This document shows positions 1 through 64,000 of a stretch of 64,000 nt of DNA, one piece after another. The stretch lies in sequence record PZ445523.1; one strand, written 5' to 3'. The translations under genes were made by a program, and so were the position numbers. The notes beneath the pieces are model-generated. The model was given only the letters and a program-made list of their open reading frames with translations. It was not told the DNA's origin and did no database searches. Source of the DNA: a phage. Positions within the stretch are counted from its first letter, which is position 1. Every line of letters starts with the position of its first letter.

Positions 1-118
1 CCAGAGTATCATTCATTAAAGTTATTCTAATGAACTGTGCTGTTTCAGAATCAAGCGCTCTATGATCGCCAGTATCATTTTCAAGACAATTATCAATTAT
101 ATCAGTTAAATTCATCAT
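1..118 (-). CDS. hypothetical protein, N-terminal fragment (gene continues past window start)
   Basis: Minus-strand frame opening with ATG-ATG at 118/115 and running off the left edge; position of T4 cd.x ORFs. Confidence 0.3.
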   Translation of the reverse strand, partial: MMNLTDIIDNCLENDTGDHRALDSETAQFIRITLMNDTL

Positions 119-354
119 AGTACGCCATACACCCTTTGTGCTTCAACTAATCCATCAAAATCCAGTTTAAGATGCGATATTTGATCGCCATCGCCTGGAT
201 TCACAATTACTAATACTGAACGAGGAGTTTCGGTAATAACACGAACCGATGTTTCAGGAAATCGTTCAGAAACCTTATTTACTAATTCCTGTGCAAATAG
301 TTTAACTTTTTCTTGGAATTCTTTAACAGTAATTGGTTTTTCACTTAGTAGCAT
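115..354 (-). CDS. hypothetical early protein
   Basis: 79 aa minus-strand ORF, 10 nt overlap with upstream gene; no recognisable motif. Confidence 0.45.
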   Translation of the reverse strand: MLLSEKPITVKEFQEKVKLFAQELVNKVSERFPETSVRVITETPRSVLVIVNPGDGDQISHLKLDFDGLVEAQRVYGVL

Positions 355-875
355 GTTGATCCCAGCTCCTTACTTTCAACATTTTTAACTAATTTGACAG
401 AAACTAATTCAGCATCTTGAGTAATCATTACCGGACCTTCTTCATACTCTTCAAGATATTCTAGAGCTTTCTTTTTAGCTTCTTCCTTCGTATCAGTTTG
501 AGCATAGATATAAAACATACAACCAGTAATACCTACTACTTTCCACTTAATTTCTTTATCAGCTTTAATTTCAAATTTACTGACAGAATCATCTTTTTGA
601 ACTTCTTCGAAAAAAGAATATTCTAACATATAAGCAATTGAAAATAACGGGCTAACTTTATAGGATTCGCCCATTACATCAACAGCTTTATACCAGCAGT
701 CATCAATTTCGCGTTTAATGCTAATAACATTTTTCGCAGGATCTATTTTTACTTTAAATGAATTTTCTCCAATAAACTGAGCAATTCGTTTATTAGCCCC
801 GCAAGTTTCATTAAAAATATCTTTATATCCAGCTTTAAAGCGATAAACCTTATCTTCTTCAAACCATTCGCTCAT
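345..875 (-). CDS. hypothetical early protein
   Basis: 176 aa ORF; early-promoter-like element (GTTTAC / extended -10, read on minus strand) at about 906-940 just upstream. Confidence 0.5.
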   Translation of the reverse strand: MSEWFEEDKVYRFKAGYKDIFNETCGANKRIAQFIGENSFKVKIDPAKNVISIKREIDDCWYKAVDVMGESYKVSPLFSIAYMLEYSFFEEVQKDDSVSKFEIKADKEIKWKVVGITGCMFYIYAQTDTKEEAKKKALEYLEEYEEGPVMITQDAELVSVKLVKNVESKELGSTCY

Positions 876-937
876 TTCAATTTCCTCGTTTGTTTTGGTA
901 GAGCTATAATATCACAACTCTACCGTAAAGTAAACTA

Positions 938-1213
938 TTAAATTGCTTTGAATTCTGATGTCTGTGATTCAAAGCGAATGTCGCCTTTGATAACTAGCTC
1001 AGCATCAAGACCAAATACGACAATGATATGCGCGGAACCTGGATACAGTGTAATGGCAATAGAATCCACCTGGTCTGGAAGCAAAGTGTTCAATACATGA
1101 GTCACTTGAGCATGGATTCGAAGCTCAGCTGCATTATCAAGTTTTTCAAACATATTATTAGCTATAATTTGGCTAAACACTACTTCTACGATTTTAGAGT
1201 AAGTCGGAAACAT
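938..1213 (-). CDS. hypothetical early protein
   Basis: 91 aa ORF in minus-strand early cluster. Confidence 0.45.
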   Translation of the reverse strand: MFPTYSKIVEVVFSQIIANNMFEKLDNAAELRIHAQVTHVLNTLLPDQVDSIAITLYPGSAHIIVVFGLDAELVIKGDIRFESQTSEFKAI

Positions 1214-1277
1214 ATTTACCTCACATAATTTTCTTCAAGCCAATTAATAATATCCCAAGTTTTATGATGCAAAGCCA

Positions 1278-2481
<1,204 letters not shown>

Positions 2482-2485
<4 letters not shown>

Positions 2486-2712
2486 TTATTTTTCTCAACC
2501 AGTGATTGAATATAATCATGCAGGTCTTTAGATGCTTTACCCCACTTATTTTGGTATTCATTTTTAAGATTAGCACGTGATTGAGCTAATAAAACATCAT
2601 TAGTTGGAGGTAAAGATTCTAACCGCTGAATCTGGCGTCCATAAATCATTGCAGCCATCTCGGATTCATAAATCAATCCTTTGAGATGTTCAAATTGATG
2701 CCATGAAATCAT
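2482..2712 (-). CDS. hypothetical protein
   Basis: 76 aa ORF, start/stop overlaps with neighbours. Confidence 0.45.
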
Positions 2713-3008
2713 TTACATTTATCCTCTTTTAACTCTTGGCGATAATAACATATCATAGTTTTCTGGTCGTGTACATATCGTTTTACATCATTAAGCCAAA
2801 TACGAAATTCCTGAGAATCTTCAAATGGCATACCGACCCAAGCTTTACCATCAATAACTTTAACTTGCCAAGATAATTTAGCTTCGTCATATGACTTTAT
2901 TTGTACAGGCCAATTAGGATGAACTGTTTCTTTCTTTACTTCTAGAGGCTTTGTCGAACAACCAACTAGAAGACCAATAGATAATATTACTGCTGATAGT
3001 TTAATCAT
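2709..3008 (-). CDS. o-spanin (outer-membrane lipoprotein lysis component), T4 pseT.2-like
   Basis: 99 aa; signal peptide with lipobox LLVGC; directly downstream of and overlapping the i-spanin-like ORF. Confidence 0.65.
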   Translation of the reverse strand: MIKLSAVILSIGLLVGCSTKPLEVKKETVHPNWPVQIKSYDEAKLSWQVKVIDGKAWVGMPFEDSQEFRIWLNDVKRYVHDQKTMICYYRQELKEDKCK

Positions 3009-3358
3009 TTAGAAAGGTCCTGGATGTCTTCTGCGAACTTGTTGAAGGAGTTGTTGATTTGTTTTTCAACCAATCCTGGCTTATGAGCCACCACATCCGC
3101 CTTCTTTGCATCTTTGCGCAGTTTTTCATTTTCACGCTCAATAGCAGCAATTGCCTCACGATTTTTATTATTCATCGCATCAATATAATTATACTGAATT
3201 TGCAAATTATTTAACGCTAAGGCGTTTTCATTGGCCGTTTTTGTAATTTCAGTAACTGATGTTTCTAATCTTTCTACCTTATTTTTTAAAATAATAGATG
3301 TTCCGCCAAATGCTATTACAAGTAATAGCAATCCAGCTGTAAAATTACTTACATGCAT
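3005..3358 (-). CDS. i-spanin (inner-membrane lysis component), T4 pseT.3-like
   Basis: 117 aa; single N-terminal TM helix (GLLLLVIAFGGTSIIL) followed by coiled-coil-like periplasmic region. Confidence 0.65.
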   Translation of the reverse strand: MHVSNFTAGLLLLVIAFGGTSIILKNKVERLETSVTEITKTANENALALNNLQIQYNYIDAMNNKNREAIAAIERENEKLRKDAKKADVVAHKPGLVEKQINNSFNKFAEDIQDLSK

Positions 3359-3855
3359 AAAGTTTTAATAACCTCTACAATATCGTCTTGAGAAAGACCG
3401 TTAATTAAAATATGGTGTTCAGCTGGAGATTTAGAAATTTTAAAGCATGCCTCAACATCTTCTGCCATATCCGATGCACTACGATTTGGATTACTAATTC
3501 CAAGACGATGCTTTCCAGTCAAAGGATTAACAATAATGTAGCATTTACAACTATTGATATGAACATTAGGTTGAGTCTGATTAATGAACACTTCACAATC
3601 ATACTTAGCGAGTTGATTTTCTAAAAAGACTTTCATCTCTTCAACCGCATCAGGAAGCATATCACGGGCTTGCTCAAGACGACGATTTCGATATTCTTTA
3701 ATGGTCGTTTTCCGCTTGACTTGCTTAGCTAAATCTTTCTTAAGATCGGTGATATATCCAACTCGACGATTTCCTTTAAATACAGAAATCCCATCTGTAG
3801 TATCACCGTATGCTTCAACGACCATTTCTGTAGTAATAAGTTGTAAATCCATCAT
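3349..3855 (-). CDS. alc: Alc-like host transcription termination/unfolding protein
   Basis: 168 aa (T4 Alc 167 aa) at the syntenic position between pseT.3 and rnlA; early promoter element 3880-3915 upstream. Confidence 0.55.
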   Translation of the reverse strand: MMDLQLITTEMVVEAYGDTTDGISVFKGNRRVGYITDLKKDLAKQVKRKTTIKEYRNRRLEQARDMLPDAVEEMKVFLENQLAKYDCEVFINQTQPNVHINSCKCYIIVNPLTGKHRLGISNPNRSASDMAEDVEACFKISKSPAEHHILINGLSQDDIVEVIKTLCM

Positions 3856-3916
3856 AAAGTCCTCATGTTATGTCAGTAAGACTACTATAACACAACACGA
3901 GGGACTTGTAAACAGC

Positions 3917-5528
<1,612 letters not shown>

Positions 5529-5531
5529 TCC

Positions 5532-6710
5532 TTAAAAGTATTTTTTAAAACTCATCATAACTTTATCATCAACATCATTATCAATCTGTGCAACAAGGTA
5601 AGATGACAGTTCTACTTCTTGTGGCGCGGATTGAACATTATCAGAATTAAGATATTCACGAATCCAAGGATATGGATGTTTAACCGGAGCATCGGTAATT
5701 GGGCATGGAAGACCACACTGCTTCATACGAGATACAGTTAAGTAATCAATAAAGCTCCACATGCTATTTGTATTTAATCCAGGAACATCGCCATCTTTAA
5801 ATAAATGAACTGCCCAATCTTTTTCTTGGCGGTTAACTTCCATGAAAATATCAACTGCTTCTTGCTCACACTCTTGAGCAATTTTAACCCATTCATCGCC
5901 ATCAGTGCCAAGTTGAAGTTGACGAATAATATATTGAGTGCCTTTAAGGTGAAGCTGTTCATCACGTGCAATGAACTTCATAATCTTGGCATTACCTTCC
6001 ATGATTTCCATATTCTTATGAAAGTTAAAGGTACATGCAAAAGATACATAAAAACGAATAGCTTCCAATGCGTTGATTACATGAAGGCAAAGATAAAGAG
6101 ATTTCATTAGTGCTCGTTTAGCTTCGGCTTCTTGTTTAATAGCTCGATTTAAACGAAAATCAGCATCAGGAGATTCTTTAGCTAGTTCTACAAATTCTTT
6201 AGCATTTTCCCATTCACGAGTTTTAATCAGAACATCATCATAATAACGTCCAATGGATTCAGCACGTTTCATAATAGCTTCATCTAGTACAATCTCATCA
6301 AATACCTTTGACGGATCAGTATAAAGATTTCGCATGATATGTGTATATGAACGGCTGTGAATAGTTTCACTAAAAGTCCACGTAGCAACCCATGTATCAA
6401 GGCTCGGGTCTGAAATTAATGACATAAGTACAGCAGACGGCGCACGACCCTGAATGCTATCCAAAAGCGATTGATACTTCAGATTATTAGTAAAAATATT
6501 TTGCTGATACTGAGGAAGCTTATTAAACTGTGCAGCATCCATCATTAAGTTTACTTCTTCGGGACGCCAGAAAAATGACAATTGCTTTTCGGTCAAATCT
6601 TCAAAAACTTTATGGCGTTGAATATCATAACGTGCAATACCAAGACCTGAACCAAAAAACATAGGTTCTTTTAAAACATCAACTGGATTTGTATTAAAAA
6701 CTGTGCTCAT
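5532..6710 (-). CDS. nrdB: ribonucleotide reductase small subunit, uninterrupted
   Basis: 392 aa continuous ORF; ferritin-like di-iron protein at the T4 nrdB position. Confidence 0.9.
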   Translation of the reverse strand: MSTVFNTNPVDVLKEPMFFGSGLGIARYDIQRHKVFEDLTEKQLSFFWRPEEVNLMMDAAQFNKLPQYQQNIFTNNLKYQSLLDSIQGRAPSAVLMSLISDPSLDTWVATWTFSETIHSRSYTHIMRNLYTDPSKVFDEIVLDEAIMKRAESIGRYYDDVLIKTREWENAKEFVELAKESPDADFRLNRAIKQEAEAKRALMKSLYLCLHVINALEAIRFYVSFACTFNFHKNMEIMEGNAKIMKFIARDEQLHLKGTQYIIRQLQLGTDGDEWVKIAQECEQEAVDIFMEVNRQEKDWAVHLFKDGDVPGLNTNSMWSFIDYLTVSRMKQCGLPCPITDAPVKHPYPWIREYLNSDNVQSAPQEVELSSYLVAQIDNDVDDKVMMSFKKYF

Positions 6711-6761
6711 AAATTTTCCACTTAGTTAATAGTTGGTGAATCGTCCGTGAGTCAAATTATA

Positions 6762-9026
6762 TCATAATTTACAGGATGAACAATCTTCAGCTTTTGGAGT
6801 TTCTATTTCATAATCATCAGTACCAGAACCATCGCGGGTATTATGATAATAGAAATTTTTTCCGCCAAAATACCAAAAATACAAAAGGTCATCAATCATT
6901 ATTGACATTGGAACCTTTCCTTTTGGAAAAATCTGCGGGTCATAGTATGTATTCGTTGAAGCTGATTGACACACCCATTTCAGCATAATAGCTACCTGCG
7001 TAAGATAAGGTTTATTACCTTTCTTAGCTAATTTCCACGTATAATCATATAGGTCTATGTTATGCTCAATATTGGGCACGACTTGATTAAAGGAGCCCTC
7101 TTTTGATTCTTTAACAGAGACTGGTCCACGTGGAGGCTCGATACCGTTTGTACTGTTAGAAACTTGGGAAGATGACTCACATGGCATAAGTGCTGATAAT
7201 GTGCTATTACGGATGCCAAAGAGCTTAAGGTCTTCCCGCAGCGACGACCAGTCACAAACGTATTTTGGAGCTGCGATTTGGTCAATCTTTTTATTGTACC
7301 AGTCGATAGGTAATTCGCCTCGAGACCAACGAGTGTCTGAATAATATTCGCAAGGTCCTTTTTCTTTGGCGAGCTTAATGGATGCTTTAATGAGTCCATA
7401 CTGTAATCTCTCAAATAGTTCATGTGTTAAATCGTTAGCATCTTCATAAGAAGCAAAGTTACTTGCCAGCCAAGCTGCATAGTTGGTAACACCTACACCG
7501 AGGTTACGACGCTTTTTGGCTTTTTCTGCTTCAGGAACCGGATATCCTTGGTAATCCAAAAGATTATCAAGAGCACGAACTTGGACTTCTGCCAATTCAT
7601 TAATTTTATCTTGGTCTTGCCAATCAAAGTTATCCAGCACAAATGCTGATAACGTGCACAATCCAATTTCAGCATCAGGGCTATTCACATCATTTGTTGG
7701 AATAGCAATTTCACAGCACAAGTTACTCTGACGAATAGGTGCCTTTTCACGAATAAACGGAGTGTAGTTATTCGTATTATCAATGAACTGCACATAAATC
7801 CTTGCTGTTCCTGAACGTTCAGTCATGAGCAATTCAAATAGTTCACGAGCTTTAATACGCTTTTTACGAATATTAGGGTCTTTTTCTGCTGCTTCGTATA
7901 ATTCACGGAAACGGTCTTGGTCTTTAAAATAAGAATAATAAAGCTCTCCACCCATTTCATGTGGACTGAACAAAGTAATGTAATCGTTCTTTCCAAAACG
8001 TTCCATCATTAGGTCATTCAGTTGAACACCATAATCCATATGACGGATACGGTTTTCTTCTACACCTTTGTTATTTTTCAAAACGAGAAGATTTTCAACT
8101 TCCAAATGCCAAATAGGATAATAAGCAGTTGCAGCGCCGCCACGAATTCCGCCCTGTGAACATGATTTAACAGCAGTCTGAAAATGTTTCCAAAAAGGAA
8201 TAACCCCAGTATGGCGTACTTCACCCATGCCAATCTTAGAACCTTCGGCACGAATCATACCAACGTTAATACCAATTCCAGCGCGTTTAGAGATATATTC
8301 AACAATCGAAGCGGAAGCCTTATTGATAGACTTCAGCGAATCACCTGCCTCAATAACAACACATGAACTAAACTGTCGAGTCGGAGTACGACAACCAGCC
8401 ATAATAGGAGTTGGTAATGAAATCTGTCGAGTAGATACTGCTTCATAAAAACTAATAACATGTTTTAATCTATCAACAGGTTCATCTTGATGCAATGCCA
8501 TTCCAATAGTCATAAATGCAAACTGCGGAGTTTCATAAATTTGACCAGTGGTTTTATCTTTAACTAGATATTTTTCTTTTAATTGCATCGCCCCGGAATA
8601 AGTAAATTCCATATCCCGTTCGTGCTTAATTTTTGATTCTAAAAATGTAATTTCTTCTGCTGAATATTTTGACAATAATTCAGGGTCATATTTACCTTCA
8701 TTTACACAATAAGAAATATGGTCAATAAATGAACGTGGTTCATACTGTCCATAAACATGCTTACGAAGAGCAAACATTAAACAGCGTGCAGCTACATATT
8801 GATAATCAGGCTCTTCAACTGAAATAGAATTCGCAGCAGCCTTAATGACAATAGTCTGAATATCATCAGTTGTCATTCCATCACGGAGATAAGATTTAAT
8901 ATTTTCATATAATTCATAAGGATCTACTGATGTTCCTTCAGCTGCCCAAGATAAAACTTTAATAATTTTTTGCGGGTCAAAGCTCTGAGAAACACCACTA
9001 CTTTTGATAACATTAATTAATTGCAT
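6762..9026 (-). CDS. nrdA: ribonucleotide reductase large subunit
   Basis: 754 aa, same length as T4 NrdA; class I RNR alpha features. Confidence 0.95.
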   Translation of the reverse strand: MQLINVIKSSGVSQSFDPQKIIKVLSWAAEGTSVDPYELYENIKSYLRDGMTTDDIQTIVIKAAANSISVEEPDYQYVAARCLMFALRKHVYGQYEPRSFIDHISYCVNEGKYDPELLSKYSAEEITFLESKIKHERDMEFTYSGAMQLKEKYLVKDKTTGQIYETPQFAFMTIGMALHQDEPVDRLKHVISFYEAVSTRQISLPTPIMAGCRTPTRQFSSCVVIEAGDSLKSINKASASIVEYISKRAGIGINVGMIRAEGSKIGMGEVRHTGVIPFWKHFQTAVKSCSQGGIRGGAATAYYPIWHLEVENLLVLKNNKGVEENRIRHMDYGVQLNDLMMERFGKNDYITLFSPHEMGGELYYSYFKDQDRFRELYEAAEKDPNIRKKRIKARELFELLMTERSGTARIYVQFIDNTNNYTPFIREKAPIRQSNLCCEIAIPTNDVNSPDAEIGLCTLSAFVLDNFDWQDQDKINELAEVQVRALDNLLDYQGYPVPEAEKAKKRRNLGVGVTNYAAWLASNFASYEDANDLTHELFERLQYGLIKASIKLAKEKGPCEYYSDTRWSRGELPIDWYNKKIDQIAAPKYVCDWSSLREDLKLFGIRNSTLSALMPCESSSQVSNSTNGIEPPRGPVSVKESKEGSFNQVVPNIEHNIDLYDYTWKLAKKGNKPYLTQVAIMLKWVCQSASTNTYYDPQIFPKGKVPMSIMIDDLLYFWYFGGKNFYYHNTRDGSGTDDYEIETPKAEDCSSCKL

Positions 9027-9343
9027 AAGTCCTCAACTTGAAAATCGTCTTTAAACAATCGGTTAACTATATGAGCTATTATATCACCATGACACGGCTT
9101 TGGTTTACATGTGCATCCTAGCCTCATTCCACGTAAAGGCTCTAAATGTGCTTTAGTTATTTCTCCGGATTTAATTCGACGTATAAAATCTTTTTTGAAT
9201 AATTCAATGGCAGCCTCCCGGCTGCCAGCATCTTTACCGACGTAATTTCCCCAAAATGTACCGCGGTGAATATTAACATCAAAGTCGGATTTATATTTAT
9301 TCACTACCTGGCATAGACGGCCCGCGTGGTGATAATTCGTCAT
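9017..9343 (-). CDS. hypothetical protein (nrdA.1 position), Cys/His motif C-x-C-x-P-x-P-C-H-G-D
   Basis: 108 aa; conserved-looking GNYVG ... [14 protein letters not shown] segment. Confidence 0.5.
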
Positions 9344-9572
9344 ATTGTTTTTCCGTTAAAACAGTAATATCATAGTAACAATCAGAAGAAGTTTTAACTG
9401 TAGAAATTTTATTATCAAAATACTCACGAGTCATTTTATGAGTATAATATTTTTTGCCATAAATGATAATAGGCTGATTTGGTCCTGGAACTTCTAGCTC
9501 ACTTGGATTAGGAAGTGTAAAAAGAACTACACCAGAAGTATCTTTAAATCGTAAAATCATATATCCTCGCAA
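9297..9572 (-). CDS. hypothetical protein (nrdA.2 position)
   Basis: 91 aa ORF between td and nrdA. Confidence 0.45.
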
Positions 9573-9580
9573 TAATAAAA

Positions 9581-10441
9581 TTACACCGCCATCTTTCCTT
9601 TAATTGGCGGGTGAGATACATAGTTGTTAAGAACAAAATTATGCGGCTTTGCGAATTGACTCAACCAAAATACCTGCGATTCTGTGTTCCATTCATCAAA
9701 TTCATCTGGAAATTTTAATTGTAATTCGCATAAATCCATAGGTTCACGACGCAAAATTTCTTTACATTGTTCTACGTGATTCATATAGATATGAGTATTA
9801 CCACCAGAAAATATCAAATCTCCAGGAATAAGATTACACATCTTAGCTACAATATGAACTAACGTAGCATATGATGCAATATTAAATGGAAGACCGAGGA
9901 AAACATCTACCGAACGTTGATACCACTGCAAATCCAAATAGCCGTTACGCACATTAAACTGATAGAACATATGACAAGGCGGTAATGCCATCTGCTTGAG
10001 TTCAGCTGGATTCCATGCAGAAACAATTTGACGCCTATCATTTGGCAATTTTTTAATACGATCAACAACTTCTATAATTTGGTCTACACCGCCAAAATCG
10101 CGCCATTGTTTTCCATAAATTGGACCAAGTTCACCGCTATGGTATCCTAAATCTTTTGCTTGATTTTCGTAATTTTCATCCCAGACTGTTTTGCCTTGAA
10201 TTAATGAATCATGTTGAATTAATCGTAAATCATTGACATTTGTGCTTCCCGATAAAAACCATATTAGCTCAGCAATGCAAGCTTTCCAGGCGAGCTTCTT
10301 AGTTGTTACTGCAGGAAAACCTTTAGTTAAATCCCAGCGTAATTTAGTACCGAACAAAGCAATTGTTCCTGTGCCCGTTCTGTCATCGGTTTCATAGCCA
10401 TTTTCAAAAATGTCTTTAATTAAATCTTGGTATTGTTTCAT
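9581..10441 (-). CDS. td: thymidylate synthase, intronless
   Basis: 286 aa uninterrupted ORF; active-site PCH ([11 protein letters not shown]). Confidence 0.95.
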
Positions 10442-10486
10442 TTAGTACCTTATATAAATTATAATACATTTTATGAAGCTAAATAA

Positions 10487-10846
10487 TCAATACGGTTTAG
10501 CATCAAATTTTCTCTCAATTTCAGGCGTGAAATATAATTCTTTACCGCGTTTGGAAAAGCGACCAATAATATGATAATTATTCTCATCAAACGTAATATT
10601 ACCAATATCCATAGCTTTCAACCAAATATCGATATTTCTATCCAGCTTTATGTCAAAATTCCAATACGGAGAACTATTACCGAAAATACTGCAAGCAGAT
10701 TCAGTGAAACAACTGCTATAAATCTTGTCTTTAGGAACTACTAATTGATAGACACCTTTAATAAACTGAGGACCCTGCCATTTAGGTTGTTTCACGTCTT
10801 TTTCTAATAGAATAGGGTAATAATTAAAATTCATATTTTCCGCCAC
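10487..10846 (-). CDS. hypothetical protein inserted between frd and td
   Basis: 119 aa frame (first codon GTG; first ATG at 10834 gives 115 aa); T4 frd and td abut directly. Confidence 0.5.
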   Translation of the reverse strand: MAENMNFNYYPILLEKDVKQPKWQGPQFIKGVYQLVVPKDKIYSSCFTESACSIFGNSSPYWNFDIKLDRNIDIWLKAMDIGNITFDENNYHIIGRFSKRGKELYFTPEIERKFDAKPY

Positions 10847-10854
10847 GCGTTATT

Positions 10855-11677
<823 letters not shown>

Positions 11678-11693
<16 letters not shown>

Positions 11694-12037
11694 TGAAAAG
11701 AGTCATGAGCATATCCGCTAGCGTCAATCATTTTAACTAAAGTTACCATTCCTCTGTTAACTGCTTGCGCGATTTCATCAAAAACTTCGTCACTATCATC
11801 GTAAAGATCATTAAAAAGTTCTAACACGTTCTTCTGAACTTTTAATTTACGGCCGACAATTTCGCCTACAGTAAATTCGTTTCCGCCAAATCCAGCGTAA
11901 AATGTAATTACACCCATTAACTGGCTTTCACGGGAATCTATGTCGTGTGATAAATTAATAAAAGCCGTCCCAGGCGCGGTTTTAAGTTGGCAACGAATTT
12001 TTACTTGGGTAATTCCAGTTATATGAATGTTAGACAT
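11678..12037 (-). CDS. hypothetical protein (frd.2 position)
   Basis: 119 aa ORF. Confidence 0.45.
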
Positions 12038-12047
12038 AATATTTTCC

Positions 12048-12290
12048 TCAGACAGACTTTTTCACAATTTTCCAATCAGCTTTAAACTGCTCGACGTCAG
12101 AATGGTAAATCCAGAATCCTGCGCTTTCTCCGTCTTCATAAAGAGGACATCCATCGCATTCATCTTCCCATCCCATATCACGTAAAAGATGTTCAGCTTT
12201 TTCAACAAGTTCAGAATCTTTACCGATGATATTAAAATACCATTTACCTCTAACTTCCGAATCTTTAATGCTCTGACGTTGTAATCTCAT
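12048..12290 (-). CDS. hypothetical protein (frd.3 position)
   Basis: 80 aa ORF with CDGC pair; early promoter element about 12395-12430 upstream. Confidence 0.45.
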   Translation of the reverse strand: MRLQRQSIKDSEVRGKWYFNIIGKDSELVEKAEHLLRDMGWEDECDGCPLYEDGESAGFWIYHSDVEQFKADWKIVKKSV

Positions 12291-12428
12291 TTTATTCTCC
12301 TTAGCAAGCTTTAATCAAAAGATATAAACAAACCAACATAACTGCTGCCATAATATAAGGTGCGAACATTTTCTTTTCTCCATTAGTTTTGATAGGGTAA
12401 TAGTATCACACTACTACCCTGTTGTAAA

Positions 12429-12830
12429 CTACTTTTTGAAAGTTTTTCGCAAAAGTTCAATGATTTCATCTGCATTGTTTTCATCTACAATGCAGTGAAT
12501 TTTTGTTACACCAGAAACCTTGTCTTTAACTTCATCCTCTTCAGAAGTCGGTTCTTTATATTCGCGGAAACAATAAAACTCTTCTTCACTAAGTTCAAAA
12601 TAATCATCACCCATACCATCATCATTATAGATTTCACCATTAGCACAAATGATTTCGGTTACATAATCAAATCCATCTAAACTTGATATTGATTTAACTT
12701 CAAACCAACCACCATTTTCTTGAATGATGCCGACCATACTAGCATTTGATGAACTAATATCAATGAAAGATTTAATACGATGTGGATTTAACTCGTATTT
12801 TTTGCCGATTTCCATTTTGATTTTCCTCAT
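12429..12830 (-). CDS. hypothetical protein
   Basis: 133 aa acidic ORF; hairpin 12843-12860 upstream. Confidence 0.45.
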   Translation of the reverse strand: MRKIKMEIGKKYELNPHRIKSFIDISSSNASMVGIIQENGGWFEVKSISSLDGFDYVTEIICANGEIYNDDGMGDDYFELSEEEFYCFREYKEPTSEEDEVKDKVSGVTKIHCIVDENNADEIIELLRKTFKK

Positions 12831-12860
12831 TTTAATAGGGGCTTGATAGCCCCTTGATAA

Positions 12861-13088
12861 TTATTGTTCAATCAGTCCCATGTAAAATTCTGCGTCTTCA
12901 GCATCCATACCGTCGCAGTATTCATTAGCCATAAAGCGGGTGAGGTCTTCAAGAGGACCTTCAATAACGATTTGAATACTCCAAAACTTAGAATCTTGCA
13001 CGCTTGTAATACTAAGTTCAGGATAACGATTACGAATAATCTCTTCAATATATTCAAAATCAACAATATCAATATCAACTTTAGCCAT
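12861..13088 (-). CDS. hypothetical protein
   Basis: Start taken at MAKVDID (ATG 13088) with AAAGAGGAAAATAAT-ATG RBS; track ORF extends to 13151 across the promoter. Confidence 0.45.
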
Positions 13089-13124
13089 ATTATTTTCCTC
13101 TTTAATTATTAGCAGTATTGTCGA

Positions 13125-13161
13125 TAGTTGTATAGTACCATGGAAGGACAAGGATGTAAAC
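13125..13161 (-). promoter_or_regulatory. phage early promoter (repeat family copy)
   Basis: Minus strand GTTTAC, 18 nt, TGnTACTAT; conserved flanks CAACTATCGACA shared with other copies. Confidence 0.6.
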
Positions 13162-13182
13162 AGTTTTGTGAAAAAATTTTTG

Positions 13183-13211
13183 AAATAAAAAAGGGGACCT
13201 CTAGGGTCCCC
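13183..13211 (-). terminator. rho-independent terminator after gene 32
   Basis: GGGGACC-TCTA-GGGTCCCC hairpin followed on the minus strand by TTTTTTATTTC. Confidence 0.75.
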
Positions 13212-13233
13212 AATTAATTAGTAATATAATCTA

Positions 13234-14139
13234 TTAAAGGTCATTCAAAAGGTCATCCAGGTCCGTGTCATCAGCACTAGATGAACTGCCAGAGCTTGAG
13301 CTCATAAAATCATCTTCAGTTTTTGTATTGAAGTCATCAACATTGAATGCATCCAAATCATCAGCAACTTTATCAGCTTTCTTAGCAGCAGTTGCAGCGG
13401 CACCGCCCATCACAGCAGTTCCCATAACTTGACTGAACTTAGTGCTCAGTTCTTCAAACGATTTGAATTTATCTTTAGAAGTCATTTCAGAAAGGTCAAC
13501 CATTTGTTCGAACAGTTCTTTCTGGAAAGATTCATCGTCAATGTTTGGAATCGCAGATTGATTTAGGAATTTAGATTCATCGTAGTTACTAAATCCAGAA
13601 ACTTGTTTAACTTTCAGTACAAAGTTAGCACCTTCCCACGGACAAGTTACATCAACTGGAGTTTCACCCATTTCAACATCAACCGCAATCATCGCGTTGA
13701 TTTTATCCCAGATTTTCTTACCGAAACGATATTTAAATACTTTACCTTCATTTTCTGGAGCAGCTGGGTCTTTTACAACAAGAATATTAGCCCAGTAAGA
13801 AGTTTTACGTTTAACAAGATTGTACTCTTTATTGTCAGTGTTGTACAGATCATTTTTACTGATGTATTGACATACTGGGCAAGAATCGTAATCACCATGG
13901 GTAGATGAACATGTTTCAATATACCATTTACCATTTTTCTTGAAACCGTGATTTACAAGAATTGCGAATGGTGCTTGTTCATCATTTTTAGACGGAAGAA
14001 AACGAATTACTGCTTGACCGTTACCCGCATTATCGAGTTTCAGTTTCCACTCGCCTTTATCTTCAGAAGAAAAACCTTTATTGCCATTCAGTTTAGCCAT
14101 TTGTGCAGCAAGTTCAGCAGTAGATTTACGTTTAAACAT
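13234..14139 (-). CDS. 32: single-stranded DNA-binding protein gp32
   Basis: 301 aa; zinc subdomain H..C..C..C ([15 protein letters not shown]); acidic C-terminal tail. Confidence 0.95.
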
Positions 14140-14200
14140 TTTATTTCCTTTTTAATTTAATTTAATTAACAGTTGGTGCTATGACACTTTACCTCATAGC
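14140..14200 (-). promoter_or_regulatory. gene 32 translational operator (pseudoknot plus A/U-rich gp32 binding tract)
   Basis: Minus strand reads GCCAGCTATGAGGTAAAGTGTCATAGCACC...TTAATTAAATTAAATTAAAAAGGAAATAAA-ATG, the known T4 gene 32 leader architecture. Confidence 0.75.
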
Positions 14201-14826
14201 TGGCATAATTCGCAATACTCTGGGTCTTCGAGAGGTATCCAACCTGAGTTGAAATACTTTACCATCGATTTAGCAGTTGTATCAGTTATATTTATATTAC
14301 CTTTAACTCTTCGCCATCCAGGAGTTTTACCGTACAGATTAGAGGATAATAATAACACATAATTCTCGTAAGCGATATGAGATAATTTCCAAGACTCTAT
14401 ATTAGCTCGTGATGTTTTCCAAGGTCTAAAATCGTCACGGTTCATATAATTAGCCAATCTCATATGCTCTCTAACTTCCGGGTCTTTGGCTGGATGAGTT
14501 TCACCACTCACACCAAATCCACCACCAGCATATACCAGATTAAAATAGTCTGGATTATCTCTGGCATTTACTTCAAGTTGGTATTTTCGTTCTGCTTCAA
14601 TAACATCCAAGTCATCATCAATTTGAATTATTTTAACGCTCGGTTTTTGAAGCATTACCGCATTCAAAAATCTTTTTTGTTTACATGAGCTCCAGTATTC
14701 CTTTCCAGAAGAGTCATATATTATTCCGTTCTCAAATGAGCAATTTAATTTACTACCGATATAGTAGTATGGCGGAGTCTTATTTTTGACACGGTCTTCA
14801 AATGTAAACCAATATACTATATTCAT
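14194..14826 (-). CDS. segG: GIY-YIG homing endonuclease, SegG-like
   Basis: 210 aa; N-terminal NIVYWFTF ... YYYIGSK GIY-YIG-like module; lies between 32 and 59 as T4 segG does. Confidence 0.6.
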   Translation of the reverse strand: MNIVYWFTFEDRVKNKTPPYYYIGSKLNCSFENGIIYDSSGKEYWSSCKQKRFLNAVMLQKPSVKIIQIDDDLDVIEAERKYQLEVNARDNPDYFNLVYAGGGFGVSGETHPAKDPEVREHMRLANYMNRDDFRPWKTSRANIESWKLSHIAYENYVLLLSSNLYGKTPGWRRVKGNINITDTTAKSMVKYFNSGWIPLEDPEYCELCQL

Positions 14827-14827
14827 A

Positions 14828-15481
14828 TCAATACTTGCAAGATTTCACAGTTTCAATGAAAACATTTTTAGCTTTCTGTGAATCAATATTTAAAATTTTT
14901 CTATAAGCCTTTAACTTTATAGAATAATTATTCCAGACTAAATTATCAGTCTGTTCATCATGTTTATCAATTATATTTAAAAATGAATCAAGCAAGATAA
15001 ACGTCTCAAACGAAATTATGTTCGATTGCAGAAGTTTAAAAATATAACTTGACTGAACCTTTGGATTATATTCAAAGATTTCTTTAAAAGCAGAAACTTC
15101 AACTTTTTTACTAAAATAGTAAATATTGCGAATATCTTCTTCAAACTTAAATTTAATTTGCTTCAAGCGTCCGATATATTCACGATAAAACACAAGTGCA
15201 TCAGCGTCAGAGATGTCGCCAATCCAAGCATCTTGGTTAGCAACCAAATTACTTATAAAGATTAAAGCAAGTTCCTTTAATTTATATTTTTCTGATAACT
15301 TCTGGAAAAAATACTTATCCCTTCGCTTTTGATAAGCGGCATCAGACACCCGCATGCACCAATTATACTTAATTACATCATACTTTCCATTCATATGTTG
15401 TTTTATCATTAAGTATAATTTATAAACTGATTTACCATCAATGTATCTTTCACCACCAGCAGGCATGCGGAGTTTAATCAT
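14828..15481 (-). CDS. 59: helicase loader gp59
   Basis: 217 aa, same length and N-terminus (MIKLRMPAGGERYIDG) as T4 gp59. Confidence 0.88.
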   Translation of the reverse strand: MIKLRMPAGGERYIDGKSVYKLYLMIKQHMNGKYDVIKYNWCMRVSDAAYQKRRDKYFFQKLSEKYKLKELALIFISNLVANQDAWIGDISDADALVFYREYIGRLKQIKFKFEEDIRNIYYFSKKVEVSAFKEIFEYNPKVQSSYIFKLLQSNIISFETFILLDSFLNIIDKHDEQTDNLVWNNYSIKLKAYRKILNIDSQKAKNVFIETVKSCKY

Positions 15482-15816
15482 AGTAGAAAATCTAATGTAT
15501 TAGTTTTTTCACAACGAACAACAGAAGGACGTAAAAGATTTTCGTCAATAGCTTCTGACTGAATTTTTTCAATTATACCCGAAGGAATAAATTTAGCAAA
15601 TTGAGTTTCAGGAATAGAGTTTTCTTCTAAGAATGCTGTCGTAGCTTCAAGATAACTCATTCCAAACTCTTCTACCATTTTTTCAATAATAAATCCATTT
15701 TCTTGACGATCAAGAAGCTTTGCTATTTCATCCTTTTCTTTCTTGATTGAAAGTTCTTTTTCTGAAAGACCGGTCTCATCGACCGGACGAATATCATTTA
15801 GAGAAAACTGTGTCAT
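15478..15816 (-). CDS. 33: late transcription co-activator gp33
   Basis: Start taken at MTQFSL (112 aa, T4 gp33 size); syntenic. Confidence 0.7.
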   Translation of the reverse strand: MTQFSLNDIRPVDETGLSEKELSIKKEKDEIAKLLDRQENGFIIEKMVEEFGMSYLEATTAFLEENSIPETQFAKFIPSGIIEKIQSEAIDENLLRPSVVRCEKTNTLDFLL

Positions 15817-16063
15817 AAAGTTCAACTACCTCTTCGGTTTCAGCTTCAAACACATCACGGTTATCTTTATGATACAAAGCTAATAGACGATTAAACATCT
15901 TACCATCAACGCCAAGTTCATCTTTGGCACGAATTCGAATATCTTTAATCAGTTCATTATAACCGGAAATTTTCAGTTTATGATCAGATGCTTCTTTAAT
16001 AAATTTAGCCAAGTCTTCGCCGTGGATAGCTTCATCAAATTCAACCATTTCTTTTTTAGCCAT
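15794..16063 (-). CDS. dsbA: dsDNA-binding protein DsbA
   Basis: 89 aa, same as T4 DsbA; overlaps start of gene 33. Confidence 0.75.
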   Translation of the reverse strand: MAKKEMVEFDEAIHGEDLAKFIKEASDHKLKISGYNELIKDIRIRAKDELGVDGKMFNRLLALYHKDNRDVFEAETEEVVELYDTVFSK

Positions 16064-16071
16064 TATTCACC

Positions 16072-16989
16072 TCAAAATTCATTAATGCTATTAGTTAATT
16101 TAGAAAGACCCGCTTTTACAAAATATGAATAAATTTTGCCACGCGGTGGTAATTTATATGAATTATAGTAATTCACAATGTTTGAAGCAATATTATCAGG
16201 AATATAATCAAAATCAATTAGAATTAAATTTTCTTTATAACGATTATATTCAGATTCGGTGAGAAGCACCTTAGCTTGCTCACGGTCATTAGCAATAGCT
16301 TCAACGATTGAAGTTTTCATTGAAGGAGTTCGTTCACCTTCAACTCTGGTAAACCAAAAGTCAGATCGTACTTTAACTGAAGCAACGTTATCCTTTTTGT
16401 CGCCTTTAAGGATTTTAGTCATACAGTCAATTTCAGCAGAACCGCTTTTAATTTTAACCCATTTCTTATGCATCGGAGACCATTGCTTAACATTTGGATA
16501 TTTGTGAAGCTGAGTAAAGTCACCATCAGATGAAATGATTAAAATCTTATGTCCTTCTAAGGAGAACTTTTTAACAAGAACAGCAATGTGGTCATCTGCT
16601 TCATACTTATCAATATCCATAACAATGTATGGCATATAAGCTTTCAATTCATCTATAACTTTATGGCTGGATTCAAAATAACCTTCCCAGTCCCAAGTAG
16701 ATTCTTCTCGTGCTTTTCCACGGTTTTTCTTGTAATAATAAGCGAAATCACGACGCCAGTATCCAGATTTCGCGTTATCAATACACAGCACAATTTTAGT
16801 GTATCCAAGCGTTTTTGCTTTTTTGACATTAAACTTAATTGAGTTCAATATCAAATGACGAACCATCGATAAATTAATTTTTTCTTTATCTGGGAAGTTT
16901 ACCAGAGCAGTTGAAAGAGCAATTTGACTAAAGTCAATTAAGCAAATTCCTTCTTTGTAGTCTTCATCCAGCATCATTTCTAAATCCAT
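16072..16989 (-). CDS. rnh: RNase H / 5'-3' exonuclease
   Basis: Start taken at MDLEMM (305 aa, T4 size; track ORF extends to 17004); FEN-family acidic motifs. Confidence 0.9.
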   Translation of the reverse strand: MDLEMMLDEDYKEGICLIDFSQIALSTALVNFPDKEKINLSMVRHLILNSIKFNVKKAKTLGYTKIVLCIDNAKSGYWRRDFAYYYKKNRGKAREESTWDWEGYFESSHKVIDELKAYMPYIVMDIDKYEADDHIAVLVKKFSLEGHKILIISSDGDFTQLHKYPNVKQWSPMHKKWVKIKSGSAEIDCMTKILKGDKKDNVASVKVRSDFWFTRVEGERTPSMKTSIVEAIANDREQAKVLLTESEYNRYKENLILIDFDYIPDNIASNIVNYYNSYKLPPRGKIYSYFVKAGLSKLTNSINEF

Positions 16990-17011
16990 ATGAACCTCGT
17001 TCAATTAGTGA

Positions 17012-17048
17012 GATTTCTATTATATACTATCTAAATCTTAAAGTAAAC
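17012..17048 (-). promoter_or_regulatory. sigma70-type phage early promoter for rnh
   Basis: Minus strand reads GTTTAC (17048-17043), 18 nt spacer, TATAAT (17024-17019), about 25 nt before rnh ATG. Confidence 0.6.
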
Positions 17049-17051
17049 AGG

Positions 17052-17059
17052 TATAAATA
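17052..17059 (+). promoter_or_regulatory. late promoter (TATAAATA) for gene 34
   Basis: Exact TATAAATA 35 nt upstream of gene 34 ATG. Confidence 0.75.
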
Positions 17060-17093
17060 CTTATTATTGAAAACACAATAGGAGCCCGGGAGA

Positions 17094-20000
17094 ATGGCCG
17101 AGATTAAAAGAAAGTTCAGAGCAGAAGATGGTCTGGACGCAGGTGGCGATAAAATAATCAACGTAGCTTTAGCTGATCGTACCGTAGGAACTGACGGTGT
17201 TAACGTTGATTACTTAATTCAAGAAAACACAGTTCAGCAATATGATCCAACTCGTGGATATTTAAAAGATTTTGTAATCATTTATAATAATCGTTTTTGG
17301 GCAGCAACGGATAATATTCCAAAACCTGCTGGAAATTTTAATAGAATTCGTTGGAAAGCATTACGTACTGATGCTGTATATACAACCGTATCATCTGGAC
17401 CATATCAATTAAAATCCGGAGAAGCAATTTCAGTAGATACATCAGTTGGCAATGACATTGAATTTACTTTACCACCTTCTCCGCTTGATGGAGAAACCGT
17501 AATAATTCAAGATATCGGTGGAAAACCTGGCATAAATCAGGTTAAAATAAATTCTTCAAATCAGAGTATTGTCAATTTTAGAGGTGAACAGGTACGTTCA
17601 GTTTTAATGACTCATCCAAAGTCACAGATGGTATTCATTTTTAATAACCGTTTGTGGCAAATGTATGTTGCTGATTATAGCAGAGAAGCTGCAATTGTTA
17701 CTCCATCGACTGCATATCAAGCACAATCTAACGATTTTATCGTACGTAGATTTACTTCTGCCGCACCGATTAATGTTAAGCTTCCAAGATTTGCCAATCA
17801 TGGAGATATCATTAATTTCGTTGATTTAGATAAATTAAATCCACTTTATCATACAATTGTTACGACATATGATGAAACAACGTCAGTGCAAGAAGTTGGA
17901 ACTCATTCCATTGAAGGCCGTACATCGATTGACGGTTTCTTGATGTTTGATGATAATGAGAAATTGTGGAGATTGTTTGACGGGGATAGTAAAGCACGTT
18001 TACGCATTATAACAACTAATTCTAATATTCGTCCAAATGAAGAAGTCATGGTATTTGGCGCGAATAATGGAACAACCCAAACAATTGAACTTCAGCTTCC
18101 GACTGATATTTCTGTTGGTGATACTGTTAAAATTTCCATGAATTACATGAGAAAAGGACAAACAGTTAAAATCAAAGCTGCCGGTGAAGATAAAATTGCT
18201 TCTTCAGTTCAATTGCTGCAATTCCCAAAACGCTCAGAATATCCGCCTGAAGCTGAATGGGTAACAGTTCAAGAATTAGTTTTTAACGGTGAAACTAATT
18301 ATGTTCCAGTTTTACAACTTGCTTATATAGAAGATTCTGATGGAAAATACTGGGTTGTACAGCAAAACGTTCCAACTGTAGAAAGAGTAGACTCTTTAAA
18401 TGCTTCTACTAGAGCAAGATTAGGCGTAATTGCTTTAGCTACGCAAGCTCAAGCAAATGCTGATTTAGAAAATTCTCCACAAAAAGAATTGGCAATTACT
18501 CCAGAAACGTTAGCTAATCGTACTGCTACAGAAACTCGCAGAGGTATTGCAAGAATAGCAACTACTGCTCAAGTGAATCAGAACACCACATTCTCTTTTG
18601 CAGATGACCTTATCATCACTCCTAAAAAGCTGAATGAAAGAACTGCTACAGAAACTCGTAGAGGTGTCGCTGAAATTGCTACGCAGCAGGAAACTAATAC
18701 AGGTACTGATGATACTACAATCATCACTCCTAAAAAGCTTCAAGCCCGTCAAGGTTCTGAATCATTATCTGGTATTGTAACTTTTGTATCTACCGCAGGT
18801 GCTACTCCAGCTTCTAGTCGTGAATTAAATGGTACGAATGTTTATAATAAAAACACTAATAATTTAGTTGTTTCACCTAAAGCTTTGGATCAGTATAAAG
18901 CTACTCCAACGCAACAAGGCGCAGTAATTTTAGCAGTTGAAAGTGAAGTAATTGCTGGACAAAGCCAAGAAGGATGGGCAAATGCGGTTGTAACGCCAGA
19001 AACGTTACATAAAAAGACATCAACTGATGGAAGAATTGGTTTAATTGAAATTGCTACGCAAAGTGAAGTTAATACAGGAACTGACTATACTCGTGCAGTC
19101 ACTCCTAAAACTTTAAATGACCGTAGAGCAACTGAAAGTTTAAGTGGTATAGCTGAAATTGCTACACAAGTTGAATTCGACGCAGGCGTCGACGATACTC
19201 GTATCTCTACACCATTAAAAATTAAAACCAGATTTAATAGTACTGATCGTACTTCTGTTGTTGCTCTATCTGGATTAGTTGAATCAGGAACTCTCTGGGA
19301 CCATTATACCCTTAATATTCTTGAAGCAAATGAGACACAGCGTGGTACACTTCGTGTAGCTACACAAGTTGAAGCTGCTGCAGGAACATTAGATAATGTT
19401 TTAATAACTCCTAAAAAGCTTTTAGGTACTAAATCTACTGAAGCGCAAGAAGGTGTTATTAAAGTTGCAACTCAGTCTGAAACTGTGACTGGAACGTCAA
19501 CAAATACTGCTGTATCTCCAAAAAATTTAAAATGGATTGTGCAGAGTGAACCTACTTGGGCAGCAACTACTGCGATAAGGGGCTTTGTTAAAACTTCTTC
19601 TGGTTCAATTACATTCGTTGGTAATGATACGGTAGGTTCAACACAGCCATTAGAATCATATGAGAAAAATGGTTATGCAGTATCACCATATGAATTAAAT
19701 CGCGTATTAGCAAATTACTTGCCATTAAAAGCAAAAGCTGTAGATAGTAATTTATTAGATGGTCTAGATTCGCTCCAGTTCATTCGTAGGGACATTGCAC
19801 AAACAGTTAATGGTTCACTAACCTTAACCCAACAAACGAATCTGAGTGCCCCTCTTGTATCATCTAGTACTGCTACATTCGGTGGGTCAGTTTCAGCAAA
19901 TAGTACATTAACTATTTCTAATACTGGAACAGCAACTCGATTGATTTTTGAGAAAGGACCTCAAACTGGAACAAACCCGGCTCAAACGATGACTGTCAGA

Positions 20001-20963
20001 GTGTGGGGAAATCAATTTAGTGGGGAATCAGACACAACACGTTCTACCGTATTTGAAGTTAGTGATGAAACGTCTAGTCATTTTTATTCTCAGCGTAATA
20101 AAGCTGGAAATATAACATTTAATATCAACGGTACAGTAACACCGATAAATGTTAATGCTTCAGGAACATTGAATGCAAATGGTGTAGCAACATTTGGTAA
20201 TTCAGTCACTGCAACTGGTGAAATTATTTCTCGAAGCGCAAATGCTTTCCGTGCTATTAACGGAAATTATGGTTTCATTGTTCGCAATGATGGGTCAGTA
20301 ACGAATTTTATGCTTACTGCATCGGGTGATCAAACCGGCGGATTTAATGGATTGCGTCCTTTAGCTATTAATAATGCATCTGGCCAAGTAACGATTGGTG
20401 AAAGCTTAATCATTGCAAAAGGTGCTACTATAAGTTCAGGCGGTTTAACTGTTAACTCGAGAATTCGTTCTCAAGGTGTTAAAACATCTGATTTATATAC
20501 CCGTGCGCCAACATCTGATACAGTAGGATTCTGGTCAATTGATATTAACGATTCAGCCACTTATAATCAATTCCCTGGTTATTTTAAAATGGTTGAAAAA
20601 ACTAATGAAGTGACTGGACTTCCATATTTAGAACGCGGTGAAGAAGTTAAATCTCCTGGTACATTGACTCAGTTTGGTAACACGCTTGATTCGCTTTATC
20701 AAGATTGGATTACTTATCCAACGACCCCAGAAGCACGTACCACTCGCTGGACGCGTACATGGCAGAAAACTAAAAATTCTTGGTCAAGTTTTGTTCAGGT
20801 ATTCGATGGAGGTAACCCTCCTCAACCTTCGGATATAGGAGCAATCCCATCTGATAATGGAATAATAGGTAATCTTACTATTCGTGATTTCTTACGAATT
20901 GGTAATGTTCGCATTATTCCTGACCCAGTGAATAAAACTGTTAAATTTGAATGGGTTGAATAA
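17094..20963 (+). CDS. 34: long tail fibre proximal subunit gp34
   Basis: 1289 aa, same length as T4 gp34; TATAAATA late promoter upstream; internal repeat module. Confidence 0.95.
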   Translation: MAEIKRKFRAEDGLDAGGDKIINVALADRTVGTDGVNVDYLIQENTVQQYDPTRGYLKDFVIIYNNRFWAATDNIPKPAGNFNRIRWKALRTDAVYTTVSSGPYQLKSGEAISVDTSVGNDIEFTLPPSPLDGETVIIQDIGGKPGINQVKINSSNQSIVNFRGEQVRSVLMTHPKSQMVFIFNNRLWQMYVADYSREAAIVTPSTAYQAQSNDFIVRRFTSAAPINVKLPRFANHGDIINFVDLDKLNPLYHTIVTTYDETTSVQEVGTHSIEGRTSIDGFLMFDDNEKLWRLFDGDSKARLRIITTNSNIRPNEEVMVFGANNGTTQTIELQLPTDISVGDTVKISMNYMRKGQTVKIKAAGEDKIASSVQLLQFPKRSEYPPEAEWVTVQELVFNGETNYVPVLQLAYIEDSDGKYWVVQQNVPTVERVDSLNASTRARLGVIALATQAQANADLENSPQKELAITPETLANRTATETRRGIARIATTAQVNQNTTFSFADDLIITPKKLNERTATETRRGVAEIATQQETNTGTDDTTIITPKKLQARQGSESLSGIVTFVSTAGATPASSRELNGTNVYNKNTNNLVVSPKALDQYKATPTQQGAVILAVESEVIAGQSQEGWANAVVTPETLHKKTSTDGRIGLIEIATQSEVNTGTDYTRAVTPKTLNDRRATESLSGIAEIATQVEFDAGVDDTRISTPLKIKTRFNSTDRTSVVALSGLVESGTLWDHYTLNILEANETQRGTLRVATQVEAAAGTLDNVLITPKKLLGTKSTEAQEGVIKVATQSETVTGTSTNTAVSPKNLKWIVQSEPTWAATTAIRGFVKTSSGSITFVGNDTVGSTQPLESYEKNGYAVSPYELNRVLANYLPLKAKAVDSNLLDGLDSLQFIRRDIAQTVNGSLTLTQQTNLSAPLVSSSTATFGGSVSANSTLTISNTGTATRLIFEKGPQTGTNPAQTMTVRVWGNQFSGESDTTRSTVFEVSDETSSHFYSQRNKAGNITFNINGTVTPINVNASGTLNANGVATFGNSVTATGEIISRSANAFRAINGNYGFIVRNDGSVTNFMLTASGDQTGGFNGLRPLAINNASGQVTIGESLIIAKGATISSGGLTVNSRIRSQGVKTSDLYTRAPTSDTVGFWSIDINDSATYNQFPGYFKMVEKTNEVTGLPYLERGEEVKSPGTLTQFGNTLDSLYQDWITYPTTPEARTTRWTRTWQKTKNSWSSFVQVFDGGNPPQPSDIGAIPSDNGIIGNLTIRDFLRIGNVRIIPDPVNKTVKFEWVE
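18410..19550 (+). repeat. tandem protein-coding repeats within gene 34
   Basis: Recurring TPxxL..R.ATE(T/S)..G.xxIAT(Q)..E.N.G segments, at least six copies. Confidence 0.6.
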
Positions 20964-20971
20964 GAGGTATT

Positions 20972-22087
20972 ATGGAAAAATTTATGGCAGAGTTTGGACA
21001 AGGATATGTCCAAACGCCATTTTTATCGGAAAGCAATTCAGTAAGATATAAAATAAGCATAGCGGGTTCTTGCCCGCTTTCTACAGCAGGTCCATATGTT
21101 AAATTTCAGGATAATCCTGTCGGAAGTCAAACATTTAGTGCAGGTCTTCATTTAAGAGTTTTTGATCCTTCTACGGGAGCATTAGTTGATAGTAAGTCAT
21201 ATGCTTTTTCTGCTTCAAACAATACAACATCTGCCGCTTTTGTCAGTTTCATGAATTCTTTGTCAAACAATAAACTTGTTGCTATATTAACTAGCGGAAA
21301 GGTTAATTTTCCTCCTGAAGTGGTATCTTGGTTAAGGGAAGCAGGAACTTCAGTTTTTCCATCAGATTCCGTATTGTCAAGATTTGACGTATCATATGCT
21401 GCTTTTTACACTTCTTCTAAAAGAGCTATCGCATTAGAGCATGTTAAACTAAGTAATAGAAAAAGCACAGATGACTATCAAACTATGTTAGATGTTGTAT
21501 TTGATAGTTTAGAAGACGTTGGAGCGACAGGATTTCCAAAAAGAACTTATGAAAGCGTTGAACAATTTATGTCTGCGGTTGGAGGAACTAATAATGAAAT
21601 TGCGCGATTGCCAACTTCAGCTGCTATAAGTAAACTTTCTGACTACAATTTAATTCCTGGTGATGTTCTTTATCTTAAAGCACAGTTATATGCTGATGCT
21701 GATTTACTTGATCTTGGAACTGCAAATATATCTATTCGTTTTTATGATGCATCAAATGGATATATTTCCTCGACCCAAGCTGAGTTTACTGGGCAAGCTG
21801 GGTCTTGGGAATTAAAAGAAGATTATGTAGTTGTTCCTGAAAATGCAGTAGGATTTACGATATATGCACAAAGAACTGCTCAAGCAGGTCAAGGCGGCAT
21901 GAGAAATTTAAGCTTTTCTGAAGTATCAAGAAATGGCGGAATTTCGAAACCTGCTGAATTTGGTGTCAATGGTATTCGTGTTAATTATATCGGTGAATCC
22001 TCTTCACCTCCAGATATAATGGTACTTCCTACACAGGCATCGTCTAAAACTGGTAAAGTGTTTGGGCAGGAATTTAGAGAAGTTTAA
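20972..22087 (+). CDS. 35: long tail fibre hinge protein gp35
   Basis: 371 aa (T4 372); follows gene 34. Confidence 0.9.
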   Translation: MEKFMAEFGQGYVQTPFLSESNSVRYKISIAGSCPLSTAGPYVKFQDNPVGSQTFSAGLHLRVFDPSTGALVDSKSYAFSASNNTTSAAFVSFMNSLSNNKLVAILTSGKVNFPPEVVSWLREAGTSVFPSDSVLSRFDVSYAAFYTSSKRAIALEHVKLSNRKSTDDYQTMLDVVFDSLEDVGATGFPKRTYESVEQFMSAVGGTNNEIARLPTSAAISKLSDYNLIPGDVLYLKAQLYADADLLDLGTANISIRFYDASNGYISSTQAEFTGQAGSWELKEDYVVVPENAVGFTIYAQRTAQAGQGGMRNLSFSEVSRNGGISKPAEFGVNGIRVNYIGESSSPPDIMVLPTQASSKTGKVFGQEFREV

Positions 22088-22092
22088 ACTGA

Positions 22093-22116
22093 GGGAGCCT
22101 TCGGGTTCCTTTTTTC
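22093..22116 (+). terminator. rho-independent terminator after gene 35
   Basis: GGAGCC-TTCG-GGTTCC hairpin followed by TTTTTTC. Confidence 0.7.
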
Positions 22117-22118
22117 TT

Positions 22119-22126
22119 TATAAATA
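22119..22126 (+). promoter_or_regulatory. late promoter (TATAAATA) for gene 36
   Basis: Exact TATAAATA 24 nt upstream of gene 36 ATG, right after the gene 35 terminator. Confidence 0.75.
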
Positions 22127-22149
22127 ATATTAAAATAAAGGGGCATACA

Positions 22150-22800
22150 ATGGCTGATTTAAAAGTAGGTTCAACTGTAGGTGGATCTGTCATTTGGCAT
22201 CAAGGAAATTTTCCGTTGAATTCAGCCGGTGACGATGTACTCTACAAATCATTTAAAATATATTCAGAATATAATAAACCACAGGCAGCTGATAATGATT
22301 TCGTTTCTAAATCTACTGGTGGTACTTACACAGGCCCAGTTACTATTAATTATGGTGTAAATAGTTATCTTCAATTAAGTAATAATGAAACCCCCATCCG
22401 AATTCGTTCTGGTGGCGGCACTGGTAATACTCTTGTAGTTGGTGGCTCTTCTGGCGGTATTAGTTTTAGACCAGCAGGTAGTGAAATCACTACTGGACAA
22501 ATTACTATTACGCCAGAAGGTTTGACAACATTTACCAAAGCTGTAACGGCTCCATCTGTAACTGTTACATCTACTCCTTCCGCAGCATCTGATGTTACTC
22601 GTAAAGATTATGTTGATGGAGCAATAAATACTGTTACAGCAAATGCAAACTCTAGGGTATTACGCTCTGGAGACACTATGACAGGAAATTTAACTGCGCC
22701 AAACCTTTTTTCACAGAATCCTGCATCTCAACCTTCACACGTTCCACGATTTGACCAAATCGTAATTAAGGATTCTGTTCAAGATTTCGGCTATTATTAA
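22150..22800 (+). CDS. 36: long tail fibre distal connector gp36
   Basis: 216 aa; own TATAAATA late promoter at 22119-22126. Confidence 0.9.
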
Positions 22801-22808
22801 GAGGACTT

Positions 22809-25754
22809 ATGGCTACTTTAAAACAAATACAATTTAAAAGAAGCAAAACCGCAGGTCAACGTCCTGCTGCTTCAGTATTAGCCGAAGGTGAATTGGCTAT
22901 AAACTTAAAAGATAAAACAATTTTCACAAAAGATGACTCAGGTAGTGTTATAGAATTAGGTTTAAAATATGGAGGAACAATTGATGGTTCTTTAACTGTT
23001 AATGGAAGCATAATTGGAAATTTAACAGGTAACGCTGCAACTGCAACGAAATTAAAAACAGCACGAAAAATTAATGGTATATCCTTTGATGGGTCAAAAG
23101 ATATCACGCTAACTCCATCTGACATAAATGTCAATAGCACAACGTTTATAAAAAATAACGGCGAATTACCTGTTGATGCTAATTTAGATGAGTATGGGCC
23201 TGTTGAAGAATATCTTGGAGTTTGGTCGAAAGCAACTTCAACCAACGCTCAACCAGCAAATAAATTTCCAGAAGAAAATGCTGTAGGTGTTCTAGAAGTA
23301 TTTGTGGCCGGTCAATTTGCTGGTACTCAGAGATATACAACTAGATACGGAAATGTTTATATTCGTTCCTTGACTGCTACATGGAACGGAGTAAACGGTC
23401 CGTGGAGTGCGTGGCGAAATATTCAATCTGGTACTCGTCCACTGTCAACAACGATTGATCTTAATGATCTAGGAGGCGCTGAACACCTTGGTTTGTGGCG
23501 AAATAGTTCAAATTCCATTGCTACCTTTGACAGAAATTTCCCAGAAGAAGGATCGTCCGCTCAAGGACTTTTAGAAGTATATGAAGGTGGAAACTATTCT
23601 CGCACACAGAGATATACGACCAGATTTGGTGTTGTTTATACTCGTTGTCTTGCTGCTGCGTGGGATGCTTCTGCGCCTAAATGGGGACCTTGGCAACAAG
23701 TCGGTAATGTCACACCGGCGACTTTCTATGACGGAGATCTGAATGATTTTAAAATTCCTGGGTTATATAATATTTTAGGCACTGATGCCGTTATTAACTG
23801 TCCTACCGGTGAAGGTTTGCCGACTGTTATTGTTGGTTTGCTGGAAGTTAAACAGCGCGCTTCTGGCGGTGCTATTTTCCAAAAATTTACTACTGCCGGA
23901 ACGGGTTCAACTACTCGCGATCGTATTTTTGAGCGTGCATATACTGGTGGTGCGTGGGGTGCATGGAACGAAGTATATACATCTTATTCCCTGCCAATTA
24001 CTTTGGGTATGGGTGGTATTAAAGCTCAATTAGCGGAGTTAGATTGGCAAACATTTGATTTTGTTCCTGGTAGTATGTTTAGCGTTCCTTTGAACAAAAT
24101 AAAGAACATGCCAGCAAATATGAATTGGGGCACGATTGATGGAAACCTGGTTATGTTTTCCGTTGGTCCTAGCGAACACACTGGCACAGGACGTACTGTT
24201 CAGATTTGGCGCGGCACCGTATCCCAGACAAACTACCGTTATTTTGTCGTTCGTGTATTTGGTAATTCAGGAAATAGAACTTGCACAGTTCGCCGTGTTG
24301 TTCTTGAAGACGGATCACATACTTGGACTGCTCAACAAAACTTTAGGGGATTGCTGAATATCACTGCTGCTGTTAATCTTGGTGCTAATCAGAAAATTTC
24401 ACTTGCTCCAGGAGCATATATTCAAGCCCCTGCTAGCGGTTCTGGTTCTAATACTTACGCAAATCAGAATACTACCATTGCACCATTATATCAGGCCATT
24501 GACGATTCAAATAAAAACCAGTTTGCACCAATTGTTAAACAGAAAAACACTGTAAGTAATATCACCTTTGCCACTGGTATGGCTATAGGTACATCCGAAT
24601 ATAAGATCATTGCTCAGGGTGATTTATCCGCTAATGGAACAGCAGATGGGTTAAAACAATGGACTTTCATGCCGTCAGGTTATTTTAAATCTCCAGGGCG
24701 TGTATATGTTGGTGATGCGTTCCTTAATACAGATGGTAATATTGCCGGTTCAATCTGGAAGAAATATAACAATGCGACAAATTTAGATGCTGCCTTGAAT
24801 ACTCGCGTAGGTAAAGGCGGTGATACGATGACAGGTCGGTTAACAATCAATGCACCTAATGATTCTATTGTATTATCAACAACTGCTAGTAATTCTTTGT
24901 ATATTCGCGGTGACATAGACGGGACTGGTAACTGGTATATTGGCAAGGGTGGTGCTGATAATTCGCTAGCATTTTATAGCTATGCTTCTCAGGCGGCAGT
25001 ACATATCACAAACAATGGTGAGATTGCGTTAAACCCGCAAAATACCGCAATGGTTAACGTTAACCGCGACCGTGTACACATTAACGGTTCTGGATGGATT
25101 GCTAGACAACCGGGTGATTGGGGCAACCAATGGCGAGTAGAAGCTCCATTATTCGTTGATCATGGTTATGTTGGTCAAGATAGTTATTATCCTATTCTTA
25201 AAGCAAGAAGCGTTATAACCAATCAAGGATATAGCACCGCTGTTGACTTTGGTATGCGTCGTATTCCATCACAGTGGGGGCAAGCAATCATTCGTGTCGG
25301 ATCCACGGAGGCTTCTCCTGATGCTGGACACCCACAAGCTGTGTTTGAATTCCATCATGATGGATTCTTTTATACACCAGGAAATGGTAGCTTTAGCGAT
25401 GTGTATATTCGTTCTGACTCCCGTCTCAAGATTAATAAAGAAGAATTAGAATATGGAGCAGTCGAAAAAGTTTGCCGACTGAAAGTTTATATTTACGATA
25501 AAGTTAAGTCTATTAAAGACCGTAGTGTTATTAAACGTGAAGTTGGTATTATTGCTCAGGACCTTGAAAAGGAATTACCGGAAGCTGTATCTAAAGTTGA
25601 AGTTGATGGATCTGATGTTCTGACAATTTCTAACTCTGCTGTGAATGCTCTTTTAATTAAGGCTATTCAGGAAATGAGTGAAGAAATTAAAGAATTGAAA
25701 ACGCCTCTCTTTACTAAAATTGCTCGCAAAATTAGTAAATATTTTAAATTCTAA
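22809..25754 (+). CDS. 37: long tail fibre distal subunit gp37 with C-terminal intramolecular chaperone domain
   Basis: 981 aa; conserved N-terminus [13 protein letters not shown]; C-terminal SDSRLK ... coiled segment typical of autocleaving chaperone domains. Confidence 0.92.
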
Positions 25755-25760
25755 CAACAA

Positions 25761-25780
25761 GGGGGAAATGCCCCCTTTGG
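25761..25780 (+). terminator. hairpin after gene 37 (weak terminator / RNA stability element)
   Basis: GGGGG-AAATG-CCCCC followed by TTTGG; SD for gene 38 follows. Confidence 0.4.
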
Positions 25781-25790
25781 AGTATAAATT

Positions 25791-26573
25791 ATGGCAGTAG
25801 TTGGAGTTCCTGGCTGGATTGGAAGTTCAGCCGTAAATGAAACGGGTCAGCGCTGGATGAGTCAAGCGGCTGGTCAATTAAGATTGGGTGTTCCTTGCTG
25901 GATGAGTCAATTTGCAGGTCGCTCACGAGAAATTATTCACACGCTTGGAGCAGACCATAACTTCAATGGTCAATGGTTCCGAGATAGATGTTTTGAGGCA
26001 GGTAGTGCACCTATAGTGTTTAATATTACAGGTGATTTAGTATCATATTCTAAAGATGTTCCTTTATTCTTCATGTACGGAGATACACCAAATGAATATG
26101 TTCAGTTAAATATACATGGCGTAACGATGTATGGTCGTGGAGGTAATGGTGGTAGCAATAGTCCTGGCTCAGCTGGGGGTCATTGTATTCAAAACGATAT
26201 TGGTGGGAGACTAAGAATTAATAATGGCGGAGCTATTGCAGGCGGCGGTGGCGGCGGTGGCGGCGGATATTATTCTCCTTTTTCACAAATGAGATTGACC
26301 TTTGGCGGTGGTGGCGGTCGTCCTTTTGGTGCGCCAGGCGGATCTATTGATATGCAATCAGGCGCGACTGGTGGTACTATTTCTTCACCTGGCTCAGGAT
26401 CCGTGAATGGTATCTATAATGGTGGAAACGGTGGTGAAGTAGGTTCCGCGGGAGGTAGATGCAATATTCGCGGTCAAGGATCTGAATATGATGGCGGTGC
26501 TGCTGGTTATGCTGTCATAGGGTCCGCTCCAACATGGCAAAATGTTGGAGCAATATATGGTCCAAGAGTATAA
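25791..26573 (+). CDS. 38: receptor-binding adhesin gp38, glycine-rich T2/T6 type
   Basis: 260 aa with several poly-Gly motifs ([27 protein letters not shown]) separated by variable segments. Confidence 0.85.
26241..26268 (+). repeat. GGC/GGT codon repeat encoding poly-Gly within gene 38
   Basis: ggcggcggtggcggcggtggcggcgga. Confidence 0.8.
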
Positions 26574-26603
26574 TGTGAATAAATACCCTTAAAAGGAGGG
26601 TCT

Positions 26604-27260
26604 ATGGCAGCACCTAGAATATCATTTTCGCCCTCTGATATTCTATTTGGTGTTCTAGATCGCTTGTTCAAAGATAATGCTACCGGGAAAGTTCTTGCTT
26701 CCCGGGTAGCTGTCGTAATTCTTTTGTTTATAATGGCGATTGTATGGTATAGGGGAGATAGTTTCTTTGAGTACTATAAGCAATCAAAGTATGAAACATA
26801 CAGTGAAATTATTGAAAAGGAAAGAAATGCACGCTTTGAATCTGTCGCCCTGGAACAACTCCAGATAGTTCATATATCATCTGAGGCAGACTTTAGTGCG
26901 GTGTATTCTTTCCGCCCTAAAAACTTAAACTATTTTGTTGATATTATAGCATACGAAGGAAAATTACCTTCAACAATAAGTGAAAAATCACTTGGAGGAT
27001 ATCCTGTCGATAAAACTATGGATGAATATACAGTTCATTTAAATGGACGTCATTATTATTCCAGCTCAAAATTTGCTTTTTTACCAACTAAAAAGCCTAC
27101 TCCCGAAATAAACTACATGTACAGTTGTCCATATTTTAATTTGGATAATATCTATGCTGGAACGATAACCATGTACTGGTATAGAAATGATCATATAAGT
27201 AATGACCGCCTTGAATCAATATGTGCTCAGGCGGCCAGAATATTAGGAAGGGCTAAATAA
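26604..27260 (+). CDS. t: holin
   Basis: 218 aa, same as T4 T; single N-terminal TM helix and large periplasmic domain. Confidence 0.9.
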   Translation: MAAPRISFSPSDILFGVLDRLFKDNATGKVLASRVAVVILLFIMAIVWYRGDSFFEYYKQSKYETYSEIIEKERNARFESVALEQLQIVHISSEADFSAVYSFRPKNLNYFVDIIAYEGKLPSTISEKSLGGYPVDKTMDEYTVHLNGRHYYSSSKFAFLPTKKPTPEINYMYSCPYFNLDNIYAGTITMYWYRNDHISNDRLESICAQAARILGRAK

Positions 27261-27533
27261 TTATTTGTTCGTATACATCTCTAGATATCGATATACACCC
27301 TCAAAACCCTCGTTGAATTCGTCGATGAGGGTTTTCTTATCTTCTTGAGTTAATTCAGAAACAATTTTACGGAATGAATTCTGATTTAACTTTCTACCTT
27401 CATGCGTTACTCCAATCTCATTCAGAAATGCAATAAAATTAGCACGATTTTCAACAATATCTTCTCTGGAAAATTTAATCAAAATAGATGCAACAGTAAT
27501 AATTTCACGAACTGTATCAATGTTTTTATTCAT
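27261..27533 (-). CDS. asiA: anti-sigma70 factor AsiA
   Basis: 90 aa; sequence MNKNIDTVREIITVASILIKFSRED matches T4 AsiA. Confidence 0.93.
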   Translation of the reverse strand: MNKNIDTVREIITVASILIKFSREDIVENRANFIAFLNEIGVTHEGRKLNQNSFRKIVSELTQEDKKTLIDEFNEGFEGVYRYLEMYTNK

Positions 27534-27694
27534 TAACTATACCACTCAATTAGTTGACTTTGTTATAATATCATCAGACGCTTGATTTGTAAACTGGTCT
27601 GTGTTATTTTCTTCAAAAATTTTTTCTACGAATTCCTTGAACGACTCACGTTCCTGGGCTACATTATGCTCGATTACCTTTTCAAGATTATGAC

Positions 27695-27973
27695 TCATTC
27701 GAAATAATCTTCAATTTCGTAATCATGGACATAAATCATTATAGTTTTTAATACATCATCGATACTTTTTCCTGGAGCTGGAATTACGTAGAAATATCCT
27801 GCTTTTGAGAGGTCTTTATAAGTTCCAATCAAGAAATCATTATTCTCAAGATGTAGTTCTTCAACTAATTCATTGACAATTGAGTGGTATAAATTTGGTA
27901 GAAACTTATATAGCTTTTCTAGAATATCAATTTTGATTGTGTATTGAACCACAGACTGAGAATCAATAATCAT
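27695..27973 (-). CDS. arn: Arn-like anti-restriction (McrBC inhibitor) protein
   Basis: 92 aa acidic protein at the T4 arn position. Confidence 0.6.
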   Translation of the reverse strand: MIIDSQSVVQYTIKIDILEKLYKFLPNLYHSIVNELVEELHLENNDFLIGTYKDLSKAGYFYVIPAPGKSIDDVLKTIMIYVHDYEIEDYFE

Positions 27974-28056
27974 AGACCTTCCCCTTATGTTTCTGTTTGC
28001 GATTAGATTCTTTAAACGCTTTCTTCTTATCCTTATGAACAGAAGCTTTATTAAAA

Positions 28057-28275
28057 TTATGTTTTGCGACTAAATTGTTCATAGTGCTGAATTACCTCTC
28101 TTAAACATTTGCATGTGAATGAAAACTTTTTAGCTACACCACATTCAAATATATGTTCTCTTAAATCGCGCGTATCGGTATATCCCATCTCAACAATAAA
28201 ATGCCGTATTAGATTTTTATCTTTATCATTGAGAGAATTAAAATAATCGGATTTTGAATTAATTTCCCTGGCCAA
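28057..28275 (-). CDS. hypothetical protein
   Basis: 72 aa ORF with several Cys. Confidence 0.4.
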   Translation of the reverse strand: MAREINSKSDYFNSLNDKDKNLIRHFIVEMGYTDTRDLREHIFECGVAKKFSFTCKCLREVIQHYEQFSRKT

Positions 28276-28555
28276 ATTGAATCACCTTCAGTTGACGTTT
28301 TAGTTCTTTTATCATCTCTTCGTTCATCGCAATATAAAGATCGCGTAAAGCAGGTTTTAACATTCCATTTACTGGAGAACTAAATGGACATACATAATCT
28401 TTTCCTACAAGCTTTTTGGTGAATTCCATATCACAGAACTTAAATCCCGGCTCATTGGTATAAATTCCCCAATTAGTTGACATCATTTTATTAGCATATT
28501 CCAGTGCCTGGATTTGATTCATAATTCCATCAATTTGAAACTTTTTAATATTCAT
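28259..28555 (-). CDS. hypothetical protein
   Basis: 98 aa ORF. Confidence 0.45.
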   Translation of the reverse strand: MNIKKFQIDGIMNQIQALEYANKMMSTNWGIYTNEPGFKFCDMEFTKKLVGKDYVCPFSSPVNGMLKPALRDLYIAMNEEMIKELKRQLKVIQFGQGN

Positions 28556-29016
28556 TAGTAAAGGTCCTCAGAGTACAGTTCTTTTTCACTACCACCACGT
28601 TCAATACGTACTTGTCCAGCGTAAGTTGCAATAATCATTGCTTCTTCACGTGTCCAATAATTACTATATTGGTCAATAAACCCTTGGTCATCATCACAAA
28701 CTTGTTGAGTAACTAATTGAGGTTTAACTACATCTAAAACTTCTGCCATATCTTTAGAATAATGACGAGCACCTGGAATAATAAGAATTCGTCCATCTTT
28801 TAATTTAAAACGATTAGCTGCGCAGACAATTCGTCGTTGATACTTTTGGTTTTCATCCCAGTACGCAGTCTGCCAACAGATTTCAGGAACTTCTTTCAGA
28901 ATATCTTCTTCTGTGCATTTATAACCATGCGCTTTAAATTTTTGAACAAGACTCTCCGGAGTCTCACGAGATAAAGGAACATTTAGCATTTTTAAACGAT
29001 TAATAAATGGGTTCAT
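28555..29016 (-). CDS. hypothetical protein
   Basis: 153 aa ORF. Confidence 0.45.
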
Positions 29017-29342
29017 TTAAACCATCCTTTAATACGTTGCCACAAAGTTTTCTGCTGAGCTTTGTTAACACCAATTGAACGAATAACTGGTTGAGATTCC
29101 TGAAATTCTTTATAATCAGCAAGGTAAATTTCGTAAGCTGCATCTGTAAATGAACTTATCGCTGCCATAAAATTATTACGAATACCTATTGGAGCATCTT
29201 TACTTTCACGAATAATCATATATTTACCAGTCTTAATCTTTACAATAGTTCCAAGATAAGCTCCATGGTACCAAATATCCCAACCCTCTTGAGTAGGTTC
29301 TGCACAACGACGAAGTTCATTGACAATTTCTAACTTGTTCAT
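29013..29342 (-). CDS. hypothetical protein
   Basis: 109 aa ORF directly upstream of motA. Confidence 0.45.
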
Positions 29343-29352
29343 TATTTATTCC

Positions 29353-29988
29353 TCACAGTTCAGATGCTACAGTGATTACAGCTTCAATGTTTTCTGCCGA
29401 GCGTTTAATGTCAAGATACACATTACCGTTTTTAGCGATTTTACATGACATTCCGATGTCAGTAAATTTCTGAATATGATGTTCCATCATTTTGTATCCA
29501 AAAATTCGCATATTTCCATTGTTGTTAATTTCAAAATTACGAATTCCGTGAGTACGTTTTTCTAAAATAGCGAGATAGTTACTACGATAAGTTTCAACCT
29601 TTTTAAGAACAAATCCATTTTCATCTAAAAGTTTTAACATGAAGTCTTTATCTTCTTCCATATCGGAAGTAATTTCGCGAGCTTTACGAGTTGCTCGTTT
29701 TTTCAGCAGTTCCGGAGCATTTTCTTGTGCGTATAAAGTTGCTGCATTTGAAATAATATCCTGAGCTTCGCCTGTAATGATTAATCCATCACCAGATTTC
29801 TCTACCAGGCCTTTTTTAATCAATACCCCAATATTACTATTAACTACTGCGTTACCTAAATCTGGATGCACCTCACGAACTTCTGCAGCTGTAATGAAAT
29901 CTTTCTTAGCAATAGTAATTAAAATCGCAGCAGTTTTTTCATTCAGAACATCGTTAGAAGCTTTGATGATGTAAGTTACTTTAGACAT
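29353..29988 (-). CDS. motA: middle-transcription activator MotA
   Basis: 211 aa; sequence MSKVTYIIKASNDVLNEKTAAILITIAKKDF matches T4 MotA. Confidence 0.93.
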   Translation of the reverse strand: MSKVTYIIKASNDVLNEKTAAILITIAKKDFITAAEVREVHPDLGNAVVNSNIGVLIKKGLVEKSGDGLIITGEAQDIISNAATLYAQENAPELLKKRATRKAREITSDMEEDKDFMLKLLDENGFVLKKVETYRSNYLAILEKRTHGIRNFEINNNGNMRIFGYKMMEHHIQKFTDIGMSCKIAKNGNVYLDIKRSAENIEAVITVASEL

Positions 29989-30023
29989 TTTCTAATCTCC
30001 GTAATTCTGTATCAGTAGTTGAT

Positions 30024-30059
30024 AGTTGTATAGTACCACAGTATGCTTTGGTTGTAAAC
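30024..30059 (-). promoter_or_regulatory. phage early promoter (repeat family copy) upstream of motA
   Basis: Minus strand GTTTAC (30059-30054), 18 nt, TACTAT (30035-30030). Confidence 0.6.
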
Positions 30060-30077
30060 CATTTTGTGAAAAAAATT

Positions 30078-30107
30078 AAAATAAAAAGGGAGAGCCGAGG
30101 CTCTCCC
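30078..30107 (-). terminator. rho-independent terminator between motA.1 and motA promoter
   Basis: GGGAGAGCC/GGCTCTCCC hairpin followed on minus strand by TTTTTAT. Confidence 0.65.
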
Positions 30108-30113
30108 TAAAAT

Positions 30114-30262
30114 TACTGCATGACTGTGATAACTATCATGATAACACGTTGAATTCCGAACGCAAGAAGACCTCCTGCTACGGCTGGAACAACACCTAAC
30201 CCCGCAAGTAAAATGCTACCAGATACTAATGCAGCGCTTGTAATACCAATGAATGGACTCAT
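30114..30262 (-). CDS. small hydrophobic membrane peptide (motA.1 position)
   Basis: 48 aa ORF MSPFIGITSAALVSGSILLAGLGVVPAVAGG...; ATG overlaps gene 52 stop (ATGA); terminator hairpin downstream. Confidence 0.4.
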
Positions 30263-31587
30263 TTGATTTCCTCTAAATCTTTGGTGTATTCTGTAACTAC
30301 ATCAGTAGTTTTCCAATATTCGTTTTCTTCTTTTTTAGCTTTAGCTTCTTCAGCAAGTTTCTTCGCTTCATCGGAAGTCATATGAAAAATATTCATTCCA
30401 ACTAGTTTATCAACATAAGAAGAATACATATCAATTTTAGAAAGTTCTTCGGTCAGTTCTTTACGAGTTTTACCCTGTACAACAATTTCACCTGAAATTA
30501 CTTTCTTAATGAAATGTGCCTTGGCAAAGGCTAAACGAAAAGCTGACTCAGTTTCTTTAATTTTGTTATCAATTCGTTTTTGGACATAAGTTTTACGAAC
30601 TTCAACGAAGTCTTTAATTAAATCAACTACGTTATCGTAAACTTGTAGCTTTCCTTTCTCATTAATGACGGTAATATTCTGAGAACGACGCTCAATCAGT
30701 CCGAAGTCTTTCATAATTTTTGCATGGCGTTCTTCTTCGTTATCGCTCAAAGAATATTCTTTACGGAATTTAACTTTGAATCCAAAACCATGCTCACCAC
30801 AAGCATCATCCCATGTAATGAAGCCTTTATCTTCAAGTGGATCTAAGATTTTACTCACATAAGTTTCACGATCATACTTATACGGAATCTCAGTGATATG
30901 CATTTGAGTTCGTGAAGTAAACTTATATGTTCCACGAATTTCATATTGACCGTCAATCTCAACGACTTCACCACGAAATTCTGGGAATTCTACCTTTGGT
31001 TTAGTTACTTTCTTTCCTTGAAGAGCTTGTAATACAGCTTTCTTAACAGAAGAAACACTATGAGGAAGAATGTAAGTTGCATAACCAGTTGCAATACCGG
31101 AAACACCATTAAGAAGAACGGTAGGAATAATAGGCAAATAGAAAGCAGGCGGAATGTGTTCTTTATCTTGATGTACCGGAGCATACTCAGTATCTTTATA
31201 TACGTTATAGAAATTTTTACTTACACGAGCAAAAATATAACGACTTGCCGCTGCTTTTTGAACGGTACGAGAACCAAAGTTTCCTTGACCATCTAACAAA
31301 GGAAAGTTATTATTCCAAGTATTAGCCATCAAAGCTCCCGCATCTTGTGCAGAGTTTTCGCCATGATGATATCCAAGGTCCGCTACACCACCTGCGATAG
31401 AAGCGAGTTTGTGAAACTTATCTTTATTCCCTCGTGCCAAATCAAGAGCTCGAGCAATAACAAATCGTTGAACTGGCTTAAATCCATCAATCATATTTGG
31501 GATAGCACGATTTTCAACCGTGTACATAGCATAAGCCAATGCTTCATTATCAATGATACTTTTTAAATCGCGATTATTCAGTTGCAT
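30259..31587 (-). CDS. 52: DNA topoisomerase II medium subunit gp52
   Basis: 442 aa, same as T4 gp52; GyrA-like cleavage/religation subunit. Confidence 0.93.
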   Translation of the reverse strand: MQLNNRDLKSIIDNEALAYAMYTVENRAIPNMIDGFKPVQRFVIARALDLARGNKDKFHKLASIAGGVADLGYHHGENSAQDAGALMANTWNNNFPLLDGQGNFGSRTVQKAAASRYIFARVSKNFYNVYKDTEYAPVHQDKEHIPPAFYLPIIPTVLLNGVSGIATGYATYILPHSVSSVKKAVLQALQGKKVTKPKVEFPEFRGEVVEIDGQYEIRGTYKFTSRTQMHITEIPYKYDRETYVSKILDPLEDKGFITWDDACGEHGFGFKVKFRKEYSLSDNEEERHAKIMKDFGLIERRSQNITVINEKGKLQVYDNVVDLIKDFVEVRKTYVQKRIDNKIKETESAFRLAFAKAHFIKKVISGEIVVQGKTRKELTEELSKIDMYSSYVDKLVGMNIFHMTSDEAKKLAEEAKAKKEENEYWKTTDVVTEYTKDLEEIK

Positions 31588-31591
31588 AAAT

Positions 31592-31732
31592 TTACCATAC
31601 TAGTGAATGTAGTGCCATAATAACATCAGAAATGAAAAGCACGACTTGAATTAATCCTAACATTACTCCATAATATAATGCTACCAATAAAGTAGCAAGG
31701 GCTAATGAATAGCCCAAGATTTTCTTAATCAT
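31592..31732 (-). CDS. small hydrophobic membrane peptide (T4 ac position)
   Basis: 46 aa ORF MIKKILGYSLALATLLVALYYGVMLGLIQVVLFISD... translated by hand from the minus strand. Confidence 0.35.
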   Translation of the reverse strand: MIKKILGYSLALATLLVALYYGVMLGLIQVVLFISDVIMALHSLVW

Positions 31733-31883
31733 TAGTAGATAACAACACAAATGTTAAATATGCACACATACCCTGGGCTAAAGCTTGTGAAAACACACTG
31801 CTAGCATCGATACAGATAGTTAAAACACATGCTACTATCCAACAAATAAATGAAATAACTCCTAATAATTTTGCAATATTCAT
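31725..31883 (-). CDS. small hydrophobic membrane peptide
   Basis: 52 aa ORF MNIAKLLGVISFICWIVACVLTICIDASS...; overlaps neighbour by 8 nt. Confidence 0.35.
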   Translation of the reverse strand: MNIAKLLGVISFICWIVACVLTICIDASSVFSQALAQGMCAYLTFVLLSTND

Positions 31884-31890
31884 ATTTTCC

Positions 31891-31971
31891 TCACTGGCGT
31901 CCGAAGACGCCTTTAGTTTTAAGATTGTTACGATAGAACTGCATCACATGTTCGTTATGGAAATTACTCAT
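31891..31971 (-). CDS. stp: Stp peptide (restriction-enzyme inhibitor / PrrC activator)
   Basis: 26-codon [29 protein letters not shown], matching the T4 Stp peptide as I recall it; ATG overlaps ndd stop. Confidence 0.75.
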
Positions 31972-32429
31972 TAATATGCCTGCAAAACAAATTTAAAGTT
32001 ATCAGCCAACATACGGTTCATTTCTTCAAGTGTTTGATACTCAGAATGATGATTACGAGTAAATGCCAAAGCTAACTGACCTTTACCAAATCCTGTCGTC
32101 AGAGGTTTCATCTTAGAAGCAGGAAGATAAAATACTGTGTATGGAACATTGTTATTTGCAATAGTACGTGCAAGCTGAGACCGACGTTGACGAATATGAC
32201 TTAGAACTGCACTGAATCCTTGCTTAGAACGCTGATTACCTACATAAAATCGTGCAGACACGCACGGATTACTAAATGGACGACCATCTAATTTACTCAC
32301 TAAAAAGTAAAATCCAGGTTTAGATAAAATATCTTTATGCGGAGTTCCCAAAAACCACTCACCACCCTTGATTGTACCAATAATAGTTGCGCCTGCATTG
32401 TTCAGATCAGTAACAGTCATATATTTCAT
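31971..32429 (-). CDS. ndd: nucleoid disruption protein
   Basis: 152 aa (T4 Ndd 151) at the syntenic position. Confidence 0.8.
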
Positions 32430-32490
32430 ATTAATTTCCTCTAAAATTATTTTCTACTCCAAGGCCGCATGAATACACACGGCCATTAAA

Positions 32491-32706
32491 TTAATCGTCG
32501 CAGTCGACGCTCAATTCCCAAAACTCTTCTACGGTATAAGTTTCAGTATCATTTTCAATACAGAAACGTTCATTACTATTATTTTCTAAAGTAGCGTTAA
32601 CTGTCATTTTCTCGCTGGTGCTCTTAAGAGGTGAAATACGAATTAACTGATCACCGTTATCTAAACAAAAAATTTCACCAACTTTTACATCTTTAAAAAT
32701 TTTCAT
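32491..32706 (-). CDS. hypothetical protein (ndd.1 position)
   Basis: 71 aa acidic ORF. Confidence 0.45.
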   Translation of the reverse strand: MKIFKDVKVGEIFCLDNGDQLIRISPLKSTSEKMTVNATLENNSNERFCIENDTETYTVEEFWELSVDCDD

Positions 32707-32714
32707 AATTCACC

Positions 32715-32822
32715 TCAAGGAGTATAAAATCCAAATGCAGTTGTTGACCATCCCATCCAATATGGGAAATTTGCACCAATGTAAAACATAAGAATATAAA
32801 ACCAACCGCTCAGCAAATTCAT
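32715..32822 (-). CDS. small hydrophobic peptide
   Basis: 35 aa Trp/Phe-rich ORF MNLLSGWFYILMFYIGANFPYWMGW... Confidence 0.3.
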   Translation of the reverse strand: MNLLSGWFYILMFYIGANFPYWMGWSTTAFGFYTP

Positions 32823-33040
32823 CATTTTACACCATTCCAAATTGTTTCAACCACGGATTTTAAACCATTTTGATGAATATCAATTCCGACTACTGTCATC
32901 AAATAGATTCCAACTACAACTGAACCTAAGGCAAAAATCAGCATGAAAATGAATAAAGCCGGAAAAATATTATCGAAAAACCATTCAATAAATGTAAAAG
33001 CATTACGTTTACGCTTCATATTTTCCTCACATAAATCCAA
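32822..33040 (-). CDS. small membrane protein
   Basis: 72 aa ORF with TM helix (FPALFIFMLIFALGSVVVGIYLMTVVGI). Confidence 0.45.
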   Translation of the reverse strand: MDLCEENMKRKRNAFTFIEWFFDNIFPALFIFMLIFALGSVVVGIYLMTVVGIDIHQNGLKSVVETIWNGVK

Positions 33041-33140
33041 AATAAACGTTTAATACATCAATCATTAAAACGATTGGGAATATACTCAAAACTACTAGTA
33101 TTATAACTACATTCCATATAGCTTTAATAATCTTTTTCAT
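33027..33140 (-). CDS. small membrane peptide
   Basis: 37 aa MKKIIKAIWNVVIILVVLSIFPIVLMIDVL...; track ORF extension to 33275 reads through the promoter repeat. Confidence 0.4.
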   Translation of the reverse strand: MKKIIKAIWNVVIILVVLSIFPIVLMIDVLNVYFGFM

Positions 33141-33205
33141 TTTGTGTTCCTCCGTAGTTGATAGTTGTATAATACCACAGAGGAACAGTCTTGTAAACAA
33201 CTTTT

Positions 33206-33304
33206 TTAAAAATATTCGTAATAAATGTGAATACCAACTACTACCGCTGAAACCTGTGCAACCCACCACGCACAAGCAATAAGTACAGAATTCAAAATTT
33301 TCAT
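33206..33304 (-). CDS. small hydrophobic peptide
   Basis: 32 aa ORF MKILNSVLIACAWWVAQVSAVVVGIHIYYEYF. Confidence 0.3.
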   Translation of the reverse strand: MKILNSVLIACAWWVAQVSAVVVGIHIYYEYF

Positions 33305-33383
33305 AATAACCTCATCACAAAAGTAAATGTTAAACAAATTACTGGAATACTAATTAACCAAACAAAACACCACCATAATGAAC

Positions 33384-33656
33384 TCATAGTTCAATCTCAG
33401 CGATTTTCATTTCATTACTATTAATAGCCGCTTTAAGACTATCTGAAAGAATTACATTCCAGTGGTCATTCATATGACCATTAACTAAGCGTGTAATTTC
33501 TTCGGGAGTTGAAAAATAAGGCGTATCAGACTCCCAATGCGATAATCCTAAGCGAGTATAAATCATACCTTCATCATCGCTAGAATATTCAACTGACACA
33601 AACTCATCAGTTATTTTATGCTTAGCATAATAAAATTTAAATTTCATTTTACTCAA
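33384..33656 (-). CDS. hypothetical protein
   Basis: 90 aa ORF. Confidence 0.45.
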   Translation of the reverse strand: MSKMKFKFYYAKHKITDEFVSVEYSSDDEGMIYTRLGLSHWESDTPYFSTPEEITRLVNGHMNDHWNVILSDSLKAAINSNEMKIAEIEL

Positions 33657-33871
33657 TAATCCGCTAAAAGATCAACGATTGCATCACGAAGACACTTATT
33701 CGCAATACGTTTAAGAGCAATTTCAGTTTCTGGAGCATTTTGAATAATCATTGAATTCAATTCAGCCTCAGCAAACTGAAGTTCTTTAACTAATTCAGCT
33801 TTATATTTTCCTTGTCCTTTCTTAGCTTTTGCTCGTTTTAATTCAGCTGTAGTAAACATTTTATTCTCCAA
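33653..33871 (-). CDS. hypothetical protein
   Basis: 72 aa ORF; early promoter element 33881-33940 upstream. Confidence 0.45.
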   Translation of the reverse strand: MENKMFTTAELKRAKAKKGQGKYKAELVKELQFAEAELNSMIIQNAPETEIALKRIANKCLRDAIVDLLADY

Positions 33872-33941
33872 ATCCGTATCAGTAGTTGATAGTTGTATAG
33901 TACCACGGTCCTTGTGGTATGTAAACCGTTTTGTGAAATTT

Positions 33942-34499
33942 TTAAATGGAAAGATACCATCCGTTGTAGTTGCTTTTTCTTACAACCTTACGAAGGTCTT
34001 CTCTGTCACCGATGAACTTCGGAGTGTACTGGATGACACCTGGATGAATTTCTTTAGTGTTGAATATAATTATACAGTCAGCGACTTGATGATTTAGAAT
34101 GGGCCCTAGATTTATTCCAGAACCATATGGATACTCTCCGCTGCATCCTGTTGTCACCGAAATCCAACGTGAGTCAGTTTGATGTGTCTTAACTTCTACA
34201 CGAAGCCCACAGTATCTTGGATGTGCTAAAACATCCCATGCATATGTGTACGGATCATCGACATCTTCTTGACCTTTATTGACATATCCACTTAGCCAAT
34301 CTGCCACAAAAAACTCTGCGTACACAGCGATACGGCATCTTTCGATAACTTCTGCTTTATCCTGGTTCGGGTTTTGTTTTAAAGAATATCTTGCTGTATC
34401 AGCAATTTTGACCTTCATTTCACTAGTCAAGTCACTGTTCGATAGGGTAAATGTCGGAATCTGAAATAGTCTCTGTAACCCAGGATTCGTTTTCTGCAT
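33942..34499 (-). CDS. denB: endonuclease IV
   Basis: 185 aa, same as T4 DenB; syntenic upstream of ndd block. Confidence 0.8.
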   Translation of the reverse strand: MQKTNPGLQRLFQIPTFTLSNSDLTSEMKVKIADTARYSLKQNPNQDKAEVIERCRIAVYAEFFVADWLSGYVNKGQEDVDDPYTYAWDVLAHPRYCGLRVEVKTHQTDSRWISVTTGCSGEYPYGSGINLGPILNHQVADCIIIFNTKEIHPGVIQYTPKFIGDREDLRKVVRKSNYNGWYLSI

Positions 34500-34555
34500 T
34501 TAAACTTTCCTTTATGTCGGAATCACTGATATTCATATAATAAATCATAATTTCT

Positions 34556-34581
34556 CTTAAAACAAAAGGGCCGAAGCCCTT
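34556..34581 (-). terminator. C(UUCG)G-type hairpin plus U-tract, copy 1
   Basis: AAGGGC-CGAA-GCCCTT (minus transcript loop UUCG) followed on minus strand by TTTTGTTTT. Confidence 0.55.
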
Positions 34582-34583
34582 AT

Positions 34584-34778
34584 TTATTTGAATTGTGCAA
34601 TTCTTTTCTCTAAACAGTCAGCATAAGATTTCATTGAGATAAACTGCGAAAGCAGCAGTTCTTGCTCAACTGCACTAACTGTTAGAAACTTTGTGCTTTC
34701 TAAAAATTTACTCAGTGCATTAATTTTGAGCATTAATTGATCGTATTCTTCTTTTACTCGTGCTTGATAACCTAACAT
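34584..34778 (-). CDS. hypothetical protein flanked by duplicated hairpins
   Basis: 64 aa ORF; RBS AAGGAAAATT-ATG; bounded by two near-identical GGGCCGAAGCCC hairpins. Confidence 0.5.
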   Translation of the reverse strand: MLGYQARVKEEYDQLMLKINALSKFLESTKFLTVSAVEQELLLSQFISMKSYADCLEKRIAQFK

Positions 34779-34796
34779 AATTTTCCTTAATATGAT

Positions 34797-34812
34797 AAGG
34801 GCCGAAGCCCTT
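34797..34812 (-). other. C(UUCG)G-type intercistronic hairpin, copy 2 (at rIIB stop)
   Basis: Same 21 bp sequence as copy 1; no U-tract. Confidence 0.5.
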
Positions 34813-35749
34813 ATTTAAATTGTTCAGTAACGTCTTCAACTACTTCGTATTGACAGGTACGCATTTTAGCATCGTTGTAATCAATCGGAATTGATACTAC
34901 ATCACGAGGATGAACTTTAACTTTTACAACTCGGCTGGTTGAACTGCCAAAGTGACGAATATAAGATTTAGAACACACATGCAGACCACGAGAACAAGTT
35001 TGTGTATCATCGTCATTCACACGAGTACGTGGCATTTTAACTACTTTACCCGGACTGTTATCAAAGGTGTTTGAGTGACAGTCAAAGTAATTGCTGCGAA
35101 CTACTTTCCAAGCATAGAAGTAACCATCTTCTGTAATTTCAATATCGTTTGCTACCAAGAAATCAAAGAGTCGAGATACCGCTTTTTGGCTTGGGTTTTC
35201 CAGCAGATTTTCCAAGAACGGAAAATAAAATTCAAAGTTTTCGCCTTTTTCCATCGAGTCAAGAATACGATCAACCAAACCAGACCGCAATTCGATATTT
35301 TGATAGAACAAGCTTCCACCTTCAATTCGAACATCGCCGGAAATATATTTTTCAACAGCGCGACGAACATTAATTTTTTGTGCCGCTTCTTCCAGCTTAT
35401 CCGCTACAAGCAGATTAAGAATTTCCTGGAAGTTTGAATGAGTATTAGGAGTTGCGTTATAAGTTACGCCATCAACAGTAATTGAAATGAATTTTTTAGA
35501 TGCATTCCAAATAATGTCAGATTTAGCAACTGGAGCAATAACTGCATCGCTATTAACTTTAACTGTAATATCACCGCTAATAGTAACTTTAGGGTGTTTA
35601 GCATATTCAGCATTTTTCAAAACACGACGAATTGTGTCAACCGATACACCTTGCCAATCAGCCAATTCCTGTTGGGTGTAATTACCACTTGAATACAGTT
35701 TAACAATTTCAGCTTGTTCGTTTTTGGTCAGGCATTTAATATTGTACAT
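34811..35749 (-). CDS. rIIB: rIIB membrane-associated protein
   Basis: 312 aa, same as T4 rIIB; abuts rIIA. Confidence 0.9.
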   Translation of the reverse strand: MYNIKCLTKNEQAEIVKLYSSGNYTQQELADWQGVSVDTIRRVLKNAEYAKHPKVTISGDITVKVNSDAVIAPVAKSDIIWNASKKFISITVDGVTYNATPNTHSNFQEILNLLVADKLEEAAQKINVRRAVEKYISGDVRIEGGSLFYQNIELRSGLVDRILDSMEKGENFEFYFPFLENLLENPSQKAVSRLFDFLVANDIEITEDGYFYAWKVVRSNYFDCHSNTFDNSPGKVVKMPRTRVNDDDTQTCSRGLHVCSKSYIRHFGSSTSRVVKVKVHPRDVVSIPIDYNDAKMRTCQYEVVEDVTEQFK

Positions 35750-35760
35750 AATTTTCCTTA

Positions 35761-37938
35761 TTAGGCCGCAAGGGCCTTCATAGTTTTAGCGATTTGAGAA
35801 ACTTCATCATCACTTAAAGAGTTGCGATAACCGATGAAGTCGGAAACAATACGGAATTTCTTGGTAAACTCAGCAACCATTTTATCACTGTTTTTTGAAG
35901 CATTATTTGATAATACATCAAAAAGATTAGTTACTGTCCAGATGTCATGACCGATGGTATCTTTTCCACCATTAAAATATACACCCTGTAATGAACTAAC
36001 CATATTAGCGAGTCGTGTATATTCTTCAGAAACTTCATCTACACTGAAATACTTCATCATAAAATCTAACTCAGGATACTTGATAATTTTATCAATATAT
36101 CGTTTAGCTGAACTTGAATAACCTACATACTTATCATAATCTACATCATCAAAAGCATCTACATATAAATCACGCAAAGCTTCAAAAATACATTGGCACT
36201 GACCGAGTTCTTTTACCTTTTTCTGTAAAAGCGGACGAATAACATAAAATTCATTAATGCCAATAAGATTAGCCATACGAATCAAAATATTCATAGATGG
36301 ATGACAAAGAGATGTAGTACCATCCATAGAGAAAATATCAGAACGATGCATATACGCTACATAACCAGTAATTTCATCTGCTTCTGACGTAAGTGTAAAT
36401 AGTTCCTCTTTTTCCCATCGCCCGTCTTTAATTTCAAACTTAAATGCTGTAGCAGCTTTAGGACGAGGAGCTTTACTTTTAACTACCTTTGGAATATAGC
36501 TTTTAACTAAAGCTTCAATTTCTGACAAATAATGAATGTTAACTTCATCACTTTCAAACATCGCCATAATGTCAGGAAGCAAATCAATCTGCGATTCTAC
36601 TTCTGGATTAATAAACAGAAGGCGTTCGTTGTGATGAATATTCAAAGTGTTATTAAATTCACTATCATCTAACGCATGCGCTAATCCACGGACAATATTA
36701 ACACGATTTTTAATATTATCAATAACGATATTAATTTTTGTTGTATTAATACCAAACAGACGATAACTTGATGCAACGGCTGAAGTTTCATGACTTTGCT
36801 TAATGCGCTTCAGTCGAGGGTCAAGATTTACTTCATACACAACTCCTGCATTGCATAACTTACTGTCAGGTTCAAACATGCTCTGCATCTTTTTATATGA
36901 CAAATTTTTAGTCGTGAATTTGACTGAATTACTAATCATATAATCTCGAGCAGAATATCCCATCTTCATCAATTCACGATATGTGTGACGAGGAGATGTA
37001 GATTCTTTAAATCGTTTTACATCTTCATTAAATGCTTTCTCACTGAGTTCTTTAACTCGTTCAATGATATTTTTACGAGTACGATCATCTAGTGAAAGAG
37101 CTTCGCGTGATGGAGCAATATCAAGTGAACCCATTGGAAACTTAATGTAATTCACTTCATTGCGGATGCTTAGCCAGTTACGGTCTTTAATAACACCATC
37201 GATAGGATAAACAATACCGCCATAGATAGCATATAATCCACCACGATCAGGCCAGTATCTTTCTGGATTTACGCCGTAATAATCATCAAAATCCGGAAAA
37301 TAATCAATTTCGCGGTCAAGACCATTAATGATAGCCAAATCTTTGAACGGTCGCATGATATAAGAAACTTCATAAGCAAAGTTTCTAAAGTCTTTTTCTT
37401 CAACTGGAACTACGATTTCAATACCAGTTTTATCATCTGGACCCATTTCTTTTACGAATGTAGGTTTAATCTGTGGACCATCACCATCCATGTAAGCTAC
37501 ATAACCACGAATTTCACCTTTATGATACGAAGTAATACTAAACGTATCAGTATAACTAAACGGAGATTTAGAACCTAAACCAAATCCGCCAATAAAGTCA
37601 TTAGATTCAGCCTTAGATGAACTGAAATATGAATTATACAGACCAGGAGAATTATCATCACCTTGAATATCAAAATCACTCATACCCGGACCAAAATCTC
37701 GACAAACAAATCGCGGGTCTAATCGTCCTGGAACTTGAATGATAAATTTTTCAGGATTTCCATTGAGAGCATGGGCATCAATCATGTTGGTAATCAATTC
37801 ACGGACTACTGCGCGAATCTTGTTTGTATACAAATCAGATGACAGAATTTTAAATACTTTAGGAGATGCTGTGATGCTAAATGCTTTTGATTTAGAACCA
37901 TTACCAAGAATTGTTTCTTTTTCAGTAGTGATAATCAT
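35761..37938 (-). CDS. rIIA: rIIA protein
   Basis: 725 aa, same as T4 rIIA; GHKL-like N-terminal ATPase region. Confidence 0.92.
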
Positions 37939-37948
37939 AATTTCCTCA

Positions 37949-38152
37949 TTAATTCATATTACGCTTAATAACTTCAGCAACTTCTAGTAGTTCATCTTTA
38001 GTTGCAGTGTCGGATTGAATTTTATCTCTAATATCTTTAAAGCGGTTTTTAAATTCTTCGGCTTCTCCCATATCAAAAAAGCGTTGAATGATTCTATATT
38101 CTCGATGAACTGCTTTATCAAAAAGTTCTAAATTTACTTTATATGATTTCAT
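37949..38152 (-). CDS. hypothetical protein (rIIA.1 position)
   Basis: 67 aa ORF; early promoter element 38175-38210 upstream. Confidence 0.5.
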
Positions 38153-38206
38153 TTCAATATCCTCATTTGCCCAATTAATTATACCACATCCTTGTGGTAA
38201 AGTAAA

Positions 38207-40027
38207 CTATTGGCTCATCCATTCTTTACGAAGGTCAGCATTATCTCCCATGAGCATTTCAAAAAGCTCTTTCCAGTTCTCAGGAAGTTTAACAACATCA
38301 TATACTGGGTTTTGAATCATCTCACGATATTCAGATTTTTCCAAAGAGCCAAGTCCCTTAATATAACGGATGCTATGTTTAGGTAGAGCATCTTTAGCAC
38401 TCTCATATTCAGCGACTGTATAAAACCATTCTTGTTTTTTACCGACCTGAGCGATGATTACAGGAGTTTTGACAAAGCGAATTCGTCCTTGCTCAAACAA
38501 TTCTGGCCAATTACTAAAAAATCCAAGCAGAGAAGGATAAATGCTTCCTAGACCATCATGGTCAGCATCAGTCATAATAGCGATATTATGATAATTCAAG
38601 TTTTCAGCTTTTTCACCGAGAACTAATCCAGTGATTGCGCAAATATCAAATAGTTCTTTGTTTTTAAGCATATCTGCATAAGACATACCCCAACTGTTGA
38701 GAACTTTACCACGCAATGGATAACCACCGTGAAGTTCTTTATCACGAACATCAATAAGATATCCGATAGCAGAATCACCCTCAGTCAAGAAAAGAGTAGT
38801 GTCAGCATCTTTACCACAAAGATTCGCTTTGATATGTTTATGAACCTTAGCTTTAGAAGCCTTTTTAGCTGCTTTAGTTTCTGCTGCTTTTTCTGCCGCC
38901 AATTTACGAGCCAAAGCAGCTTCAATAATCGGCATTAGAATTGCTTCATTATTCAAAATAGCGCGTGAAATCTTTTTAGCATCAAGCTGAATATGACTAC
39001 GGATTTCACCAAATGGAGAAGTCAAACGCTCTTTAGTTTGAGAATCAAATCGCATGTTTTTCATATCACGAACAAACATAACGATAGTCAAACATTCTTT
39101 AACGCGTGCTTTAGTTACATCAATTTTGAACTTACGTTTGATTTGTGGAATAAGGTCTTCACAAATATCATCCATAACGCAGTCAATGTGATGGCCACCA
39201 TTCTTAGTATGAATGTTATTCACATAAGTTAATTGGCGAAATCCATCCGGTGAACGACCAACCGCAATAGAACAATTTTCTTGTTCTTGAACGATAGCAT
39301 GCTCATCATATTGGCGTGCATATTTCTTAAAATTGCCCTGAACCTTTTTACCATTAAAGGTAAATTGAATATCAGGATAAACTACTGCAAGTGTCTGGAG
39401 ACGATCTAGTGTAATGTCAAGATAAACTTGTGACAGCTCATTAGTTTCAAATGACATAAAATCAGGAATGAAAGTAACACGAGTTCCTTTCCATTTTCCA
39501 GGAATATCTTCCCATGATTTATTTTCCATGCCATTTGAACAACGAACTACAATATTATTTTGACCGTCGCCAGTTTCACCAACAAACATCACAGAAAAAA
39601 TGTTTGTCAAACTAGAACCAACACCATTCATACCGCCAGTGACGCGCTCTTTGTCATCACCAAAGTTACCACCTGCTTTTGGAATAGTCCACGCAGCAAC
39701 AGGACCAGGAATTTCTTCACCGGTAGGTGTCTTAACCATCGCTTGTGGAATACCACGACCGTTATCTTCAACTGTTACTTGATTGTTTTTAATAGTAACA
39801 TTAATTTTATTTGCGAATTTAAACTTAGTACGAATACCTTCATCTACTGAGTTATCGATAATTTCATCAATAAGCTTAACAAGACCAGGTACATACTGAA
39901 CACTTTCCCATTTACCAAACAGAAAGCGCTCATGCATTTCATTAGCTGAAGAGCCAATGTACATGCCGCTACGCTTTTTGATATGTTCAATATCGCTCAG
40001 AATTTTAATTTCATTCTTAATCATCAC
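38207..40027 (-). CDS. 39: DNA topoisomerase II large (ATPase) subunit, unsplit gene 39 (39 plus 60 equivalent)
   Basis: 606 aa continuous ORF; GyrB-like ATPase; covers what T4 encodes as 39 plus 60. Confidence 0.92.
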   Translation of the reverse strand: MMIKNEIKILSDIEHIKKRSGMYIGSSANEMHERFLFGKWESVQYVPGLVKLIDEIIDNSVDEGIRTKFKFANKINVTIKNNQVTVEDNGRGIPQAMVKTPTGEEIPGPVAAWTIPKAGGNFGDDKERVTGGMNGVGSSLTNIFSVMFVGETGDGQNNIVVRCSNGMENKSWEDIPGKWKGTRVTFIPDFMSFETNELSQVYLDITLDRLQTLAVVYPDIQFTFNGKKVQGNFKKYARQYDEHAIVQEQENCSIAVGRSPDGFRQLTYVNNIHTKNGGHHIDCVMDDICEDLIPQIKRKFKIDVTKARVKECLTIVMFVRDMKNMRFDSQTKERLTSPFGEIRSHIQLDAKKISRAILNNEAILMPIIEAALARKLAAEKAAETKAAKKASKAKVHKHIKANLCGKDADTTLFLTEGDSAIGYLIDVRDKELHGGYPLRGKVLNSWGMSYADMLKNKELFDICAITGLVLGEKAENLNYHNIAIMTDADHDGLGSIYPSLLGFFSNWPELFEQGRIRFVKTPVIIAQVGKKQEWFYTVAEYESAKDALPKHSIRYIKGLGSLEKSEYREMIQNPVYDVVKLPENWKELFEMLMGDNADLRKEWMSQ

Positions 40028-40071
40028 TTATCCTCGTTTGGTTTCGGGAATATTATACTCCGGTAATCATA

Positions 40072-40094
40072 AAGCTAAAGGCCCGAAGGCCTTT
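40072..40094 (-). other. intercistronic UUCG hairpin downstream of gene 39 start region
   Basis: AAAGGCC-CGAA-GGCCTTT. Confidence 0.45.
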
Positions 40095-40354
40095 TATTTA
40101 AAACGGATAGTCGAATCCTTAAAGAACAGCCCAGAACACACGGTTCCTTCTACTTTCTGCCCGGTAGGTCCAATAGCACGAAATCCAGTATGTTGGAAAT
40201 CATTTTCAGAGCAACCGAACCAGTTATATCCAGTGATTTCAATATTAGTAAAACCACTTGAAGACAAAACTTTGGTTGCATTATCAGCATCAGTACATCC
40301 TACTAAAGACACTACTAATACTAATGCTGCGATAGAACGATTAATATATTTCAT
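40094..40354 (-). CDS. putative lipoprotein
   Basis: 86 aa; signal peptide plus lipobox LVGC; four Cys in mature part. Confidence 0.5.
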   Translation of the reverse strand: MKYINRSIAALVLVVSLVGCTDADNATKVLSSSGFTNIEITGYNWFGCSENDFQHTGFRAIGPTGQKVEGTVCSGLFFKDSTIRFK

Positions 40355-40358
40355 AATT

Positions 40359-40730
40359 TCACTTAAATTTAATGGCTTGAAGGAGACTAATAACTCTCAA
40401 ACGACTTCTTTCATCTTTAACTGTAAAAGAAAGAGGGTCACCAGACTTCATAGTAATAGTGCATTCAAAATCAAAACCTTCGGGAACTTCTTCGAATAGG
40501 TCAAATTCTTCATCATAAATTAGAACATTACTCTGAAAACTGTGAAGAATTTTTCCGTCATTTCCAGATGCTGTACTAATCATTGTAACATTATTACCTT
40601 TCATATCTTCAACGATAAATTCGCTTGTAGATATTACATTACTAATAGAACCATTCCTATAAATAGCAGAAAATAGATATTTCTTTTCTTCACCTTCGCG
40701 AATGCGATATTTCTTACCAATTTTAAACAT
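40359..40730 (-). CDS. hypothetical protein
   Basis: 123 aa ORF. Confidence 0.45.
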   Translation of the reverse strand: MFKIGKKYRIREGEEKKYLFSAIYRNGSISNVISTSEFIVEDMKGNNVTMISTASGNDGKILHSFQSNVLIYDEEFDLFEEVPEGFDFECTITMKSGDPLSFTVKDERSRLRVISLLQAIKFK

Positions 40731-40732
40731 AA

Positions 40733-40909
40733 TTACCCTTTAAGTAAGTCGTAAAATCCACCATTCACATGCTTAGGGGCAGAGACTAACCGAATAGCAA
40801 TCCGATGACAATCAGGACATACATCAGTATCTCTTTCAGAAATTTTCTTGATTTTTTCGTATTCTTTTGCACAGTCTTCGGATTGGCATTTATAATCATA
40901 AAGCGGCAT
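40733..40909 (-). CDS. small zinc-ribbon protein (FmdB-like C-x2-C ... C-P-x-C)
   Basis: 58 aa hand-translated ORF MPLYDYKCQSEDCAKEYEK...VCPDCHRIAIRLVSAPK. Confidence 0.5.
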   Translation of the reverse strand: MPLYDYKCQSEDCAKEYEKIKKISERDTDVCPDCHRIAIRLVSAPKHVNGGFYDLLKG

Positions 40910-40911
40910 AA

Positions 40912-41325
40912 TTATTCCTTAAAGTGAACTTTCAACATCTGATACAAAGACCATGCCTGTTCATTATTTTCAATAGTAACTTTCATGATCGGGAATTCAG
41001 ATGGTTCAGTTACTGGTGCAGGGTCTTCCTGCTCTTCAGCAGCCTGATATGGATTTTCCACTTCATTAAAGAACTCGGCTTCGTTGCTAGAAAGCCAGAT
41101 AAAGTTTTCGTCAATGACTGTACCTCGTGATGAATATCCAACTATGCCAGTAGATGTCACAATTTTAGTAGGACGCCCGTAATAGTCAACATCTAAAATT
41201 TTAAAAGGTTCCATACCTAAACGCCGCGCATAGATTCCGTTATCAGTATGGTCTTTAATAAAAGATTCTTGAGCTTGTTTATTTTTGAATTGATACCATT
41301 TATTAACTTCAAATTTAATAGCCAT
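40912..41325 (-). CDS. hypothetical protein (T4 goF position)
   Basis: 137 aa ORF. Confidence 0.45.
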
Positions 41326-41543
41326 TAATAAATTTCCTTCCAGTAAGTTGTGCCATCTTCAGTAATTTCACGAAATACACCGTAAATTGGCTGTTTATCA
41401 CCGACTTTCTCATACACATAAACCGAAGTCAAGTGAGTAAACTTGATGGTGTGTTCCTTTTGAACTACTACCAAATCTGGATCGAATAATACATCTTCAA
41501 ATTCATCATTAGTGCAATTCTGAACAATTTTACGTTTCATCAT
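41325..41543 (-). CDS. hypothetical protein (T4 cef position)
   Basis: 72 aa ORF; promoter-like repeat 41641-41700 upstream. Confidence 0.45.
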
Positions 41544-41712
41544 AATTTCCTCATTAATTGAACATTGGAGCGATGCGTTTCAGAAGAGTATCAGCACCTT
41601 TAACGAATTATCCATTTTATTCTCCAAGTTGTTTTCTGTATCAGTAGTTGATATTGATATAGTACCATAATCAACTACTGATGTATATAGTTTTATGAAA
41701 AAATTTTAAACT

Positions 41713-42204
41713 TTATGCATAGCGAGCTTTGCTGTAGTGTTTAATCCAACTTTCAGGAATGACTTTGTATGTTCCTAAAAATACCGCGTTGTATAACTTA
41801 ACGCCATCTTCTACCCATTGATCAGTAATGTATGCACACACAGCGCGAGTACGCCGAGGAAGTGGTTGTCCACCTTCGGTAAATTCAAACTCATAAGGAG
41901 CAATGAACTTGATAGCTTGACCAAGTTTCCACTTAAAGTCTACACCTACATGCGAAGTATCAATCGTTTCAATTCCTTTAGCAGGAACATCTTTCAAAAA
42001 CGCAGGCTCAAGAAATTTCCATCGAACATAACCAAACTGGGGCTTAGACATTCCATCTTTAGCAATGATACGTACTTTTACTTCAGAATCTTCATCTTTA
42101 ACACCGTGTTTAAGCTGAATGCTTACAACTTCAACCAATTTTCCTGCTGCTTTAGAACGGGATTTATCAGATACACGAGCAATTTCGCCGATATTAATAT
42201 TCAT
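41713..42204 (-). CDS. hypothetical protein, paralogue A (T4 motB position)
   Basis: 163 aa; shares motif CAYITDQWVEDGVKLYNAVF with next ORF. Confidence 0.5.
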   Translation of the reverse strand: MNINIGEIARVSDKSRSKAAGKLVEVVSIQLKHGVKDEDSEVKVRIIAKDGMSKPQFGYVRWKFLEPAFLKDVPAKGIETIDTSHVGVDFKWKLGQAIKFIAPYEFEFTEGGQPLPRRTRAVCAYITDQWVEDGVKLYNAVFLGTYKVIPESWIKHYSKARYA

Positions 42205-42280
42205 AATTATCTCTCACTTGTTAAAAAGATTTTATACTCCACAGGACCATTATACTCTGGTCCCAAGAGTTTGTAAACTA

Positions 42281-42823
42281 TTAATTCAAAATAGCTACCA
42301 CTGCACTACGAGGTACTACGCTAAAATCACCTGCATGAACAACGTTCAGAAGTTCAACACCATCTTCAATCCACTGGTCTGTTACCCAACCACAGACCGA
42401 AATAAATGGGGTCTTGATAGCTACAGCACGAGTCAAAAGGTCAGTAGGATCACATTCTTGGAAGAGGATAAGCTCTGCTTCAAAGACTATAGTTTTAATT
42501 ACTTCATCATTATCTAAGCGATGTGCTCGAATCACATAAGCTTTATTCTTATCATACCAATTACTTTTTGAAAAACTTTTAACTACAAACTCGCCTTCAC
42601 CAAAAACACTAGTCAATGCTTTATAACCCAAATCTAGTTCAGTAGTTTTAATTTCAGTTTCAACCAGTTTGTAGGTTTTGCCAATTTCGATGGTCCGAGC
42701 AGTCATAAATGTTTCCTTAATTTCTAATGGTTTAATAAGAGTGCCGTACATGCTTGCTATATCCATATCAAACAGCTTATCTGCAGGATTCGGTGTGTAT
42801 TCAGGATTATAATTAAATTTCAT
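42281..42823 (-). CDS. hypothetical protein, paralogue B
   Basis: 180 aa; motif CGWVTDQWIEDGVELLNVVH parallels preceding ORF. Confidence 0.5.
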   Translation of the reverse strand: MKFNYNPEYTPNPADKLFDMDIASMYGTLIKPLEIKETFMTARTIEIGKTYKLVETEIKTTELDLGYKALTSVFGEGEFVVKSFSKSNWYDKNKAYVIRAHRLDNDEVIKTIVFEAELILFQECDPTDLLTRAVAIKTPFISVCGWVTDQWIEDGVELLNVVHAGDFSVVPRSAVVAILN

Positions 42824-42825
42824 AA

Positions 42826-43377
42826 TTATCTCATTTCAATAAAATCTATAAGTTCAGCATGGGATTTACGGAACATTACTTGGTGTCCGCCAATGATAAC
42901 TTCATCTTCAGGAACTTCATAAATCGCAATGTACATTCCACGATCTTTTAAGTCTTCACGCTCTTCTCGGGTGAACCATCTCATCATATCATATTCACTA
43001 GCGAAAGCAAAATGATATAATGAAATAAGCCACAATGGAATATAATTTTCAAATTGTGAGTAATCTTTATTCCATTTAGTTTTAATAGCATCATTAGCAT
43101 TTTCAACTAATAACTTATCATCATGCGGAATAGGAATACTTTCATGACTTTCATAATTATCGCTATGATGATGAAATGATGATGAATTAATACCGCAAAA
43201 TTTTAGCCAAGTTCGAGTTTTCATAGAATCAAATCCACGATAAGGAGTTGATTGAACGCATAACTCTTGCCTAATTTTCATTATACCACTATCATCATTT
43301 AATGCACTAAACGATGATTCAACACGATAAATTTTCATTTTATTATCCTCAGTAGCTATGGTGTTATAGTACCACAA
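42826..43377 (-). CDS. hypothetical protein
   Basis: 183 aa ORF with His-rich patch (SSFHHHSDNYESHE). Confidence 0.45.
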   Translation of the reverse strand: MWYYNTIATEDNKMKIYRVESSFSALNDDSGIMKIRQELCVQSTPYRGFDSMKTRTWLKFCGINSSSFHHHSDNYESHESIPIPHDDKLLVENANDAIKTKWNKDYSQFENYIPLWLISLYHFAFASEYDMMRWFTREEREDLKDRGMYIAIYEVPEDEVIIGGHQVMFRKSHAELIDFIEMR

Positions 43378-43401
43378 CTAACCGAGGAAGTAAACAACTT
43401 T

Positions 43402-44085
43402 TTATCGTTTTGTTGGAATAGATAGAGGATCGCATTCTTCCTCTGATGGAGCGTCTTCAAGACCCATAGCATATCGCAAAGCATACTTCATCATCAGGAT
43501 GTCTTTTGCACAGTCATGAATAGAATCATGTGCAACGAATCCATCTAAAGTTCCCTTTGGAAGAGGACATGTGGTCATATCACGAACAAGCAGAAGTGCT
43601 TCAATTCTGGTACGAATATCACGCTGATTCCAGAATTTACATGGTTCTAACTTAAATGTGTCAAGCTCATTCTCAGATACACCGTTAAGGCGTTGAATAT
43701 CACGAATGAGATCGACTAAAATTGGAAAATCAAACGACATTCCACGGCACCAGCCTTGAGATTTCCAAGGATCGATATTATGTGCATTGATGTAATCATT
43801 AAATTTTACAATACCATCGATAGTGCTTACATCTTCATCGGATGGTGCAATATTTTTTCGAGCTTCAGGGGATTGATTCTTCCACCATTCGATAGTGCTT
43901 TTAGTAAAAAGACGATGTCCTTTTTGGCTTTTTAAATCAAATTTGATTTTAATGCCACGTGAAACTAATTCATCAAACGTTTCAACGACTTCTGGATTAG
44001 GGTCAAAAGCAATTACAGCCAAATCAATAACCGCTGCTTTTTCACCACTTCCCATTGTTTCAAAATCTATAATAAAATCAAACAT
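43402..44085 (-). CDS. dexA: exonuclease A (DEDD family)
   Basis: 227 aa, same as T4 DexA; N-terminal FIIDFETMG exo motif. Confidence 0.88.
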   Translation of the reverse strand: MFDFIIDFETMGSGEKAAVIDLAVIAFDPNPEVVETFDELVSRGIKIKFDLKSQKGHRLFTKSTIEWWKNQSPEARKNIAPSDEDVSTIDGIVKFNDYINAHNIDPWKSQGWCRGMSFDFPILVDLIRDIQRLNGVSENELDTFKLEPCKFWNQRDIRTRIEALLLVRDMTTCPLPKGTLDGFVAHDSIHDCAKDILMMKYALRYAMGLEDAPSEEECDPLSIPTKR

Positions 44086-44327
44086 TAAATTTTCCTCGCT
44101 AAATCACGAATTTGACCTACAGTATAGTCTTGAATATAAACTTTATTAATAGGCTCATCAATAAATTTTGCCATAGATTCAATATCTTTTTGTATTTCTT
44201 CAAGACTGTATACTATCTTTGAAGCTTTTTCGCGAATAGTAATATTTTCAGGACCAGGATTTTCCTCAATGACAGCTTTAACATTTGTCATAAGAGATTT
44301 AAACTGATACCAACTCAATTCAATCAT
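44085..44327 (-). CDS. hypothetical protein
   Basis: 80 aa ORF. Confidence 0.45.
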   Translation of the reverse strand: MIELSWYQFKSLMTNVKAVIEENPGPENITIREKASKIVYSLEEIQKDIESMAKFIDEPINKVYIQDYTVGQIRDLARKI

Positions 44328-44580
44328 TAATAATCGCCTTATAAAGATAGCTAATTTCGCCTAAAACATAATCATTGATTGTAACAGTTTTCACTTCACC
44401 ACAAAAGAATTCTAACGCAATTAAATCCCGTTCAATTTCTTCTAATTGAAGCATCAACTTACTAGATTCAATTTTTACAGTTTCACGATTTTTGCTATAA
44501 GCTATTTCATAAATTTCGCTTACTTTATCCTGAAGAAGATAAAACTGATCTTTAGTTATTTCCACGAATAGCTTCCTCAA
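44320..44580 (-). CDS. hypothetical protein
   Basis: 86 aa ORF. Confidence 0.45.
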   Translation of the reverse strand: MRKLFVEITKDQFYLLQDKVSEIYEIAYSKNRETVKIESSKLMLQLEEIERDLIALEFFCGEVKTVTINDYVLGEISYLYKAIIND

Positions 44581-44812
44581 ATTTAATCAGTAATTTACAA
44601 ACACTTTCATCTAATGTAATTACCGTATCTGTATTACTGTGATATGATTGTTTTTCAATTCGTTTAATTGCTAATATAGTATCACTTATAAGATAAAGCT
44701 TATGAAGGAGCTCAGCTCCTGTTACCATAACATTAAGATTATCTTGCTTATTAGTATGCTTCCTTATACCATCTATTAGACGATTTAAATATTTTGAATT
44801 GATGTTAATCAT
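44552..44812 (-). CDS. hypothetical protein
   Basis: 86 aa ORF. Confidence 0.4.
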   Translation of the reverse strand: MININSKYLNRLIDGIRKHTNKQDNLNVMVTGAELLHKLYLISDTILAIKRIEKQSYHSNTDTVITLDESVCKLLIKFEEAIRGNN

Positions 44813-44818
44813 ATATCC

Positions 44819-46138
44819 TCACACATAAAATACGTCATAACGACCACGGGTAACACCAACATAAAGAAGTTGTTGAGCCAATTCAGCATCTGCATAATGA
44901 ATACAAGGCGTATAAATGAAAGCACGGTCTACAGACATACCTTGCGCTTTATGGAATGTTGATGCAGGAAGTGCTTTCACTTTACTAAACTGTGATTTAG
45001 CATCCCAAAAATCACTCCATGGAGCTTTTCCGCCTTTATTCCAATTTTTATAAGTTTCTGCTGTTTTACCTAAAAATAGGTTAAACTTATATAATTCTTC
45101 ATCAGATGAAATTATTTTAATCTTTTCACGATAATATTCATCATCGCCGTAAGTTTCTACTGTTAAATCCCAATGACGAATTAAGTATTCTCCATGAACA
45201 CCACGAGCTTTAACAAACGTTGATGTATACTCTGCTTCTATAATACGAACTAATTGTCCGTTATTAAAAATAATTTCTGACACAGGCTTTCCATCAATTT
45301 TATATGTTTTAATTAATGGTTCCTGCATTACAATAATTTCACCGACAATAAAATCTTTATCAGTTTCAAAAATCTTTTTACGAATAATGCTATTTAACTT
45401 GTCAACAGATTTATTCGTAAATGCCATTACGCGATTTTCAAACAAATCATCTAGTGATTTTACGATTGAAAAATAATTTACCATAAAATCTCGTAAAGCG
45501 GTATCACCAGTAAATCCACGTACTCCATGCCCGTCAACAATTTTATCATAAATCCACTTACCGTTACGAACGTCAGTAGCTACATCAATAATAGGAGCAT
45601 TACTGCGTTTAACTTCAGTGAGTTCACACTGATAAAAATCTTTATGTGTAAAGAATGGACTGATATAAGCAGTATTTTCTCCTGGGTCAACAGGTCTAAT
45701 TTGCTTATTATCACCTATTCCAATTATAGTACACCACGGCGGAATAGTTGAAAGCAGAATTTTAAATAGCTTTCTATCATACATTGACACTTCGTCGCAG
45801 ATTAATACCCTGCATTTAGCTAAATCTGGTACTTCCTTCTGCTCAAAGAGGACATTTTCTTCATATGTTACTGGGTTAATTTTAAGAATACTATGAATAG
45901 TACTCGCTTCTTTCCCTGATAGTTTTGAAAGAATCTTTTTAGCCGCATGCGTAGGAGCTGCTAAAATAATACCAGTTTCACCCGTAGATATTAGAGCTTC
46001 AATGATGAATTTAGTAAGAGTAGTCTTACCGGTACCAGCAGGTCCATTAATAGTTACATGATGTTTCTTTTCTTTAATAGCCTTCATAACAATGTTAAAG
46101 GCATTTTTCTGGCCTTCGGTCAAATCATCAAATGTCAT
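44819..46138 (-). CDS. dda: Dda DNA helicase (SF1)
   Basis: 439 aa, same as T4 Dda; Walker A GPAGTGKTT. Confidence 0.93.
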   Translation of the reverse strand: MTFDDLTEGQKNAFNIVMKAIKEKKHHVTINGPAGTGKTTLTKFIIEALISTGETGIILAAPTHAAKKILSKLSGKEASTIHSILKINPVTYEENVLFEQKEVPDLAKCRVLICDEVSMYDRKLFKILLSTIPPWCTIIGIGDNKQIRPVDPGENTAYISPFFTHKDFYQCELTEVKRSNAPIIDVATDVRNGKWIYDKIVDGHGVRGFTGDTALRDFMVNYFSIVKSLDDLFENRVMAFTNKSVDKLNSIIRKKIFETDKDFIVGEIIVMQEPLIKTYKIDGKPVSEIIFNNGQLVRIIEAEYTSTFVKARGVHGEYLIRHWDLTVETYGDDEYYREKIKIISSDEELYKFNLFLGKTAETYKNWNKGGKAPWSDFWDAKSQFSKVKALPASTFHKAQGMSVDRAFIYTPCIHYADAELAQQLLYVGVTRGRYDVFYV

Positions 46139-46446
46139 CGTAAATTCCCTGCAATTGGTATACTAACAATACGCCCAGTATCTAAAATTCGCCGATATAG
46201 TCTTTGTGTGTCTACATCAGGCTTAACATGTTTAACTTCTATTTTATTAAACCAAAATTTACGTGGAGTCTCAACTAATCTTGGAATTCCCTTACCTAAA
46301 GCTAGTCGATACTGCTCTTTAAGAGTAGTAAATACTTTATCAGCAATCTTCCATTCAAAAAATACAGCAGGACGATGTTCATCAAGCGGAACTGGCGCTA
46401 TAAATCCGTCTTTGTCTCGGTAAACTATCGCATATACATAAACCAT
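46135..46446 (-). CDS. hypothetical protein (dda.1 position)
   Basis: 103 aa ORF. Confidence 0.45.
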   Translation of the reverse strand: MVYVYAIVYRDKDGFIAPVPLDEHRPAVFFEWKIADKVFTTLKEQYRLALGKGIPRLVETPRKFWFNKIEVKHVKPDVDTQRLYRRILDTGRIVSIPIAGNLR

Positions 46447-46447
46447 A

Positions 46448-47194
46448 TTATCCTCGGATAAGTTTAAAAATTGAACAATTTAGCGGATATCCTCTTTTCA
46501 GTTTAAGTTTATCAATAAAAGACAAGTTTTGATACCGCTCTACACCTTGAATAATTTTATCACACATATCATATTGCATTTCTGCTTCTGACAACTTTTT
46601 CACAATTTTCCAATCCGAGCCTTTAAGAAGAACGTTCAATTTAACAACTTCAGCGCCTTCTGCTATGCGAGAACCATCAATACGAGCTTTAAGTGCTATA
46701 ATTCTTAGCTTAATGTCAGAGGTCTGTTTTGATTTAGAAAGCTGAGAAATGTGTTCAATTCGGTTTTCACGTTTTTTCTGTATAGCTTTAATTTGATTAT
46801 AAGTCTTTTTGATTTTAGCCCATTTCTTTTCATCTAAATTTAGTTTATGAACTTTTTTCGCAGATGAACGACCAATTCGCAAAGCAAATAAATCACGCTT
46901 TTCAATCAACTCTTCTAAAGTATAATCAGAACGAAATGTATTATACTTTTTCTTTACTGCAATAACATTCCCTTTAATGTATCCAACGTTATTATCAAAA
47001 CGTTCTAATGATAATTTCTCTCCTTCAATACGATTATCAAAAGGTTCTCCCGAGTAAGCACAAACTTTTTGATCTAAAATGTTCTTAATGTAATTGAAGT
47101 CTAAGTTAAAATCTTTAGAACGTCTTTTTGCAGATGCCTGAGTATGCTCTAGACGACGTTTAATTTTACGAATTTGGTTATTAGACAGTTTCAT
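46448..47194 (-). CDS. Srd-like basic protein
   Basis: 248 aa, very basic; position and size like T4 srd; contains C-x-Y-S-G ... SLERFDNNVGY segment. Confidence 0.5.
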   Translation of the reverse strand: MKLSNNQIRKIKRRLEHTQASAKRRSKDFNLDFNYIKNILDQKVCAYSGEPFDNRIEGEKLSLERFDNNVGYIKGNVIAVKKKYNTFRSDYTLEELIEKRDLFALRIGRSSAKKVHKLNLDEKKWAKIKKTYNQIKAIQKKRENRIEHISQLSKSKQTSDIKLRIIALKARIDGSRIAEGAEVVKLNVLLKGSDWKIVKKLSEAEMQYDMCDKIIQGVERYQNLSFIDKLKLKRGYPLNCSIFKLIRG

Positions 47195-47227
47195 ATTTTT
47201 CTCACATCTTACGGACGGTTAACTACT

Positions 47228-47260
47228 TATACTATAACATTTTTACTTTAACTTGTAAAC
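47228..47260 (-). promoter_or_regulatory. phage early promoter upstream of srd-like gene
   Basis: Minus strand GTTTAC (47260-47255), 18 nt, TGTTATAGT extended -10. Confidence 0.55.
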
Positions 47261-47273
47261 AACTTTATGTAAA

Positions 47274-47300
47274 AATGCTTTAAAACTTTCATGGTATAAT
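47274..47300 (+). promoter_or_regulatory. MotA-type middle promoter on the plus strand (antisense to modA)
   Basis: AATGCTTTA (47274-47282), exactly 12 nt, TGGTATAAT (47292-47300) read on the plus strand. Confidence 0.5.
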
Positions 47301-47317
47301 GAATCTAAGTCCTTCCA

Positions 47318-47920
47318 TTATAGATTAAATCCTTCAAAATCAAGAGTATAGATAGTGTATGTTGAATACTTTTTGTACTCATATCTATCTGCAATTCTAA
47401 ATACACTTCCAGCCGGTATCATTACTTCTTGTTCATCTGAAACTAATTCCATATTACGATAACGATGGCTATCCGGAAACTTAAAGTTTGGATTGTATTC
47501 TTTACAGCGTAGAGCTTTTATAGCATACTCCTGGAAATTGAATACCATAGGAGCTTTGAATTCAAAAATAACTTGTGTGTTATACTCTAAACCGGAAGCA
47601 AAATGTAGAGCTATATTTTTATCATATGAAGCTGATACTACTTTATCAAATGTAATAATATCAATTCCTTGATTTAATACTTGTTTAGTCTCAGCTGGAA
47701 CACCTCTCCAAAGAGGTTTATCGTTTGGAACCAAACGAGATTTGATTATTTCATTTAACCAAGTATGGTCATCTGGTTTATTAGTAATACAATGAATTAA
47801 AAGTTCAATTTCAGATAAATTAAACCCTTCAGAAAGTAATTCTTCACGAATAGAAGCACGCACCGATGCATCCATTGATTTTATTTTAAAATCTTTTAGT
47901 TGCATTACTGAGTATTTCAT
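47318..47920 (-). CDS. modA: ADP-ribosyltransferase ModA
   Basis: 200 aa; R (LWRG), S-x-S (SAS) and E-x-E (EQE) ART motifs. Confidence 0.8.
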   Translation of the reverse strand: MKYSVMQLKDFKIKSMDASVRASIREELLSEGFNLSEIELLIHCITNKPDDHTWLNEIIKSRLVPNDKPLWRGVPAETKQVLNQGIDIITFDKVVSASYDKNIALHFASGLEYNTQVIFEFKAPMVFNFQEYAIKALRCKEYNPNFKFPDSHRYRNMELVSDEQEVMIPAGSVFRIADRYEYKKYSTYTIYTLDFEGFNL

Positions 47921-48540
47921 TCAACTACCTCAATATCATAAACTTTAAATGTTCCAAATGAATCGTGTAATTTTTCTTTTGAAATAGAAGTTATTCTATA
48001 CTTTCCAATTGGAATCATCCATTCTTGTTCACGCACAATCATCATTAAGTTATCAGTACGCTCTGAATCTAGTCCATCAGTATCTTCATACGTGTACTTA
48101 AACTCAGTATTAGGAGAAGAAAGTATAATATCGCTGATATGGTCAGAATAATTAAAAGCTTTATCAGTTTTTAAACGAAGTATTATTTTAGTAAAATATT
48201 CAGCATAAGAAAAAGAACATGCTGTGAGCAAACTAGTAGTAAATGAATCTACTCTGTTCGTTGAAAACACTTCTCCAACTTGTAAATCTTTAATAAGTTC
48301 TTTTGTCGATTTTGATATACCACGATATAACTGATATGGTGATTTAGTTAAATGCTTTTTAACGATTTTATTCAACTGCCGATGAAGAGCTTCATTCTTT
48401 TTGGCTTCCATACATTGCCAAAGAATTGACTGCTCAAAGTCAGTAAATTTTTCACAGACCTTTTTATACATATCATATTGAAAATCAACGCTTTCAGCTT
48501 TTATAGATAACTGTTCAACATCTGCAAGATTAATAATCAT
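47917..48540 (-). CDS. modB: ADP-ribosyltransferase ModB
   Basis: 207 aa paralogue of modA with R (LYRG) and EQE motifs. Confidence 0.8.
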   Translation of the reverse strand: MIINLADVEQLSIKAESVDFQYDMYKKVCEKFTDFEQSILWQCMEAKKNEALHRQLNKIVKKHLTKSPYQLYRGISKSTKELIKDLQVGEVFSTNRVDSFTTSLLTACSFSYAEYFTKIILRLKTDKAFNYSDHISDIILSSPNTEFKYTYEDTDGLDSERTDNLMMIVREQEWMIPIGKYRITSISKEKLHDSFGTFKVYDIEVVE

Positions 48541-48607
48541 GATAGCCTCCGTATACTTCAGAAGCTATCATATCATCGTTAGAAAGGAAAGTAAACAACT
48601 TTTTGAA

Positions 48608-48790
48608 TTATTTTGCCCAGGGAGCCCAGGGCGGAGGGTCAAGATGGTATGAAGCTAGTTCTTCTAGAAGAGCATCTGGGGCTTCAATTCCATAATTCTG
48701 TAATATTATACGGTACTCTTTCTTATAATCACTAGAATCATTCTGGATATTCGTAGAATGATTATCTTCTAACATCTCAAATAAATCCAT
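48608..48790 (-). CDS. hypothetical protein
   Basis: 60 aa acidic ORF. Confidence 0.4.
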   Translation of the reverse strand: MDLFEMLEDNHSTNIQNDSSDYKKEYRIILQNYGIEAPDALLEELASYHLDPPPWAPWAK

Positions 48791-48798
48791 ATTAATTC

Positions 48799-49269
48799 CT
48801 AGCGATAAAAACCAAATTGACGATTAGCTTCAATAATCTTTCTTTCTTCTTCGGACATTCTCCAGCGTAGTCCAACGTCAAAATGAGCCCAGACCATCTT
48901 AACAAATGCATTTATATCTTTAATATCTTCAATAATGAATGTTTTACTTTTCGAAGGTTGACTCGCTAATTTAACTTTATCATCTTCAAACAGGTCAAAA
49001 AGACCGTATTCATAAGCTCTTTTATAGCCTTTAATAGTTAAAGCCTCAGAAGAAGAAAACGGTGAATCGGTATTATGCAAAATATCTTCAGTATGCTTTA
49101 TAATTAGAATAACATTTTCTGGATATTTTCTTTCTTTTATATCTTCAATTAAAAAATCCGGATTTTCTGCTAAAGGAATAATTAATGAGCATTTTTTACC
49201 AAGAGTATTTACTGATTTATCTTCTTTAGACATGAATTCTACTGAATAATGTTTTGCTACTTCAATCAT
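48799..49269 (-). CDS. hypothetical protein
   Basis: 156 aa ORF. Confidence 0.45.
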
Positions 49270-49412
49270 GTGATTTCCTTTTGCCTACTAATGGACCATC
49301 GGGAATTTTGTTTTCCTGGATATATTTCTCATTTTCTTCCATCATTTTACTGCCGATTTTAAGAAGCAAATCCAGTGCTTCATTTGCTTTTGCTTTAGCC
49401 TCATATCTTTGT

Positions 49413-49616
49413 TCATGATTTATCACCATAGATGTCTCTCATCAATTTAAGCGCTGAGCGTTCTAATTTCTTTTCTTTCTCAGCACTAATCATTGATTTC
49501 ATCCATTCTTCCGATTCGTTCTGCATTTCTTTATTTGCTTGTTCAACCCAACCATCATCAATATACATTGAGTTTGGTCTATTGAACCATTCAAGAATCT
49601 TCTTGAGAGCTTTCAT
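49413..49616 (-). CDS. hypothetical protein
   Basis: 67 aa ORF. Confidence 0.4.
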
Positions 49617-50088
49617 TTATTTTACCTAAAACAATAGTAGGAGCATCGTCAAATTTATGAATTTTTAGCAAATTTGGATTTAAATTATTCCATAAAGAGG
49701 TAATAAAATATGATAGCGCACTTTCGTCCGTAATTATAAATTTATTTCCTTTATCTATTTTCCAATCATATATTGAATCATATGAATAGAAGGATAACGG
49801 TTTATTATTATAATATGCTTCAGCAACATCAATATAGTTAGATTTAGTAAATGCTTGAATTGCCATAAATGGAGAATTTTGTACAGTTTCAATAATTCCG
49901 ATCTTTTTAAGTTTTATTTCAACATCTTCTGGAATTGGCATTGAAATAAAATCTTCTACTAGATACATGTTATTGTCATATCTTTTATCAATCATTACTG
50001 CTACGGTAATTGGAACATCCTTGACAAACGCCATACTAATACTATTGATAGACATTTCAAACAAAATTGCTTCCATAATTTTCCTCAA
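49591..50088 (-). CDS. hypothetical protein (T4 mrh/srh region)
   Basis: 165 aa ORF. Confidence 0.45.
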
Positions 50089-50417
50089 TCACAAGATGTA
50101 GATGAACAACTAGAATCACAAGAACTTCCACATGAATCACCTGCCCATACATGAACAGGAACATTAGTGTCATATGAATCAGAACTAGATTGTGCATTAG
50201 ATGATGTAGTAGGTGTTGACCAGCGCCAAGGATTTTTATAATATTCTTGGGCTTCTTCATAAGTCATAGTGACTGCTTCTACTGTTCCATCTCCCATATA
50301 AACATATTCAACTACAGTTAAAGGAAGGTAATCGTTTGAAATAGGAACTACACCTTCTCCAGGAGTCGTAGAGAAAAAATCCGTAAAGAAACTTTTAAAC
50401 CAATTAAAGATAAACAT
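50085..50417 (-). CDS. hypothetical protein with Ser/Cys-rich C-terminal tail
   Basis: 110 aa; C-terminus [18 protein letters not shown]. Confidence 0.45.
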
Positions 50418-50623
50418 TACAAAAAGCCTCTCTTAAATTCGACTTGTTTATCGCCATAATCATATCGAATCTCTGCATTAAATTCGACAGAGCCATCTGC
50501 GTACATCATAAATGAATGCACAACAACTTCTGTAGACCATGGTTGTAGTTCATATTTCTTCATTACGTGTCGTGAAATGATAATATCTAAATCTTCATTT
50601 GGTTTAATCCAACGATTTAACAT
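50417..50623 (-). CDS. hypothetical protein
   Basis: 68 aa ORF; promoter plus hairpin 50640-50708 upstream. Confidence 0.45.
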   Translation of the reverse strand: MLNRWIKPNEDLDIIISRHVMKKYELQPWSTEVVVHSFMMYADGSVEFNAEIRYDYGDKQVEFKRGFL

Positions 50624-50685
50624 AGTGCTCTCCTCTATAAGATAATTCTATTATACCATACTCATTTTGGAAAGTAAACCATTTA

Positions 50686-50708
50686 AATGAAAAAGGACTC
50701 CCGAAGGA
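50686..50708 (-). other. intercistronic UUCG hairpin
   Basis: AAGGACTCC-CGAA-GGAGTCCTT. Confidence 0.45.
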
Positions 50709-50718
50709 GTCCTTAAAT

Positions 50719-50964
50719 TTATTCACCAGTTACTTTCCACAAATCTTCATTTGCAGCAATCCATGCAGCACGTTGATTTTCTTCATATACTGTAGAATAT
50801 GCTGCTTTTTCTGAAGGGAATGTCTGGTAATGAGCACCAGAAATTTTGTGAACGTCAGAATAAAGAGGGAAAGCTACGGAAATTTCCTTTCCTTCAATTT
50901 TCTTATTTCCATCTAATTTCTGCTCAAATGTTTTGATATTAACATAACCGCGAGTACTAGCCAT
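50719..50964 (-). CDS. soc: small outer capsid protein
   Basis: 81 aa; MASTRGYVNIKTFEQKLDGNKK matches T4 Soc; minus-strand TATAAATA late promoter at 50995-51002. Confidence 0.88.
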   Translation of the reverse strand: MASTRGYVNIKTFEQKLDGNKKIEGKEISVAFPLYSDVHKISGAHYQTFPSEKAAYSTVYEENQRAAWIAANEDLWKVTGE

Positions 50965-50980
50965 GTAATTCTCCTTTTAT

Positions 50981-51190
50981 TTAAATTACATGATTATTTA
51001 TAATAAATTCTCGCGGAACGTTAAAATACCCAATTTTAGTTAATATAACAACATCGCCGTTAATAATTACCGGAGAATAATCGGCTGGAGCATTAAATTT
51101 CCAATGGGCTCTAATATTATATCCATCAGAACCAAATGCTCGACTAGCCGGTCTCCCGGCTTTTTGCCATGCATAAAAATCAAATTTCAT
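50981..51190 (-). CDS. hypothetical protein (soc.1 position)
   Basis: 69 aa ORF. Confidence 0.45.
   Translation of the reverse strand: MKFDFYAWQKAGRPASRAFGSDGYNIRAHWKFNAPADYSPVIINGDVVILTKIGYFNVPREFIINNHVI
50995..51002 (-). promoter_or_regulatory. late promoter (TATAAATA) for soc
   Basis: Plus strand TATTTATA = minus TATAAATA, about 30 nt upstream of soc ATG. Confidence 0.65.
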
Positions 51191-51390
51191 TTTGAATGCT
51201 CTATAATTAATTTTAAGGCTTCTTCACGCACCAACTTGTCTAATGGTATATGCCCAGTTTTAATTATGTAAGCTTTGTGGAGCTGATTAGATAAGAGCTC
51301 ACATACGAGCTCCTTGTCATAATCTTTAAATAGCTGGTCAATACGTTTCTTGCGGGCTTTCTTGAGCTGGCGTTTATTTAAACGAGCCAT
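51187..51390 (-). CDS. hypothetical protein (soc.2 position)
   Basis: 67 aa basic ORF. Confidence 0.45.
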   Translation of the reverse strand: MARLNKRQLKKARKKRIDQLFKDYDKELVCELLSNQLHKAYIIKTGHIPLDKLVREEALKLIIEHSK

Positions 51391-51908
51391 TAATAACCTC
51401 GGTCTTGACGAGCGAAATTTTCAGCATTTTTCAGATAATAAAGTTTAAAGATTTCTTCAGCTGACATTCCAAGAGCAATAAATTTATTCATGAAAAAGTG
51501 AAATTGGTCAATCAGTTCAAATTTAATTTCAAGCTGATCTTCGGGAGATAAATCTTGAATTTTCTTGGATTGCATTTCAGAATAACGTTTCTTCCAAGGT
51601 TTCCATACAGCAGAAGCTTCTTTTTCACCATTACTCATACCACCAAGAGAAGTATATAGCTCGCGAGTTTCGTCTGCGATATAATCGTCTTGGTTTCGCA
51701 GCCAAGCAAGAACTTCTCCTGCGGTTTCAAGTGAATCAGGATGACGATTTGTTTCTGGCTTATCATTAGCCAAACGAATCTGTAAAGACCGCTGCATATC
51801 AAGCATAACCTGCAATGGGTCTTTTTCATCACCGAGAATATCCCAGTATTCATTTTGAGCTTTATCAACACCTTCGATCAAATGAGCACATTCATTAAAG
51901 TGAGCCAT
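51390..51908 (-). CDS. 56: dCTPase/dUTPase gp56
   Basis: Start taken at MAHFNECAHL (172 aa, T4 gp56 is 171) with AAAGGAAAAATAATG RBS; track ORF N-terminal extension lacks RBS. Confidence 0.88.
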   Translation of the reverse strand: MAHFNECAHLIEGVDKAQNEYWDILGDEKDPLQVMLDMQRSLQIRLANDKPETNRHPDSLETAGEVLAWLRNQDDYIADETRELYTSLGGMSNGEKEASAVWKPWKKRYSEMQSKKIQDLSPEDQLEIKFELIDQFHFFMNKFIALGMSAEEIFKLYYLKNAENFARQDRGY

Positions 51909-51979
51909 TATTTTTCCTTTCAATTCATGGGTTAGTAGATTAATTATACAATAAATATATAAAGCAATAAGGAGGACAT

Positions 51980-52180
51980 ATGGTACAAAAATTAATGGCA
52001 CTTGTTGATGCCATAAAAGGTAATAAGAAACGTATAGCTTTTACTATTTCTGCTATGGTAGGAATTTTACTCTGGAACTTTATTTTATCACCTGTTGCAA
52101 TTGCTCATGATGTTAATATTCCAGTAGTTACTCTTGATACATTCGTAGATTTAGCATTTGCTTTAGTTGGGTTAATTTAA
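51980..52180 (+). CDS. small membrane protein on opposite strand, at the position of T4 gene 69/dam
   Basis: 66 aa ORF with TAAGGAGG 4 nt before ATG; TM segment; no overlap with other coding except 3 nt of gene 61 stop. Confidence 0.45.
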   Translation: MVQKLMALVDAIKGNKKRIAFTISAMVGILLWNFILSPVAIAHDVNIPVVTLDTFVDLAFALVGLI

Positions 52181-53205
52181 ATCTTAGCATATTTAGATAG
52201 TCGCATTTTAGCCATCAACCCCTGGGCAATATTATTTTTCATATATTCCATAATTTGTTCAGTGGTTGCACCTTCCTTTCTAATCATATCATTAACATCT
52301 TTTGATTTCCAGGGAGATTTATCCCAAAACATAACCCTTTCTCCTGCATCAACTAATTTAGTCATTCGCTTAATAGTGTCAGGATGACGAGGTTCATTAT
52401 CTAAAACCCACACACGTCTATCTTTAAATGGAACAACTTCTAGGTCTAATTGACCACCCGTAATAGCTATACCATTTTCAATAAAAAGTGAATCTATAGG
52501 TCCTTCTAGAACATATACATCACCATCTTTAACTCGTTCGACTCCATAGATTTTTGTTGCCTCAGGATAAGCTTTGATGGTGATATATTTTTGAGGAGCA
52601 TCTTTCTTTAATGCACGTCCTTGAAACGACTCAGCTTTTCCATTAGCATTATAAATTGGAATAACAAGACGAGGCTCAGAAATTTCCTTTTTGTATGTTC
52701 CCGGTGCTATACTATTAACTAATTTAGGCCATTCGGTTGTAAACCAAAGATATTTCCATTTATCCTTTGGAATACAACGAGCTTTTACATATTTTATAAT
52801 TGGATGGTCTTCCGCCAGTTTATCTAATCTAACACATGACGGAAGAGATTTAATTATTTTCTTCTCAGGTTGTTTAGGAAGTTCTTTAGGTTTTTCTACT
52901 GGACGACTTTTACCTTTTTCTTTTCTTATTTCAAAGATATACTCACGATATAAATCAGGTTCAAACTCCTTTAAATATATTCCGATTGGTGCATGATAGT
53001 TACAGTTATAACAATGAATATTTCCTTCATTATTATCACCATAATACCATCCACGGGCTTTATTTTGGTCGGTTTTTGAATCTCCACACACTGGGCATCT
53101 AAACCGTAATTTAAAAGTTGAACTATTATTTACTTGTGTGAATTTAGGTAAATGAGCTAATGCACGGTATGCAAACTCATTATCAATCCAAGGTATTGAT
53201 GACAT
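52177..53205 (-). CDS. 61: DNA primase gp61
   Basis: 342 aa, same as T4 gp61; N-terminal zinc ribbon CPVCGDSK ... CYNCNYH. Confidence 0.93.
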   Translation of the reverse strand: MSSIPWIDNEFAYRALAHLPKFTQVNNSSTFKLRFRCPVCGDSKTDQNKARGWYYGDNNEGNIHCYNCNYHAPIGIYLKEFEPDLYREYIFEIRKEKGKSRPVEKPKELPKQPEKKIIKSLPSCVRLDKLAEDHPIIKYVKARCIPKDKWKYLWFTTEWPKLVNSIAPGTYKKEISEPRLVIPIYNANGKAESFQGRALKKDAPQKYITIKAYPEATKIYGVERVKDGDVYVLEGPIDSLFIENGIAITGGQLDLEVVPFKDRRVWVLDNEPRHPDTIKRMTKLVDAGERVMFWDKSPWKSKDVNDMIRKEGATTEQIMEYMKNNIAQGLMAKMRLSKYAKI

Positions 53206-53208
53206 TTT

Positions 53209-53370
53209 TACTCTTCTTTTTCTTTAGATTCCTCTTTTTTCTTTTTAGGAATCTGTTCAGGACCTTTATTTACTACAGCGCCTGACGTTGTTCCAGTAGA
53301 GATATTTTCAGGATTACCACCTGAATCTCCAGCGACCATATCTTCTTTGATAAATTCTTTATATGTTTTC
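53209..53370 (-). CDS. hypothetical small protein (61.1 position)
   Basis: 53 aa hand-translated ORF with Lys/Glu-rich C-terminus. Confidence 0.35.
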
Positions 53371-53373
53371 ATA

Positions 53374-54000
53374 TTAACCTCTATTCATAAAAGCATTAAA
53401 AATTTGGTCATCAATAGAAACATTTACTTTAGACTGTTTTTCAGATGGCAATTCATAACCACATATTACAATTTTATGATCAATATCAAAATACACAGAA
53501 GCAATATGATTAATGATATTTTCAGTGAAGTCTAAATCAACATCAATGTCTTTTTGACCAAAGCCCAAAGGATAAATAATGCGAGTAATTCGATTATCTT
53601 TAACAAAGATTCCACCGACATACTCTGTGCTGCGTTTAAAGTCTACACGCCGACGAAATGAAAAATATTCAGACTCTTTATGAGCTCGGCTTATAGGGCA
53701 CAACGAATAACTAGAATAAGAGATGTCAAATCCTACGCCTTCAATATGAACTAAATTGTCATGATTAAACCAATTATAATCATATGCCAAGTCCATTAGA
53801 TTGTCATATGTGAAAGGCACCGGATTAACATCATTGGTCACAAGCATATAATTAGCAACTGCTATAATTTCATTATTTTTAACGAATACAAACCGTGATT
53901 GATGCGAATGACCTGGACCTGTGTTTTCACGATTAATGATATAACACTGGGCACCTTTATATTTGTACGTGTCTTTACACTTGTGCATTTGATAAAGCAT
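53374..54000 (-). CDS. hypothetical protein (61.2 position)
   Basis: 208 aa ORF. Confidence 0.5.
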   Translation of the reverse strand: MLYQMHKCKDTYKYKGAQCYIINRENTGPGHSHQSRFVFVKNNEIIAVANYMLVTNDVNPVPFTYDNLMDLAYDYNWFNHDNLVHIEGVGFDISYSSYSLCPISRAHKESEYFSFRRRVDFKRSTEYVGGIFVKDNRITRIIYPLGFGQKDIDVDLDFTENIINHIASVYFDIDHKIVICGYELPSEKQSKVNVSIDDQIFNAFMNRG

Positions 54001-54293
54001 TATTCACCTACCACTTCAGCGATGATATTTTTATTATTAAAGTTTTTATCGCAATACAGAACATAATTATACTGCATTACACCGCCAGACTTAAGTTGTT
54101 TTTGTACTTCAGCTTTCATTTCAGGACGATCACGCTCAACGATATTCATAATATCTGCTTCAATTTGAGTTTCAACCTCAGTCTGATCCGCAGTCATAGA
54201 CCATTCACACAAATCTTTATCATAACCTGCCATAGCAGGCTGAGCAGCACAAGAAGCTAAAGCAAAAATTGTAACAAAGATAAATTTTTTCAT
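54000..54293 (-). CDS. sp: Spackle-like periplasmic protein
   Basis: 97 aa with signal peptide MKKFIFVTIFALASCAAQPAMA; T4 Sp size and position. Confidence 0.7.
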   Translation of the reverse strand: MKKFIFVTIFALASCAAQPAMAGYDKDLCEWSMTADQTEVETQIEADIMNIVERDRPEMKAEVQKQLKSGGVMQYNYVLYCDKNFNNKNIIAEVVGE

Positions 54294-54353
54294 GATAATC
54301 TCCTCAGTAGTTTATGTTTATATAGTATCTCAATTTCCAACAAAAGTAAACAG

Positions 54354-54653
54354 CTATTTTAAAATTTCTGCGTAATCACATGTTACAAGCTGTTTCTCTA
54401 GCTTGACGATTTTACGAAAGTATCTTTTGCATTGGCGAATCTGCCGCTTCGTAGGGCGAACAACAAACTTAATAAATTCCACTCGACCAAATGGAGGACT
54501 TTCTTCTGCTGGAATATCTAACACCAATTCCCACGTATCTGCAATAAGTGCTTTAAATTGCGTATTTTTCCTGACGTTATACGGAGTAGGTTTAAATAAA
54601 ACAATATGCATATTATCCTCGGCAATCCACTTCACATACTTTCTTGTCATCAA
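54354..54653 (-). CDS. hypothetical protein (61.4 position)
   Basis: 99 aa frame; likely start at internal MHIVLF. Confidence 0.45.
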   Translation of the reverse strand: MMTRKYVKWIAEDNMHIVLFKPTPYNVRKNTQFKALIADTWELVLDIPAEESPPFGRVEFIKFVVRPTKRQIRQCKRYFRKIVKLEKQLVTCDYAEILK

Positions 54654-54795
54654 TGAAAGCTTTAACTAATGCTTTATTAACTTCAGCATATTGAGCAGTA
54701 GCCCATTGAACGTCATCTTTCATCATTGTGGTTTCTTTAGTAAACATGCTTTCATTCTTAAACCACCCCATAAAAACTACCTTTACCAATTCCAT
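54613..54795 (-). CDS. dmd: Dmd antitoxin (discriminator of mRNA degradation)
   Basis: 60 aa; MELVKVVFMGWFKNESMFTKE matches T4 Dmd. Confidence 0.85.
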   Translation of the reverse strand: MELVKVVFMGWFKNESMFTKETTMMKDDVQWATAQYAEVNKALVKAFIDDKKVCEVDCRG

Positions 54796-54853
54796 AACAA
54801 TCTCCTCATTTAACCAACAAGACTACTATACCATAGTCTTGTCAGCTTGTAAA

Positions 54854-56281
54854 CTAAAATTTTAATTCATTTGCCAAAGCATCTAACTGAGCTCGAGTCG
54901 ATTCATTTCTTTGATAGCGATTCTGTTCAGCCTGAATCTGTTGTGAACCTGCTACTTCGTTCACTTCAGTTGGAGTAGAATCTTGTTCAATTTCTACCCA
55001 TTTTTGATTTCCTTTTTGAACACCCATCAAAAACTTATTCCACTTATTCTTATCACCATATCGTGATTTGATTTGCTTAATGAGTTGTTGTTCAGCAGCT
55101 GCTAACTCCTCGGTTTCAATGACCGCAAGCATAAAATCAGCTGTTGCTGGAAGACCAGCAGATTCTGCAATATCGCTCATGTTAACATCAGAAGAATCCC
55201 AAGCTTGTTTGCCGACCTGCGCTGCAGTCCAAAGAACAGTTTCGGTTTCAACAGCCAGAGCACGCAATTCCTCTGCAATAGCTTTAACAGTTGTGTAACT
55301 ATTTTCTGAATAAACTCTAATGCGGCAAGATTTACAAATACCTAGATAGTCGACAATAATGATAGTTGGAACAAAATTCTTCTTGAGCTTCAATTCATTC
55401 AAGAGAGACCTGAATGTGTTAGCATCTGCTCCACCAGTAGGATACTGTTTAACAATTAAACGACCGAGAGTAGATTTCTCACGCCATTTTTCCATTTTTC
55501 CTTTATACTCAGCGTAAGAAATATGCCCATCATCAATATCATCAAGAGAAACATCAAGCATATTAGCATCAATACGCTTAGCACAGACTTCTTCTGCCAT
55601 TTCCATGGAAATGTAAAGAACATTATGTCCGAGCTGCAAATAATCTGCTGCCAATGAACACAATCCTAATGACTTACCAACGTTAACTCCAGCCATTAAA
55701 ACGTTCAGTGTTCCAGTCTCAGCTCCGCCTTTAGTAATTTTGTTTAGAATTCTGAGTTTAAATGGAACCTTACGAGCTTTATTCATATAAGATAGCCAAC
55801 GTGCTTCGTAGTCATCCATCCAATCATGGCCAACGTAGCTATCAAATGAAATAGATAATGCTTGGCGCATGATGTCAGGAATAGCACCAACATCCGGCAT
55901 TTTCTTATTTCGTTTTTCCGGAGGAAGCTCAGCATTAGTTTGAATTTCGATTATTTTAGACGTAGCATTAAACATCGCCCTTTGCTGAACATATTTTTCT
56001 GTTTCTTTTATTAACCAACTGTGGTCTTCCGGAGAATCAGCTAGTTTTGAAATAAGTGTTTTTACACCAGAATATTCTGTTTCAGTAAATGAACTATTTT
56101 CTAATGCAACATTTAACGCATTAATAGATGGAACGCTATGATACTCATTGACATGAGATTTAATTAATTTGAATGTATTTTTAGCTGGACCACTTTCAAA
56201 ATATTCTGAATCCATATATGGCCAAACTTTTGAAAAATAAGCTTGATCAAATATGAGATGAGAAAGAATAATTTCTACCAC
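54854..56281 (-). CDS. 41: replicative DNA helicase gp41
   Basis: 475 aa, same as T4 gp41; DnaB-family Walker A GVNVGKS. Confidence 0.95.
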   Translation of the reverse strand: MVEIILSHLIFDQAYFSKVWPYMDSEYFESGPAKNTFKLIKSHVNEYHSVPSINALNVALENSSFTETEYSGVKTLISKLADSPEDHSWLIKETEKYVQQRAMFNATSKIIEIQTNAELPPEKRNKKMPDVGAIPDIMRQALSISFDSYVGHDWMDDYEARWLSYMNKARKVPFKLRILNKITKGGAETGTLNVLMAGVNVGKSLGLCSLAADYLQLGHNVLYISMEMAEEVCAKRIDANMLDVSLDDIDDGHISYAEYKGKMEKWREKSTLGRLIVKQYPTGGADANTFRSLLNELKLKKNFVPTIIIVDYLGICKSCRIRVYSENSYTTVKAIAEELRALAVETETVLWTAAQVGKQAWDSSDVNMSDIAESAGLPATADFMLAVIETEELAAAEQQLIKQIKSRYGDKNKWNKFLMGVQKGNQKWVEIEQDSTPTEVNEVAGSQQIQAEQNRYQRNESTRAQLDALANELKF

Positions 56282-56290
56282 ACTTACTCC

Positions 56291-56653
56291 TTAAAAGAAT
56301 TTAAATTTTTTCTTTGACCTTTTATTAAATGCATCTTGTAGTTGCATTGTAATACATTTTTCTACATGAGGAGCTAACTCAGCTTTTCTTTCTTGGTCAA
56401 GAACAGCAAAGTCCATTACAACCTTTCCATCAACCCAATCCAGTTTTGTTACATACACTATATGTGTAGAACCATCTTCTAGTTTAATGACAATCTCCTG
56501 GATAACATTTTCCATAGCGGATTTAATTATCTTAAGAGATTCATTAAAAAGACGTTCTTTTCTTTCTTCTTCCCCCTCCGAAGAGGGGGATTCATCGATA
56601 ATTTCTAGATCTAAATCTAAATCATCTTTATTCATTAAATTCTTCCATATCAC
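56291..56653 (-). CDS. 40: head vertex assembly chaperone gp40
   Basis: 120 aa frame (likely start at MNKDD, 56635) between uvsX and 41. Confidence 0.6.
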   Translation of the reverse strand: MIWKNLMNKDDLDLDLEIIDESPSSEGEEERKERLFNESLKIIKSAMENVIQEIVIKLEDGSTHIVYVTKLDWVDGKVVMDFAVLDQERKAELAPHVEKCITMQLQDAFNKRSKKKFKFF

Positions 56654-57809
56654 TTAACTGTTCGAGGTCAGTTTCTAAATCAGCAGCTGATTTACTTTTA
56701 CTTTCTGGAGATTTAAATTTTTCAACCTTTGAGTTAATCAATTCATCGACTTCAGCCTCAACAATTTCATTACTATCAATAGCACCTAACTGATAAGCAC
56801 GTTTAATAGCATCTCGGAATGGTTGATGCTTAAATAAAGGACCCCAGAATGTAGTGCAGTTGGTATCTTTTGCACGCCAAGATTTTTCTTCGCGAATCAT
56901 CTCGCCGGTTTCTTCATCAAGAAATTCACGAGCATACCAACCATTCTTAGGTTTTACCACGAATCCTAATTCTAGAGCCATATCTAACAATCCAGAATAA
57001 GGATCGATACCACCGTCAAATTTAACATCAATAAAGAATTTACTTTTTTCTTTAACGGTACGAGATTTTTCTACATTTAGAACAAATTGATACCCCTGAA
57101 GATCAGAACCATCTTTAATCTGGCGCTTACCGATAATGAATACAGTATCAGCCGAATACATTACGCCTGTACCACCTGTCATCACGGTTTTACTAAACAT
57201 TTCAATGGTTTCAATTGTATGGTTAACCGCAACACATGGAATATTTTTAATGCTAAAATAAGGAGTAACAATACGGAATAATGACTTCAGTGATTTAGCA
57301 CGAGTCATATCTGCCACAGATTTTTCATTCAAGGCATCTTCCGTTTCTTTCTTAGAAGCCATATTACCAATTGAGTCGATGAATACAATAACCTTTTCAC
57401 CACGCTCAATAGCTTCAAGCTGATTCACCATATCAATTTTCAGTTGTTCAACTGACTGGATTGGCGTATGAATTACTCGTTCTGGGTCAACTCCCATGGA
57501 TCGCAAATAAGCTGGAGTAATACCAAATTCGCTATCATAGAATAGACAAACTGCATCAGGATATTTGTTCAAATACGCTGCAACCATAGTCAAAGACATA
57601 TTTGATTTAAAGTGTTTAGAAGGCCCTGCGAAAATAGTTAAACCAGACTGCATACCGCCATCAATCGCGCCAGAAATAGCAATATTAAGCATTGGGATTT
57701 TTGTACGGATTACATCCTTTTCATTAAAGAATTTAGATGTAGTCAGTTCAGCAGTCATTTTAGAAGTGGAAGCTTTAATCAAACGGGATTTTAAATCTGC
57801 AATAGACAT
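56628..57809 (-). CDS. uvsX: UvsX recombinase (RecA-like)
   Basis: 393 aa; near-identical in recalled stretches to T4 UvsX; Walker A GPSKHFKS. Confidence 0.95.
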   Translation of the reverse strand: MSIADLKSRLIKASTSKMTAELTTSKFFNEKDVIRTKIPMLNIAISGAIDGGMQSGLTIFAGPSKHFKSNMSLTMVAAYLNKYPDAVCLFYDSEFGITPAYLRSMGVDPERVIHTPIQSVEQLKIDMVNQLEAIERGEKVIVFIDSIGNMASKKETEDALNEKSVADMTRAKSLKSLFRIVTPYFSIKNIPCVAVNHTIETIEMFSKTVMTGGTGVMYSADTVFIIGKRQIKDGSDLQGYQFVLNVEKSRTVKEKSKFFIDVKFDGGIDPYSGLLDMALELGFVVKPKNGWYAREFLDEETGEMIREEKSWRAKDTNCTTFWGPLFKHQPFRDAIKRAYQLGAIDSNEIVEAEVDELINSKVEKFKSPESKSKSAADLETDLEQLSDMEEFNE

Positions 57810-57834
57810 TCATTTTTTCCATAGGCATCATTAT

Positions 57835-57895
57835 ATTTTCCTCACTGGTTAAAGATAGAGTAATTATAACACAATAAATTTAGGCATTAATCAAC
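57835..57895 (-). promoter_or_regulatory. MotA-type middle promoter for uvsX
   Basis: Minus strand AATGCCTAA (MotA-box-like), about 11 nt, TGTTATAAT extended -10 upstream of uvsX. Confidence 0.5.
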
Positions 57896-58735
57896 TGCTA
57901 TTGGATGAATAGCATTAAACTTATGAAATGCTTCTGATTTTTCTTTACGCGAAACACACATGCGAAGAACCTTTAGTGGTTCATCTTCTTCACCCAACGA
58001 TTTTCGTTTTTCAATATTCGATGTTTTCCAACGAGCTTGCTCTGGAAACTCTCTATTGATTTGTTCAAGCGCTCTATTATGTTTAGAATTACTACGAATT
58101 GAACTACACCCACCGGGAGCGTGTGATTTTCCAGATACAACCAGATATTTGAACAAGGCCAAATGCGGATAACCTTGATTAATTAAATTGAGAAATGCAT
58201 ACATATCTTCGCATAAATCAATTTTTCCGTACCCAATTTGTTCTGTGGTAAGTTTTCCGAGGTCATACCATGTATTCGTGAATCCATATGAATTTTCACG
58301 ATAATTACCCCAAGATGAAGTAATTTTAAAAATTGGTAAACGAGCATGACCATGATAATACCCGCAATCCATGGCATCCTCAACATATTGAATCAATTCA
58401 TAGAACTGTTCACGAGTCAATTGATTGACTTTATCTACACAACGCCGATCATCTCTTTTTCGCATTGAACTCATACGAATAGTAGTATCATCGTCAATCA
58501 TCCAGATTCGTTGACCTGCATACATATCAGTAATTGCTTTACGAGTTCCGGCAATTCCGTTTACATCATCAGGAATAGTTATAATTTTAGCTCTAGACCC
58601 ATAGGCATCATAATAAGCTTTTTCTTCGTGTTCACGCACTACAATATGTGGTTCATAATCAGTCGGAAACATATCAAGGGCAGAAACTGCCCCGACACGC
58701 TGATAGCTTGGAATTACGAATTGAATCATTTCCAC
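57887..58735 (-). CDS. DNA glucosyltransferase, GT-A-like with DxD motif (T2/T6 beta-alpha-gt type)
   Basis: 282 aa at the locus where T4 carries the 351 aa beta-gt; RIWMIDDDTT DxD motif. Confidence 0.6.
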   Translation of the reverse strand: MEMIQFVIPSYQRVGAVSALDMFPTDYEPHIVVREHEEKAYYDAYGSRAKIITIPDDVNGIAGTRKAITDMYAGQRIWMIDDDTTIRMSSMRKRDDRRCVDKVNQLTREQFYELIQYVEDAMDCGYYHGHARLPIFKITSSWGNYRENSYGFTNTWYDLGKLTTEQIGYGKIDLCEDMYAFLNLINQGYPHLALFKYLVVSGKSHAPGGCSSIRSNSKHNRALEQINREFPEQARWKTSNIEKRKSLGEEDEPLKVLRMCVSRKEKSEAFHKFNAIHPIAVD

Positions 58736-59466
58736 TCACCGTTATAATCTTTTTTCACAATATGAGTTTCGCCAGTATTCCACCAATGATCAACCAAGTA
58801 AAAATGACGAGAATATACATGAAGACTTCCAACATTCCATATAATAGAACCTGCTTTATACTGACGAGTTGAATCGCCTGCATTCAAATCAGATACTAAT
58901 TTATCTAATACGTATTTTTGCCATGCATAATCATTACGGAATCCGAAGACCACGTCATTTGAGCGCATGCTTACTACTGCATTGACTTTCTTATCACGAA
59001 TCAGGTACTGTACTGTATTAGTACACATGAAATCTGACATACCATCTTTATTGTAGTCAAATTGCATGGATGGACGAGTATAAATCATGATACCACGTCG
59101 AGAATCAGGATTTTGACCAAGTTCAGCTAAACACATATCATACTGAGCATAGTTATCTTCTGACCAGATAGCCCAACCATAATTCGAGTTAATTTCGCCT
59201 TTAGAAGATGCTACCTGCTGCCAAATCTTTGGTGTTTCACCTGGAATATCTTTAACAAACAAGCTTTTAGATTTATACCATTCAAGTTCACGCTGAATGT
59301 ATTCATCATTAAGAGCGCCAAAAATAAACGGTTCATCTGCTACAAATGATGCGCCAATAATTTCAATAGTTTTAACACCAGTTTTATCAACTACGAAATC
59401 TTTTTCTTTTAATGCAAGCCCCAAATGAAGACGGATTTCTTCAACTGTCATAGAGTCACTAATCAT
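58726..59466 (-). CDS. 42: dCMP hydroxymethylase
   Basis: 246 aa, same as T4 gp42; thymidylate-synthase-like fold. Confidence 0.92.
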   Translation of the reverse strand: MISDSMTVEEIRLHLGLALKEKDFVVDKTGVKTIEIIGASFVADEPFIFGALNDEYIQRELEWYKSKSLFVKDIPGETPKIWQQVASSKGEINSNYGWAIWSEDNYAQYDMCLAELGQNPDSRRGIMIYTRPSMQFDYNKDGMSDFMCTNTVQYLIRDKKVNAVVSMRSNDVVFGFRNDYAWQKYVLDKLVSDLNAGDSTRQYKAGSIIWNVGSLHVYSRHFYLVDHWWNTGETHIVKKDYNGEWK

Positions 59467-59619
59467 TTAAACCTCAATTGATACATTCATATTTAACTTG
59501 TAACAGTAATAAGCTCCAACCTAAAATAATAGTTGGAATCATAAGAGGAACCGTTACACTATAGTATATACTTATTATAATCATCAAGATTAAAAGCAAT
59601 GCTGCTATAATTTTGCTTT

Positions 59620-59871
59620 TCATTCCTTCTCTCTGATGATAATTACTTGATTTGGCTGTGCAGACTTTTTGGTTTCACCCGCAATTGACCAAATAAATGT
59701 AATAAACCAACCAATAATTGACCAGTTAAACAGTAAAGACGTGAAAAAGATTCCTACTGTCGATTTTGACCCACGCATCAAGGCGATAAACCATGGAAGC
59801 ATGTATATAATAATAGCCAACACACCTGAAACTAAAACCATAAAAATTGAACCTGCTACTAAAGTTTCCAT
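59620..59871 (-). CDS. imm: immunity (superinfection exclusion) membrane protein
   Basis: 83 aa, two TM helices; matches T4 Imm. Confidence 0.85.
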   Translation of the reverse strand: METLVAGSIFMVLVSGVLAIIIYMLPWFIALMRGSKSTVGIFFTSLLFNWSIIGWFITFIWSIAGETKKSAQPNQVIIIREKE

Positions 59872-59878
59872 GTTTTCC

Positions 59879-60259
59879 TCACTTAGTCAAATTTTTTACA
59901 CATGAATTATAAGAATTCACTACATACTCCATCGGAGCATTTTTACCTGTACGCCATTGGTAATTATTAGCCCAATTTGCCCAAAGTTCAGCGCAGTAGT
60001 TTTCAATTTTTTCTTCGCGTGTAATTACATCCGAATTACGATATGCTTGAGCAGATTCATCTGGACGAATAGCTTCGTCAAAATTCGCCTGCATTTGTTC
60101 TACTGTCTGTTTTGGAGCTTCTTTATAACACTTGACATTAGGATTATAAAATTTGCTTGAACAGTTTACAATTTTTCCTACATCAGACTGATTTACTACC
60201 GGTCCTTGAGCTACACAACCAGTAAGACCTAATGCAATAACCAAAATAGCGATTTTCAT
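59879..60259 (-). CDS. putative lipoprotein (imm.1 position)
   Basis: Start taken at MKIAILVIALGLTGC (lipobox); track ORF extension to 60370 reads through promoter repeat. Confidence 0.5.
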   Translation of the reverse strand: MKIAILVIALGLTGCVAQGPVVNQSDVGKIVNCSSKFYNPNVKCYKEAPKQTVEQMQANFDEAIRPDESAQAYRNSDVITREEKIENYCAELWANWANNYQWRTGKNAPMEYVVNSYNSCVKNLTK

Positions 60260-60284
60260 TTCATTCTCCAAATCCGTATCAGTT

Positions 60285-60323
60285 GATAGTTGTATAGTAC
60301 CACAGAGGAACAGTCTTGTAAAC
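60285..60323 (-). promoter_or_regulatory. phage early promoter (repeat family copy) upstream of imm.1/imm
   Basis: Minus strand GTTTAC (60323-60318), 18 nt, TGGTACTAT (60302-60294). Confidence 0.6.
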
Positions 60324-60402
60324 AGTTTTGTGAAAAAATTTTTTAATGAATTCAAAGGGTCCAGAATCATCTGTTTTTCATAAGTATAGATTTATATTAC
60401 TT

Positions 60403-60422
60403 GTATGAAAAAGGGACCCGGA
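60403..60422 (-). other. intercistronic hairpin between 43 and imm.1 promoter
   Basis: GGGACC-CGGA-GGTCCC. Confidence 0.45.
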
Positions 60423-60441
60423 GGTCCCTAGATTTATTCTA

Positions 60442-63138
60442 TCAGCCAAACAGGAAGTCTAACGAAGCTTTTTCTTCATAGTCCATACCAGCCGATTCAC
60501 ACATGCCTGCAAGCGGTTTAACAAACGATTTTTGGAACAAAGTTGAGTAGTCAATCCAAGACAGTACGTCAGAACGAATTTCCTTTGGAAGTTCTGTGCC
60601 CGACGGCCAAGCAATACACTTGTCACCAAATGGATTTCCTTCACGTAATGGAAGAACCATTACCTTATTTCCATCCAAAATTGGAGCTACACCCAGACCA
60701 CTAACAGCTCGACGATAAGTTAGCACACCACGAATATGGAACGGGCATTTAAATCCTGGCCAACCTTTATCATCATATTTCGCTATATCGTTCGCAGTTT
60801 TTACTTCAGCAATAACTTTATAGTCGAGTTGACGATATTCTTTCTCGAAGTTCTTGTAATATTCTTGGACAGACTCTTCACCTTCCTGAAGAATACGACG
60901 AATACTTTCTTCGAGAGCTTCTTGCACTGCCTTTGGTGTTGAACTCTGCTGAGTTTCCATACCCATGATTTTTAGATGCGGTTCAGCAAATCGCTTATCT
61001 TCCATATCATAAACGTTCAGAGCATAACGCTTTTTCGCTTTCCAAAATCCACCAACACCCTTTGAACCAAGCGGAGGGCAAGAAATAGCTTCACGGTCCA
61101 TATGCATCAGATGCTCGCGGTTATTCATATAATCACATAACTCACGATATGCAACATCAATCATAGGTTCCATCTTTTTCTTACCGAACTGATTCATGAA
61201 TTCAACCAAATCGTTCTGCTCTTTGAATCGGTCAAGACCTACTTTTTCAATAACTTTATCTACACAAACATATACCGAATCAGTATCACCTGCTGCGATG
61301 AAATCTTCATCATTAGTTCCGCATACTTTATTCAGATATTCATTAATTTTACGAGCAATCCACTGAATACCAACTTGGCCGAAAATTGTGATAGCAGTAG
61401 CATTTCGCAAATCATAGTAACGGAAATGAATATTACCAAGAGCACCATAAAGACTGTTAATGAGAATTTTACGGTTCAGCTGATTTGTATTAGCAAGTGT
61501 AGCCGCTTTTTCGCATTCCTCAATCAGACTATTGAGAACAGATTCAGTATAATTCGATAGTTCATTTAAGAAATCATCACTGAACTTAACATATCGTTCA
61601 ACTTCTGGTTTAGTTGAACAGGACCCTGCGCCTTTCATAATAATCTTTTTAATAGCTTCGGCATTCATTTCTTCAGCGAACATTTTCTTTTTCCAATCTT
61701 TACGCTGGAAAAATACTTTAGCGATTTCCTTTGGAATGATACCTTCTTGATGCTTATCATACATCCATCCATTCGGAGAACAAGAATATTCATCACTCGG
61801 TTTAGGAGCTGTTCCTGCGATATATTCATGAATTGGATGAACTTTAAACTGACCACGAATAGTCTCAGGACTAATGTTAACCTGACGAATAATGCTCGGA
61901 TACAGAGACGTCAAGTCAAAACTCATAATATATCGACGAGCAATTGGTTTAGGTTCAAATACAAATGCACCCGGAAAACTTTGTTTAACGTGCGAACCTT
62001 GTTGAGGAATAACCTTGTGTTCACCTTTCAATGAGTTAAAAATAATAGCATCCCAAGTTTTAATAGGACTCATTACACCAGAAAAAGGCATTTTAGCATA
62101 ATAAGACATACTTAAAACTAGATCGATAAACCCGCGAATTTTATCAATTGCTTGAACTGATTCTACGTCAATGATGTTATAACTAATGTATCGTTGATGA
62201 TTAGTCTCACGAAGTTTATTAATAGGACCGTCGTATGGTAATTTACCTTTTTTGGTTTCATGTTGAGCAACTGATTCCAAAGAGAATGACGGCAAATTAG
62301 TAAATGCGAACTTCTTGTACAAATCTAAATAATCAAGAATAGATACGCCATCAATAGAATAAATTTCTTTGCTACCGTACATATTTTGAATTAGTTTAGA
62401 TTTTACTCGACCGATTGGAGAGAAGCGTTTCATACTGCGTTCACCTAGAATCATTTTAACACGATTCATGATATACGGAACGTCAAATCCCTCAATATTC
62501 CAACCAGTAAAAATAGCAGGTCGTTTCTGTTCCCAGAGATTGATATATTCCATGAGCATATCACGCTCATTATCGAATGGCATATAAATTACTCGGTCAA
62601 GAATTTCTTGAGGAACTTCATCACCACCTTCACAGTCAAGCTTAGCAGCTAACTTTGCATCCCATTTTGATACTGAACCGTACATTGAATTCAAAAGGTC
62701 GAAAACATAAAAACGATCATCAATTGAATCGTAATGAGTGATAGCATCAATTTCATATTCTGCTTTCATTGGGTCAGGAAATTTATCACCGGTAACCTCA
62801 ATGTCACAGTTAGCTACACGAACAAATTTTCGGTCATAAACAATTTCTGAACCATATGTATCACTGATATAAGCGAGTTTAAAGTCGTTCATACCGAGAG
62901 CTTCGAGACCGATGTCTTCCATTCGCTTCATCCAATCTCGAGCATCTTTCATTGATGGAAATTTTTGAGGAGCGCAATTTTTACCATAAATGTCTTTGTA
63001 TTTTGACTCTTCCTTACAATGCCTAAACATAGTCGGAAGATATTCTACTTCACGAGTACGTTCCTTTCCGTTTTCATCAATATAACGTTCAACAATGTTA
63101 TTTCCGACTGTTTCGATAGAGATATAAAATTCTTTCAT
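60442..63138 (-). CDS. 43: DNA polymerase gp43 (family B)
   Basis: 898 aa, same as T4 gp43; exo motif NCDIEV, polymerase motif YGDTDS. Confidence 0.97.
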   Translation of the reverse strand: MKEFYISIETVGNNIVERYIDENGKERTREVEYLPTMFRHCKEESKYKDIYGKNCAPQKFPSMKDARDWMKRMEDIGLEALGMNDFKLAYISDTYGSEIVYDRKFVRVANCDIEVTGDKFPDPMKAEYEIDAITHYDSIDDRFYVFDLLNSMYGSVSKWDAKLAAKLDCEGGDEVPQEILDRVIYMPFDNERDMLMEYINLWEQKRPAIFTGWNIEGFDVPYIMNRVKMILGERSMKRFSPIGRVKSKLIQNMYGSKEIYSIDGVSILDYLDLYKKFAFTNLPSFSLESVAQHETKKGKLPYDGPINKLRETNHQRYISYNIIDVESVQAIDKIRGFIDLVLSMSYYAKMPFSGVMSPIKTWDAIIFNSLKGEHKVIPQQGSHVKQSFPGAFVFEPKPIARRYIMSFDLTSLYPSIIRQVNISPETIRGQFKVHPIHEYIAGTAPKPSDEYSCSPNGWMYDKHQEGIIPKEIAKVFFQRKDWKKKMFAEEMNAEAIKKIIMKGAGSCSTKPEVERYVKFSDDFLNELSNYTESVLNSLIEECEKAATLANTNQLNRKILINSLYGALGNIHFRYYDLRNATAITIFGQVGIQWIARKINEYLNKVCGTNDEDFIAAGDTDSVYVCVDKVIEKVGLDRFKEQNDLVEFMNQFGKKKMEPMIDVAYRELCDYMNNREHLMHMDREAISCPPLGSKGVGGFWKAKKRYALNVYDMEDKRFAEPHLKIMGMETQQSSTPKAVQEALEESIRRILQEGEESVQEYYKNFEKEYRQLDYKVIAEVKTANDIAKYDDKGWPGFKCPFHIRGVLTYRRAVSGLGVAPILDGNKVMVLPLREGNPFGDKCIAWPSGTELPKEIRSDVLSWIDYSTLFQKSFVKPLAGMCESAGMDYEEKASLDFLFG

Positions 63139-63190
63139 AGATATTCCTTAGTTTATAGCCCGAGTTATTAGGCTCTTGATATATTATACT

Positions 63191-63210
63191 CCAAATAAGG
63201 GGCCGAAGCC
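63191..63210 (-). other. hairpin in gene 43 upstream region
   Basis: AAGGGGC-CGAA-GCCCCTT. Confidence 0.45.
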
Positions 63211-63216
63211 CCTTGC

Positions 63217-63480
63217 TTAAATTAGTACTATTTGTCGGTGAAAAATTGTCATTCCATCTGCATTAATTGACTTAACGACTGCGGTAAAGTGTTTTTGTTC
63301 TGGATGAATTAATTTTTGAAATTCTACCTGAAATTTTAGTTGAAGGTTTTCTGGTAAATCAAAAAGTGTTTCTGTTGCAGAAAGATTATATTTTTCTTTA
63401 AGAGACGCCATGTATTCTTGCGGAGTTATAGCAGTCATATTAATTACCAATCGTATATTTAGGAACGAGTTTCCATTCAT
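63217..63480 (-). CDS. hypothetical ORF between regA and 43 (coding status uncertain)
   Basis: 87 aa frame, no convincing RBS at any candidate ATG; lies in the gene 43 leader region. Confidence 0.3.
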   Translation of the reverse strand: MNGNSFLNIRLVINMTAITPQEYMASLKEKYNLSATETLFDLPENLQLKFQVEFQKLIHPEQKHFTAVVKSINADGMTIFHRQIVLI

Positions 63481-63808
63481 GTTTTTGTTTAAAAGAAATA
63501 ACTCGGAAGTTATTAGTTAAATCTTTCATAAAAGTTCTTTGACCAGGAACGATTTCAATCAGTCCCCAATCTTCTAACAACCATGCTATTGAATCACGAC
63601 GAACTTCATCTTCTTCTGTCATTTCAACTTGACGACCATCCATACGAAGCATTTCTTTAAAATGAACGATATAGTATAGTCCTTTTTTCTGAAGAATATG
63701 ACAGGACTGATACAGAACTTTATCTTTATTATTAGCAATTCCCATACGAGTCAAAGTTTCTTTTACTTTCAGAAAATCTTCAGGTTTTTTAAGAGTAATT
63801 TCAATCAT
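63440..63808 (-). CDS. regA: translational repressor RegA
   Basis: 122 aa, same as T4 RegA; N-terminus MIEITLKKPEDF. Confidence 0.9.
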   Translation of the reverse strand: MIEITLKKPEDFLKVKETLTRMGIANNKDKVLYQSCHILQKKGLYYIVHFKEMLRMDGRQVEMTEEDEVRRDSIAWLLEDWGLIEIVPGQRTFMKDLTNNFRVISFKQKHEWKLVPKYTIGN

Positions 63809-63809
63809 T

Positions 63810-64000
63810 TTACCATTCCAATGCTAGTTTTTTGAGTTGTTTCTGTTCTTTTACGTTCTTAGTCACTTCTTTCAAAAAATCATCCGTGACTAAACCTTTT
63901 AGTTCTTTTAATACTAAAGGAAGTTTTCCATTTTTAGTAAGAATTGATTTATAGTTAATTGCATCATTTGTATTAACTTGATACCGCTTAGCAAGTAACT
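63810..64000 (-). CDS. 62: clamp-loader small subunit gp62, C-terminal fragment (N-terminus beyond window end)
   Basis: Open minus-strand frame ending ...[13 protein letters not shown] one nt before the regA ATG; T4 synteny. Confidence 0.6.

Follow-up and report, generated by a model that had tools for sequence, protein, structure and literature searches.

td.1, a small conserved gene between frd and td in T-even phages, is very probably an ancestral resident of the interval that phage T4 has lost

An open reading frame (ORF) between the genes for dihydrofolate reductase (DHFR; frd) and thymidylate synthase (TS; td) of a T-even phage raises the question of what this ORF is, what its product may do, and whether it was gained by its carriers or lost by phage T4. 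The DNA analysed was a stretch of 64,000 nt from phage record PZ445523.1, hereafter the window, which represents a mosaic T-even (Tequatrovirus) genome with approximately 96% identity to the nearest records. All genes of the frd-td region are located on the minus strand. According to the ORF list, frd (10855-11436, -) lies upstream and td (9581-10441, -; intronless, 286 aa) lies downstream, and positions 10442-10854 (413 bp) are exactly the interval between them.

The preliminary description of this DNA had reported an ORF of 115-119 aa in the interval, and its presence was confirmed by the ORF list, a protein family match and the substitution pattern. The coding sequence at 10487-10834 (-) comprises 348 bp, that is, 115 aa plus the stop codon, while an alternative in-frame GTG at 10846 extends it to 119 aa (10487-10846, -). 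The ATG at 10834 was considered the likelier start because it is annotated in T2, T6 and Mosigvirus and is preceded at 5 nt by a Shine-Dalgarno (SD)-like GGCGG (10840-10844, -). The stretch at this SD, GGCGGAAAATATG, is conserved across T2, T6 and Mosigvirus, and the 348-bp coding sequence is annotated identically in all three. Spacers of 20 nt on the frd side and 45 nt on the td side flank the gene. On the opposite strand, 10442-10854 contained only ORFs of 33 and 57 aa, neither of which had any support.

The encoded protein matched phrog_1928 with E=1.6e-35, residues 8-115 aligning with profile positions 2-125 of 126. Both this near-full-length match and the location between the DHFR and TS genes on the same strand assign the ORF to the td.1 family. 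The ORF was thus already known as a hypothetical gene, td.1 / RB32ORF229c / phrog_1928; it is annotated as "hypothetical protein RB32ORF229c" and named td.1 in the T6 record AY262134.2. The copies of T2, T6, RB14, RB32 and other phages have 97-100% amino acid identity, equal length and the same frd-td site, and were therefore regarded as the same gene. The window protein differs from those of T2 and T6 by a single residue, V14 in place of A. Compared with the T2 copy, 12 synonymous differences and 1 non-synonymous difference were counted, and compared with the Mosigvirus copy, 32 synonymous and 10 non-synonymous (dS 0.83, dN 0.036). The resulting dN/dS of 0.04 indicates a functional protein-coding gene under strong purifying selection. 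Judging by the family match, the homologues in 580 phage records and this ratio, the ORF at 10487-10834 is a genuine gene.

The distribution of the gene among T-even phages was determined by searching the 413-bp segment against phage records. At least 80% of the segment was covered in 363 records, with identities of at least 95% in most of the matching records, and the carriers include T2, T6, RB3, RB14, RB27, RB32 and RB68. When the T4 frd-td junction was used as the query, 515 records matched; td.1 is thus present in approximately 363 of approximately 515 T-even records (~70%). In a sample of 60 of these records, drawn evenly, the interval showed three states within one genus. About two thirds of the sample contained an insert of ~416 bp corresponding to td.1, about one fifth, including Sf21 and fPS-2, contained an insert of ~206 bp with an unrelated 68-aa ORF, and 5 of the 60 showed the uninterrupted T4-type junction. 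The 68-aa ORF, found in Shigella phage Sf21 at L003:604-810 (-) and also at L004:1304-1510, belongs to phrog_9550 and gave no Pfam match. It replaces td.1 at ≥90% identity in ~135 T-even records, overlapping both frd and td. Its relatives occur in unrelated Phapecoctavirus genomes (43% identity) and in Klebsiella T4-like phages (79%), apparently at other genome positions; accordingly, it is probably a roaming small gene, unlike td.1.

The family extends far beyond the T-even phages. When 1.84 billion representative proteins were searched exhaustively with HMMER, 22 clusters were returned at E≤0.001. Two of the weakest matches, P0021 and P0023, were longer and might have been domain fusions; both were rejected as repeat or retroelement artefacts. 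Each of the 19 other matches with retrieved sequences was a stand-alone protein of 95-116 aa. Further named relatives were obtained when family alignments were used in word-indexed searches; they come from Enterobacter phage CC31, Edwardsiella phages PEi26 and PEi20, Kosakonia phage Kc304, Citrobacter phage CkP1, and Salmonella phages SEA1 and Melville. Loci were then opened in CC31, a related metagenome contig, PEi26, two Kosakonia phage (Kc304-type) genomes, SEA1, Melville, a JGI contig, Enterobacter phage ZX14 and Mosigvirus Shf125875. In every one, the td.1 relative was located directly between the DHFR (PF00186) and TS (PF00303) genes on the same strand. Relatives at 25-45% identity thus hold the DHFR-TS interval in Mosigvirus and in CC31-, PEi26-, Kc304-, S16- and Klebsiella-type phages. 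With tblastn, the family was detected in 580 phage records, each of which had it at a single place, and the matches in Klebsiella, Salmonella, Erwinia and Citrobacter phages overlapped features annotated as dihydrofolate reductase and/or thymidylate synthase. On this distribution, the td.1 family appears to be restricted to T4-like phages.

Outside Tequatrovirus and Mosigvirus, the interval usually contains two genes in tandem, X and Y. The pairs of the CC31, PEi26, Kc304, S16/Melville-type and Klebsiella phages (e.g., CC31p239) belong to the same family as td.1 (E down to 1e-30), occupy the same interval on the same strand, and share the motifs LLExDxxQKxW, HGxY, GN and IGRFxKxG...F. They differ from td.1 in their 25-45% identity and in consisting of two paralogues. 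Paralogue Y (116-124 aa; phrog_1928 match, E=9e-39) has the same motifs and an insert of ~19 residues after the conserved W. Moreover, the X and Y genes overlap frd and td, whereas td.1 of the window is separated from them by its two spacers. As the four genes overlap by 1-23 nt at their stop and start codons in these genera, the arrangement has the signature of translational coupling; td.1-family genes appear, from these overlaps, to be translationally coupled to frd and td in most genera. In Mosigvirus Shf125875, a 2-nt difference (TATAAAAATGAAATAG against TATAAATGAAATAAC) abolishes the T-even frd stop codon; the resulting Frd (L010:1142-1759, -) is 11 residues longer, and its gene overlaps td.1 by 11 nt.

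The sequence of the Td.1 protein gave few indications of what it does. The preliminary description had recognised no motif, and this was upheld by Pfam, NCBIfam and PADLOC scans of the protein, none of which gave a match; a Pfam scan of 39 relatives was likewise negative. Searches of PDB sequences, whether with Td.1 alone or with the family profile, produced chance-level matches only. The residues Q16, W19, G27, Y29, G91, F93, K95, G97 and F102 are invariant or nearly so, while ~77-79% of the sequences in the 39-member alignment retain N79 and R92. The stretch G91-R-F-x-K-x-G97 is conserved, and the H of the HGxY motif is replaced by K in T-even copies. As a family, these proteins are mildly basic (median pI 8.6) and aromatic-rich, and neither a catalytic motif nor a candidate catalytic constellation was found among the conserved residues.

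The structure was predicted with AlphaFold2 on the 39-sequence alignment, a run on 4 sequences having been too poor for use (pLDDT 60). The model had a mean pLDDT of 84.6 and a pTM of 0.78, with predicted strands at residues 7-12, 27-34, 38-40, 48-50, 62-64, 80-82, 86-96 and 99-104 and a sole helix at 68-76. Td.1 is predicted to be a soluble, mildly basic, mostly beta protein of ~13 kDa with the order beta1-beta2-beta3-helix-beta4-beta5. The model resembles OB-fold domains (RPA, Teb1, PriB, SSB, S1) only weakly and has no significant solved relative, as the Foldseek search against PDB returned nothing better than E 0.68. The OB fold proper is a closed beta-barrel of five strands, with a helix between strands 3 and 4 and a beta2-beta3/L12/L45 face that binds ssDNA, RNA or oligosaccharide. 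Matches in BFVD were confined to uncharacterised proteins of other T4-like phages, among them phages of Pectobacterium, Serratia, Erwinia and Aeromonas.

A literature search on RB32ORF229c, phrog_1928, CC31p239, Shfl2p237, td.1 and frd-td yielded no functional information. Td.1 is a small protein, both constrained and dispensable, that is expressed from the frd-td transcription unit. It would share its transcript with DHFR and TS, be made in step with both, and most likely act by binding a partner, a protein or a single-stranded nucleic acid, rather than by catalysis; the partner would most plausibly be connected with the thymidylate/dNTP-precursor machinery or with its expression. As Td.1 would be co-produced with the two enzymes from one transcript, the role considered most likely was that of an accessory or regulatory factor, itself dispensable, in the phage thymidylate/dNTP-precursor module. 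Our best guess, offered with low confidence, is that Td.1 is a small binding protein without enzymatic activity, expressed together with DHFR and TS; the specific link to the work of the two enzymes is tentative and rather doubtful.

The strongest competing reading is that Td.1 is a host-takeover or anti-defence protein that inhibits a host protein, its adjacency to frd and td being merely historical. Such a role would agree with a gene that is dispensable, being absent from T4 and from phages ECO07P3 and FL18, at a locus with three states in one genus, and with a small protein that has no enzyme motif and a predicted fold without a PDB counterpart; the adjoining small ORFs likewise have no assigned function. 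However, counter-defence genes usually diversify and move, whereas td.1 shows a dN/dS of 0.04 and, at 25-45% identity, is stably syntenic as a single copy from one genus to the next. In addition, no PADLOC-related or named anti-defence match was obtained, although PADLOC holds defence rather than counter-defence proteins. A host-directed role is thus possible, but on the unlikely side.

A further proposal, that Td.1 is an OB-fold-like protein binding single-stranded DNA or RNA and acting on the translation or stability of the frd-td mRNA or at replication forks, would fit the OB-like topology of the model and the conserved aromatic and basic residues. It was judged unlikely as a specific mechanism, and this estimate overlaps with that for the accessory role linked to DHFR and TS. 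In a more far-reaching form of the accessory reading, which we regard as speculative and improbable as it stands, Td.1, with its paralogue, would be the third component of a DHFR-X-(Y)-TS module of enterobacterial T4-like phages. Its fold would be a new or highly diverged OB-like one, and it would physically couple or regulate DHFR and TS, for example as an adaptor within the dNTP-synthetase complex or as an RNA-binding operon regulator.

The difference between the window and T4 is located precisely at the junction. The T4 frd-td overlap at ATGA was reportedly described by Purohit and Mathews in 1984. The annotation of T4 (NC_000866), with frd at 145109-145690 and the td start at 145112, shows this 4-bp overlap with nothing in between. 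The preliminary description was therefore right that frd and td abut in T4; an ORF at the same site, which would have spoken against its account, was looked for in this record and is absent. The genes flanking the junction are the same in both phages, and the T4 junction bases TATAAATGAAACAATACC are the outer halves of two repeats found in the window, while the 417 bp that hold td.1 and a promoter-like spacer in the window are missing from T4.

On the coding strand, the end of frd reads GTATATAAATGAAATAACGCG and the start of td reads GGTACTAAATGAAACAATACC. The left copy of the direct repeat, TAAATGAAATAA (10850-10861, -), comprises the frd stop codon and a vestigial ATG-AAA-TAA, and the right copy, TAAATGAAACAA (10433-10444, -), spans the td start codon. 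The copies share the 9-mer TAAATGAAA (10853-10861 and 10436-10444), 417 bp apart; if one mismatch is allowed, they match over 12 nt. The T4 sequence, GTATATAAATGAAACAATACC, corresponds to exactly one repeat copy, flanked on the left as the first copy is and on the right as the second is. The 9-mer is a gene-boundary motif, a stop codon followed by ATG-AAA, of which the window contains 9 copies where 4.2 would be expected; this AT-rich DNA has many comparable short repeats (5 families in 701 bp). Mosigvirus already has both copies of the direct repeat.

These observations decide the polarity of the change. That a cassette was recently inserted into a tight, T4-like junction, for example by a mobile element duplicating its target, might be read from the direct repeat of 9-12 bp bracketing the 417-bp segment and from the absence of this segment in T4. 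However, the repeat does not represent a target-site duplication: the 9-mer is a frequent boundary motif, and both copies pre-exist in Mosigvirus. No terminal inverted repeats surround the segment, the sole inverted pair near its ends being 9 nt long and AT-only, and no mobility gene, neither a transposase nor an endonuclease, lies within it, so an inserted cassette was not recognised by either kind of mark. Moreover, td.1 is found in the same interval of distant genera and in ~70% of T-even records. The flanking repeats that the preliminary description had suggested looking for do exist, but they are no sign of insertion. Its picture of an extra gene wedged between frd and td has to be reversed, since td.1 is the majority state, T2, T6 and several RB phages carry it at the junction, and it occupies the same site in at least six other T4-like lineages. 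A recent insertion is thus very improbable.

Instead, the repeat evidence and the occurrence of td.1 in the same interval of distant genera indicate that the td.1-bearing state is ancestral. In T4 and a few other phages, td.1 would then have been lost by a 417-bp deletion between the two copies of TAAATGAAA, fusing frd and td into the ATGA overlap. On this sequence comparison, the T4 state is best read as derived, the product of a microhomology-mediated deletion that was either recurrent or spread by recombination. The identity of td.1 and this account, in which an ancestral resident of the frd-td interval was lost by T4, were together considered very probably correct.

The T4-type ATGA junction, with exactly one repeat copy, was also found in Tequatrovirus ECO07P3 (L017) and phage FL18 (L018), where it sits on visibly different td sequences. 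In both phages, td is annotated as a 552-bp first exon, so an intron is present. These junctions point to a recurrent deletion at the 9-bp repeat or to their spread by co-conversion during intron homing. A general association of the tight junction with the td intron was rejected because T6 has both the intron and td.1. The td gene of the window is continuous, having neither the group I intron nor I-TevI, both of which are present in T4 and T6.

The td.1-td spacer (10442-10486, -) is 45 nt long and promoter-like. The preliminary description had noted an AT-rich region upstream of td with TATTATAAT-like elements, and these are present in the sequence; a promoter role for them is putative. The spacer contains TGTATTATAAT and carries a MotA-box-like TTTAGCTTCA (10483-10474, -), TATAAT (10463-10458, -) 10 nt after it, and the td SD AAGG (10451-10448, -). 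The MotA-box consensus is (a/t)(a/t)(a/t)TGCTTtA at 12±1 bp from the -10 element (PMC2988021); TTTAGCTTCA has 6 of the 7 core bases, and its spacing of 10 to TATAAT is short compared with this, a MotA-type middle promoter being putative here. A sigma-70-like TTGATT-18-TATTAT was also flagged in the region, where a consensus scan gave 16 sites against 12.0±3.7 in shuffled sequences, that is, no excess. Within the spacer, an Rfam scan found no match and RNA folding no significant structure (z = -0.33). The distance from the td.1 stop codon to the td ATG is 45 nt in T-even phages compared with 13 nt in Mosigvirus, whose spacer has no MotA-box-like/TATAAT element. The element may represent a promoter specific for td that T-even phages gained and that T4 lost again with its deletion.

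Database labels of td.1 were also evaluated. Some GenBank records name it "putative homing endonuclease", "putative glucose-1-phosphate adenylyltransferase", "putative dihydrofolate reductase" or "reductase", and none of these names agreed with the domain and structure searches; the dihydrofolate reductase and glucose-1-phosphate adenylyltransferase labels were rejected, as Pfam and NCBIfam gave no PF00186 or nucleotidyl-transferase match. The label of a free-standing homing endonuclease, used in several BASEL-collection records (AugustSocin, TadeuszReichstein, WilhelmHis and others) and conceivable in a region rich in real ones (I-TevI, mobE and segG in T4), can be dismissed on sequence and structure as having almost no chance of being right, because 39 family members contain no GIY-YIG, HNH, LAGLIDADG or other nuclease domain, 115 aa is far below the size of Seg/Mob proteins, the model has no nuclease-like structural match (I-MsoI: Foldseek E ~2, TM 0.18), and the gene is not sporadic but stable and syntenic, with one copy per genome at one site and an absence explained by repeat-mediated deletion.

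The other side of frd also differs from T4. Between frd and frd.1, the window contains an RB32ORF231c-like ORF of phrog_3183 (11436-11693, -) and an RB51ORF237-like DUF7247 ORF of phrog_3566 (11678-12037, -), both absent from T4. Since DUF7247 is also found upstream of the DHFR gene in CC31 and PEi26, T4 has apparently deleted genes on both sides of frd. Farther along, the ORF list gives an ORF at 12048-12290 (-) and gene 32 at 13234-14139 (-). On the side of nrdA, two small ORFs located between nrdA and td, one nrdA.1-like (9017-9343, -) and one nrdA.2-like (9297-9572, -), share 47 nt. Where related phages were opened, a gene for a DUF4326 protein occupied the nrdA.1 position; the window copy matched phrog_464 in a scan of PHROGs only.

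Taken as a whole, the combination of an ancestral td.1 lost by T4 and a binding role linked to DHFR and TS is the explanation we narrowly favour. As a genome feature td.1 is ordinary, being annotated in hundreds of T-even genomes, and the difference of T4 would amount to a small deletion. T4 is, however, unrepresentative both at the frd-td junction and on the other side of frd, and the textbook ATGA overlap would be a derived state found in only a few percent of relatives. The gene was probably left unstudied because T4 deleted it, and if the reading as a DHFR-X-(Y)-TS module were true, the module would have been overlooked for the same reason. With a predicted fold that is confident yet has no solved relative, td.1 is among the better conserved small proteins of T4-like phages without an assigned function, and it would be co-translated with two well-studied enzymes.

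Follow-up and report, generated by a model that had tools for sequence, protein, structure and literature searches.

A dispersed family of probable T4-type early-promoter cassettes with a conserved motif at the transcription start in a PST-like phage

The window analysed here is a 64,000-nucleotide stretch of a phage genome (sequence record PZ445523.1). At positions 13,121 to 13,165 it carries a short element that recurs almost unchanged elsewhere on the minus strand, which raises the question of what these repeats are and why their similarity continues beyond the promoter hexamers into the putative transcript. A sequence-only reading had proposed a multi-copy early promoter with a conserved transcribed leader at six loci.

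The window best matched Yersinia phage PST and its relatives, with ~98% identity over genes 32, 59, segG, rnh and 34 (megablast of positions 12000-20000, which matched 773 phage records). By blastn, T4 132.9-168.9 kb plus 0-30.5 kb is collinear with the window at 77-99% identity, mostly 89-99%, and this collinearity is broken by indels. The G+C content is 31-41% across the window, and the GC skew is negative except at 18-28 kb. The PST-like match and the T4 collinearity place the window, as judged from the alignments, in the early and tail-fibre region of a Tequatrovirus, with the minus strand carrying the early genes.

Several T4 stretches have no counterpart in the window: T4 138457-139058, inside nrdB and overlapping the annotated ORF of I-TevIII; T4 139719-140420, in the mobE region; and T4 143546-144564, inside td and overlapping I-TevI. 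Topoisomerase genes 39 and 60, which in T4 are split by the mobA/60.1 insertion, lack it here, so the gene-60 bypass region is not expected, and the regions of segF, dam, segA and beta-gt are either missing or replaced. The window sites of these T4 differences are 6034/6037, 6710/6766, 9892/9893, 38542/38607, 51002-51969 and 57797-58744. The distal tail-fibre region (genes 36-38; 22328-26579) gave no nucleotide alignment with T4, which fits a gp38 adhesin of the PST/T2 type (PMC4122927), and gene 34 (18495-19420) contains the tandem-like protein repeats ITPxxLxxRTATETRRGIAxIAT usual in long tail fibres (repeat families D2 and D6). Another family (D3), a GC-rich hairpin with a T/A-run, AAGGGCCGAAGCCCTTATTTA, is present in three copies (34551-34586, 34782-34817 and 40063-40098), which in the rIIB and 39 regions probably act as terminators, either in both directions or on the minus strand.

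A repeat finder assigned the element to a family (D1) of seven members, all on the minus strand, which were placed in a multiple alignment (A1). All six loci of the sequence-only reading were recovered, together with a more diverged seventh copy that it had not listed. Another repeat, D7 (CATTTTATTCTCCAAATCCGTATCAGT), joins D1 as a multi-copy composite ending with an SD and start codon. Searched with up to one mismatch, the 15-mer TACTATACAACTATC had 5 matches against 0.00 expected from 100 dinucleotide shuffles, and CTATCAACTAC had 8 against 1.03 expected, a number never reached in the shuffles. By BLAST, one copy had 3716 matching places, spread over 605 phage records at about six to a genome. 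The copies and their neighbouring terminators are as follows, with +1 positions predicted.

13086..13185, minus strand: copy 1, frd.3 cassette (repeat member 13119-13189), with UP region 13162-13185, -35 GTTTAC 13156-13161, TGG and -10 TACTAT 13132-13137, +1 A 13125, motif CTATCGACAAT 13117-13127 (divergent after +3) and ATG 13086-13088.
13193..13211, minus strand: intrinsic terminator at the end of gene 32, GGGGACCCTAGAGGTCCCC then a T-run, directly upstream of copy 1.
29986..30083, minus strand: copy 2, motA cassette (member 30017-30087), with -35 30054-30059, -10 30030-30035, +1 30023, CTATCAACTAC 30015-30025, leader TGATACAGAATTAC, SD GGAGATTAGAA (RegB-type with one mismatch) and ATG 29986-29988.
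30087..30108, minus strand: intrinsic terminator, AGGGAGAGCCTCGGCTCTCCCT then a T-run, directly adjoining copy 2 upstream.
33138..33222, minus strand: copy 3, ndd.4 cassette (member 33156-33226), with -35 33193-33198, -10 TATTAT 33169-33174, +1 33162, CTATCAACTAC 33154-33164 followed directly by the SD GGAGGAA, and ATG 33138-33140.
33857..33950, minus strand: copy 4, overlapping the denB 3' end (member 33884-33954), with -35 33921-33926, -10 33897-33902, +1 33890, CTATCAACTAC 33882-33892, TGATACGGATTT, an exact RegB/S1 site GGAGAATAAAA 33859-33869 and ATG 33857-33859.
41613..41712, minus strand: copy 5, between motB and cef (member 41646-41716), with a decayed -35 ATATAC 41683-41688, -10 41659-41664, ATATCAACTAC 41644-41654, an exact RegB/S1 site 41615-41625 and ATG 41613-41615 of an 11-codon mini-ORF.
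60257..60347, minus strand: copy 6, imm.1 cassette (member 60281-60351), with -35 60318-60323, -10 60294-60299, +1 60287, CTATCAAC then TGATACGGATTT with a 4-nt TACT deletion, SD GGAGAATGAAA and ATG 60257-60259.
60412..60429, minus strand: intrinsic terminator following gene 43, ahead of copy 6.
12367..12453, minus strand: copy 7, diverged (member 12387-12457), with -35 12424-12429, -10 TACTAT 12400-12405, TACC then CTATCAAAACT 12385-12395, and ATG 12367-12369 of a 22-aa ORF that precedes frd.1.

The genes served by these copies are frd.3, frd.1, motA, ndd.4, an ORF beside denB, the cef region and imm.1, and all copies lie on the early strand, oriented with the early genes and with an SD and ATG 30-50 nt downstream. 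The ORF downstream of copy 1 is 98.7% identical to T4 frd.3, and the T-tract of the gene 32 terminator runs into the UP region of this copy. Copy 2 is identical to its T4 ortholog. The 68-aa ORF downstream of copy 4 had no match in the T4 sequence searched, and a junction of the T4 alignment falls at 33857, in this copy. The element of copy 5 is found unchanged ahead of cef in T4. With its weak -35 this copy may be inactive; it precedes only the mini-ORF MDNSLKVLILF before cef (window 41580-41615, minus strand; T4 6470-6660), and appears to be the remnant of a cassette and gene start that were inserted there.

Every copy has a TGn-extended TAnnnT -10 behind an 18-nt spacer, and GTTTAC at -36..-31 is exact in 6/7, the cef-region copy having ATATAC instead. 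The -10 is TACTAT preceded by TGG except in the ndd.4 copy (TATTAT) and copy 7 (TGA with TACTAT). An A/T-rich UP region, AAATTTTTTCACAAAAC-like, occupies -40..-60 (0.71 bits/position in the family). A generic sigma-70 scan recovered six copies as TTTACA-17-TACTAT with TG, copy 5 with its ATATAC being the one not recovered. The proposed spacing of GTTTAC, 18 nt, TGnTACTATAC was mis-stated and fits no copy: the 18 nt separate GTTTAC from TACTAT, and TGG forms the last 3 nt of the spacer (15 nt + TGG). The literal pattern GTTTAC-N18-TGNTACTATAC had only a chance match, at 39790, and was replaced by the 15-mer search.

This anatomy is already known. T4 early promoters (Pe) have the consensus GTTTAC at -36..-31 (PMC1524935) and have been called 'uber UP/-35/TGn/-10 promoters' (PMC2988021). 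The window copies share with them the position of GTTTAC, the TGn-extended -10, the A/T-rich UP region and the minus-strand early genes downstream, and 6/7 are positional orthologs of scanned T4 promoter regions (frd.3, frd.1, motA, ndd.4, ndd.6/denB and imm.1); together with this synteny upstream of T4 early genes, the anatomy upholds the earlier description as a multi-copy early promoter. Nothing essential differs, although some orthologous spacers do, through exchange with other copies. Since promoters are not annotated in the T4 GenBank record, one note on Pe133295 excepted, T4 promoter names could not be transferred to the window; the short record L13089 annotates -35 and -10 at the T4 e.8 (msp1) copy. 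The literature search found no genome-wide T4 5'-end data. The primary descriptions of T4 early promoters are reportedly those of Liebig and Rueger in 1989 and Miller et al. in 2003.

The copies also resemble the PeSL cassettes (Arbiol et al. 2010, PMC2839356), composites of a stem-loop terminator, an AT-rich region, an early promoter, an SD and a start codon that are multi-copy, lie in variable regions and recombine with each other. The PST/T4 PeSL consensus, TTTACW-N17-TAYWAT preceded by an AT-rich region and closed at the 3' end by an SD and start codon (PMC4122927), fits every copy with an intact -35, and PeSL exchange between PST and T4 was described in the same ndd/denB variable region (Comeau et al. 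2014, PMC4122927). Unlike the full PeSL, only 3/7 window copies (frd.3, motA and imm.1) have the terminator stem-loop upstream; it is absent at the denB-side, ndd.4, cef-region and 12405 copies.

The repeats are thus very probably sigma-70-dependent Pe of a T4-like phage that recur in dispersed expression cassettes of ~90-120 bp, with the +1 and the early timing deduced from consensus and synteny. Read 5' to 3', the cassette consists of an optional terminator with a T-tract running into the A/T-rich UP region (TTTTTCACAAAAC), GTTTAC, 18 nt of spacer with TGG at its end, and TACTAT, followed by the discriminator ACAA or TACC (-6..-3), CTATCAACTAC at -2..+9, a short, unstructured and G-poor leader, a GGAG-type SD (GGAGAAUAAAA) and the ATG. 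Host RNA polymerase would contact the UP region through alpha-CTD, the -35 through sigma region 4, TGn through sigma region 3 and the -10 through sigma region 2, and the promoters would fire immediately after infection. The +1 is taken as the first A of CTATCAACTAC.

The feature is ordinary but for a motif at the transcription start that has been little discussed. Early-promoter-like sites were scanned as GTTTAC, an 18-nt spacer and TAnnnT with an SD and ATG downstream, the cef-region copy (-10 at 41664) being added manually, with a yield of 19 window sites and 23 T4 sites. In the alignment of the seven copies conservation is not limited to the -35 (1.20 bits/position) and the -10 hexamer (1.15): positions -2..+9 reach 1.02, compared with 0.52 in the spacer. 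The same positions have 0.23 bits/position in the other 12 window early promoters, a contrast with 1.02 that is partly circular, since the family is defined by this motif. Features independent of that definition nevertheless go with the motif, namely the TACTAT -10, CACAAA in the UP region and C at -5. CTATCAA(CTAC) at -2..+9 is conserved like the -10 in 7/19 early promoters and is background in the other 12, and because those 12 lack it the motif is dispensable for early-promoter function. Of the window promoters 5/19, and of the T4 promoters 9/23, have CTATCAA exactly at -2..+5, with 1e-4 expected per site.

The extent of the similarity had been put at about 20 nt into the transcript, which holds for +1..+9 generally and for +10..+18 (TGATACgGA) in only four copies. 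The proposed leader ACAACTATCAAC(TACT)GATAC is found in the members at 30017, 33884 and 60281 (the last without TACT) but not in those at 41646, which has the variant TCAATATCAACTACTGATAC, 13119, which diverges after +3 (ATCGACAATACTGC), and 33156, which passes directly into the SD after +9 (ATCAACTACGGAGGAA). The last 11-13 nt up to and including the ATG (GGAGAATAAAATG) are again common to the copies. The start region (13117-13137 and its equivalents) can also be read as imperfect tandem copies of the -10, TACTAT-AC-AACTAT-C-AACTAC-TGATAC, which may stem from slippage or serve, for example, as an alternative -10; taken as a sigma-dependent pause signal, its second element would lie partly upstream of +1. 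The motif does not seem to fit the start context reportedly favoured for NAD capping.

Strong coliphage promoters offer a functional analogy. Those of the T5 N25 type have a 'downstream sequence region', the transcripts of T7 A1 and lambda PL begin with AUC, and conservation from +1 to ~+20 in very strong sigma-70 phage promoters is thought to act on promoter escape. The likeness to the window copies lies in this conservation and in the A-U-C start; the sequence differs. CTATCAA straddles the predicted start as C-2, T-1, A+1, T, C, A, A, and most likely tunes the choice of start site (T-1/A+1, 7 nt after the -10), open-complex behaviour (-5C) and promoter escape. An A 7 nt after the -10 has the preferred start distance and base, and -5C is reported to shorten the half-life of the open complex, whereas G at this position stabilises it (PMC2613000). 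Among the 19 window promoters C at -5 goes with the motif subclass, at 5/8 against 0/11, and the non-family early promoters often have G there. The start-site motif would accordingly be part of the promoter in a wider sense, rather than an RNA element.

Functionless hitch-hiking of the sequence downstream of the -10, in young duplicates or in cassettes homogenised by gene conversion, is a rather unlikely explanation of its conservation, although the copies are clearly mosaic, both among themselves and between T4 and the window. The window frd.3 promoter matches its T4 ortholog at 22/24 UP positions, 20/21 at -12..+9 and 26/26 at +10..+35 but only 8/18 in the spacer, which agrees at 17/18 with the spacer of T4 e.8; one spacer sequence is common to the promoters of imm.1 and ndd.4 (-10 at 60299 and 33174), and the leader and first codons of copy 5 match the T4 e.8 promoter leader at 25/26. 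The repeat sometimes reaches the first codons, as in the 18-nt identity AATGAAATGAAAATCGCT between the imm.1 SD and start (60249-60266, minus strand) and the 3' end of the ORF at 33384-33656 (33393-33410, minus strand), and T4 recombination reportedly needs homology patches of less than 50 bp (PMC2839356). From these comparisons copy-to-copy gene conversion is evident, and accounts for part of the similarity. Pairwise identity among the copies is, however, only 0.39 in the spacer, near the 0.32 of unrelated promoters, yet 0.77 in the adjoining -2..+9, which argues that selection acts beyond copying. The same core, at the same position, was found in 5/10 promoters of a whole genome of another genus (Dhakavirus) scanned without requiring the motif, and (C)TATCAA(A/C) is retained in orthologous motA promoters, of phages with MotA 52-100% identical, although their spacers and leaders differ. 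In viral contigs, a scan for the exact pattern gave at least 120 stretches with the motif and at least 100 distinct spacers. The near-identity of the copies is therefore best read as the product of selection and copying together, the copying consisting of ectopic homologous recombination and gene conversion between cassettes, which would also make them gene-shuffling linkers as in the PeSL model. Only 2 of ~34 break ends of the window/T4 alignment lie inside cassettes (873 and 33857), compared with ~1 expected by chance from simple arithmetic, so the window alone gives no support for cassettes as preferred indel sites and the case for recombination rests on segment mosaicism.

A role of the leader as an RNA element, be it an mRNA-stabilising 5' stem-loop, a translational enhancer or S1 site, or the site of an RNA-binding protein, is unlikely. 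The leaders are C/A-rich and G-poor (0-3 G before the SD), and the motA and cef-region copies are predicted to form a weak 5' hairpin of 4 bp, AUCA/UGAU, which is absent from the 13137, 33174 and 12405 copies. When the seven leaders were folded, as the sequence-only reading had suggested, none did better than shuffled sequences (MFE 0 to -4.7 kcal/mol, z -0.9 to +1.0), and Rfam had zero matches in the window; a structured leader RNA was rejected on these results, and because of them the leaders appear to be selected to be open, so that the rest of the leader may serve to keep the ribosome site accessible. Their 3' part is of a proven kind of RNA target, since the SD-proximal block is a predicted RegB/S1 site: the consensus GGAGRAYARAA (Durand et al. 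2006, PMC1702504) is exact at 33859-33869 (copy 4) and 41615-41625 (copy 5) and has one mismatch in the imm.1, motA and 12405 copies. This accounts for the SD-proximal 11 nt only, not for -6..+18, and RegB/S1 needs no specific sequence 5' of GGAG (PMC1702504). In addition, the conserved CT at -2 and -1 and the subclass-specific ACAA/TACC at -6..-3 lie upstream of the predicted +1 and would never be transcribed; they could therefore act only on DNA or RNA polymerase. The SD may double as a RegB/S1 target through which the early mRNAs are later inactivated, a documented route in T4 with motA as a known RegB substrate (PMC1702504, PMC3014915). A function of the start-site motif as an operator or specificity determinant, for an early shut-off factor or for the response to Alt-ADP-ribosylated RNA polymerase, is very unlikely. 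Early shut-off and the promoter specificity of Alt are unexplained and are not set by -35, TGn or -10 (PMC2988021, PMC3014915), and the motif marks a subclass with linked variants, TACTAT being the -10 in 6/7 motif copies vs 2/12 others (p=0.006) and CACAAA occurring in the UP region of 4/7 vs 0/12 (p=0.009). The motif lacks, however, the dyad symmetry typical of operators, and a mutational scan of P8.1 found no single responsible position (PMC2988021).

That the repeat is a protein-coding module, with a real shared peptide KLFTRLFLCG(T/I)IQLST, is hardly credible. The peptide does occur in two long ORFs, 33027-33275 (minus strand, KKLFTRLFLCGIIQLST) and 59879-60370 (minus strand, TKLFTRLFLCGTIQLST), in each case upstream of the real start, MKKIIKAIW of ndd.4 and MKIAILVI of imm.1, so that it was correctly taken for an artefact and is rejected as coding: it is translated promoter ahead of these starts. 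Other copies read the conserved DNA in different frames (33838-33960 in another frame) or meet stops, the identity is at the nucleotide level and includes the SD and ATG of the known T4 proteins ndd.4 and imm.1, and the 4-nt TACT indel shifts the frame in T4. Both ORFs are consequently over-extended in annotation, with real starts at 33140 and 60259.

Some further observations concern the surroundings of these promoters and their relatives. In T4 the denB-side leader is joined directly to AATGAAATGAAAATCGCT, the indel junction lying in leader-like sequence, and T4 is therefore without the two ORFs at 33384-33871. Some phages with 100% identical MotA have an entirely different motA promoter and leader (loci L009-L011 vs L012-L013), another cassette swap. 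A MotA-box-like (T/C)GCTT(T/C)A, e.g. GTTTACttcTGCTTTAaac, is present in the spacer of the motA early promoter of many T4-like phages (L009-L011 and L014-L020, in the upstream 150 nt) and is absent from the motA promoters of the window and T4.

The promoters also differ in their surroundings. When -36..+30 of every promoter was folded, most non-family early promoters were found in a strong hairpin of -15 to -24 kcal/mol (z -2.5 to -6.7, to -5.9 in the window and to -6.7 in T4), in which the start region or leader, in many cases with the SD, is paired with the spacer (-30..-13), leaving the -10 in the loop. Hairpin-embedded -10 hexamers, all on the minus strand and also in the T4 orthologs, are located at 54830, 48572, 43371, 42254, 41664, 33174, 12405, 3889 and 911. 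Within the family, such a hairpin encloses the -10 of the 33174, 41664 and 12405 copies: in copy 3 the spacer TGTTCCTCTGTGG is complementary to ...CTACGGAGGAACA (-20.2 kcal/mol, z -4.9), in copy 5 the spacer ATCAGTAGTTGAT is the reverse complement of ATCAACTACTGAT in the start region (-20.2 kcal/mol, z -5.1), and in copy 7 the hairpin is formed by spacer and start region. The four core copies (13137, 30035, 33902 and 60299) have none, and 33902 has neither hairpin nor terminator. Hairpin and upstream terminator are nearly mutually exclusive in T4 (1/13 vs 6/10, p=0.019) and tend in the same direction in the window (0/9 vs 3/10). The geometry is that of the T4 e, soc, 49 and I-TevI promoters, which occupy the loop or the 5' arm of a hairpin, its 3' arm covering the ribosome site (PMC3014915), with the difference that the published promoters are late and those embedded here are early. 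The folding suggests that the ribosome site would be masked only in read-through RNA and open in promoter-proximal RNA.

In the accessible literature (the 1989 and 2003 primary descriptions excluded), no paper found names the start-site motif, and a search with the string returned unrelated papers; published T4 early-promoter alignments do show additional regions of consensus beyond UP/-35/TGn/-10 (PMC2988021). Members of the motif subclass are mostly located behind terminators, rather than inside hairpins. It is a speculative and, in our judgement, improbable proposal that the motif, together with the -5C discriminator, TACTAT and the TTTCACAAAAC UP region, marks a functionally distinct subclass of T-even early promoters in which it determines Alt stimulation, early shut-off or unusually short-lived open complexes, and not generic strength.

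The seven promoter copies mark seven transcription units in the window. For the most part they restate known T4 biology, in which insulated cassettes, each with a very strong early promoter, are reused and double as linkers in recombination. The start-site motif and the two architectures, terminator-preceded and hairpin-embedded, provide sequence classes with which the questions of Alt response and early shut-off may be approached.

Follow-up and report, generated by a model that had tools for sequence, protein, structure and literature searches.

The window analyzed here, a 64,000-nucleotide stretch of phage DNA (record PZ445523.1), contains between genes 59 and 32 a reading frame whose 3′ end runs into the regulatory leader of gene 32, which raises the question of what this gene is and how its end came to lie inside an RNA structure controlling its neighbor. 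The evidence leaves little doubt that the frame is the T-even phage gene segG, which codes for a free-standing homing endonuclease and sits as a cassette in the spacer between genes 59 and 32, ending in the gene 32 pseudoknot. Within the present analysis, this conclusion was based on identity to T4 segG, the predicted fold, the sporadic distribution, the junctions, and the pseudoknot with its overlap; the literature supplied the nuclease activity of SegG, its gene 32 target, the homing behavior, the locations of the promoters, and the RNase E site. The gene itself, its homing, the embedded promoters, the RNase E site, and the pseudoknot overlap are all already known from work on T4, and none of them is new.

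Identity and Position of the Gene

On the minus strand, the window presents, in order, gene 59, a 210-aa ORF, a 54-nt spacer, gene 32, and a strong intrinsic terminator. The corresponding features are as follows:

14828–15481, minus strand: gene 59 (helicase loader), whose stop codon is the 5′ junction of the segG cassette (ORF list, T4 annotation, RB51/ST0 comparison)
14194–14826, minus strand: segG (ORF 32.1), coding sequence including the stop codon, 210 aa, free-standing homing endonuclease (ORF list, T4 SegG match, PHROG 7504)
13234–14139, minus strand: gene 32 (ssDNA-binding protein gp32, 301 aa), operator-regulated, the published SegG cleavage target in segG-less phages (ORF list, T4 annotation, PMC2988022 Table 1)
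13193–13211, minus strand: intrinsic terminator hairpin after gene 32

The ATG of the ORF lies one base past the stop codon of gene 59 (TGA), and 54 nt separate its own stop codon, likewise TGA, from the downstream ATG of gene 32 at 14139. The initial annotation had described a 210-aa ORF between genes 32 and 59 in the position of T4 segG. The ORF was confirmed at 14194–14826 on the minus strand, and it was found not only to occupy that position but to be segG, since its product is identical to T4 SegG (AAD42455.1) at 209 of 210 residues (99.5%, no gaps) and its flanks are identical as well. The sole difference in the protein is L57V. According to the ORF map and the T4 annotation, orientation and position between gene 59 and gene 32 are the same as in T4, and the T4 reference record labels the ORF [quoted passage not shown]. 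The product also matched PHROG 7504, "homing endonuclease", from end to end (E = 1.9e-133). The SegG paper cited in both PMC2988022 and PMC535899 is that of Liu, Belle, Shub, Belfort & Edgell (2003, J Mol Biol 334:13).

A megablast search with positions 13200–15500 matched 719 phage records, with Pinarejo, RB3, and HP3 as the best matches (~99% identical) and T4 at 98.5% identity across the full 2.3 kb. The 200 nt around the segG/32 junction correspond to the T4 sequence, save for one A fewer beside the gene 32 ATG and one synonymous change. The window and T4 therefore share the gene, its 59/32 site, the way its 3′ end joins the pseudoknot, and the TATAAATA motif embedded in the gene, and differ in L57V and in the missing A of the gene 32 leader. 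An ORF arising by chance was ruled out by the identity to T4 SegG, the PHROG 7504 match, and the occurrence of a copy at 95% identity or more in about 141 records.

The Nuclease Domain

GIY-YIG nucleases are characterized by Mg-dependent double-strand cleavage that leaves 2-nt 3′ overhangs. A module resembling this family had been proposed for the N-terminus of the ORF product; the proposal was upheld by the predicted fold and by published biochemistry, but not by any sequence-profile match. When the window SegG was searched against Pfam and NCBIfam at E values up to 10, no matches were obtained, GIY-YIG profiles included. The initial annotation had named the lack of a GIY-YIG profile match as a ground for rejecting the assignment, and taken strictly this is what was found; it was overridden because of the fold evidence and the published SegG biochemistry.

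Other sequence-based comparisons gave similar outcomes. Neither a nuclease nor a GIY-YIG protein was recovered when phmmer and a 26-sequence family profile were run against all PDB sequences, and PF19835 (SegE_GIY-YIG) was touched by only one of the 26 family members (E = 0.035). With hhalign, an alignment of 18 family N-domains was insignificant both against I-TevI (E = 0.14, the weak alignment setting E79 on E75) and against DenA, the GIY-YIG protein of the window. DenA (5094–5528) served as a positive control and matched PF01541 at 4.8e-6. Pfam and NCBIfam do not recognize the SegG-type nuclease domain, and automated annotation consequently misses the GIY-YIG assignment unless structure is used.

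An AlphaFold2 model built on the family alignment (mean pLDDT 90.6) displayed two domains with a disordered linker at residues 104–107:

14518–14826, minus strand: N-terminal nuclease domain, residues 1 to ~103, divergent GIY-YIG fold (AlphaFold2 model)
14197–14490, minus strand: C-terminal all-helical domain, residues ~113–210, presumed DNA-binding/target-recognition module

In the predicted structure, the N-domain has the alpha/beta fold of GIY-YIG nucleases, a three-stranded sheet with flanking helices. Among the structural searches, Foldseek of the SegG model against PDB returned I-TevI as the top match, at a level below significance, and Foldseek against BFVD returned phage proteins named GIY-YIG, Seg-like, or NUMOD (E = 1e-4 to 5e-3). 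As GIY-YIG nucleases appeared first and repeatedly among the fold matches, the fold predicted for SegG matches that of I-TevI and the GIY-YIG family.

Comparison was made with the catalytic domain of I-TevI, a canonical GIY-YIG domain (PDB 1LN0/1MK0), to which SegG has insignificant sequence similarity. I-TevI is intron-encoded, whereas SegG is free-standing and carries another DNA-binding domain. Positions Y5, R12, P19, Y22-I23-G24-S25, Y44, S47, E79, F95, N96, and A100 were invariant in 18 family members, down to 38% identity, and Y5, YIG22–24, E79, and N96 are the natural, putative counterparts of I-TevI Y6, YVG17–19, E75, and N90. The spacing from GIY to YIG in SegG is 17 residues as against the usual ~10, with an inserted helix in between. 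In the SegG family, no canonical Arg is evident ~8 residues after YIG, and the R12 of the inserted helix is invariant. Relative to I-TevI, SegG thus has an extra short helix bearing R12 between strands 1 and 2, and a beta-hairpin stands in place of the helix that bears R27. R12 is, in our own reading, a candidate substitute for I-TevI R27.

Two modestly novel readings may be added, both of them minor or unlikely. The SegG N-domain could represent a GIY-YIG subclass whose arginine has been relocated to the inserted helix and which is invisible to profiles, or termination on segG could be coupled to gp32 autoregulation on unprocessed mRNA; that one or the other applies is rather doubtful.

The divergence of the GIY-YIG motifs beyond the reach of profiles might also suggest that segG is a domesticated or decaying remnant with an inactive nuclease, kept only for what it carries of gene 32 regulation (the promoters, the site of RNase E cleavage, and the pseudoknot's 5′ arm), and an argument for retention through embedded promoters does exist in the literature (PMC2988022). 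However, SegG is listed as an active endonuclease with gene 32 as its target (PMC2988022 Table 1), and in T4 × T2 crosses it excludes T2 gene 32 (PMC2330249, PMC2988022); the window allele is one conservative residue away from this experimentally active T4 protein. The putative catalytic residues Y5, Y22, G24, E79, and N96 belong to the set invariant across the 18 members, which argues for purifying selection on the nuclease domain, and the ORF is intact in about 141 records. An inactive remnant is therefore very improbable, and an active nuclease is the reading retained below.

Distribution, Mobility, and Mosaic Context

Copies of SegG at 95% identity or more were found in about 141 phage records, with an intact ORF, and in the megablast search 141 records covered at least 80% of the 59-segG-32 query. 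The gene 32 leader region was found at 90% identity or more in 496 records, so that segG is present in only ~141 of roughly 500. A comparison with relatives lacking the ORF, as proposed in the initial annotation, was provided by RB51 (Tequatrovirus) and ST0 (Mosigvirus), in which gene 59 is followed by a spacer of 99–122 nt and then by gene 32, with a clean junction. At the 59/32 site, Dhakavirus VR5 and the Gaprivervirus phages RZ and VR7 carry divergent segG alleles (58%, 39%, and 53% identity, the last over half).

Among relatives, at least three kinds of C-terminal module are attached to the SegG-type N-domain, the C-terminal domain being swapped for others (NUMOD3 plus zinc-finger types). 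The NUMOD search suggested earlier was productive in distant family members, where NUMOD3 was detected above the Pfam threshold (E = 6e-7 to 2e-14), but not in the window SegG, which had no Pfam match. These distant members adjoin gene 49 or rpbA, or split uvsX.

In Proteus phage Pm5461 (901–1623 of the extracted segment) and Pseudomonas phage PspYZU05 (901–1752 of the extracted segment), a gene with a SegG-type N-domain and NUMOD3 was observed between the uvsX halves, and the RecA-like uvsX of both phages is annotated as two CDSs.

The description of the ORF as a free-standing mobile nuclease gene was borne out by its sporadic presence, the clean junctions, the fold, and the published activity. 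The same observations bear on the opposite view, that the ORF is a conserved non-nuclease phage gene whose resemblance to GIY-YIG is spurious. Although no Pfam, NCBIfam, or PDB sequence-profile match was obtained, as such a view would have it, most close relatives are without the ORF, GIY-YIG nucleases came first and repeatedly among the fold matches, the family includes NUMOD3 fusions and genes that interrupt uvsX, and SegG endonuclease activity has been published (PMC2988022, PMC2330249). A non-nuclease gene is hardly credible on this evidence, and in its universally conserved form it was rejected on distribution and fold.

As a mobile nuclease, SegG joins a highly divergent N-terminal GIY-YIG nuclease domain to a helical, presumed DNA-binding domain at its C-terminus. 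Published experiments establish SegG as a site-specific endonuclease that is directed at gene 32 of phages lacking segG and promotes its own inheritance. When a phage with segG and a relative without it infect the same cell, SegG would cut gene 32 of the latter, and repair of the break from the segG-bearing genome would copy segG together with flanking T4-type gene 32 sequence into the recipient. Such copying would constitute intronless homing, or marker exclusion. At the sites where T4 and RB51 differ, T4-type alleles were unbroken from 14951 to 13821, a tract that takes in the 3′ end of gene 59, all of segG and the leader, and gene 32 as far as its first ~320 nt; in the comparison of the window with RB51, polymorphisms occur throughout gene 32. 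Judged from the alleles, an unbroken T4-type tract around segG is consistent with co-conversion.

A separate patch was observed at 13142–13447 (minus strand), in the region of the gene 32 3′ end and terminator, where RB51/T2-type alleles occur at 15 consecutive informative sites with a T4-type stretch around them, which indicates a recombination patch.

The phage as a whole is a T-even mosaic, T4-like specifically around segG-32 and T2/T6-like at other loci. In contrast to T4, it lacks introns in td and nrdB as well as mobE, its gene 39 is fused, and it encodes a beta-alpha-glucosyltransferase. The td (286 aa, 9581–10441) and nrdB (392 aa, 5532–6710) genes are uninterrupted on the minus strand, and nrdA (6762–9026, minus strand) lies just 51 nt from nrdB; the T4 group I introns of td and nrdB (I-TevI, I-TevIII) and mobE are therefore absent. 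The topoisomerase II large subunit is encoded by one 606-aa ORF (38207–40027, minus strand), with no gene 39/60 split and no mobA, and the ORF after uvsX (57887–58735, minus strand) encodes beta-glucosyl-HMC-alpha-glucosyltransferase, as in T2/T6, with no segA. Three small ORFs absent from the T4 map were also noted, one of them located between frd and td and the other two between frd and frd.1 (10487–10846, 11436–11693, and 11678–12037, all on the minus strand); they match PHROGs 1928, 3183, and 3566, of unknown function.

The Gene 32 Operator and the Signals Within segG

In T4, the operator of gene 32 comprises a pseudoknot of ~28 nt (PMC535899) that begins 67 nt upstream of the AUG (PMC3014915), followed by UUAAA repeats and the ribosome-binding site. 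The pseudoknot binds gp32 and is needed for autogenous repression, as established for T4 (PMC535899, PMC3014915). Among the work on the T4 and T2 pseudoknots, PMC3014915 cites McPheeters 1988, Shamoo 1993, and the NMR structure of the T2 form (PDB 2TPK). In the window, the corresponding elements are located as follows:

14178–14205, minus strand: gene 32 translational-operator pseudoknot, 28 nt, T4 −67 to −40 (T4 identity, covariation, PMC3014915, PMC535899)
14202–14205 with 14190–14193, minus strand: pseudoknot stem 1, UGCC / GGUA
14201, minus strand: pseudoknot loop 1, A
14194–14200 with 14178–14184, minus strand: pseudoknot stem 2, GCUAUGA / UCAUAGC
14185–14189, minus strand: pseudoknot loop 2, AAGUG
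14140–14177, minus strand: unstructured A/U-rich part of the operator (UUAAA/UAAA repeats) and Shine-Dalgarno sequence, with one A fewer than T4 upstream of the ATG (function from PMC535899)

The 28-nt sequence is identical to the T4 pseudoknot, with 4 bp in stem 1, 7 bp in stem 2, one base in loop 1, and five in loop 2. In the T2/RB51 type, by comparison, stem 1 has one more pair (UGACC/GGUCA, as opposed to UGCC/GGUA in the window) and loop 2 has 7 nt instead of 5 nt. The leader alignment comprised six types (T4-type, T2/RB51-type, Mosigvirus, two Dhakavirus, and Jiaodavirus), over which 94.4% of the cells were paired and compensatory double changes were found in 8 of the 12 pairs. The observed covariation score was reached by none of 500 shuffles, and pairing fell to 25–51% when the 3′ partners were slid by 1–3 columns as a control. 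On the basis of this covariation across the six leader types, clear in Tequatrovirus (T4-type, T2-type), Mosigvirus, Dhakavirus, and Jiaodavirus, the pseudoknot is considered real and conserved.

No obvious counterpart of the pseudoknot was seen in the gene 32 leaders examined from Gaprivervirus (RZ, VR7), Karamvirus (Pet-CM3-4), and the unclassified Enterobacter phage MY742, and autoregulation of gene 32 may work differently in these phages. Their leaders keep AACUGU and the A/U-rich repeats; two of them lie at 2140–2190 and 2170–2236 of the respective extracted segments. An Rfam scan of 13000–15600 gave no pseudoknot family, the only match being a chance snoRNA-like one (E = 0.095).

The claim that the segG 3′ end overlaps the pseudoknot held, but the extent had been given too short: the overlap covers 12 nt (14194–14205) and not 7 (14194–14200). 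The shorter interval is merely the 5′ arm of stem 2 (GCUAUGA); segG additionally contains loop 1 and the whole 5′ strand of stem 1, so that its last four codons, TGC CAG CTA TGA (14205–14194), account for all three elements. It was evident that the nuclease gene is fused to a regulatory RNA structure, as the initial annotation had it, with its 3′ end inside the operator pseudoknot of gene 32. This was stated explicitly for T4 by Borjac-Natour et al. 2004 (PMC535899), who described the 5′ part of the pseudoknot as overlapping the segG reading frame and proposed that segG is a chimera, extended into the pseudoknot of the recipient.

The junctions bear on this proposal. Homology between segG-plus and segG-less genomes ends at the stop codon of gene 59, and homology to RB51 and ST0 resumes at CCAGCTATGAGGT, which corresponds to window position 14203 by BLAST and to the 5′ edge of the pseudoknot; the two kinds of genome part exactly at the bases 5′ of CCAGCUAUGAGGU. 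From these limits in RB51 and ST0, the segG cassette extends from the gene 59 stop codon to the pseudoknot, and it substitutes for ~36 nt of ancestral spacer. Since it reaches the first base pairs of the pseudoknot, the segG frame terminates within that structure. In Dhakavirus VR5, the allele stops ~36 nt before its own pseudoknot, and the overlap is therefore specific to the T4-lineage junction and no property of the family. In protein length, the VR5 homologue differs by one codon at most (…EFIKLKCLT* against …EYCELCQL*), so only the last three or four codons of segG need come from the pseudoknot. Read in this manner, the junctions support the chimera proposal of PMC535899.

Further signals of gene 32 are located within segG:

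14289–14296, minus strand: TATAAATA late-promoter motif in segG, candidate late promoter of gene 32 (pattern match)
about 14209, minus strand: position that matches by homology the −71 RNase E site of T4 gene 32 mRNA, inside segG (T4 sequence identity and PMC3014915)

The middle and late promoters of gene 32 have been located within segG (PMC2988022), and in segG-less RB51 the equivalent TATAAATA late promoter sits in the 59-32 spacer. The number of TATAAATA occurrences in the window was not above chance, and a scan for sigma-70 promoters gave 13 matches compared to 11.1 in shuffles, with no excess; the promoter assignment consequently leans on the literature and not on statistics. The RNase E-homologous position lies five codons ahead of the segG stop. 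Every gene 32 mRNA is processed by RNase E 71 nucleotides upstream (PMC3014915), and as this cut falls within segG, it leaves the segG mRNA without a stop codon. The fragment upstream of the cut is reportedly degraded fast.

The geometry of the overlap invites a reading in which it is functional and not a by-product of the junction. On polycistronic messages, ribosomes completing segG would open up the 5′ half of the pseudoknot, briefly relieving gp32 autorepression, and gp32 bound to the pseudoknot would block the completion of SegG, with the consequence that nuclease output would track free gp32. With the segG stop codon within stem 2 and the last four codons spanning both stems and loop 1, the entire 5′ half of the pseudoknot would inevitably be occupied by a ribosome at termination; segG, which lacks its own promoter in the 59-32 interval, is also expressed as part of polycistronic messages from upstream (PMC2988022). 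However, RNase E cuts all gene 32 mRNA species at −71 and parts segG from the operator (PMC3014915), and the late-promoter transcript begins within segG (14289–14296) and therefore cannot make SegG. The VR5 allele, ending short of its pseudoknot, has no such overlap, and the literature search found no experiment that addresses segG-gp32 coupling. Such coupling is quite improbable overall, and RNase E processing together with late transcripts from within segG makes a large role for it unlikely.

The overlap is thus best regarded as a product of the cassette junction, and the gene 32 signals (the late and middle promoters and the RNase E −71 site) have likewise come to lie within the ORF of the nuclease. 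We infer that retention of the selfish gene would thereby be tied to the expression of gene 32, an essential gene, and that RNase E processing, in making stable gene 32 mRNA, would sever the segG mRNA from its stop codon and expose it to decay. Among the free-standing nuclease genes of T4, segA, segE, mobB, and mobC likewise harbor promoters of the downstream gene, the cassette having displaced the signals originally present between the genes (PMC2988022); in contrast to these, the segG frame also enters a structured translational operator and crosses an RNase E site. The locus is a good textbook example of a selfish nuclease cassette welded to the regulatory signals of an essential gene and for that reason hard to lose.

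A sigma-70-like consensus match (ATGACA, 17 nt, CATAAT, with an upstream TG) was also noted at 14181–14209 on the plus strand, antisense to the pseudoknot and the end of segG. PMC3014915 cites Belin et al. 1987, whose title names antisense transcription of the T4 gene 32 region.

Follow-up and report, generated by a model that had tools for sequence, protein, structure and literature searches.

The gene 38 locus

The window, that is, the whole 64-kb stretch of DNA that was analysed, contains the gene order g35-g36-g37-g38-t-asiA, which it has in common with T2, T6, RB14 and S16. Gene 35 (20972-22087, encoding gp35 of 371 aa) and gene 36 (22150-22800) are followed by gene 37 (22809-25754, + strand), gene 38 (25791-26573, + strand), the holin gene t (26604-27260; Phage_holin_T, E = 3e-117) and, on the minus strand, asiA. 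The hinge protein gp35 has an above-threshold Pfam match to ILEI (interleukin-like EMT inducer, PF15711; E = 4.8e-8, residues 58-125), a label that is unexpected on a phage fibre connector. No tRNA genes, and no Rfam families at the gathering threshold, were found across the window (1-64000). The best match to the 24-kb region between 16 and 40 kb, with 96.6% identity, is Yersinia phage PYps47T, a value exceeded by no phage record, and none of the phage records searched is more than 98.9% identical in DNA to gene 38; judged by its sequence, the window thus represents a distinct Tequatrovirus isolate carrying an RB14-type adhesin protein.

The product of gene 37 is the distal half-fibre subunit (981 aa), which can be recognized as a T2/T6-type partner of gp38 from its Pfam domains gp37_trimer and Peptidase_S74 and from its identity to the gp37 of relatives (95% with RB14, 96% with KEP10, 79% with T6; over the last ~220 residues all four proteins are the same). 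The Peptidase_S74 module, a putatively cleavable intramolecular chaperone identified by Pfam (gp37 aa 869-927; 25413-25589, + strand), is present in the gp37 of T2, T6 and the window and absent from that of T4, which has the Collar and Phage_fiber domains there. It aligns to residues 87-192 of the S16 gp37 construct (6F45_A, E = 9e-4); this chaperone module is the only part that does so, as no significant sequence match was found between the beta-helix of the gp37 tip and the S16 gp37 tip (6F45).

Gene 38 itself runs from an ATG at 25791 to a TAA at 26573, with a GGAG 8 nt upstream of the start codon. In agreement with the original prediction it encodes a gp38 of 260 aa with several poly-Gly motifs: there are 13 runs of at least 2 Gly, and Gly accounts for 24% of all residues (63/260) and for 37% of those between aa 115 and 244 (48/130), while the products of the adjoining genes contain 4-10% Gly. 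The longest run, 9 Gly at aa 151-159, is encoded by nt 26241-26267; when the gp38 residues were shuffled 20,000 times, a run of at least this length arose only 5 times. Tandem Repeats Finder recognizes in it a perfect 9-bp unit, GGCGGCGGT, repeated 2.9 times at 26241-26266; the (GGC/GGT)n repeat that had been described here is real, but its end had been placed one base too far, at 26268. A second tract, of 5 Gly, is found at 26304-26318.

The GC content of gene 38 is 46%, against 35% (35.4%) for the 64-kb window. Since the non-Gly codons have a GC content of 36.9%, the excess is due to the Gly codons alone and gives no sign of a foreign origin of the gene, which can be ruled out. In a scan of the surroundings of gene 38 for promoters and terminators, no sigma-70 promoters above shuffle expectation were found, a search that is of low relevance to T4-type late genes. 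A short GC-rich hairpin is present in each of the two spacers that flank the gene: the g37-g38 spacer has GGGG-AAATG-CCCCC at 25762-25775, immediately preceding the g38 Shine-Dalgarno sequence, and the g38-t spacer has ACCCTTAAAAGGAGGGT at 26585-26601, which overlaps the Shine-Dalgarno sequence of the holin gene. A role of these hairpins in translational coupling or mRNA stability is possible.

Family and predicted structure of gp38

Two Pfam profiles are matched by gp38 over their entire length: Gp38_N (PF21721, profile 1-40/40) by residues 1-42, with 73.6 bits (E = 1.2e-20), and GP38 (PF05268, profile 1-218/218) by residues 47-260 of 260, with 241.2 bits (E = 1.4e-71), the cut-off being 25 bits in both cases. 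Among proteins of known structure, the sequence matches are the receptor-binding domain (RBD) of PP01 gp38 (9V85, E = 3e-79) and S16 gp38 (6F45 chain D, E = 8e-50, residues 5-257). With 65 homologues as input, AlphaFold2 gave a model with a mean pLDDT of 88.0 and a pTM of 0.79. When this model was compared with the PDB by Foldseek, it superposed only on the same two adhesins, 9V85_C (TMt = 0.88, rmsd 2.3) and 6F45_D (TMq = 0.80, range 0.80-0.83), with no other structure below E = 5; these values refer to a predicted structure, and 6F45 may have been part of the AlphaFold2 training set. The model is that of an attachment domain, a beta-helix and a polyglycine-II (PGII) sandwich, which is the fold predicted for gp38.

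In the alignment that had been proposed to assign the variable segments and the receptor, gp38 is 95% identical to T6 gp38, 53% to T2 gp38 and 50% to S16 gp38; identity to the PP01 RBD is ~66%. A resemblance to adhesin-type gp38 confined to the glycine runs had been named as evidence that would count against this assignment; the similarity is in fact full-length, and includes the Gly-poor N-terminal 114 residues. The features that define the T2/T6/S16 adhesin family and are open to sequence analysis are all present in this locus: the profile, the attachment domain, the alternation of Gly-rich motifs (GRMs) and hypervariable segments (HVSs), the predicted fold, and a gene context that includes an S74-bearing gp37. 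The representative (P0001) of a cluster of 155 members is 97% identical to gp38 and bears the NCBI name 'receptor-recognizing protein [Bacillus cereus]' (PJZ22119.1); this label almost certainly reflects coliphage contamination of a Bacillus assembly.

Three domains can be recognized, all encoded on the + strand. [quoted passage not shown] It is followed by a linker and a central beta-helix domain (aa 43-114; 25917-26132), with strands from E48 to E114 modelled at a pLDDT of ~90; this domain is conserved in 130 homologues and holds 10 of the 13 differences from T6 gp38. In the C-terminal specificity domain (aa 115-244; 26133-26522) Gly-rich motifs alternate with hypervariable segments, as seen in the conservation profile of the same 130 homologues: conservation reaches 90% or more in the Gly motifs, and the stretches that separate them are variable and rich in indels.

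Within the specificity domain, the first motif (GRGGNGG, aa 115-121) is followed by HVS1 (aa 122-128), and then by a beta-helix turn and the 9-Gly run (together aa 129-159). The run itself (26241-26267, + strand) aligns with that of S16 gp38 and is the counterpart of its central PGII helix 3 (151-GGGGGGGG-158). The HVS2 loop (aa 160-171; 26268-26303, + strand) contains Q166 and M167, the equivalents of T6 Q167 and M168, at which PST-type changes extend host range. The second Gly tract belongs to the motif GGGGGRPFG (aa 172-180; 26304-26330, + strand; GGCGGTGGTGGCGGT...), which is the partner of the 9-Gly tract in the duplications and deletions of relatives described below. Then come the HVS3 region (aa 181-210), the motif GGNGGEVG (aa 211-218), HVS4 (aa 219-234), a last motif of 10 residues (aa 235-244) and the conserved C-terminus (aa 245-260). 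Our numbering of the segments agrees with that of Trojet 2011, in which T6 Q167 and M168 are in HVS2 and G208 is in HVS3.

In the crystal structure of the S16 complex (PMC6851490), one gp38 monomer caps the gp37 trimer by means of three helices with conserved tryptophans; the protein forms a five-ring beta-helix, from which two long excursions emerge to build a lattice in which ten polyglycine-II helices are stacked in three layers. Receptor binding is proposed to take place at the distal end, through the hypervariable loops, the site itself being described in that paper as still unknown. By analogy, the C-terminal domain of gp38 would fold as a polyglycine-II 'sandwich', in which the conserved Gly motifs would make up a rigid core and the intervening hypervariable loops would touch the host receptor. 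As the 9-Gly run aligns with helix 3 of S16, the central helix of the lattice, it is probably a structural element of this core rather than a linker. By comparison with identical or nearly identical proteins described in the literature, gp38 would be located at the fibre tip and gp37 would be processed; T6 gp38 amber mutants are morphologically normal and fail to adsorb (Trojet 2011, PMC3157838).

Receptor specificity

The gp38 of the window is identical to that of RB14 and differs from that of T6 at only two residues of the specificity domain, for which reason the nucleoside channel Tsx is the expected receptor. According to Trojet 2011 (PMC3157838), all T6-like adhesins, RB14 included, use Tsx on E. 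coli K-12, and tsx dependence is given for RB14, T6, RB3, RB5, RB6, RB7 and RB27. On Tsx itself, published work assigns the binding of T6 to loops 6 and 7. Several other phages with related genes are known to use Tsx. The tsx dependence of WilhelmHis/Bas35 was genetically complemented (PMC8594841), and its gp38 is 8 substitutions away from that of the window, in the same 90% cluster; KarlGJung and Paracelsus, reported as Tsx phages (PMC13353012), have 96.9% DNA identity to gene 38 of the window; FL04, FL15, FL23 and FL44 are experimentally Tsx-dependent (PMC12032242), and gene 38 of FL44 has 94% DNA identity over nt 87-783. By its set of four HVSs, gp38 can be assigned on sequence grounds to the T6-like, Tsx-specific subgroup. 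Judging from these identical or near-identical proteins, the primary receptor of this phage on E. coli would almost certainly be Tsx. Such a prediction, made from sequence with high confidence, can help in choosing phages for cocktails and in anticipating resistance through loss of tsx.

According to Trojet 2011, PST gains recognition of Yersinia and of OmpA through the changes Q167R, M168I and G208I in T6 gp38. The corresponding residues in gp38 of the window (Q166, M167 and G207) are those of T6 and RB14.

The Q166 codon is at 26286-26288. The substitution Q166R, which is the same as T6 Q167R of PST, recurs in HP3.1, in vB_EcoM-PM123 and in a Shigella flexneri contig (P0130, P0133 and P0134), and Q166L occurs in another member of the cluster; the window has the ancestral Q.

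Glycine-coding tracts as probable sites of rearrangement

The original prediction also suggested that the repeat in gene 38 could promote slippage or recombination. We have compared by DNA alignment gene 38 of the window with those of T6, PYps47T, PYps32T and D5505, and every indel among the closest relatives (PYps47T, PYps32T and D5505) sits in a Gly tract; in T6, which is more distant, one Gly codon is added outside both tracts, after residue 109. PYps32T has 9 additional nt (GGV) at the 3' end of the 9-Gly run, and D5505 lacks one codon of the 5-Gly tract; the PYps15T gene is also 3 nt shorter. In PYps47T (gp38 of 278 aa; L005:301-1137), HVS2 and the adjoining Gly tract are duplicated in an exact tandem repeat of 54 nt (18 aa), whose junctions are within the Gly-coding tracts (aligned to 26241-26318 of the window). 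The authors of that genome described the change only as an insertion; an unequal exchange between the two Gly tracts would be expected to give just such a sequence. Two metagenomic homologues (P0022 and P0023) have the reciprocal change, with aa 151-172 and 152-171, respectively, deleted, and thus lack the 9-Gly run and HVS2.

More drastic changes also fall in these tracts. The annotated gp38 of HP3 (P0129, 187 aa) has a frameshift inside the poly-Gly run, while that of HP3.1 (P0130, 260 aa) is intact; either the repeat was misread in sequencing, or slippage has produced a true null allele. A protein of 303 aa (P0034), encoded by a 25.7-kb contig labelled E. coli, joins the N-terminus and beta-helix of gp38 to a gp37-like C-terminus with Peptidase_S74, the junction being inside the Gly run. 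At a finer scale, more of the synonymous differences from RB14 and KEP10 fall in the two Gly tracts than expected (Fisher p = 0.01 and 0.02), and the third-base pattern of the 9-Gly run takes five different forms in seven close relatives. Finally, in a comparison covering 402 phage records, the homology to more distant gp38 genes breaks off time and again at query nt 323-362 or 458-481 and resumes at nt 444-448; these breakpoints coincide with the first Gly motif (nt 343-363) and with the 9-Gly run (nt 451-477).

The suggestion of a recombinogenic repeat is therefore supported by the indels, duplication, deletions and breakpoints seen in relatives. These observations are consistent with a mechanism in which the repetitive GGC/GGT coding would cause indels, as well as homologous or unequal exchange, to occur preferentially in the Gly motifs, and exchange at these sites would reshuffle the HVS loops. 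That such a process occurs is not a new idea: it was published by Tetart et al. (1998), with experimental reports of crossovers within GRMs.

Alternative interpretations

Since the gene has the same name and position as T4 gene 38, and the label 'distal long tail fiber assembly catalyst' persists for T6-type gp38 in some database records, one could take gp38 for a non-structural chaperone of the T4 type, which would help gp37 to trimerize and be absent from the virion, leaving receptor binding to gp37. This reading is refuted at the sequence level. T4 gp38 is, as the original prediction stated, shorter (183 aa) and devoid of such motifs (5.5% Gly); it has no match to the Pfam GP38 domain, and a comparison of the two proteins revealed no similarity, the best BLASTP alignment covering 12 residues with E = 1.7. 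In the gp37 of the window, moreover, the S74 module is present and the C-terminal domain of the T4 type, with Collar and Phage_fiber, is missing, and the T4 RefSeq note itself calls T2-type gp38 'unrelated'. We consider a T4-type chaperone practically inconceivable, and the gene should be annotated as a receptor-binding adhesin rather than as an 'assembly catalyst'. A less improbable departure from our reading is that gp38 is an adhesin whose main receptor is not Tsx, but OmpA, the LPS core or a Yersinia surface structure, as in variants like PST, in which the three substitutions in T6 gp38 extend recognition to Yersinia and OmpA (Trojet 2011). The nearest relatives over the whole region are phages isolated on Yersinia pseudotuberculosis, RB14 itself plaques on Yersinia at low frequency, and fPS-65, whose gp38 is 4 substitutions away, needs inner-core heptoses of the LPS on Yersinia, a host without a Tsx homologue. 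The last case indicates that alternative receptors on other hosts are possible; a secondary or alternative receptor of this kind does not conflict with the use of Tsx on E. coli. All three PST positions hold T6/RB14 residues in the window, and the protein does not differ at all from RB14 gp38, for which Tsx dependence on E. coli K-12 is reported. It should also be considered that receptor use by T-even phages may depend on LPS, gp37 or other components, and that the use of OmpA by PST requires more than the HVS changes (Trojet 2011, PMC3157838). Overall, a main receptor other than Tsx appears improbable, and we assign a probability of about 93% to the reading that gene 38 of this Tequatrovirus encodes a T2/T6-type receptor-recognizing adhesin with a PGII-sandwich tip, for which Tsx is almost certainly the receptor on E. 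coli.

As for the repeat, poly-Gly is necessarily encoded by GGN codons, and the (GGC/GGT)n tract might have no mutational role at all, being simply the unavoidable coding of a required poly-Gly helix, while the indels of relatives would be errors or neutral noise. The runs vary very little in length (most T6-like representatives have 9 Gly, and 121 of the 124 with a scorable GnRP tract have 5 Gly in that tract), although the pattern used to score Gly-run length missed about half of the sequences and the length distribution is to be taken as qualitative only. The fact that all 19 differences from RB14 are synonymous denotes strong purifying selection on the protein, and, the repeat being difficult to sequence, artefacts could account for the HP3 frameshift, the chimeric P0034 and the deletions in P0022 and P0023. 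While some of the Gly-tract cases could indeed derive from sequencing or assembly, an artefact is unlikely for the in-frame variants found in complete genomes of plaque-purified phages: three independent ones (+9 nt in PYps32T; -3 nt in D5505 and PYps15T; +54 nt in PYps47T) come from such genomes of viable phages. The enrichment of synonymous changes in the tracts, the accumulation of breakpoints to distant gp38 genes at the two sites given above, and the experimental GRM crossovers of Tetart 1998 also speak against a purely passive repeat, which we regard as possible but on the unlikely side. At the other extreme, the tracts at 26241-26267 and 26304-26318 might be a built-in contingency device, in which slippage inside a tract and unequal exchange from one tract to the other would produce, at an appreciable rate, in-frame variants whose central PGII helix is lengthened or shortened or whose HVS2 is doubled or missing, along with the occasional frameshifted null allele. 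If this were true, host-range variants would be present in every clonal lysate, and the Yersinia-isolated PYps32T (+GGV) and PYps47T (with a duplicated HVS2) would be natural instances in which such a variant had been selected. This view goes beyond the published crossovers of GRMs between phages, and would parallel the duplications in T4 gp37 that expand host range (Tetart 1996); we find it doubtful.

Taken together, these results represent a correct annotation of the gene rather than a discovery. They refine the assignment to the T6/RB14 (Tsx) subtype, to which the protein belongs by virtue of a sequence identical to that of a published one; as the protein is identical to a characterised one, nothing is added to the biology of gp38 adhesins. 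Both the identity of the adhesin and the idea of slippage or recombination are already known from earlier work (Riede, Drexler and Henning, 1987-89; Tetart 1998; Trojet 2011; Dunne 2018). A mildly interesting by-product is the comparative evidence that the Gly-coding tracts are where rearrangements cluster in this subgroup, the tandem duplication of HVS2 in a Yersinia phage among them.

Comparison with known gp38 proteins

The closest known protein is gp38 of RB14 (ACP30890.1 / YP_002854582.1), which was found by exact-sequence look-up, and checked against the RB14 genome, to be the identical 260-aa protein; the gene order g36-g37-g38-t-asiA is the same, with a gp37 that is 95% identical. The two genes differ at 19 of 783 nt (RB14 gene 38, L008:3501-4283; 97.6% DNA identity), and 13 of these synonymous differences are in Gly codons. 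The GGC/GGT pattern of the 9-Gly run is displaced by one codon with respect to RB14 (CCTCCTCCA in the window vs CTCCTCCCA in RB14); the loss of one codon at one end of the run and the gain of one at the other would explain this shift more simply than four point changes. The gp38 of T6 (AXN58309.1), the classical Tsx-specific adhesin, is 95% identical; its four HVS loops, its tracts of 9 and 5 Gly and its gene context are those found in the window. It differs by 12 substitutions and by the extra Gly after residue 109; within aa 115-244 the only differences are S165P in HVS2 and D187N in HVS3.

With S16 gp38 (6F45 chain D) and the PP01 gp38 RBD (9V85), the protein has in common the three-domain architecture and the PGII sandwich, as judged from the model (TM 0.80-0.88), and the Trp residues and Gly motifs align. 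The HVS loops, however, are different from those of S16 (50% identity) and of the PP01 RBD (~66%), and the run equivalent to helix 3 of S16 consists of 9 Gly in the window and of 8 in S16 and PP01; PP01 gp38 binds OmpC of O157. The gp38 of T2 (BBC14865.1) is of the same family and architecture, and its gp37 also has the S74 module, but at 53% identity all of its HVSs are different and its run is of 7 Gly; the receptors of T2 are FadL and OmpF. With T4 gp38 (NP_049864.1), an assembly chaperone, there is in common only the name of the gene and its site between g37 and t: in T4 it is gp37 that bears its own receptor-binding tip.

Follow-up and report, generated by a model that had tools for sequence, protein, structure and literature searches.

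The early region between motA and denB of the phage analyzed here contains eight small open reading frames (ORFs) that, judged by their pattern of substitution, truly encode proteins and evolve under purifying selection, and whose products of 28–65 aa consist almost entirely of one or two predicted hydrophobic membrane-spanning segments. The region itself is ordinary and already known, as its tiny ORFs are annotated early genes of bacteriophage T4. We consider it very probable that the region as a whole is best explained as these known T4 early small genes together with the inner-membrane roles that are proposed for their peptides.

A known early region in a T4-like phage

The window (the whole 64,000-nt stretch of DNA that was analyzed; record PZ445523.1) has RB14 as its best match, with 97% nucleotide identity over 100% of the query, and by sequence its source is a T4-like Tequatrovirus. 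Between 29.3 and 34.5 kb all genes are encoded by the minus strand, run in the order motA to denB, and correspond, gene by gene, to the annotations of RB14 and T4; the stretch is classically called the 'D region' and belongs to the hyperplastic regions of T4-type phages. Order, strand, lengths and junction overlaps are shared with T4 (NC_000866; T4p263, T4p265-266, and T4p270-275), and the small peptides show 92–100% amino-acid identity to their T4 counterparts. The window phage is nearer to RB14 and RB32 than to T4, from which it differs in having two additional soluble ORFs between ndd.6 and denB (homologues of RB14ncORF269c and RB32ORF266c, the first of which, of 87 aa, has no counterpart in T4), a 52-aa Ac with an extra Thr (the variant described for PP01), and an intact ndd.2a of 65 aa, which is split into ndd.2a and ndd.3 by a missing G in the T4 reference record.

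The initial annotation had placed at least six small ORFs between motA and denB in addition to stp and ndd, and all six that it listed are found on the minus strand at the positions given for them, except that the first, which does end at 30262, has its other boundary at 30113 with the stop codon included and not at 30114 (Table 1). Stp and Ndd are present as well: Stp matches Pfam PF08133 (Nuclease_act; E = 2e-21; 75.3 bits, gathering cut-off 25) and Ndd is 97–99% identical to its Tequatrovirus homologues. We note that the earlier list of six lacked ndd.2a and ndd.6, the latter of which extends past 33310, where the array had been thought to end.

Each of the eight small peptides has a PHROG family. 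Those of motA.1, ndd.2, ndd.4, ndd.5, and ndd.6 (PHROG 3487, 4135, 3098, 5011, and 8851) are matched over the whole peptide in each case (E = 1.6e-17 to 6.3e-31), and Ac matches phrog_2501 (E = 3.7e-25) and is 96–100% identical to other Tequatrovirus Ac proteins. Three of the eight also have Pfam families: 52.1 matches DUF7396 over positions 1–46 of 46 (77.2 bits, cut-off 27), ndd.2a matches DUF7248 over model positions 6–57 of 58 (67.8 bits, cut-off 27), and PF26886 is recorded for relatives of motA.1. The ac gene, the only small gene here with a phenotype, lies between stp and 52.1 and upstream of gene 52, as in T4; its product has two predicted helices joined at D26-A27, and both this hinge and G38 match the published description of Ac.

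Table 1 Features of the motA–denB region in window coordinates
Feature	Position	Strand	Basis or remark
Promoter repeat, copy 1	30003..30071	-	Drives motA; TTTACA-17-TACTAT with TG; -35 start 30058, -10 end 30030
Intrinsic terminator	30087..30108	-	Closes gene 52/motA.1 transcription unit
motA.1, 49 aa	30113-30262 (stop codon included)	-	RB14/T4 annotation, PHROG, PF26886
Gene 52, topoisomerase II medium subunit	30259..31587	-	Context only; RB14/T4 annotation
52.1, 46 aa	31592-31732	-	Pfam DUF7396, PHROG
ac, 52 aa	31725-31883	-	RB14/T4 annotation, PHROG
stp, 26 aa, hydrophilic	31891..31971	-	Pfam PF08133, PHROG
UUCG-tetraloop hairpin	31896..31911	-	Directly 5' of ac ribosome-binding site
ndd, nucleoid disruption protein, 152 aa	31971..32429	-	RB14/T4 annotation, homologues
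ndd.1, 71 aa, soluble, acidic	32491..32706	-	RB14 annotation, PHROG
ndd.2, 35 aa	32715-32822	-	RB14/T4 annotation, PHROG
ndd.2a, 65 aa	32822-33019	-	Pfam DUF7248, PHROG
ndd.4, 37 aa	33027-33140	-	RB14 annotation, PHROG
Promoter repeat, copy 2	33142..33210	-	TTTACA-17-TATTAT with TG; -35 start 33197, -10 end 33169
ndd.5, 32 aa, one predicted transmembrane segment	33206-33304	-	RB14/T4 annotation, PHROG
ndd.6, 28 aa, one predicted transmembrane segment	33301-33387	-	T4 annotation, PHROG
Soluble ORF, 87 aa, homologue of RB14ncORF269c/RB69ORF270c	33384..33647	-	Homology
Soluble ORF, 68 aa, homologue of RB32ORF266c, variable cassette gene	33653..33859	-	Homology
Promoter repeat, copy 3	33870..33938	-	TTTACA-17-TACTAT with TG; -35 start 33925, -10 end 33897

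Such genes had also been said to fall below standard ORF-calling cut-offs, which is true in part: curated records list all of them, and the T4 reference genome carries an annotation for each, but some are often absent from other records. Of 10 Tequatrovirus records examined, 3 annotate full-length 52.1 and stp and 2 annotate ndd.6.

Coding status and predicted membrane character

Comparison of reading frames and of dN/dS among relatives, the check that the initial annotation had proposed, came out in favor of coding. All eight genes keep their length and ATG start in 13–15 Tequatrovirus loci, and when the eight are pooled there are 78 synonymous against 32 non-synonymous changes (ω ~0.11; binomial p = 4e-28), whereas the shifted frames give ω of 1.38 and 1.23 and contain 66 and 18 stop codons. 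Within Tequatrovirus, ω for the individual genes ranges from 0.05 to 0.38 (motA.1, for example, has 14 synonymous and 2 non-synonymous changes), and seven of the eight are significant singly (p < 0.03), the exception being ndd.4 (p = 0.12). Signals from Tequatrovirus alone are weak for ndd.4 (4 synonymous, 6 non-synonymous) and 52.1 (6 and 5); comparison across genera gives pS 0.74 versus pN 0.24 for ndd.4 and 0.72 versus 0.18 for 52.1, and supports ndd.6 as well. The last 27 residues of 52.1 are nearly invariant in the three genera compared. Each small gene occurs in 463–752 of 50,697 phage records, with motA.1 in 493.

This substitution pattern effectively refutes the reading of the ORFs as untranslated chance products of an AT-rich genome, which we regard as extremely improbable. 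T-rich codons specify Phe, Leu, and Ile, such that short spurious ORFs look hydrophobic, the background of hydrophobic ORFs in the window is not negligible (see below), and T4 proteomics detected none of the peptides; against this stand the constancy of length and start codon in all relatives compared, the confinement of the synonymous excess to one frame while the other two are rich in stops, the conservation of 52.1, ndd.4, and ndd.6 between genera at saturated synonymous sites, the presence of a GAGG-type ribosome-binding site or a start/stop overlap at every gene, and the phenotype of ac point mutations. As for proteomics, all ten small genes of T4 give early transcripts with protein undetected (PMC9697503 Table S2), a result that is expected of shotgun proteomics when a peptide offers at most one tryptic site. 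The set of papers searched yielded no T4 ribosome-profiling data. There is just as little to be said for conservation arising from constraint on DNA or RNA (promoters, mRNA structure, or processing sites) in place of the peptides, for although conserved promoter cassettes and stable hairpins, one of them with a UUCG loop, occur in the region, they sit in intergenic gaps outside the small ORFs, and variation within the ORFs clusters at synonymous sites of one frame only, a pattern that nucleic-acid constraint is not predicted to give.

Hydrophobicity was measured as the best 19-residue Kyte-Doolittle window mean. Seven of the eight small peptides score 2.17–3.05, as expected of a bilayer-spanning segment, in a window in which 21.5% of minus-strand ATG ORFs of 26–70 aa reach 2.0. 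The exception is ndd.2, which scores 1.17 but has 34% aromatic residues and no charged residue; of the original six, the other five all score 2.17–3.05. The motA.1 peptide is hydrophobic and rich in Gly and Ala, with many small-xxx-small motifs and R39 as its sole charged residue. In ndd.2a a basic N-terminus (MKRKRN) is followed by a hydrophobic core of ~30 residues and an amphipathic C-terminal tail, and in ndd.4 lysines at the N-terminus precede one transmembrane segment. Membrane insertion and topology of the small peptides are predicted here from hydropathy alone.

Repeated promoter cassettes and gene packing

Repeated early promoters had been described as interleaved with the small genes. 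A 69-nt element comprising an early promoter and leader does occur in three copies; only the middle one lies inside the array. All three fit the consensus TTTACW-N17-TAYWAT of the promoter-early stem-loop (PeSL) of PST/T4 (Comeau et al. 2014, PMC4122927). T4-type phages carry PeSLs as mobile regulatory cassettes (Arbiol et al. 2010, PMC2839356; PMC4122927), and PeSL-mediated exchange has been illustrated at ndd.4/.5 (PMC4122927). The window copies also sit at the borders of cassettes whose gene content varies among relatives: of the two ORFs upstream of ndd.6, T4 has neither, JoYop has orf266c only, and the window has both, while AV120, Sf21, and OE5505 carry an additional ORF between motA and motA.1. 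They differ from PeSLs in that a clear stem-loop (the terminator at 30087-30108) is found just upstream of the motA copy only; the copies at 33197 and 33925 abut the preceding gene with no adjacent hairpin detected, and the leader of copy 2 is unstructured. By consensus and position the repeated promoters match the known PeSL cassettes of T4-type hyperplastic regions.

Polycistronic units start at the sigma-70-type early promoters (33925 and 33197), of which the internal one has ndd.4 as its first downstream gene, and end at the strong terminator, whose 9-bp GC-rich stem precedes a run of U (-19.5 kcal/mol, z = -5.0). The overlaps of a few nucleotides that had been reported between genes are present at six junctions and span 1–8 nt: gp52/motA.1 (4 nt, the motA.1 ATG lying on the gene 52 stop in ATGA), ac/52.1 (8 nt, with the start of 52.1 inside the end of ac), ndd/stp (1 nt, TAATG), ndd.2a/ndd.2 (1 nt, or 4 nt if the adjacent ATG at 32825 is used as the start of ndd.2, which would then be 36 aa), ndd.6/ndd.5 (4 nt, ATGA), and orf269c/ndd.6 (4 nt, ATGA, the upstream gene being the 87-aa ORF). 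Gaps of 4–8 nt separate the genes at the five remaining junctions. A Shine-Dalgarno sequence precedes motA.1 and ac (GAGG in both) and ndd.4 (GGAGG); none was found for 52.1, stp, and ndd.2, so translation of these three is probably coupled to the upstream gene.

Proposed roles of the peptides

T4 requires an energized membrane during the whole latent period, and its small phage-encoded envelope proteins include Imm and Sp, which act in superinfection exclusion, and rI, rIII, and T, which act in lysis timing. Imm and Sp are early, as are the genes here, but all of these proteins are larger (about 80–220 aa) and encoded elsewhere in the genome, and none of the eight peptides has a Pfam match to their families. 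A bacterial point of comparison is AcrZ, a 49-aa inner-membrane regulator that binds AcrB. The peptides resemble it in size and in having one or two predicted transmembrane helices, and Ac in its hypothetical link to AcrAB-TolC; the analogy is one of mechanism only. In a search of PDB with four of the peptides (ac, motA.1, 52.1, and ndd.2a), neither AcrZ nor any other chain matched at E < 0.4. Nor do Pfam and NCBIfam give a match above cut-off to holins, type I toxins, AcrZ-like regulators, or Imm/Sp.

A membrane-directed function is plausible, with experimental backing for ac only and indirect backing from the deletion sa-delta-9. Cells that are infected with T4 or that express ac accumulate, or become sensitive to, acriflavine (bioRxiv 10.1101/2025.06.30.662393), and a block of AcrAB-TolC by Ac has been put forward as a hypothesis only (bioRxiv 10.1101/2025.06.30.662393; PMC13250531). 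The sa-delta-9 deletion, which runs from 52.1 through denB, is viable and abolishes phage-stimulated phosphatidylglycerol synthesis (PMC6071114).

We propose that translation of the peptides takes place in the first minutes after infection and that they enter the inner membrane of the host, in most cases with the N-terminus in according to the positive-inside rule, where they would act on host membrane machinery in a stoichiometric and not an enzymatic manner. Ac may act on drug efflux, probably in concert with 52.1, the neighbor to which it is coupled and which is better conserved; one or more ndd.x peptides may act on the envelope or on lipid metabolism, and the repeated promoter cassettes may double as sites of recombination by which phages exchange small accessory genes of this kind. 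More specifically, though only tentatively, each conserved slot of the array could encode its own stoichiometric modulator, dedicated to a separate inner-membrane machine of the host, with cassettes passing between phages by PeSL recombination. Ac together with the translationally coupled 52.1 would then act on RND efflux pumps. Phospholipid synthesis would be the target of one of ndd.2 to ndd.6, and this would account for the decades-old phosphatidylglycerol phenotype of sa-delta-9.

That the main role is defensive or competitive (superinfection exclusion, protection against abortive-infection systems that act on the membrane, or counter-defence) and not host takeover is rather unlikely, albeit conceivable. 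By annotation the neighbors include conflict genes (stp triggers PrrC, arn is anti-restriction, and rII acts against prophage exclusion), the phage can do without the region on laboratory hosts, the region is hyperplastic and shuffled by PeSLs, and in Dhakavirus the places of motA.1 and ac are taken by other, unrelated small transmembrane peptides, the kind of turnover that arms-race genes typically show. Within Tequatrovirus, however, the peptides show strong conservation and no diversification, no similarity to T4 exclusion proteins or defence-related families was found in Pfam, NCBIfam, or PDB, and the sole characterized member, Ac, alters drug accumulation. Given the lack of a match to exclusion proteins or any other characterized family, superinfection exclusion by the small peptides is still pure conjecture. 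It is more doubtful still that the peptides shut down the host by depolarizing or permeabilizing the inner membrane in the manner of type I toxins, pinholins, or glycine-zipper channels. Their size and composition are similar to those of such peptides, small-xxx-small motifs abound in motA.1, and classical work, as cited in the preprint on Ac (bioRxiv 10.1101/2025.06.30.662393), read the ac phenotype as raised dye permeability; but T4 needs its membrane energized, the genes are expressed early, and they lack a holin or toxin family match. Moreover, only 6 of 45 Mosigvirus early proteins slowed growth, in a set that may not include homologues of these peptides.

As a discovery the array is minor: the T4 literature and databases already cover its genes and the membrane nature predicted for them, as well as the repetition of the promoters and how plastic the region is. 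The comparison does bring out problems of annotation, with 52.1, stp, and ndd.6 often missing from records and ndd.2a split in the T4 reference. Two old phenotypes, acridine sensitivity and phage-stimulated phosphatidylglycerol synthesis, map to this interval, and the conservation data make the peptides worth single-gene genetics. If each slot does encode a modulator of a distinct inner-membrane machine, the array would be to the phage what small-protein regulators such as AcrZ are to bacteria.

Small ORFs between motA and denB are conserved coding genes

The interval between motA and denB contains eight small ORFs (motA.1, 52.1, ac, ndd.2, ndd.2a, ndd.4, ndd.5, and ndd.6) that we show to be conserved coding genes for membrane-type peptides, carried in early polycistronic units. 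Comparison of positions 29900–33950 with 50,697 phage records by megablast identified 903 matching records, the top match being Escherichia phage RB14 (97.0% identity, 100% query coverage), with T4 matching at 96.4% identity and 89% coverage. Judged by these two matches, the phage is a Tequatrovirus. The minus strand carries all of the genes from 29.3 to 34.5 kb, which have one-to-one counterparts in the annotations of RB14 and T4. The six tiny hydrophobic ORFs that the initial annotation placed around stp and ndd all exist, as motA.1, 52.1, ac, ndd.2, ndd.4, and ndd.5; ndd.2a and ndd.6 are two further members absent from its list. That observation is confirmed and its interpretation receives partial support; the genes themselves, the membrane nature predicted for them, and their promoters of the PeSL type (promoter-early stem-loop, a mobile regulatory cassette of T4-type phages) were all known previously.

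Genes between motA and denB, and PeSL-type promoter matches throughout the window
Feature	Position	Strand	Length	Family or pattern
denB	33942-34499	-	185 aa	
RB32ORF266c-like ORF	33653-33859	-	68 aa	
RB14ncORF269c-like ORF	33384-33647	-	87 aa	
ndd.6	33301-33387	-	28 aa	
ndd.5	33206-33304	-	32 aa	
ndd.4	33027-33140	-	37 aa	
ndd.2a	32822-33019	-	65 aa	Pfam DUF7248
ndd.2	32715-32822	-	35 aa	
ndd.1	32491-32706	-	71 aa	
ndd	31971-32429	-	152 aa	
stp	31891-31971	-	26 aa	Pfam PF08133
ac	31725-31883	-	52 aa	
52.1	31592-31732	-	46 aa	Pfam DUF7396
gene 52	30259-31587	-	442 aa	
motA.1	30113-30262	-	49 aa	
motA	29353-29988	-	211 aa	
PeSL-type early promoter matches	934, 12428, 13160, 17047, 27593, 30058, 33197, 33925, 38206, 42277, 43394, 50678, 54350, 60322	-		TTTACW-N17-TAYWAT

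The initial annotation had proposed reading-frame conservation and dN/dS as checks, and both bear out the coding status of the ORFs in a set of 20 related loci. All Tequatrovirus loci covering a given small ORF (13–15 per gene) carry its ATG at the homologous position, and its length is constant except in T4 Ac, which differs by one codon, and in one ndd.6, which reads through. With changes in each codon column tallied at their minimum, the eight ORFs together have 78 synonymous changes across 223.5 synonymous sites and 32 non-synonymous changes across 808.5 non-synonymous sites (ω ~0.11; binomial p = 4e-28), and shifting the frame in the identical alignments gives ω values of 1.38 (+1) and 1.23 (+2), with 66 and 18 stop codons, respectively. 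Taken singly (synonymous:non-synonymous changes: motA.1 14:2, ac 8:3, ndd.2 10:5, ndd.2a 22:5, ndd.5 8:3, ndd.6 6:3, 52.1 6:5, ndd.4 4:6), seven of the eight are significant at p < 0.03, the exception being ndd.4 (p = 0.12). The weaker signals within the genus are rescued by comparisons across genera: 52.1 has a pS of 0.72 and a pN of 0.18 against Mosigvirus, its C-terminal 27 residues being nearly unchanged across three genera; ndd.4 has a pS of 0.74 and a pN of 0.24 against Dhakavirus; and ndd.6 has recognisable homologues in both. A tblastn search of the phage collection placed each small peptide in 463–752 genomes except the 32-aa ndd.5, which gave no match, probably owing to the low-complexity filter or the short query, since ndd.5 is present at 94–100% identity in all 14 Tequatrovirus loci examined locally. 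Given the frame-specific synonymous excess, the conserved starts and lengths, and the conservation across genera, we reject both the view that these are chance ORFs and the view that nucleic-acid constraint accounts for their preservation.

To score hydrophobicity we took the best 19-residue Kyte-Doolittle window of each peptide. Five of the six ORFs first described as hydrophobic proved so (motA.1 2.26, 52.1 2.41, ac 2.74, ndd.4 3.05, ndd.5 2.17), whereas ndd.2 scores only 1.17, yet has no charged residues and is 34% Phe/Trp/Tyr; ndd.2a and ndd.6 score 2.71 and 2.33. A value of 2.0 is reached by 21.5% of the minus-strand ATG ORFs of 26–70 aa in the window, and at this background rate we calculate a chance of ~1 in 10^4 that seven of eight would reach it. 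Of the 28 such hydrophobic ORFs on the minus strand of the 64 kb, 10 fall in the 28–36 kb bins.

Annotation of the small genes and of neighbouring arn.4

Each of the ten small proteins encoded in the interval has a full-length PHROG family match, and motA.1 relatives carry PF26886. The initial annotation held that such genes fall below ORF-calling cutoffs, which is partly borne out: of 10 Tequatrovirus records, 3 annotate 52.1 and stp at full length and 2 annotate ndd.6, but the T4 reference annotates all of them, with remarks that include 'predicted membrane protein'. In that reference (NC_000866.4; positions 3533-3729 of our locus L020) one G is missing in codon 2/3 of ndd.2a (ATGAA-CG versus ATGAAGCG), so that the gene is annotated as 'ndd.3' (26 aa) plus a truncated 'ndd.2a' (40 aa); a single intact 65-aa ndd.2a (DUF7248; 3519-3716 in collected locus L002) is found in T4 'wild' (KJ477684), in the window, and in 13 other Tequatroviruses. 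The 109-aa ORF immediately downstream of motA (29013-29342, minus strand) is Arn.4, 78% identical to RB69 Arn.4. By coordinates arn.4 is only ~68 aa in the T4 reference and may be another split gene. Size and position beside motA suggest that Arn.4 corresponds to Gp94 'Emp' of Mosigvirus AV110, which has recently been reported to bind MreB/C/D and to disturb peptidoglycan synthesis (bioRxiv 10.64898/2026.09.14.751387).

Annotation drift has named motA.1 a 'transcriptional regulator' in several phage records (including phiC600P9, L014 775-924, and collected locus L015 1157-1306), and 'flagellar motor protein MotA [Shigella flexneri]' is a wrong label on a motA.1 relative in a protein database. 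In the large protein database motA.1 relatives were found only at ≥84% identity, all on phage or phage-like contigs, and therefore constitute no bacterial family. RB69 has, in a stretch left blank in its record, an unannotated 28-aa ndd.6 homologue (L008 7053-7139; 54% identity) and an adjoining 36-aa hydrophobic ORF (6946-7056); of this pair the vB_EQ1 record annotates the 36-aa ORF only.

Promoters and gene order

The repeated early promoters noticed initially are real: a 69-nt element occurs in three copies (30003-30071, 33142-33210, 33870-33938), each with TTTACA-17-TA(C/T)TAT preceded by TG, and an 18-nt leader core has exact matches in the window only at these copies. All three fit TTTACW-N17-TAYWAT, the PST/T4 PeSL consensus of Comeau et al. 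2014 (PMC4122927), where PeSL-mediated exchange at ndd.4/.5 is shown as an illustration. Across the whole window this pattern matches 14 times, exclusively on the minus strand. Cassette gene content is variable, both ORFs upstream of ndd.6 being missing from T4 and an additional 75-aa ORF lying between motA and motA.1 in some phages.

The array appears to comprise two early transcription units. The promoter at 33925 would transcribe orf266c, orf269c, ndd.6, and ndd.5, and that at 33197 would transcribe ndd.4, ndd.2a, ndd.2, ndd.1, ndd, stp, ac, 52.1, 52, and motA.1, the latter unit ending at a strong terminator (30087-30108; -19.5 kcal/mol, z = -5). Overlaps between genes, from which translational coupling had been suggested, occur at six junctions (1–8 nt), and five further junctions are gaps of 4–8 nt. 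GAGG-type ribosome-binding sites precede motA.1, ac, ndd.2a, ndd.4, and ndd.5. Since 52.1, stp, and ndd.2 lack such a site and their starts lie within or at the stop codon of the upstream gene, coupling can reasonably be inferred for these three. An exact 16-nt repeat spans the ribosome-binding site and initial codons of both ac and ndd.2a (31879-31894 and 33015-33030; GTGAGGAAAATATGAA, coding strand). A strict MotA-box search for a middle promoter found no match; a relaxed MotA-box-like element (TGCTTTTC ... TATTAT; TGCTT...TATTAT) at ~31641 on the minus strand, within 52.1, might serve gene 52 as a middle promoter.

Expression and possible functions

In T4, time-resolved omics detected early transcripts for motA.1, 52.1, ac, stp, ndd.2, ndd.2a, ndd.3, ndd.4, ndd.5, and ndd.6 and none of the ten proteins, with Ndd and Ndd.1 both detected (PMC9697503 Table S2). 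Because the small peptides are predicted to have zero or one tryptic site, their non-detection is uninformative. Our literature search returned nothing relevant on T4 ribosome profiling and, by gene name, no functional studies of motA.1, 52.1, or ndd.2 to ndd.6. The sa-delta-9 deletion, which spans 52.1 through denB, is viable, produces phage at about half the wild-type rate, and abolishes phage-stimulated phosphatidylglycerol synthesis (PMC6071114).

Deletion or mutation of ac makes T4 resistant to acriflavine, and E. coli expressing Ac becomes more sensitive to both acriflavine and ampicillin (bioRxiv 10.1101/2025.06.30.662393); a block of AcrAB-TolC by Ac is the authors' proposal, repeated in PMC13250531. 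The D26-A27 hinge, G38, and extra-Thr variant of the Ac described there are all present in the window Ac. G38, at which G38R is reported to confer acriflavine resistance (bioRxiv 10.1101/2025.06.30.662393), is the Gly of a motif, SVFxQAxxQG, common to the 34% identical Ac of Mosigvirus. Phage phiC600P9 has tandem ac paralogues (L014 2387-2545 and 2556-2711), one Tequatrovirus-type and one Mosigvirus-type, both with this motif. The only NCBIfam hit, to bacteriocin-51 for Ac, was sub-threshold (14.8 bits, with the cut-off at 150) and was dismissed.

Searches of Pfam, NCBIfam, and the PDB (the last with ac, motA.1, 52.1, and ndd.2a, which gave no meaningful match) did not connect the peptides with holins, toxins, AcrZ, Imm, or Sp by similarity. 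Comparison with those proteins is one of analogy and not of membership. Some of the peptides could instead have a role in conflict, in exclusion or in counter-defence. Unrelated small transmembrane peptides fill the motA.1 and ac slots in Dhakavirus. In phage KIT01 these are 34 and 53 aa long (L009 4392-4496 and 5959-6120), with undetectable similarity to T4 motA.1 and ac; at these positions slot and physicochemistry are conserved, unlike sequence. In the reading we propose, the small peptides would be translated early in infection, insert into the inner membrane, for the majority N-terminus-in as basic N-termini suggest, and act stoichiometrically on host membrane complexes. The target of Ac, perhaps in partnership with 52.1, would be efflux, and one of the ndd.x peptides would act on lipid or envelope metabolism.
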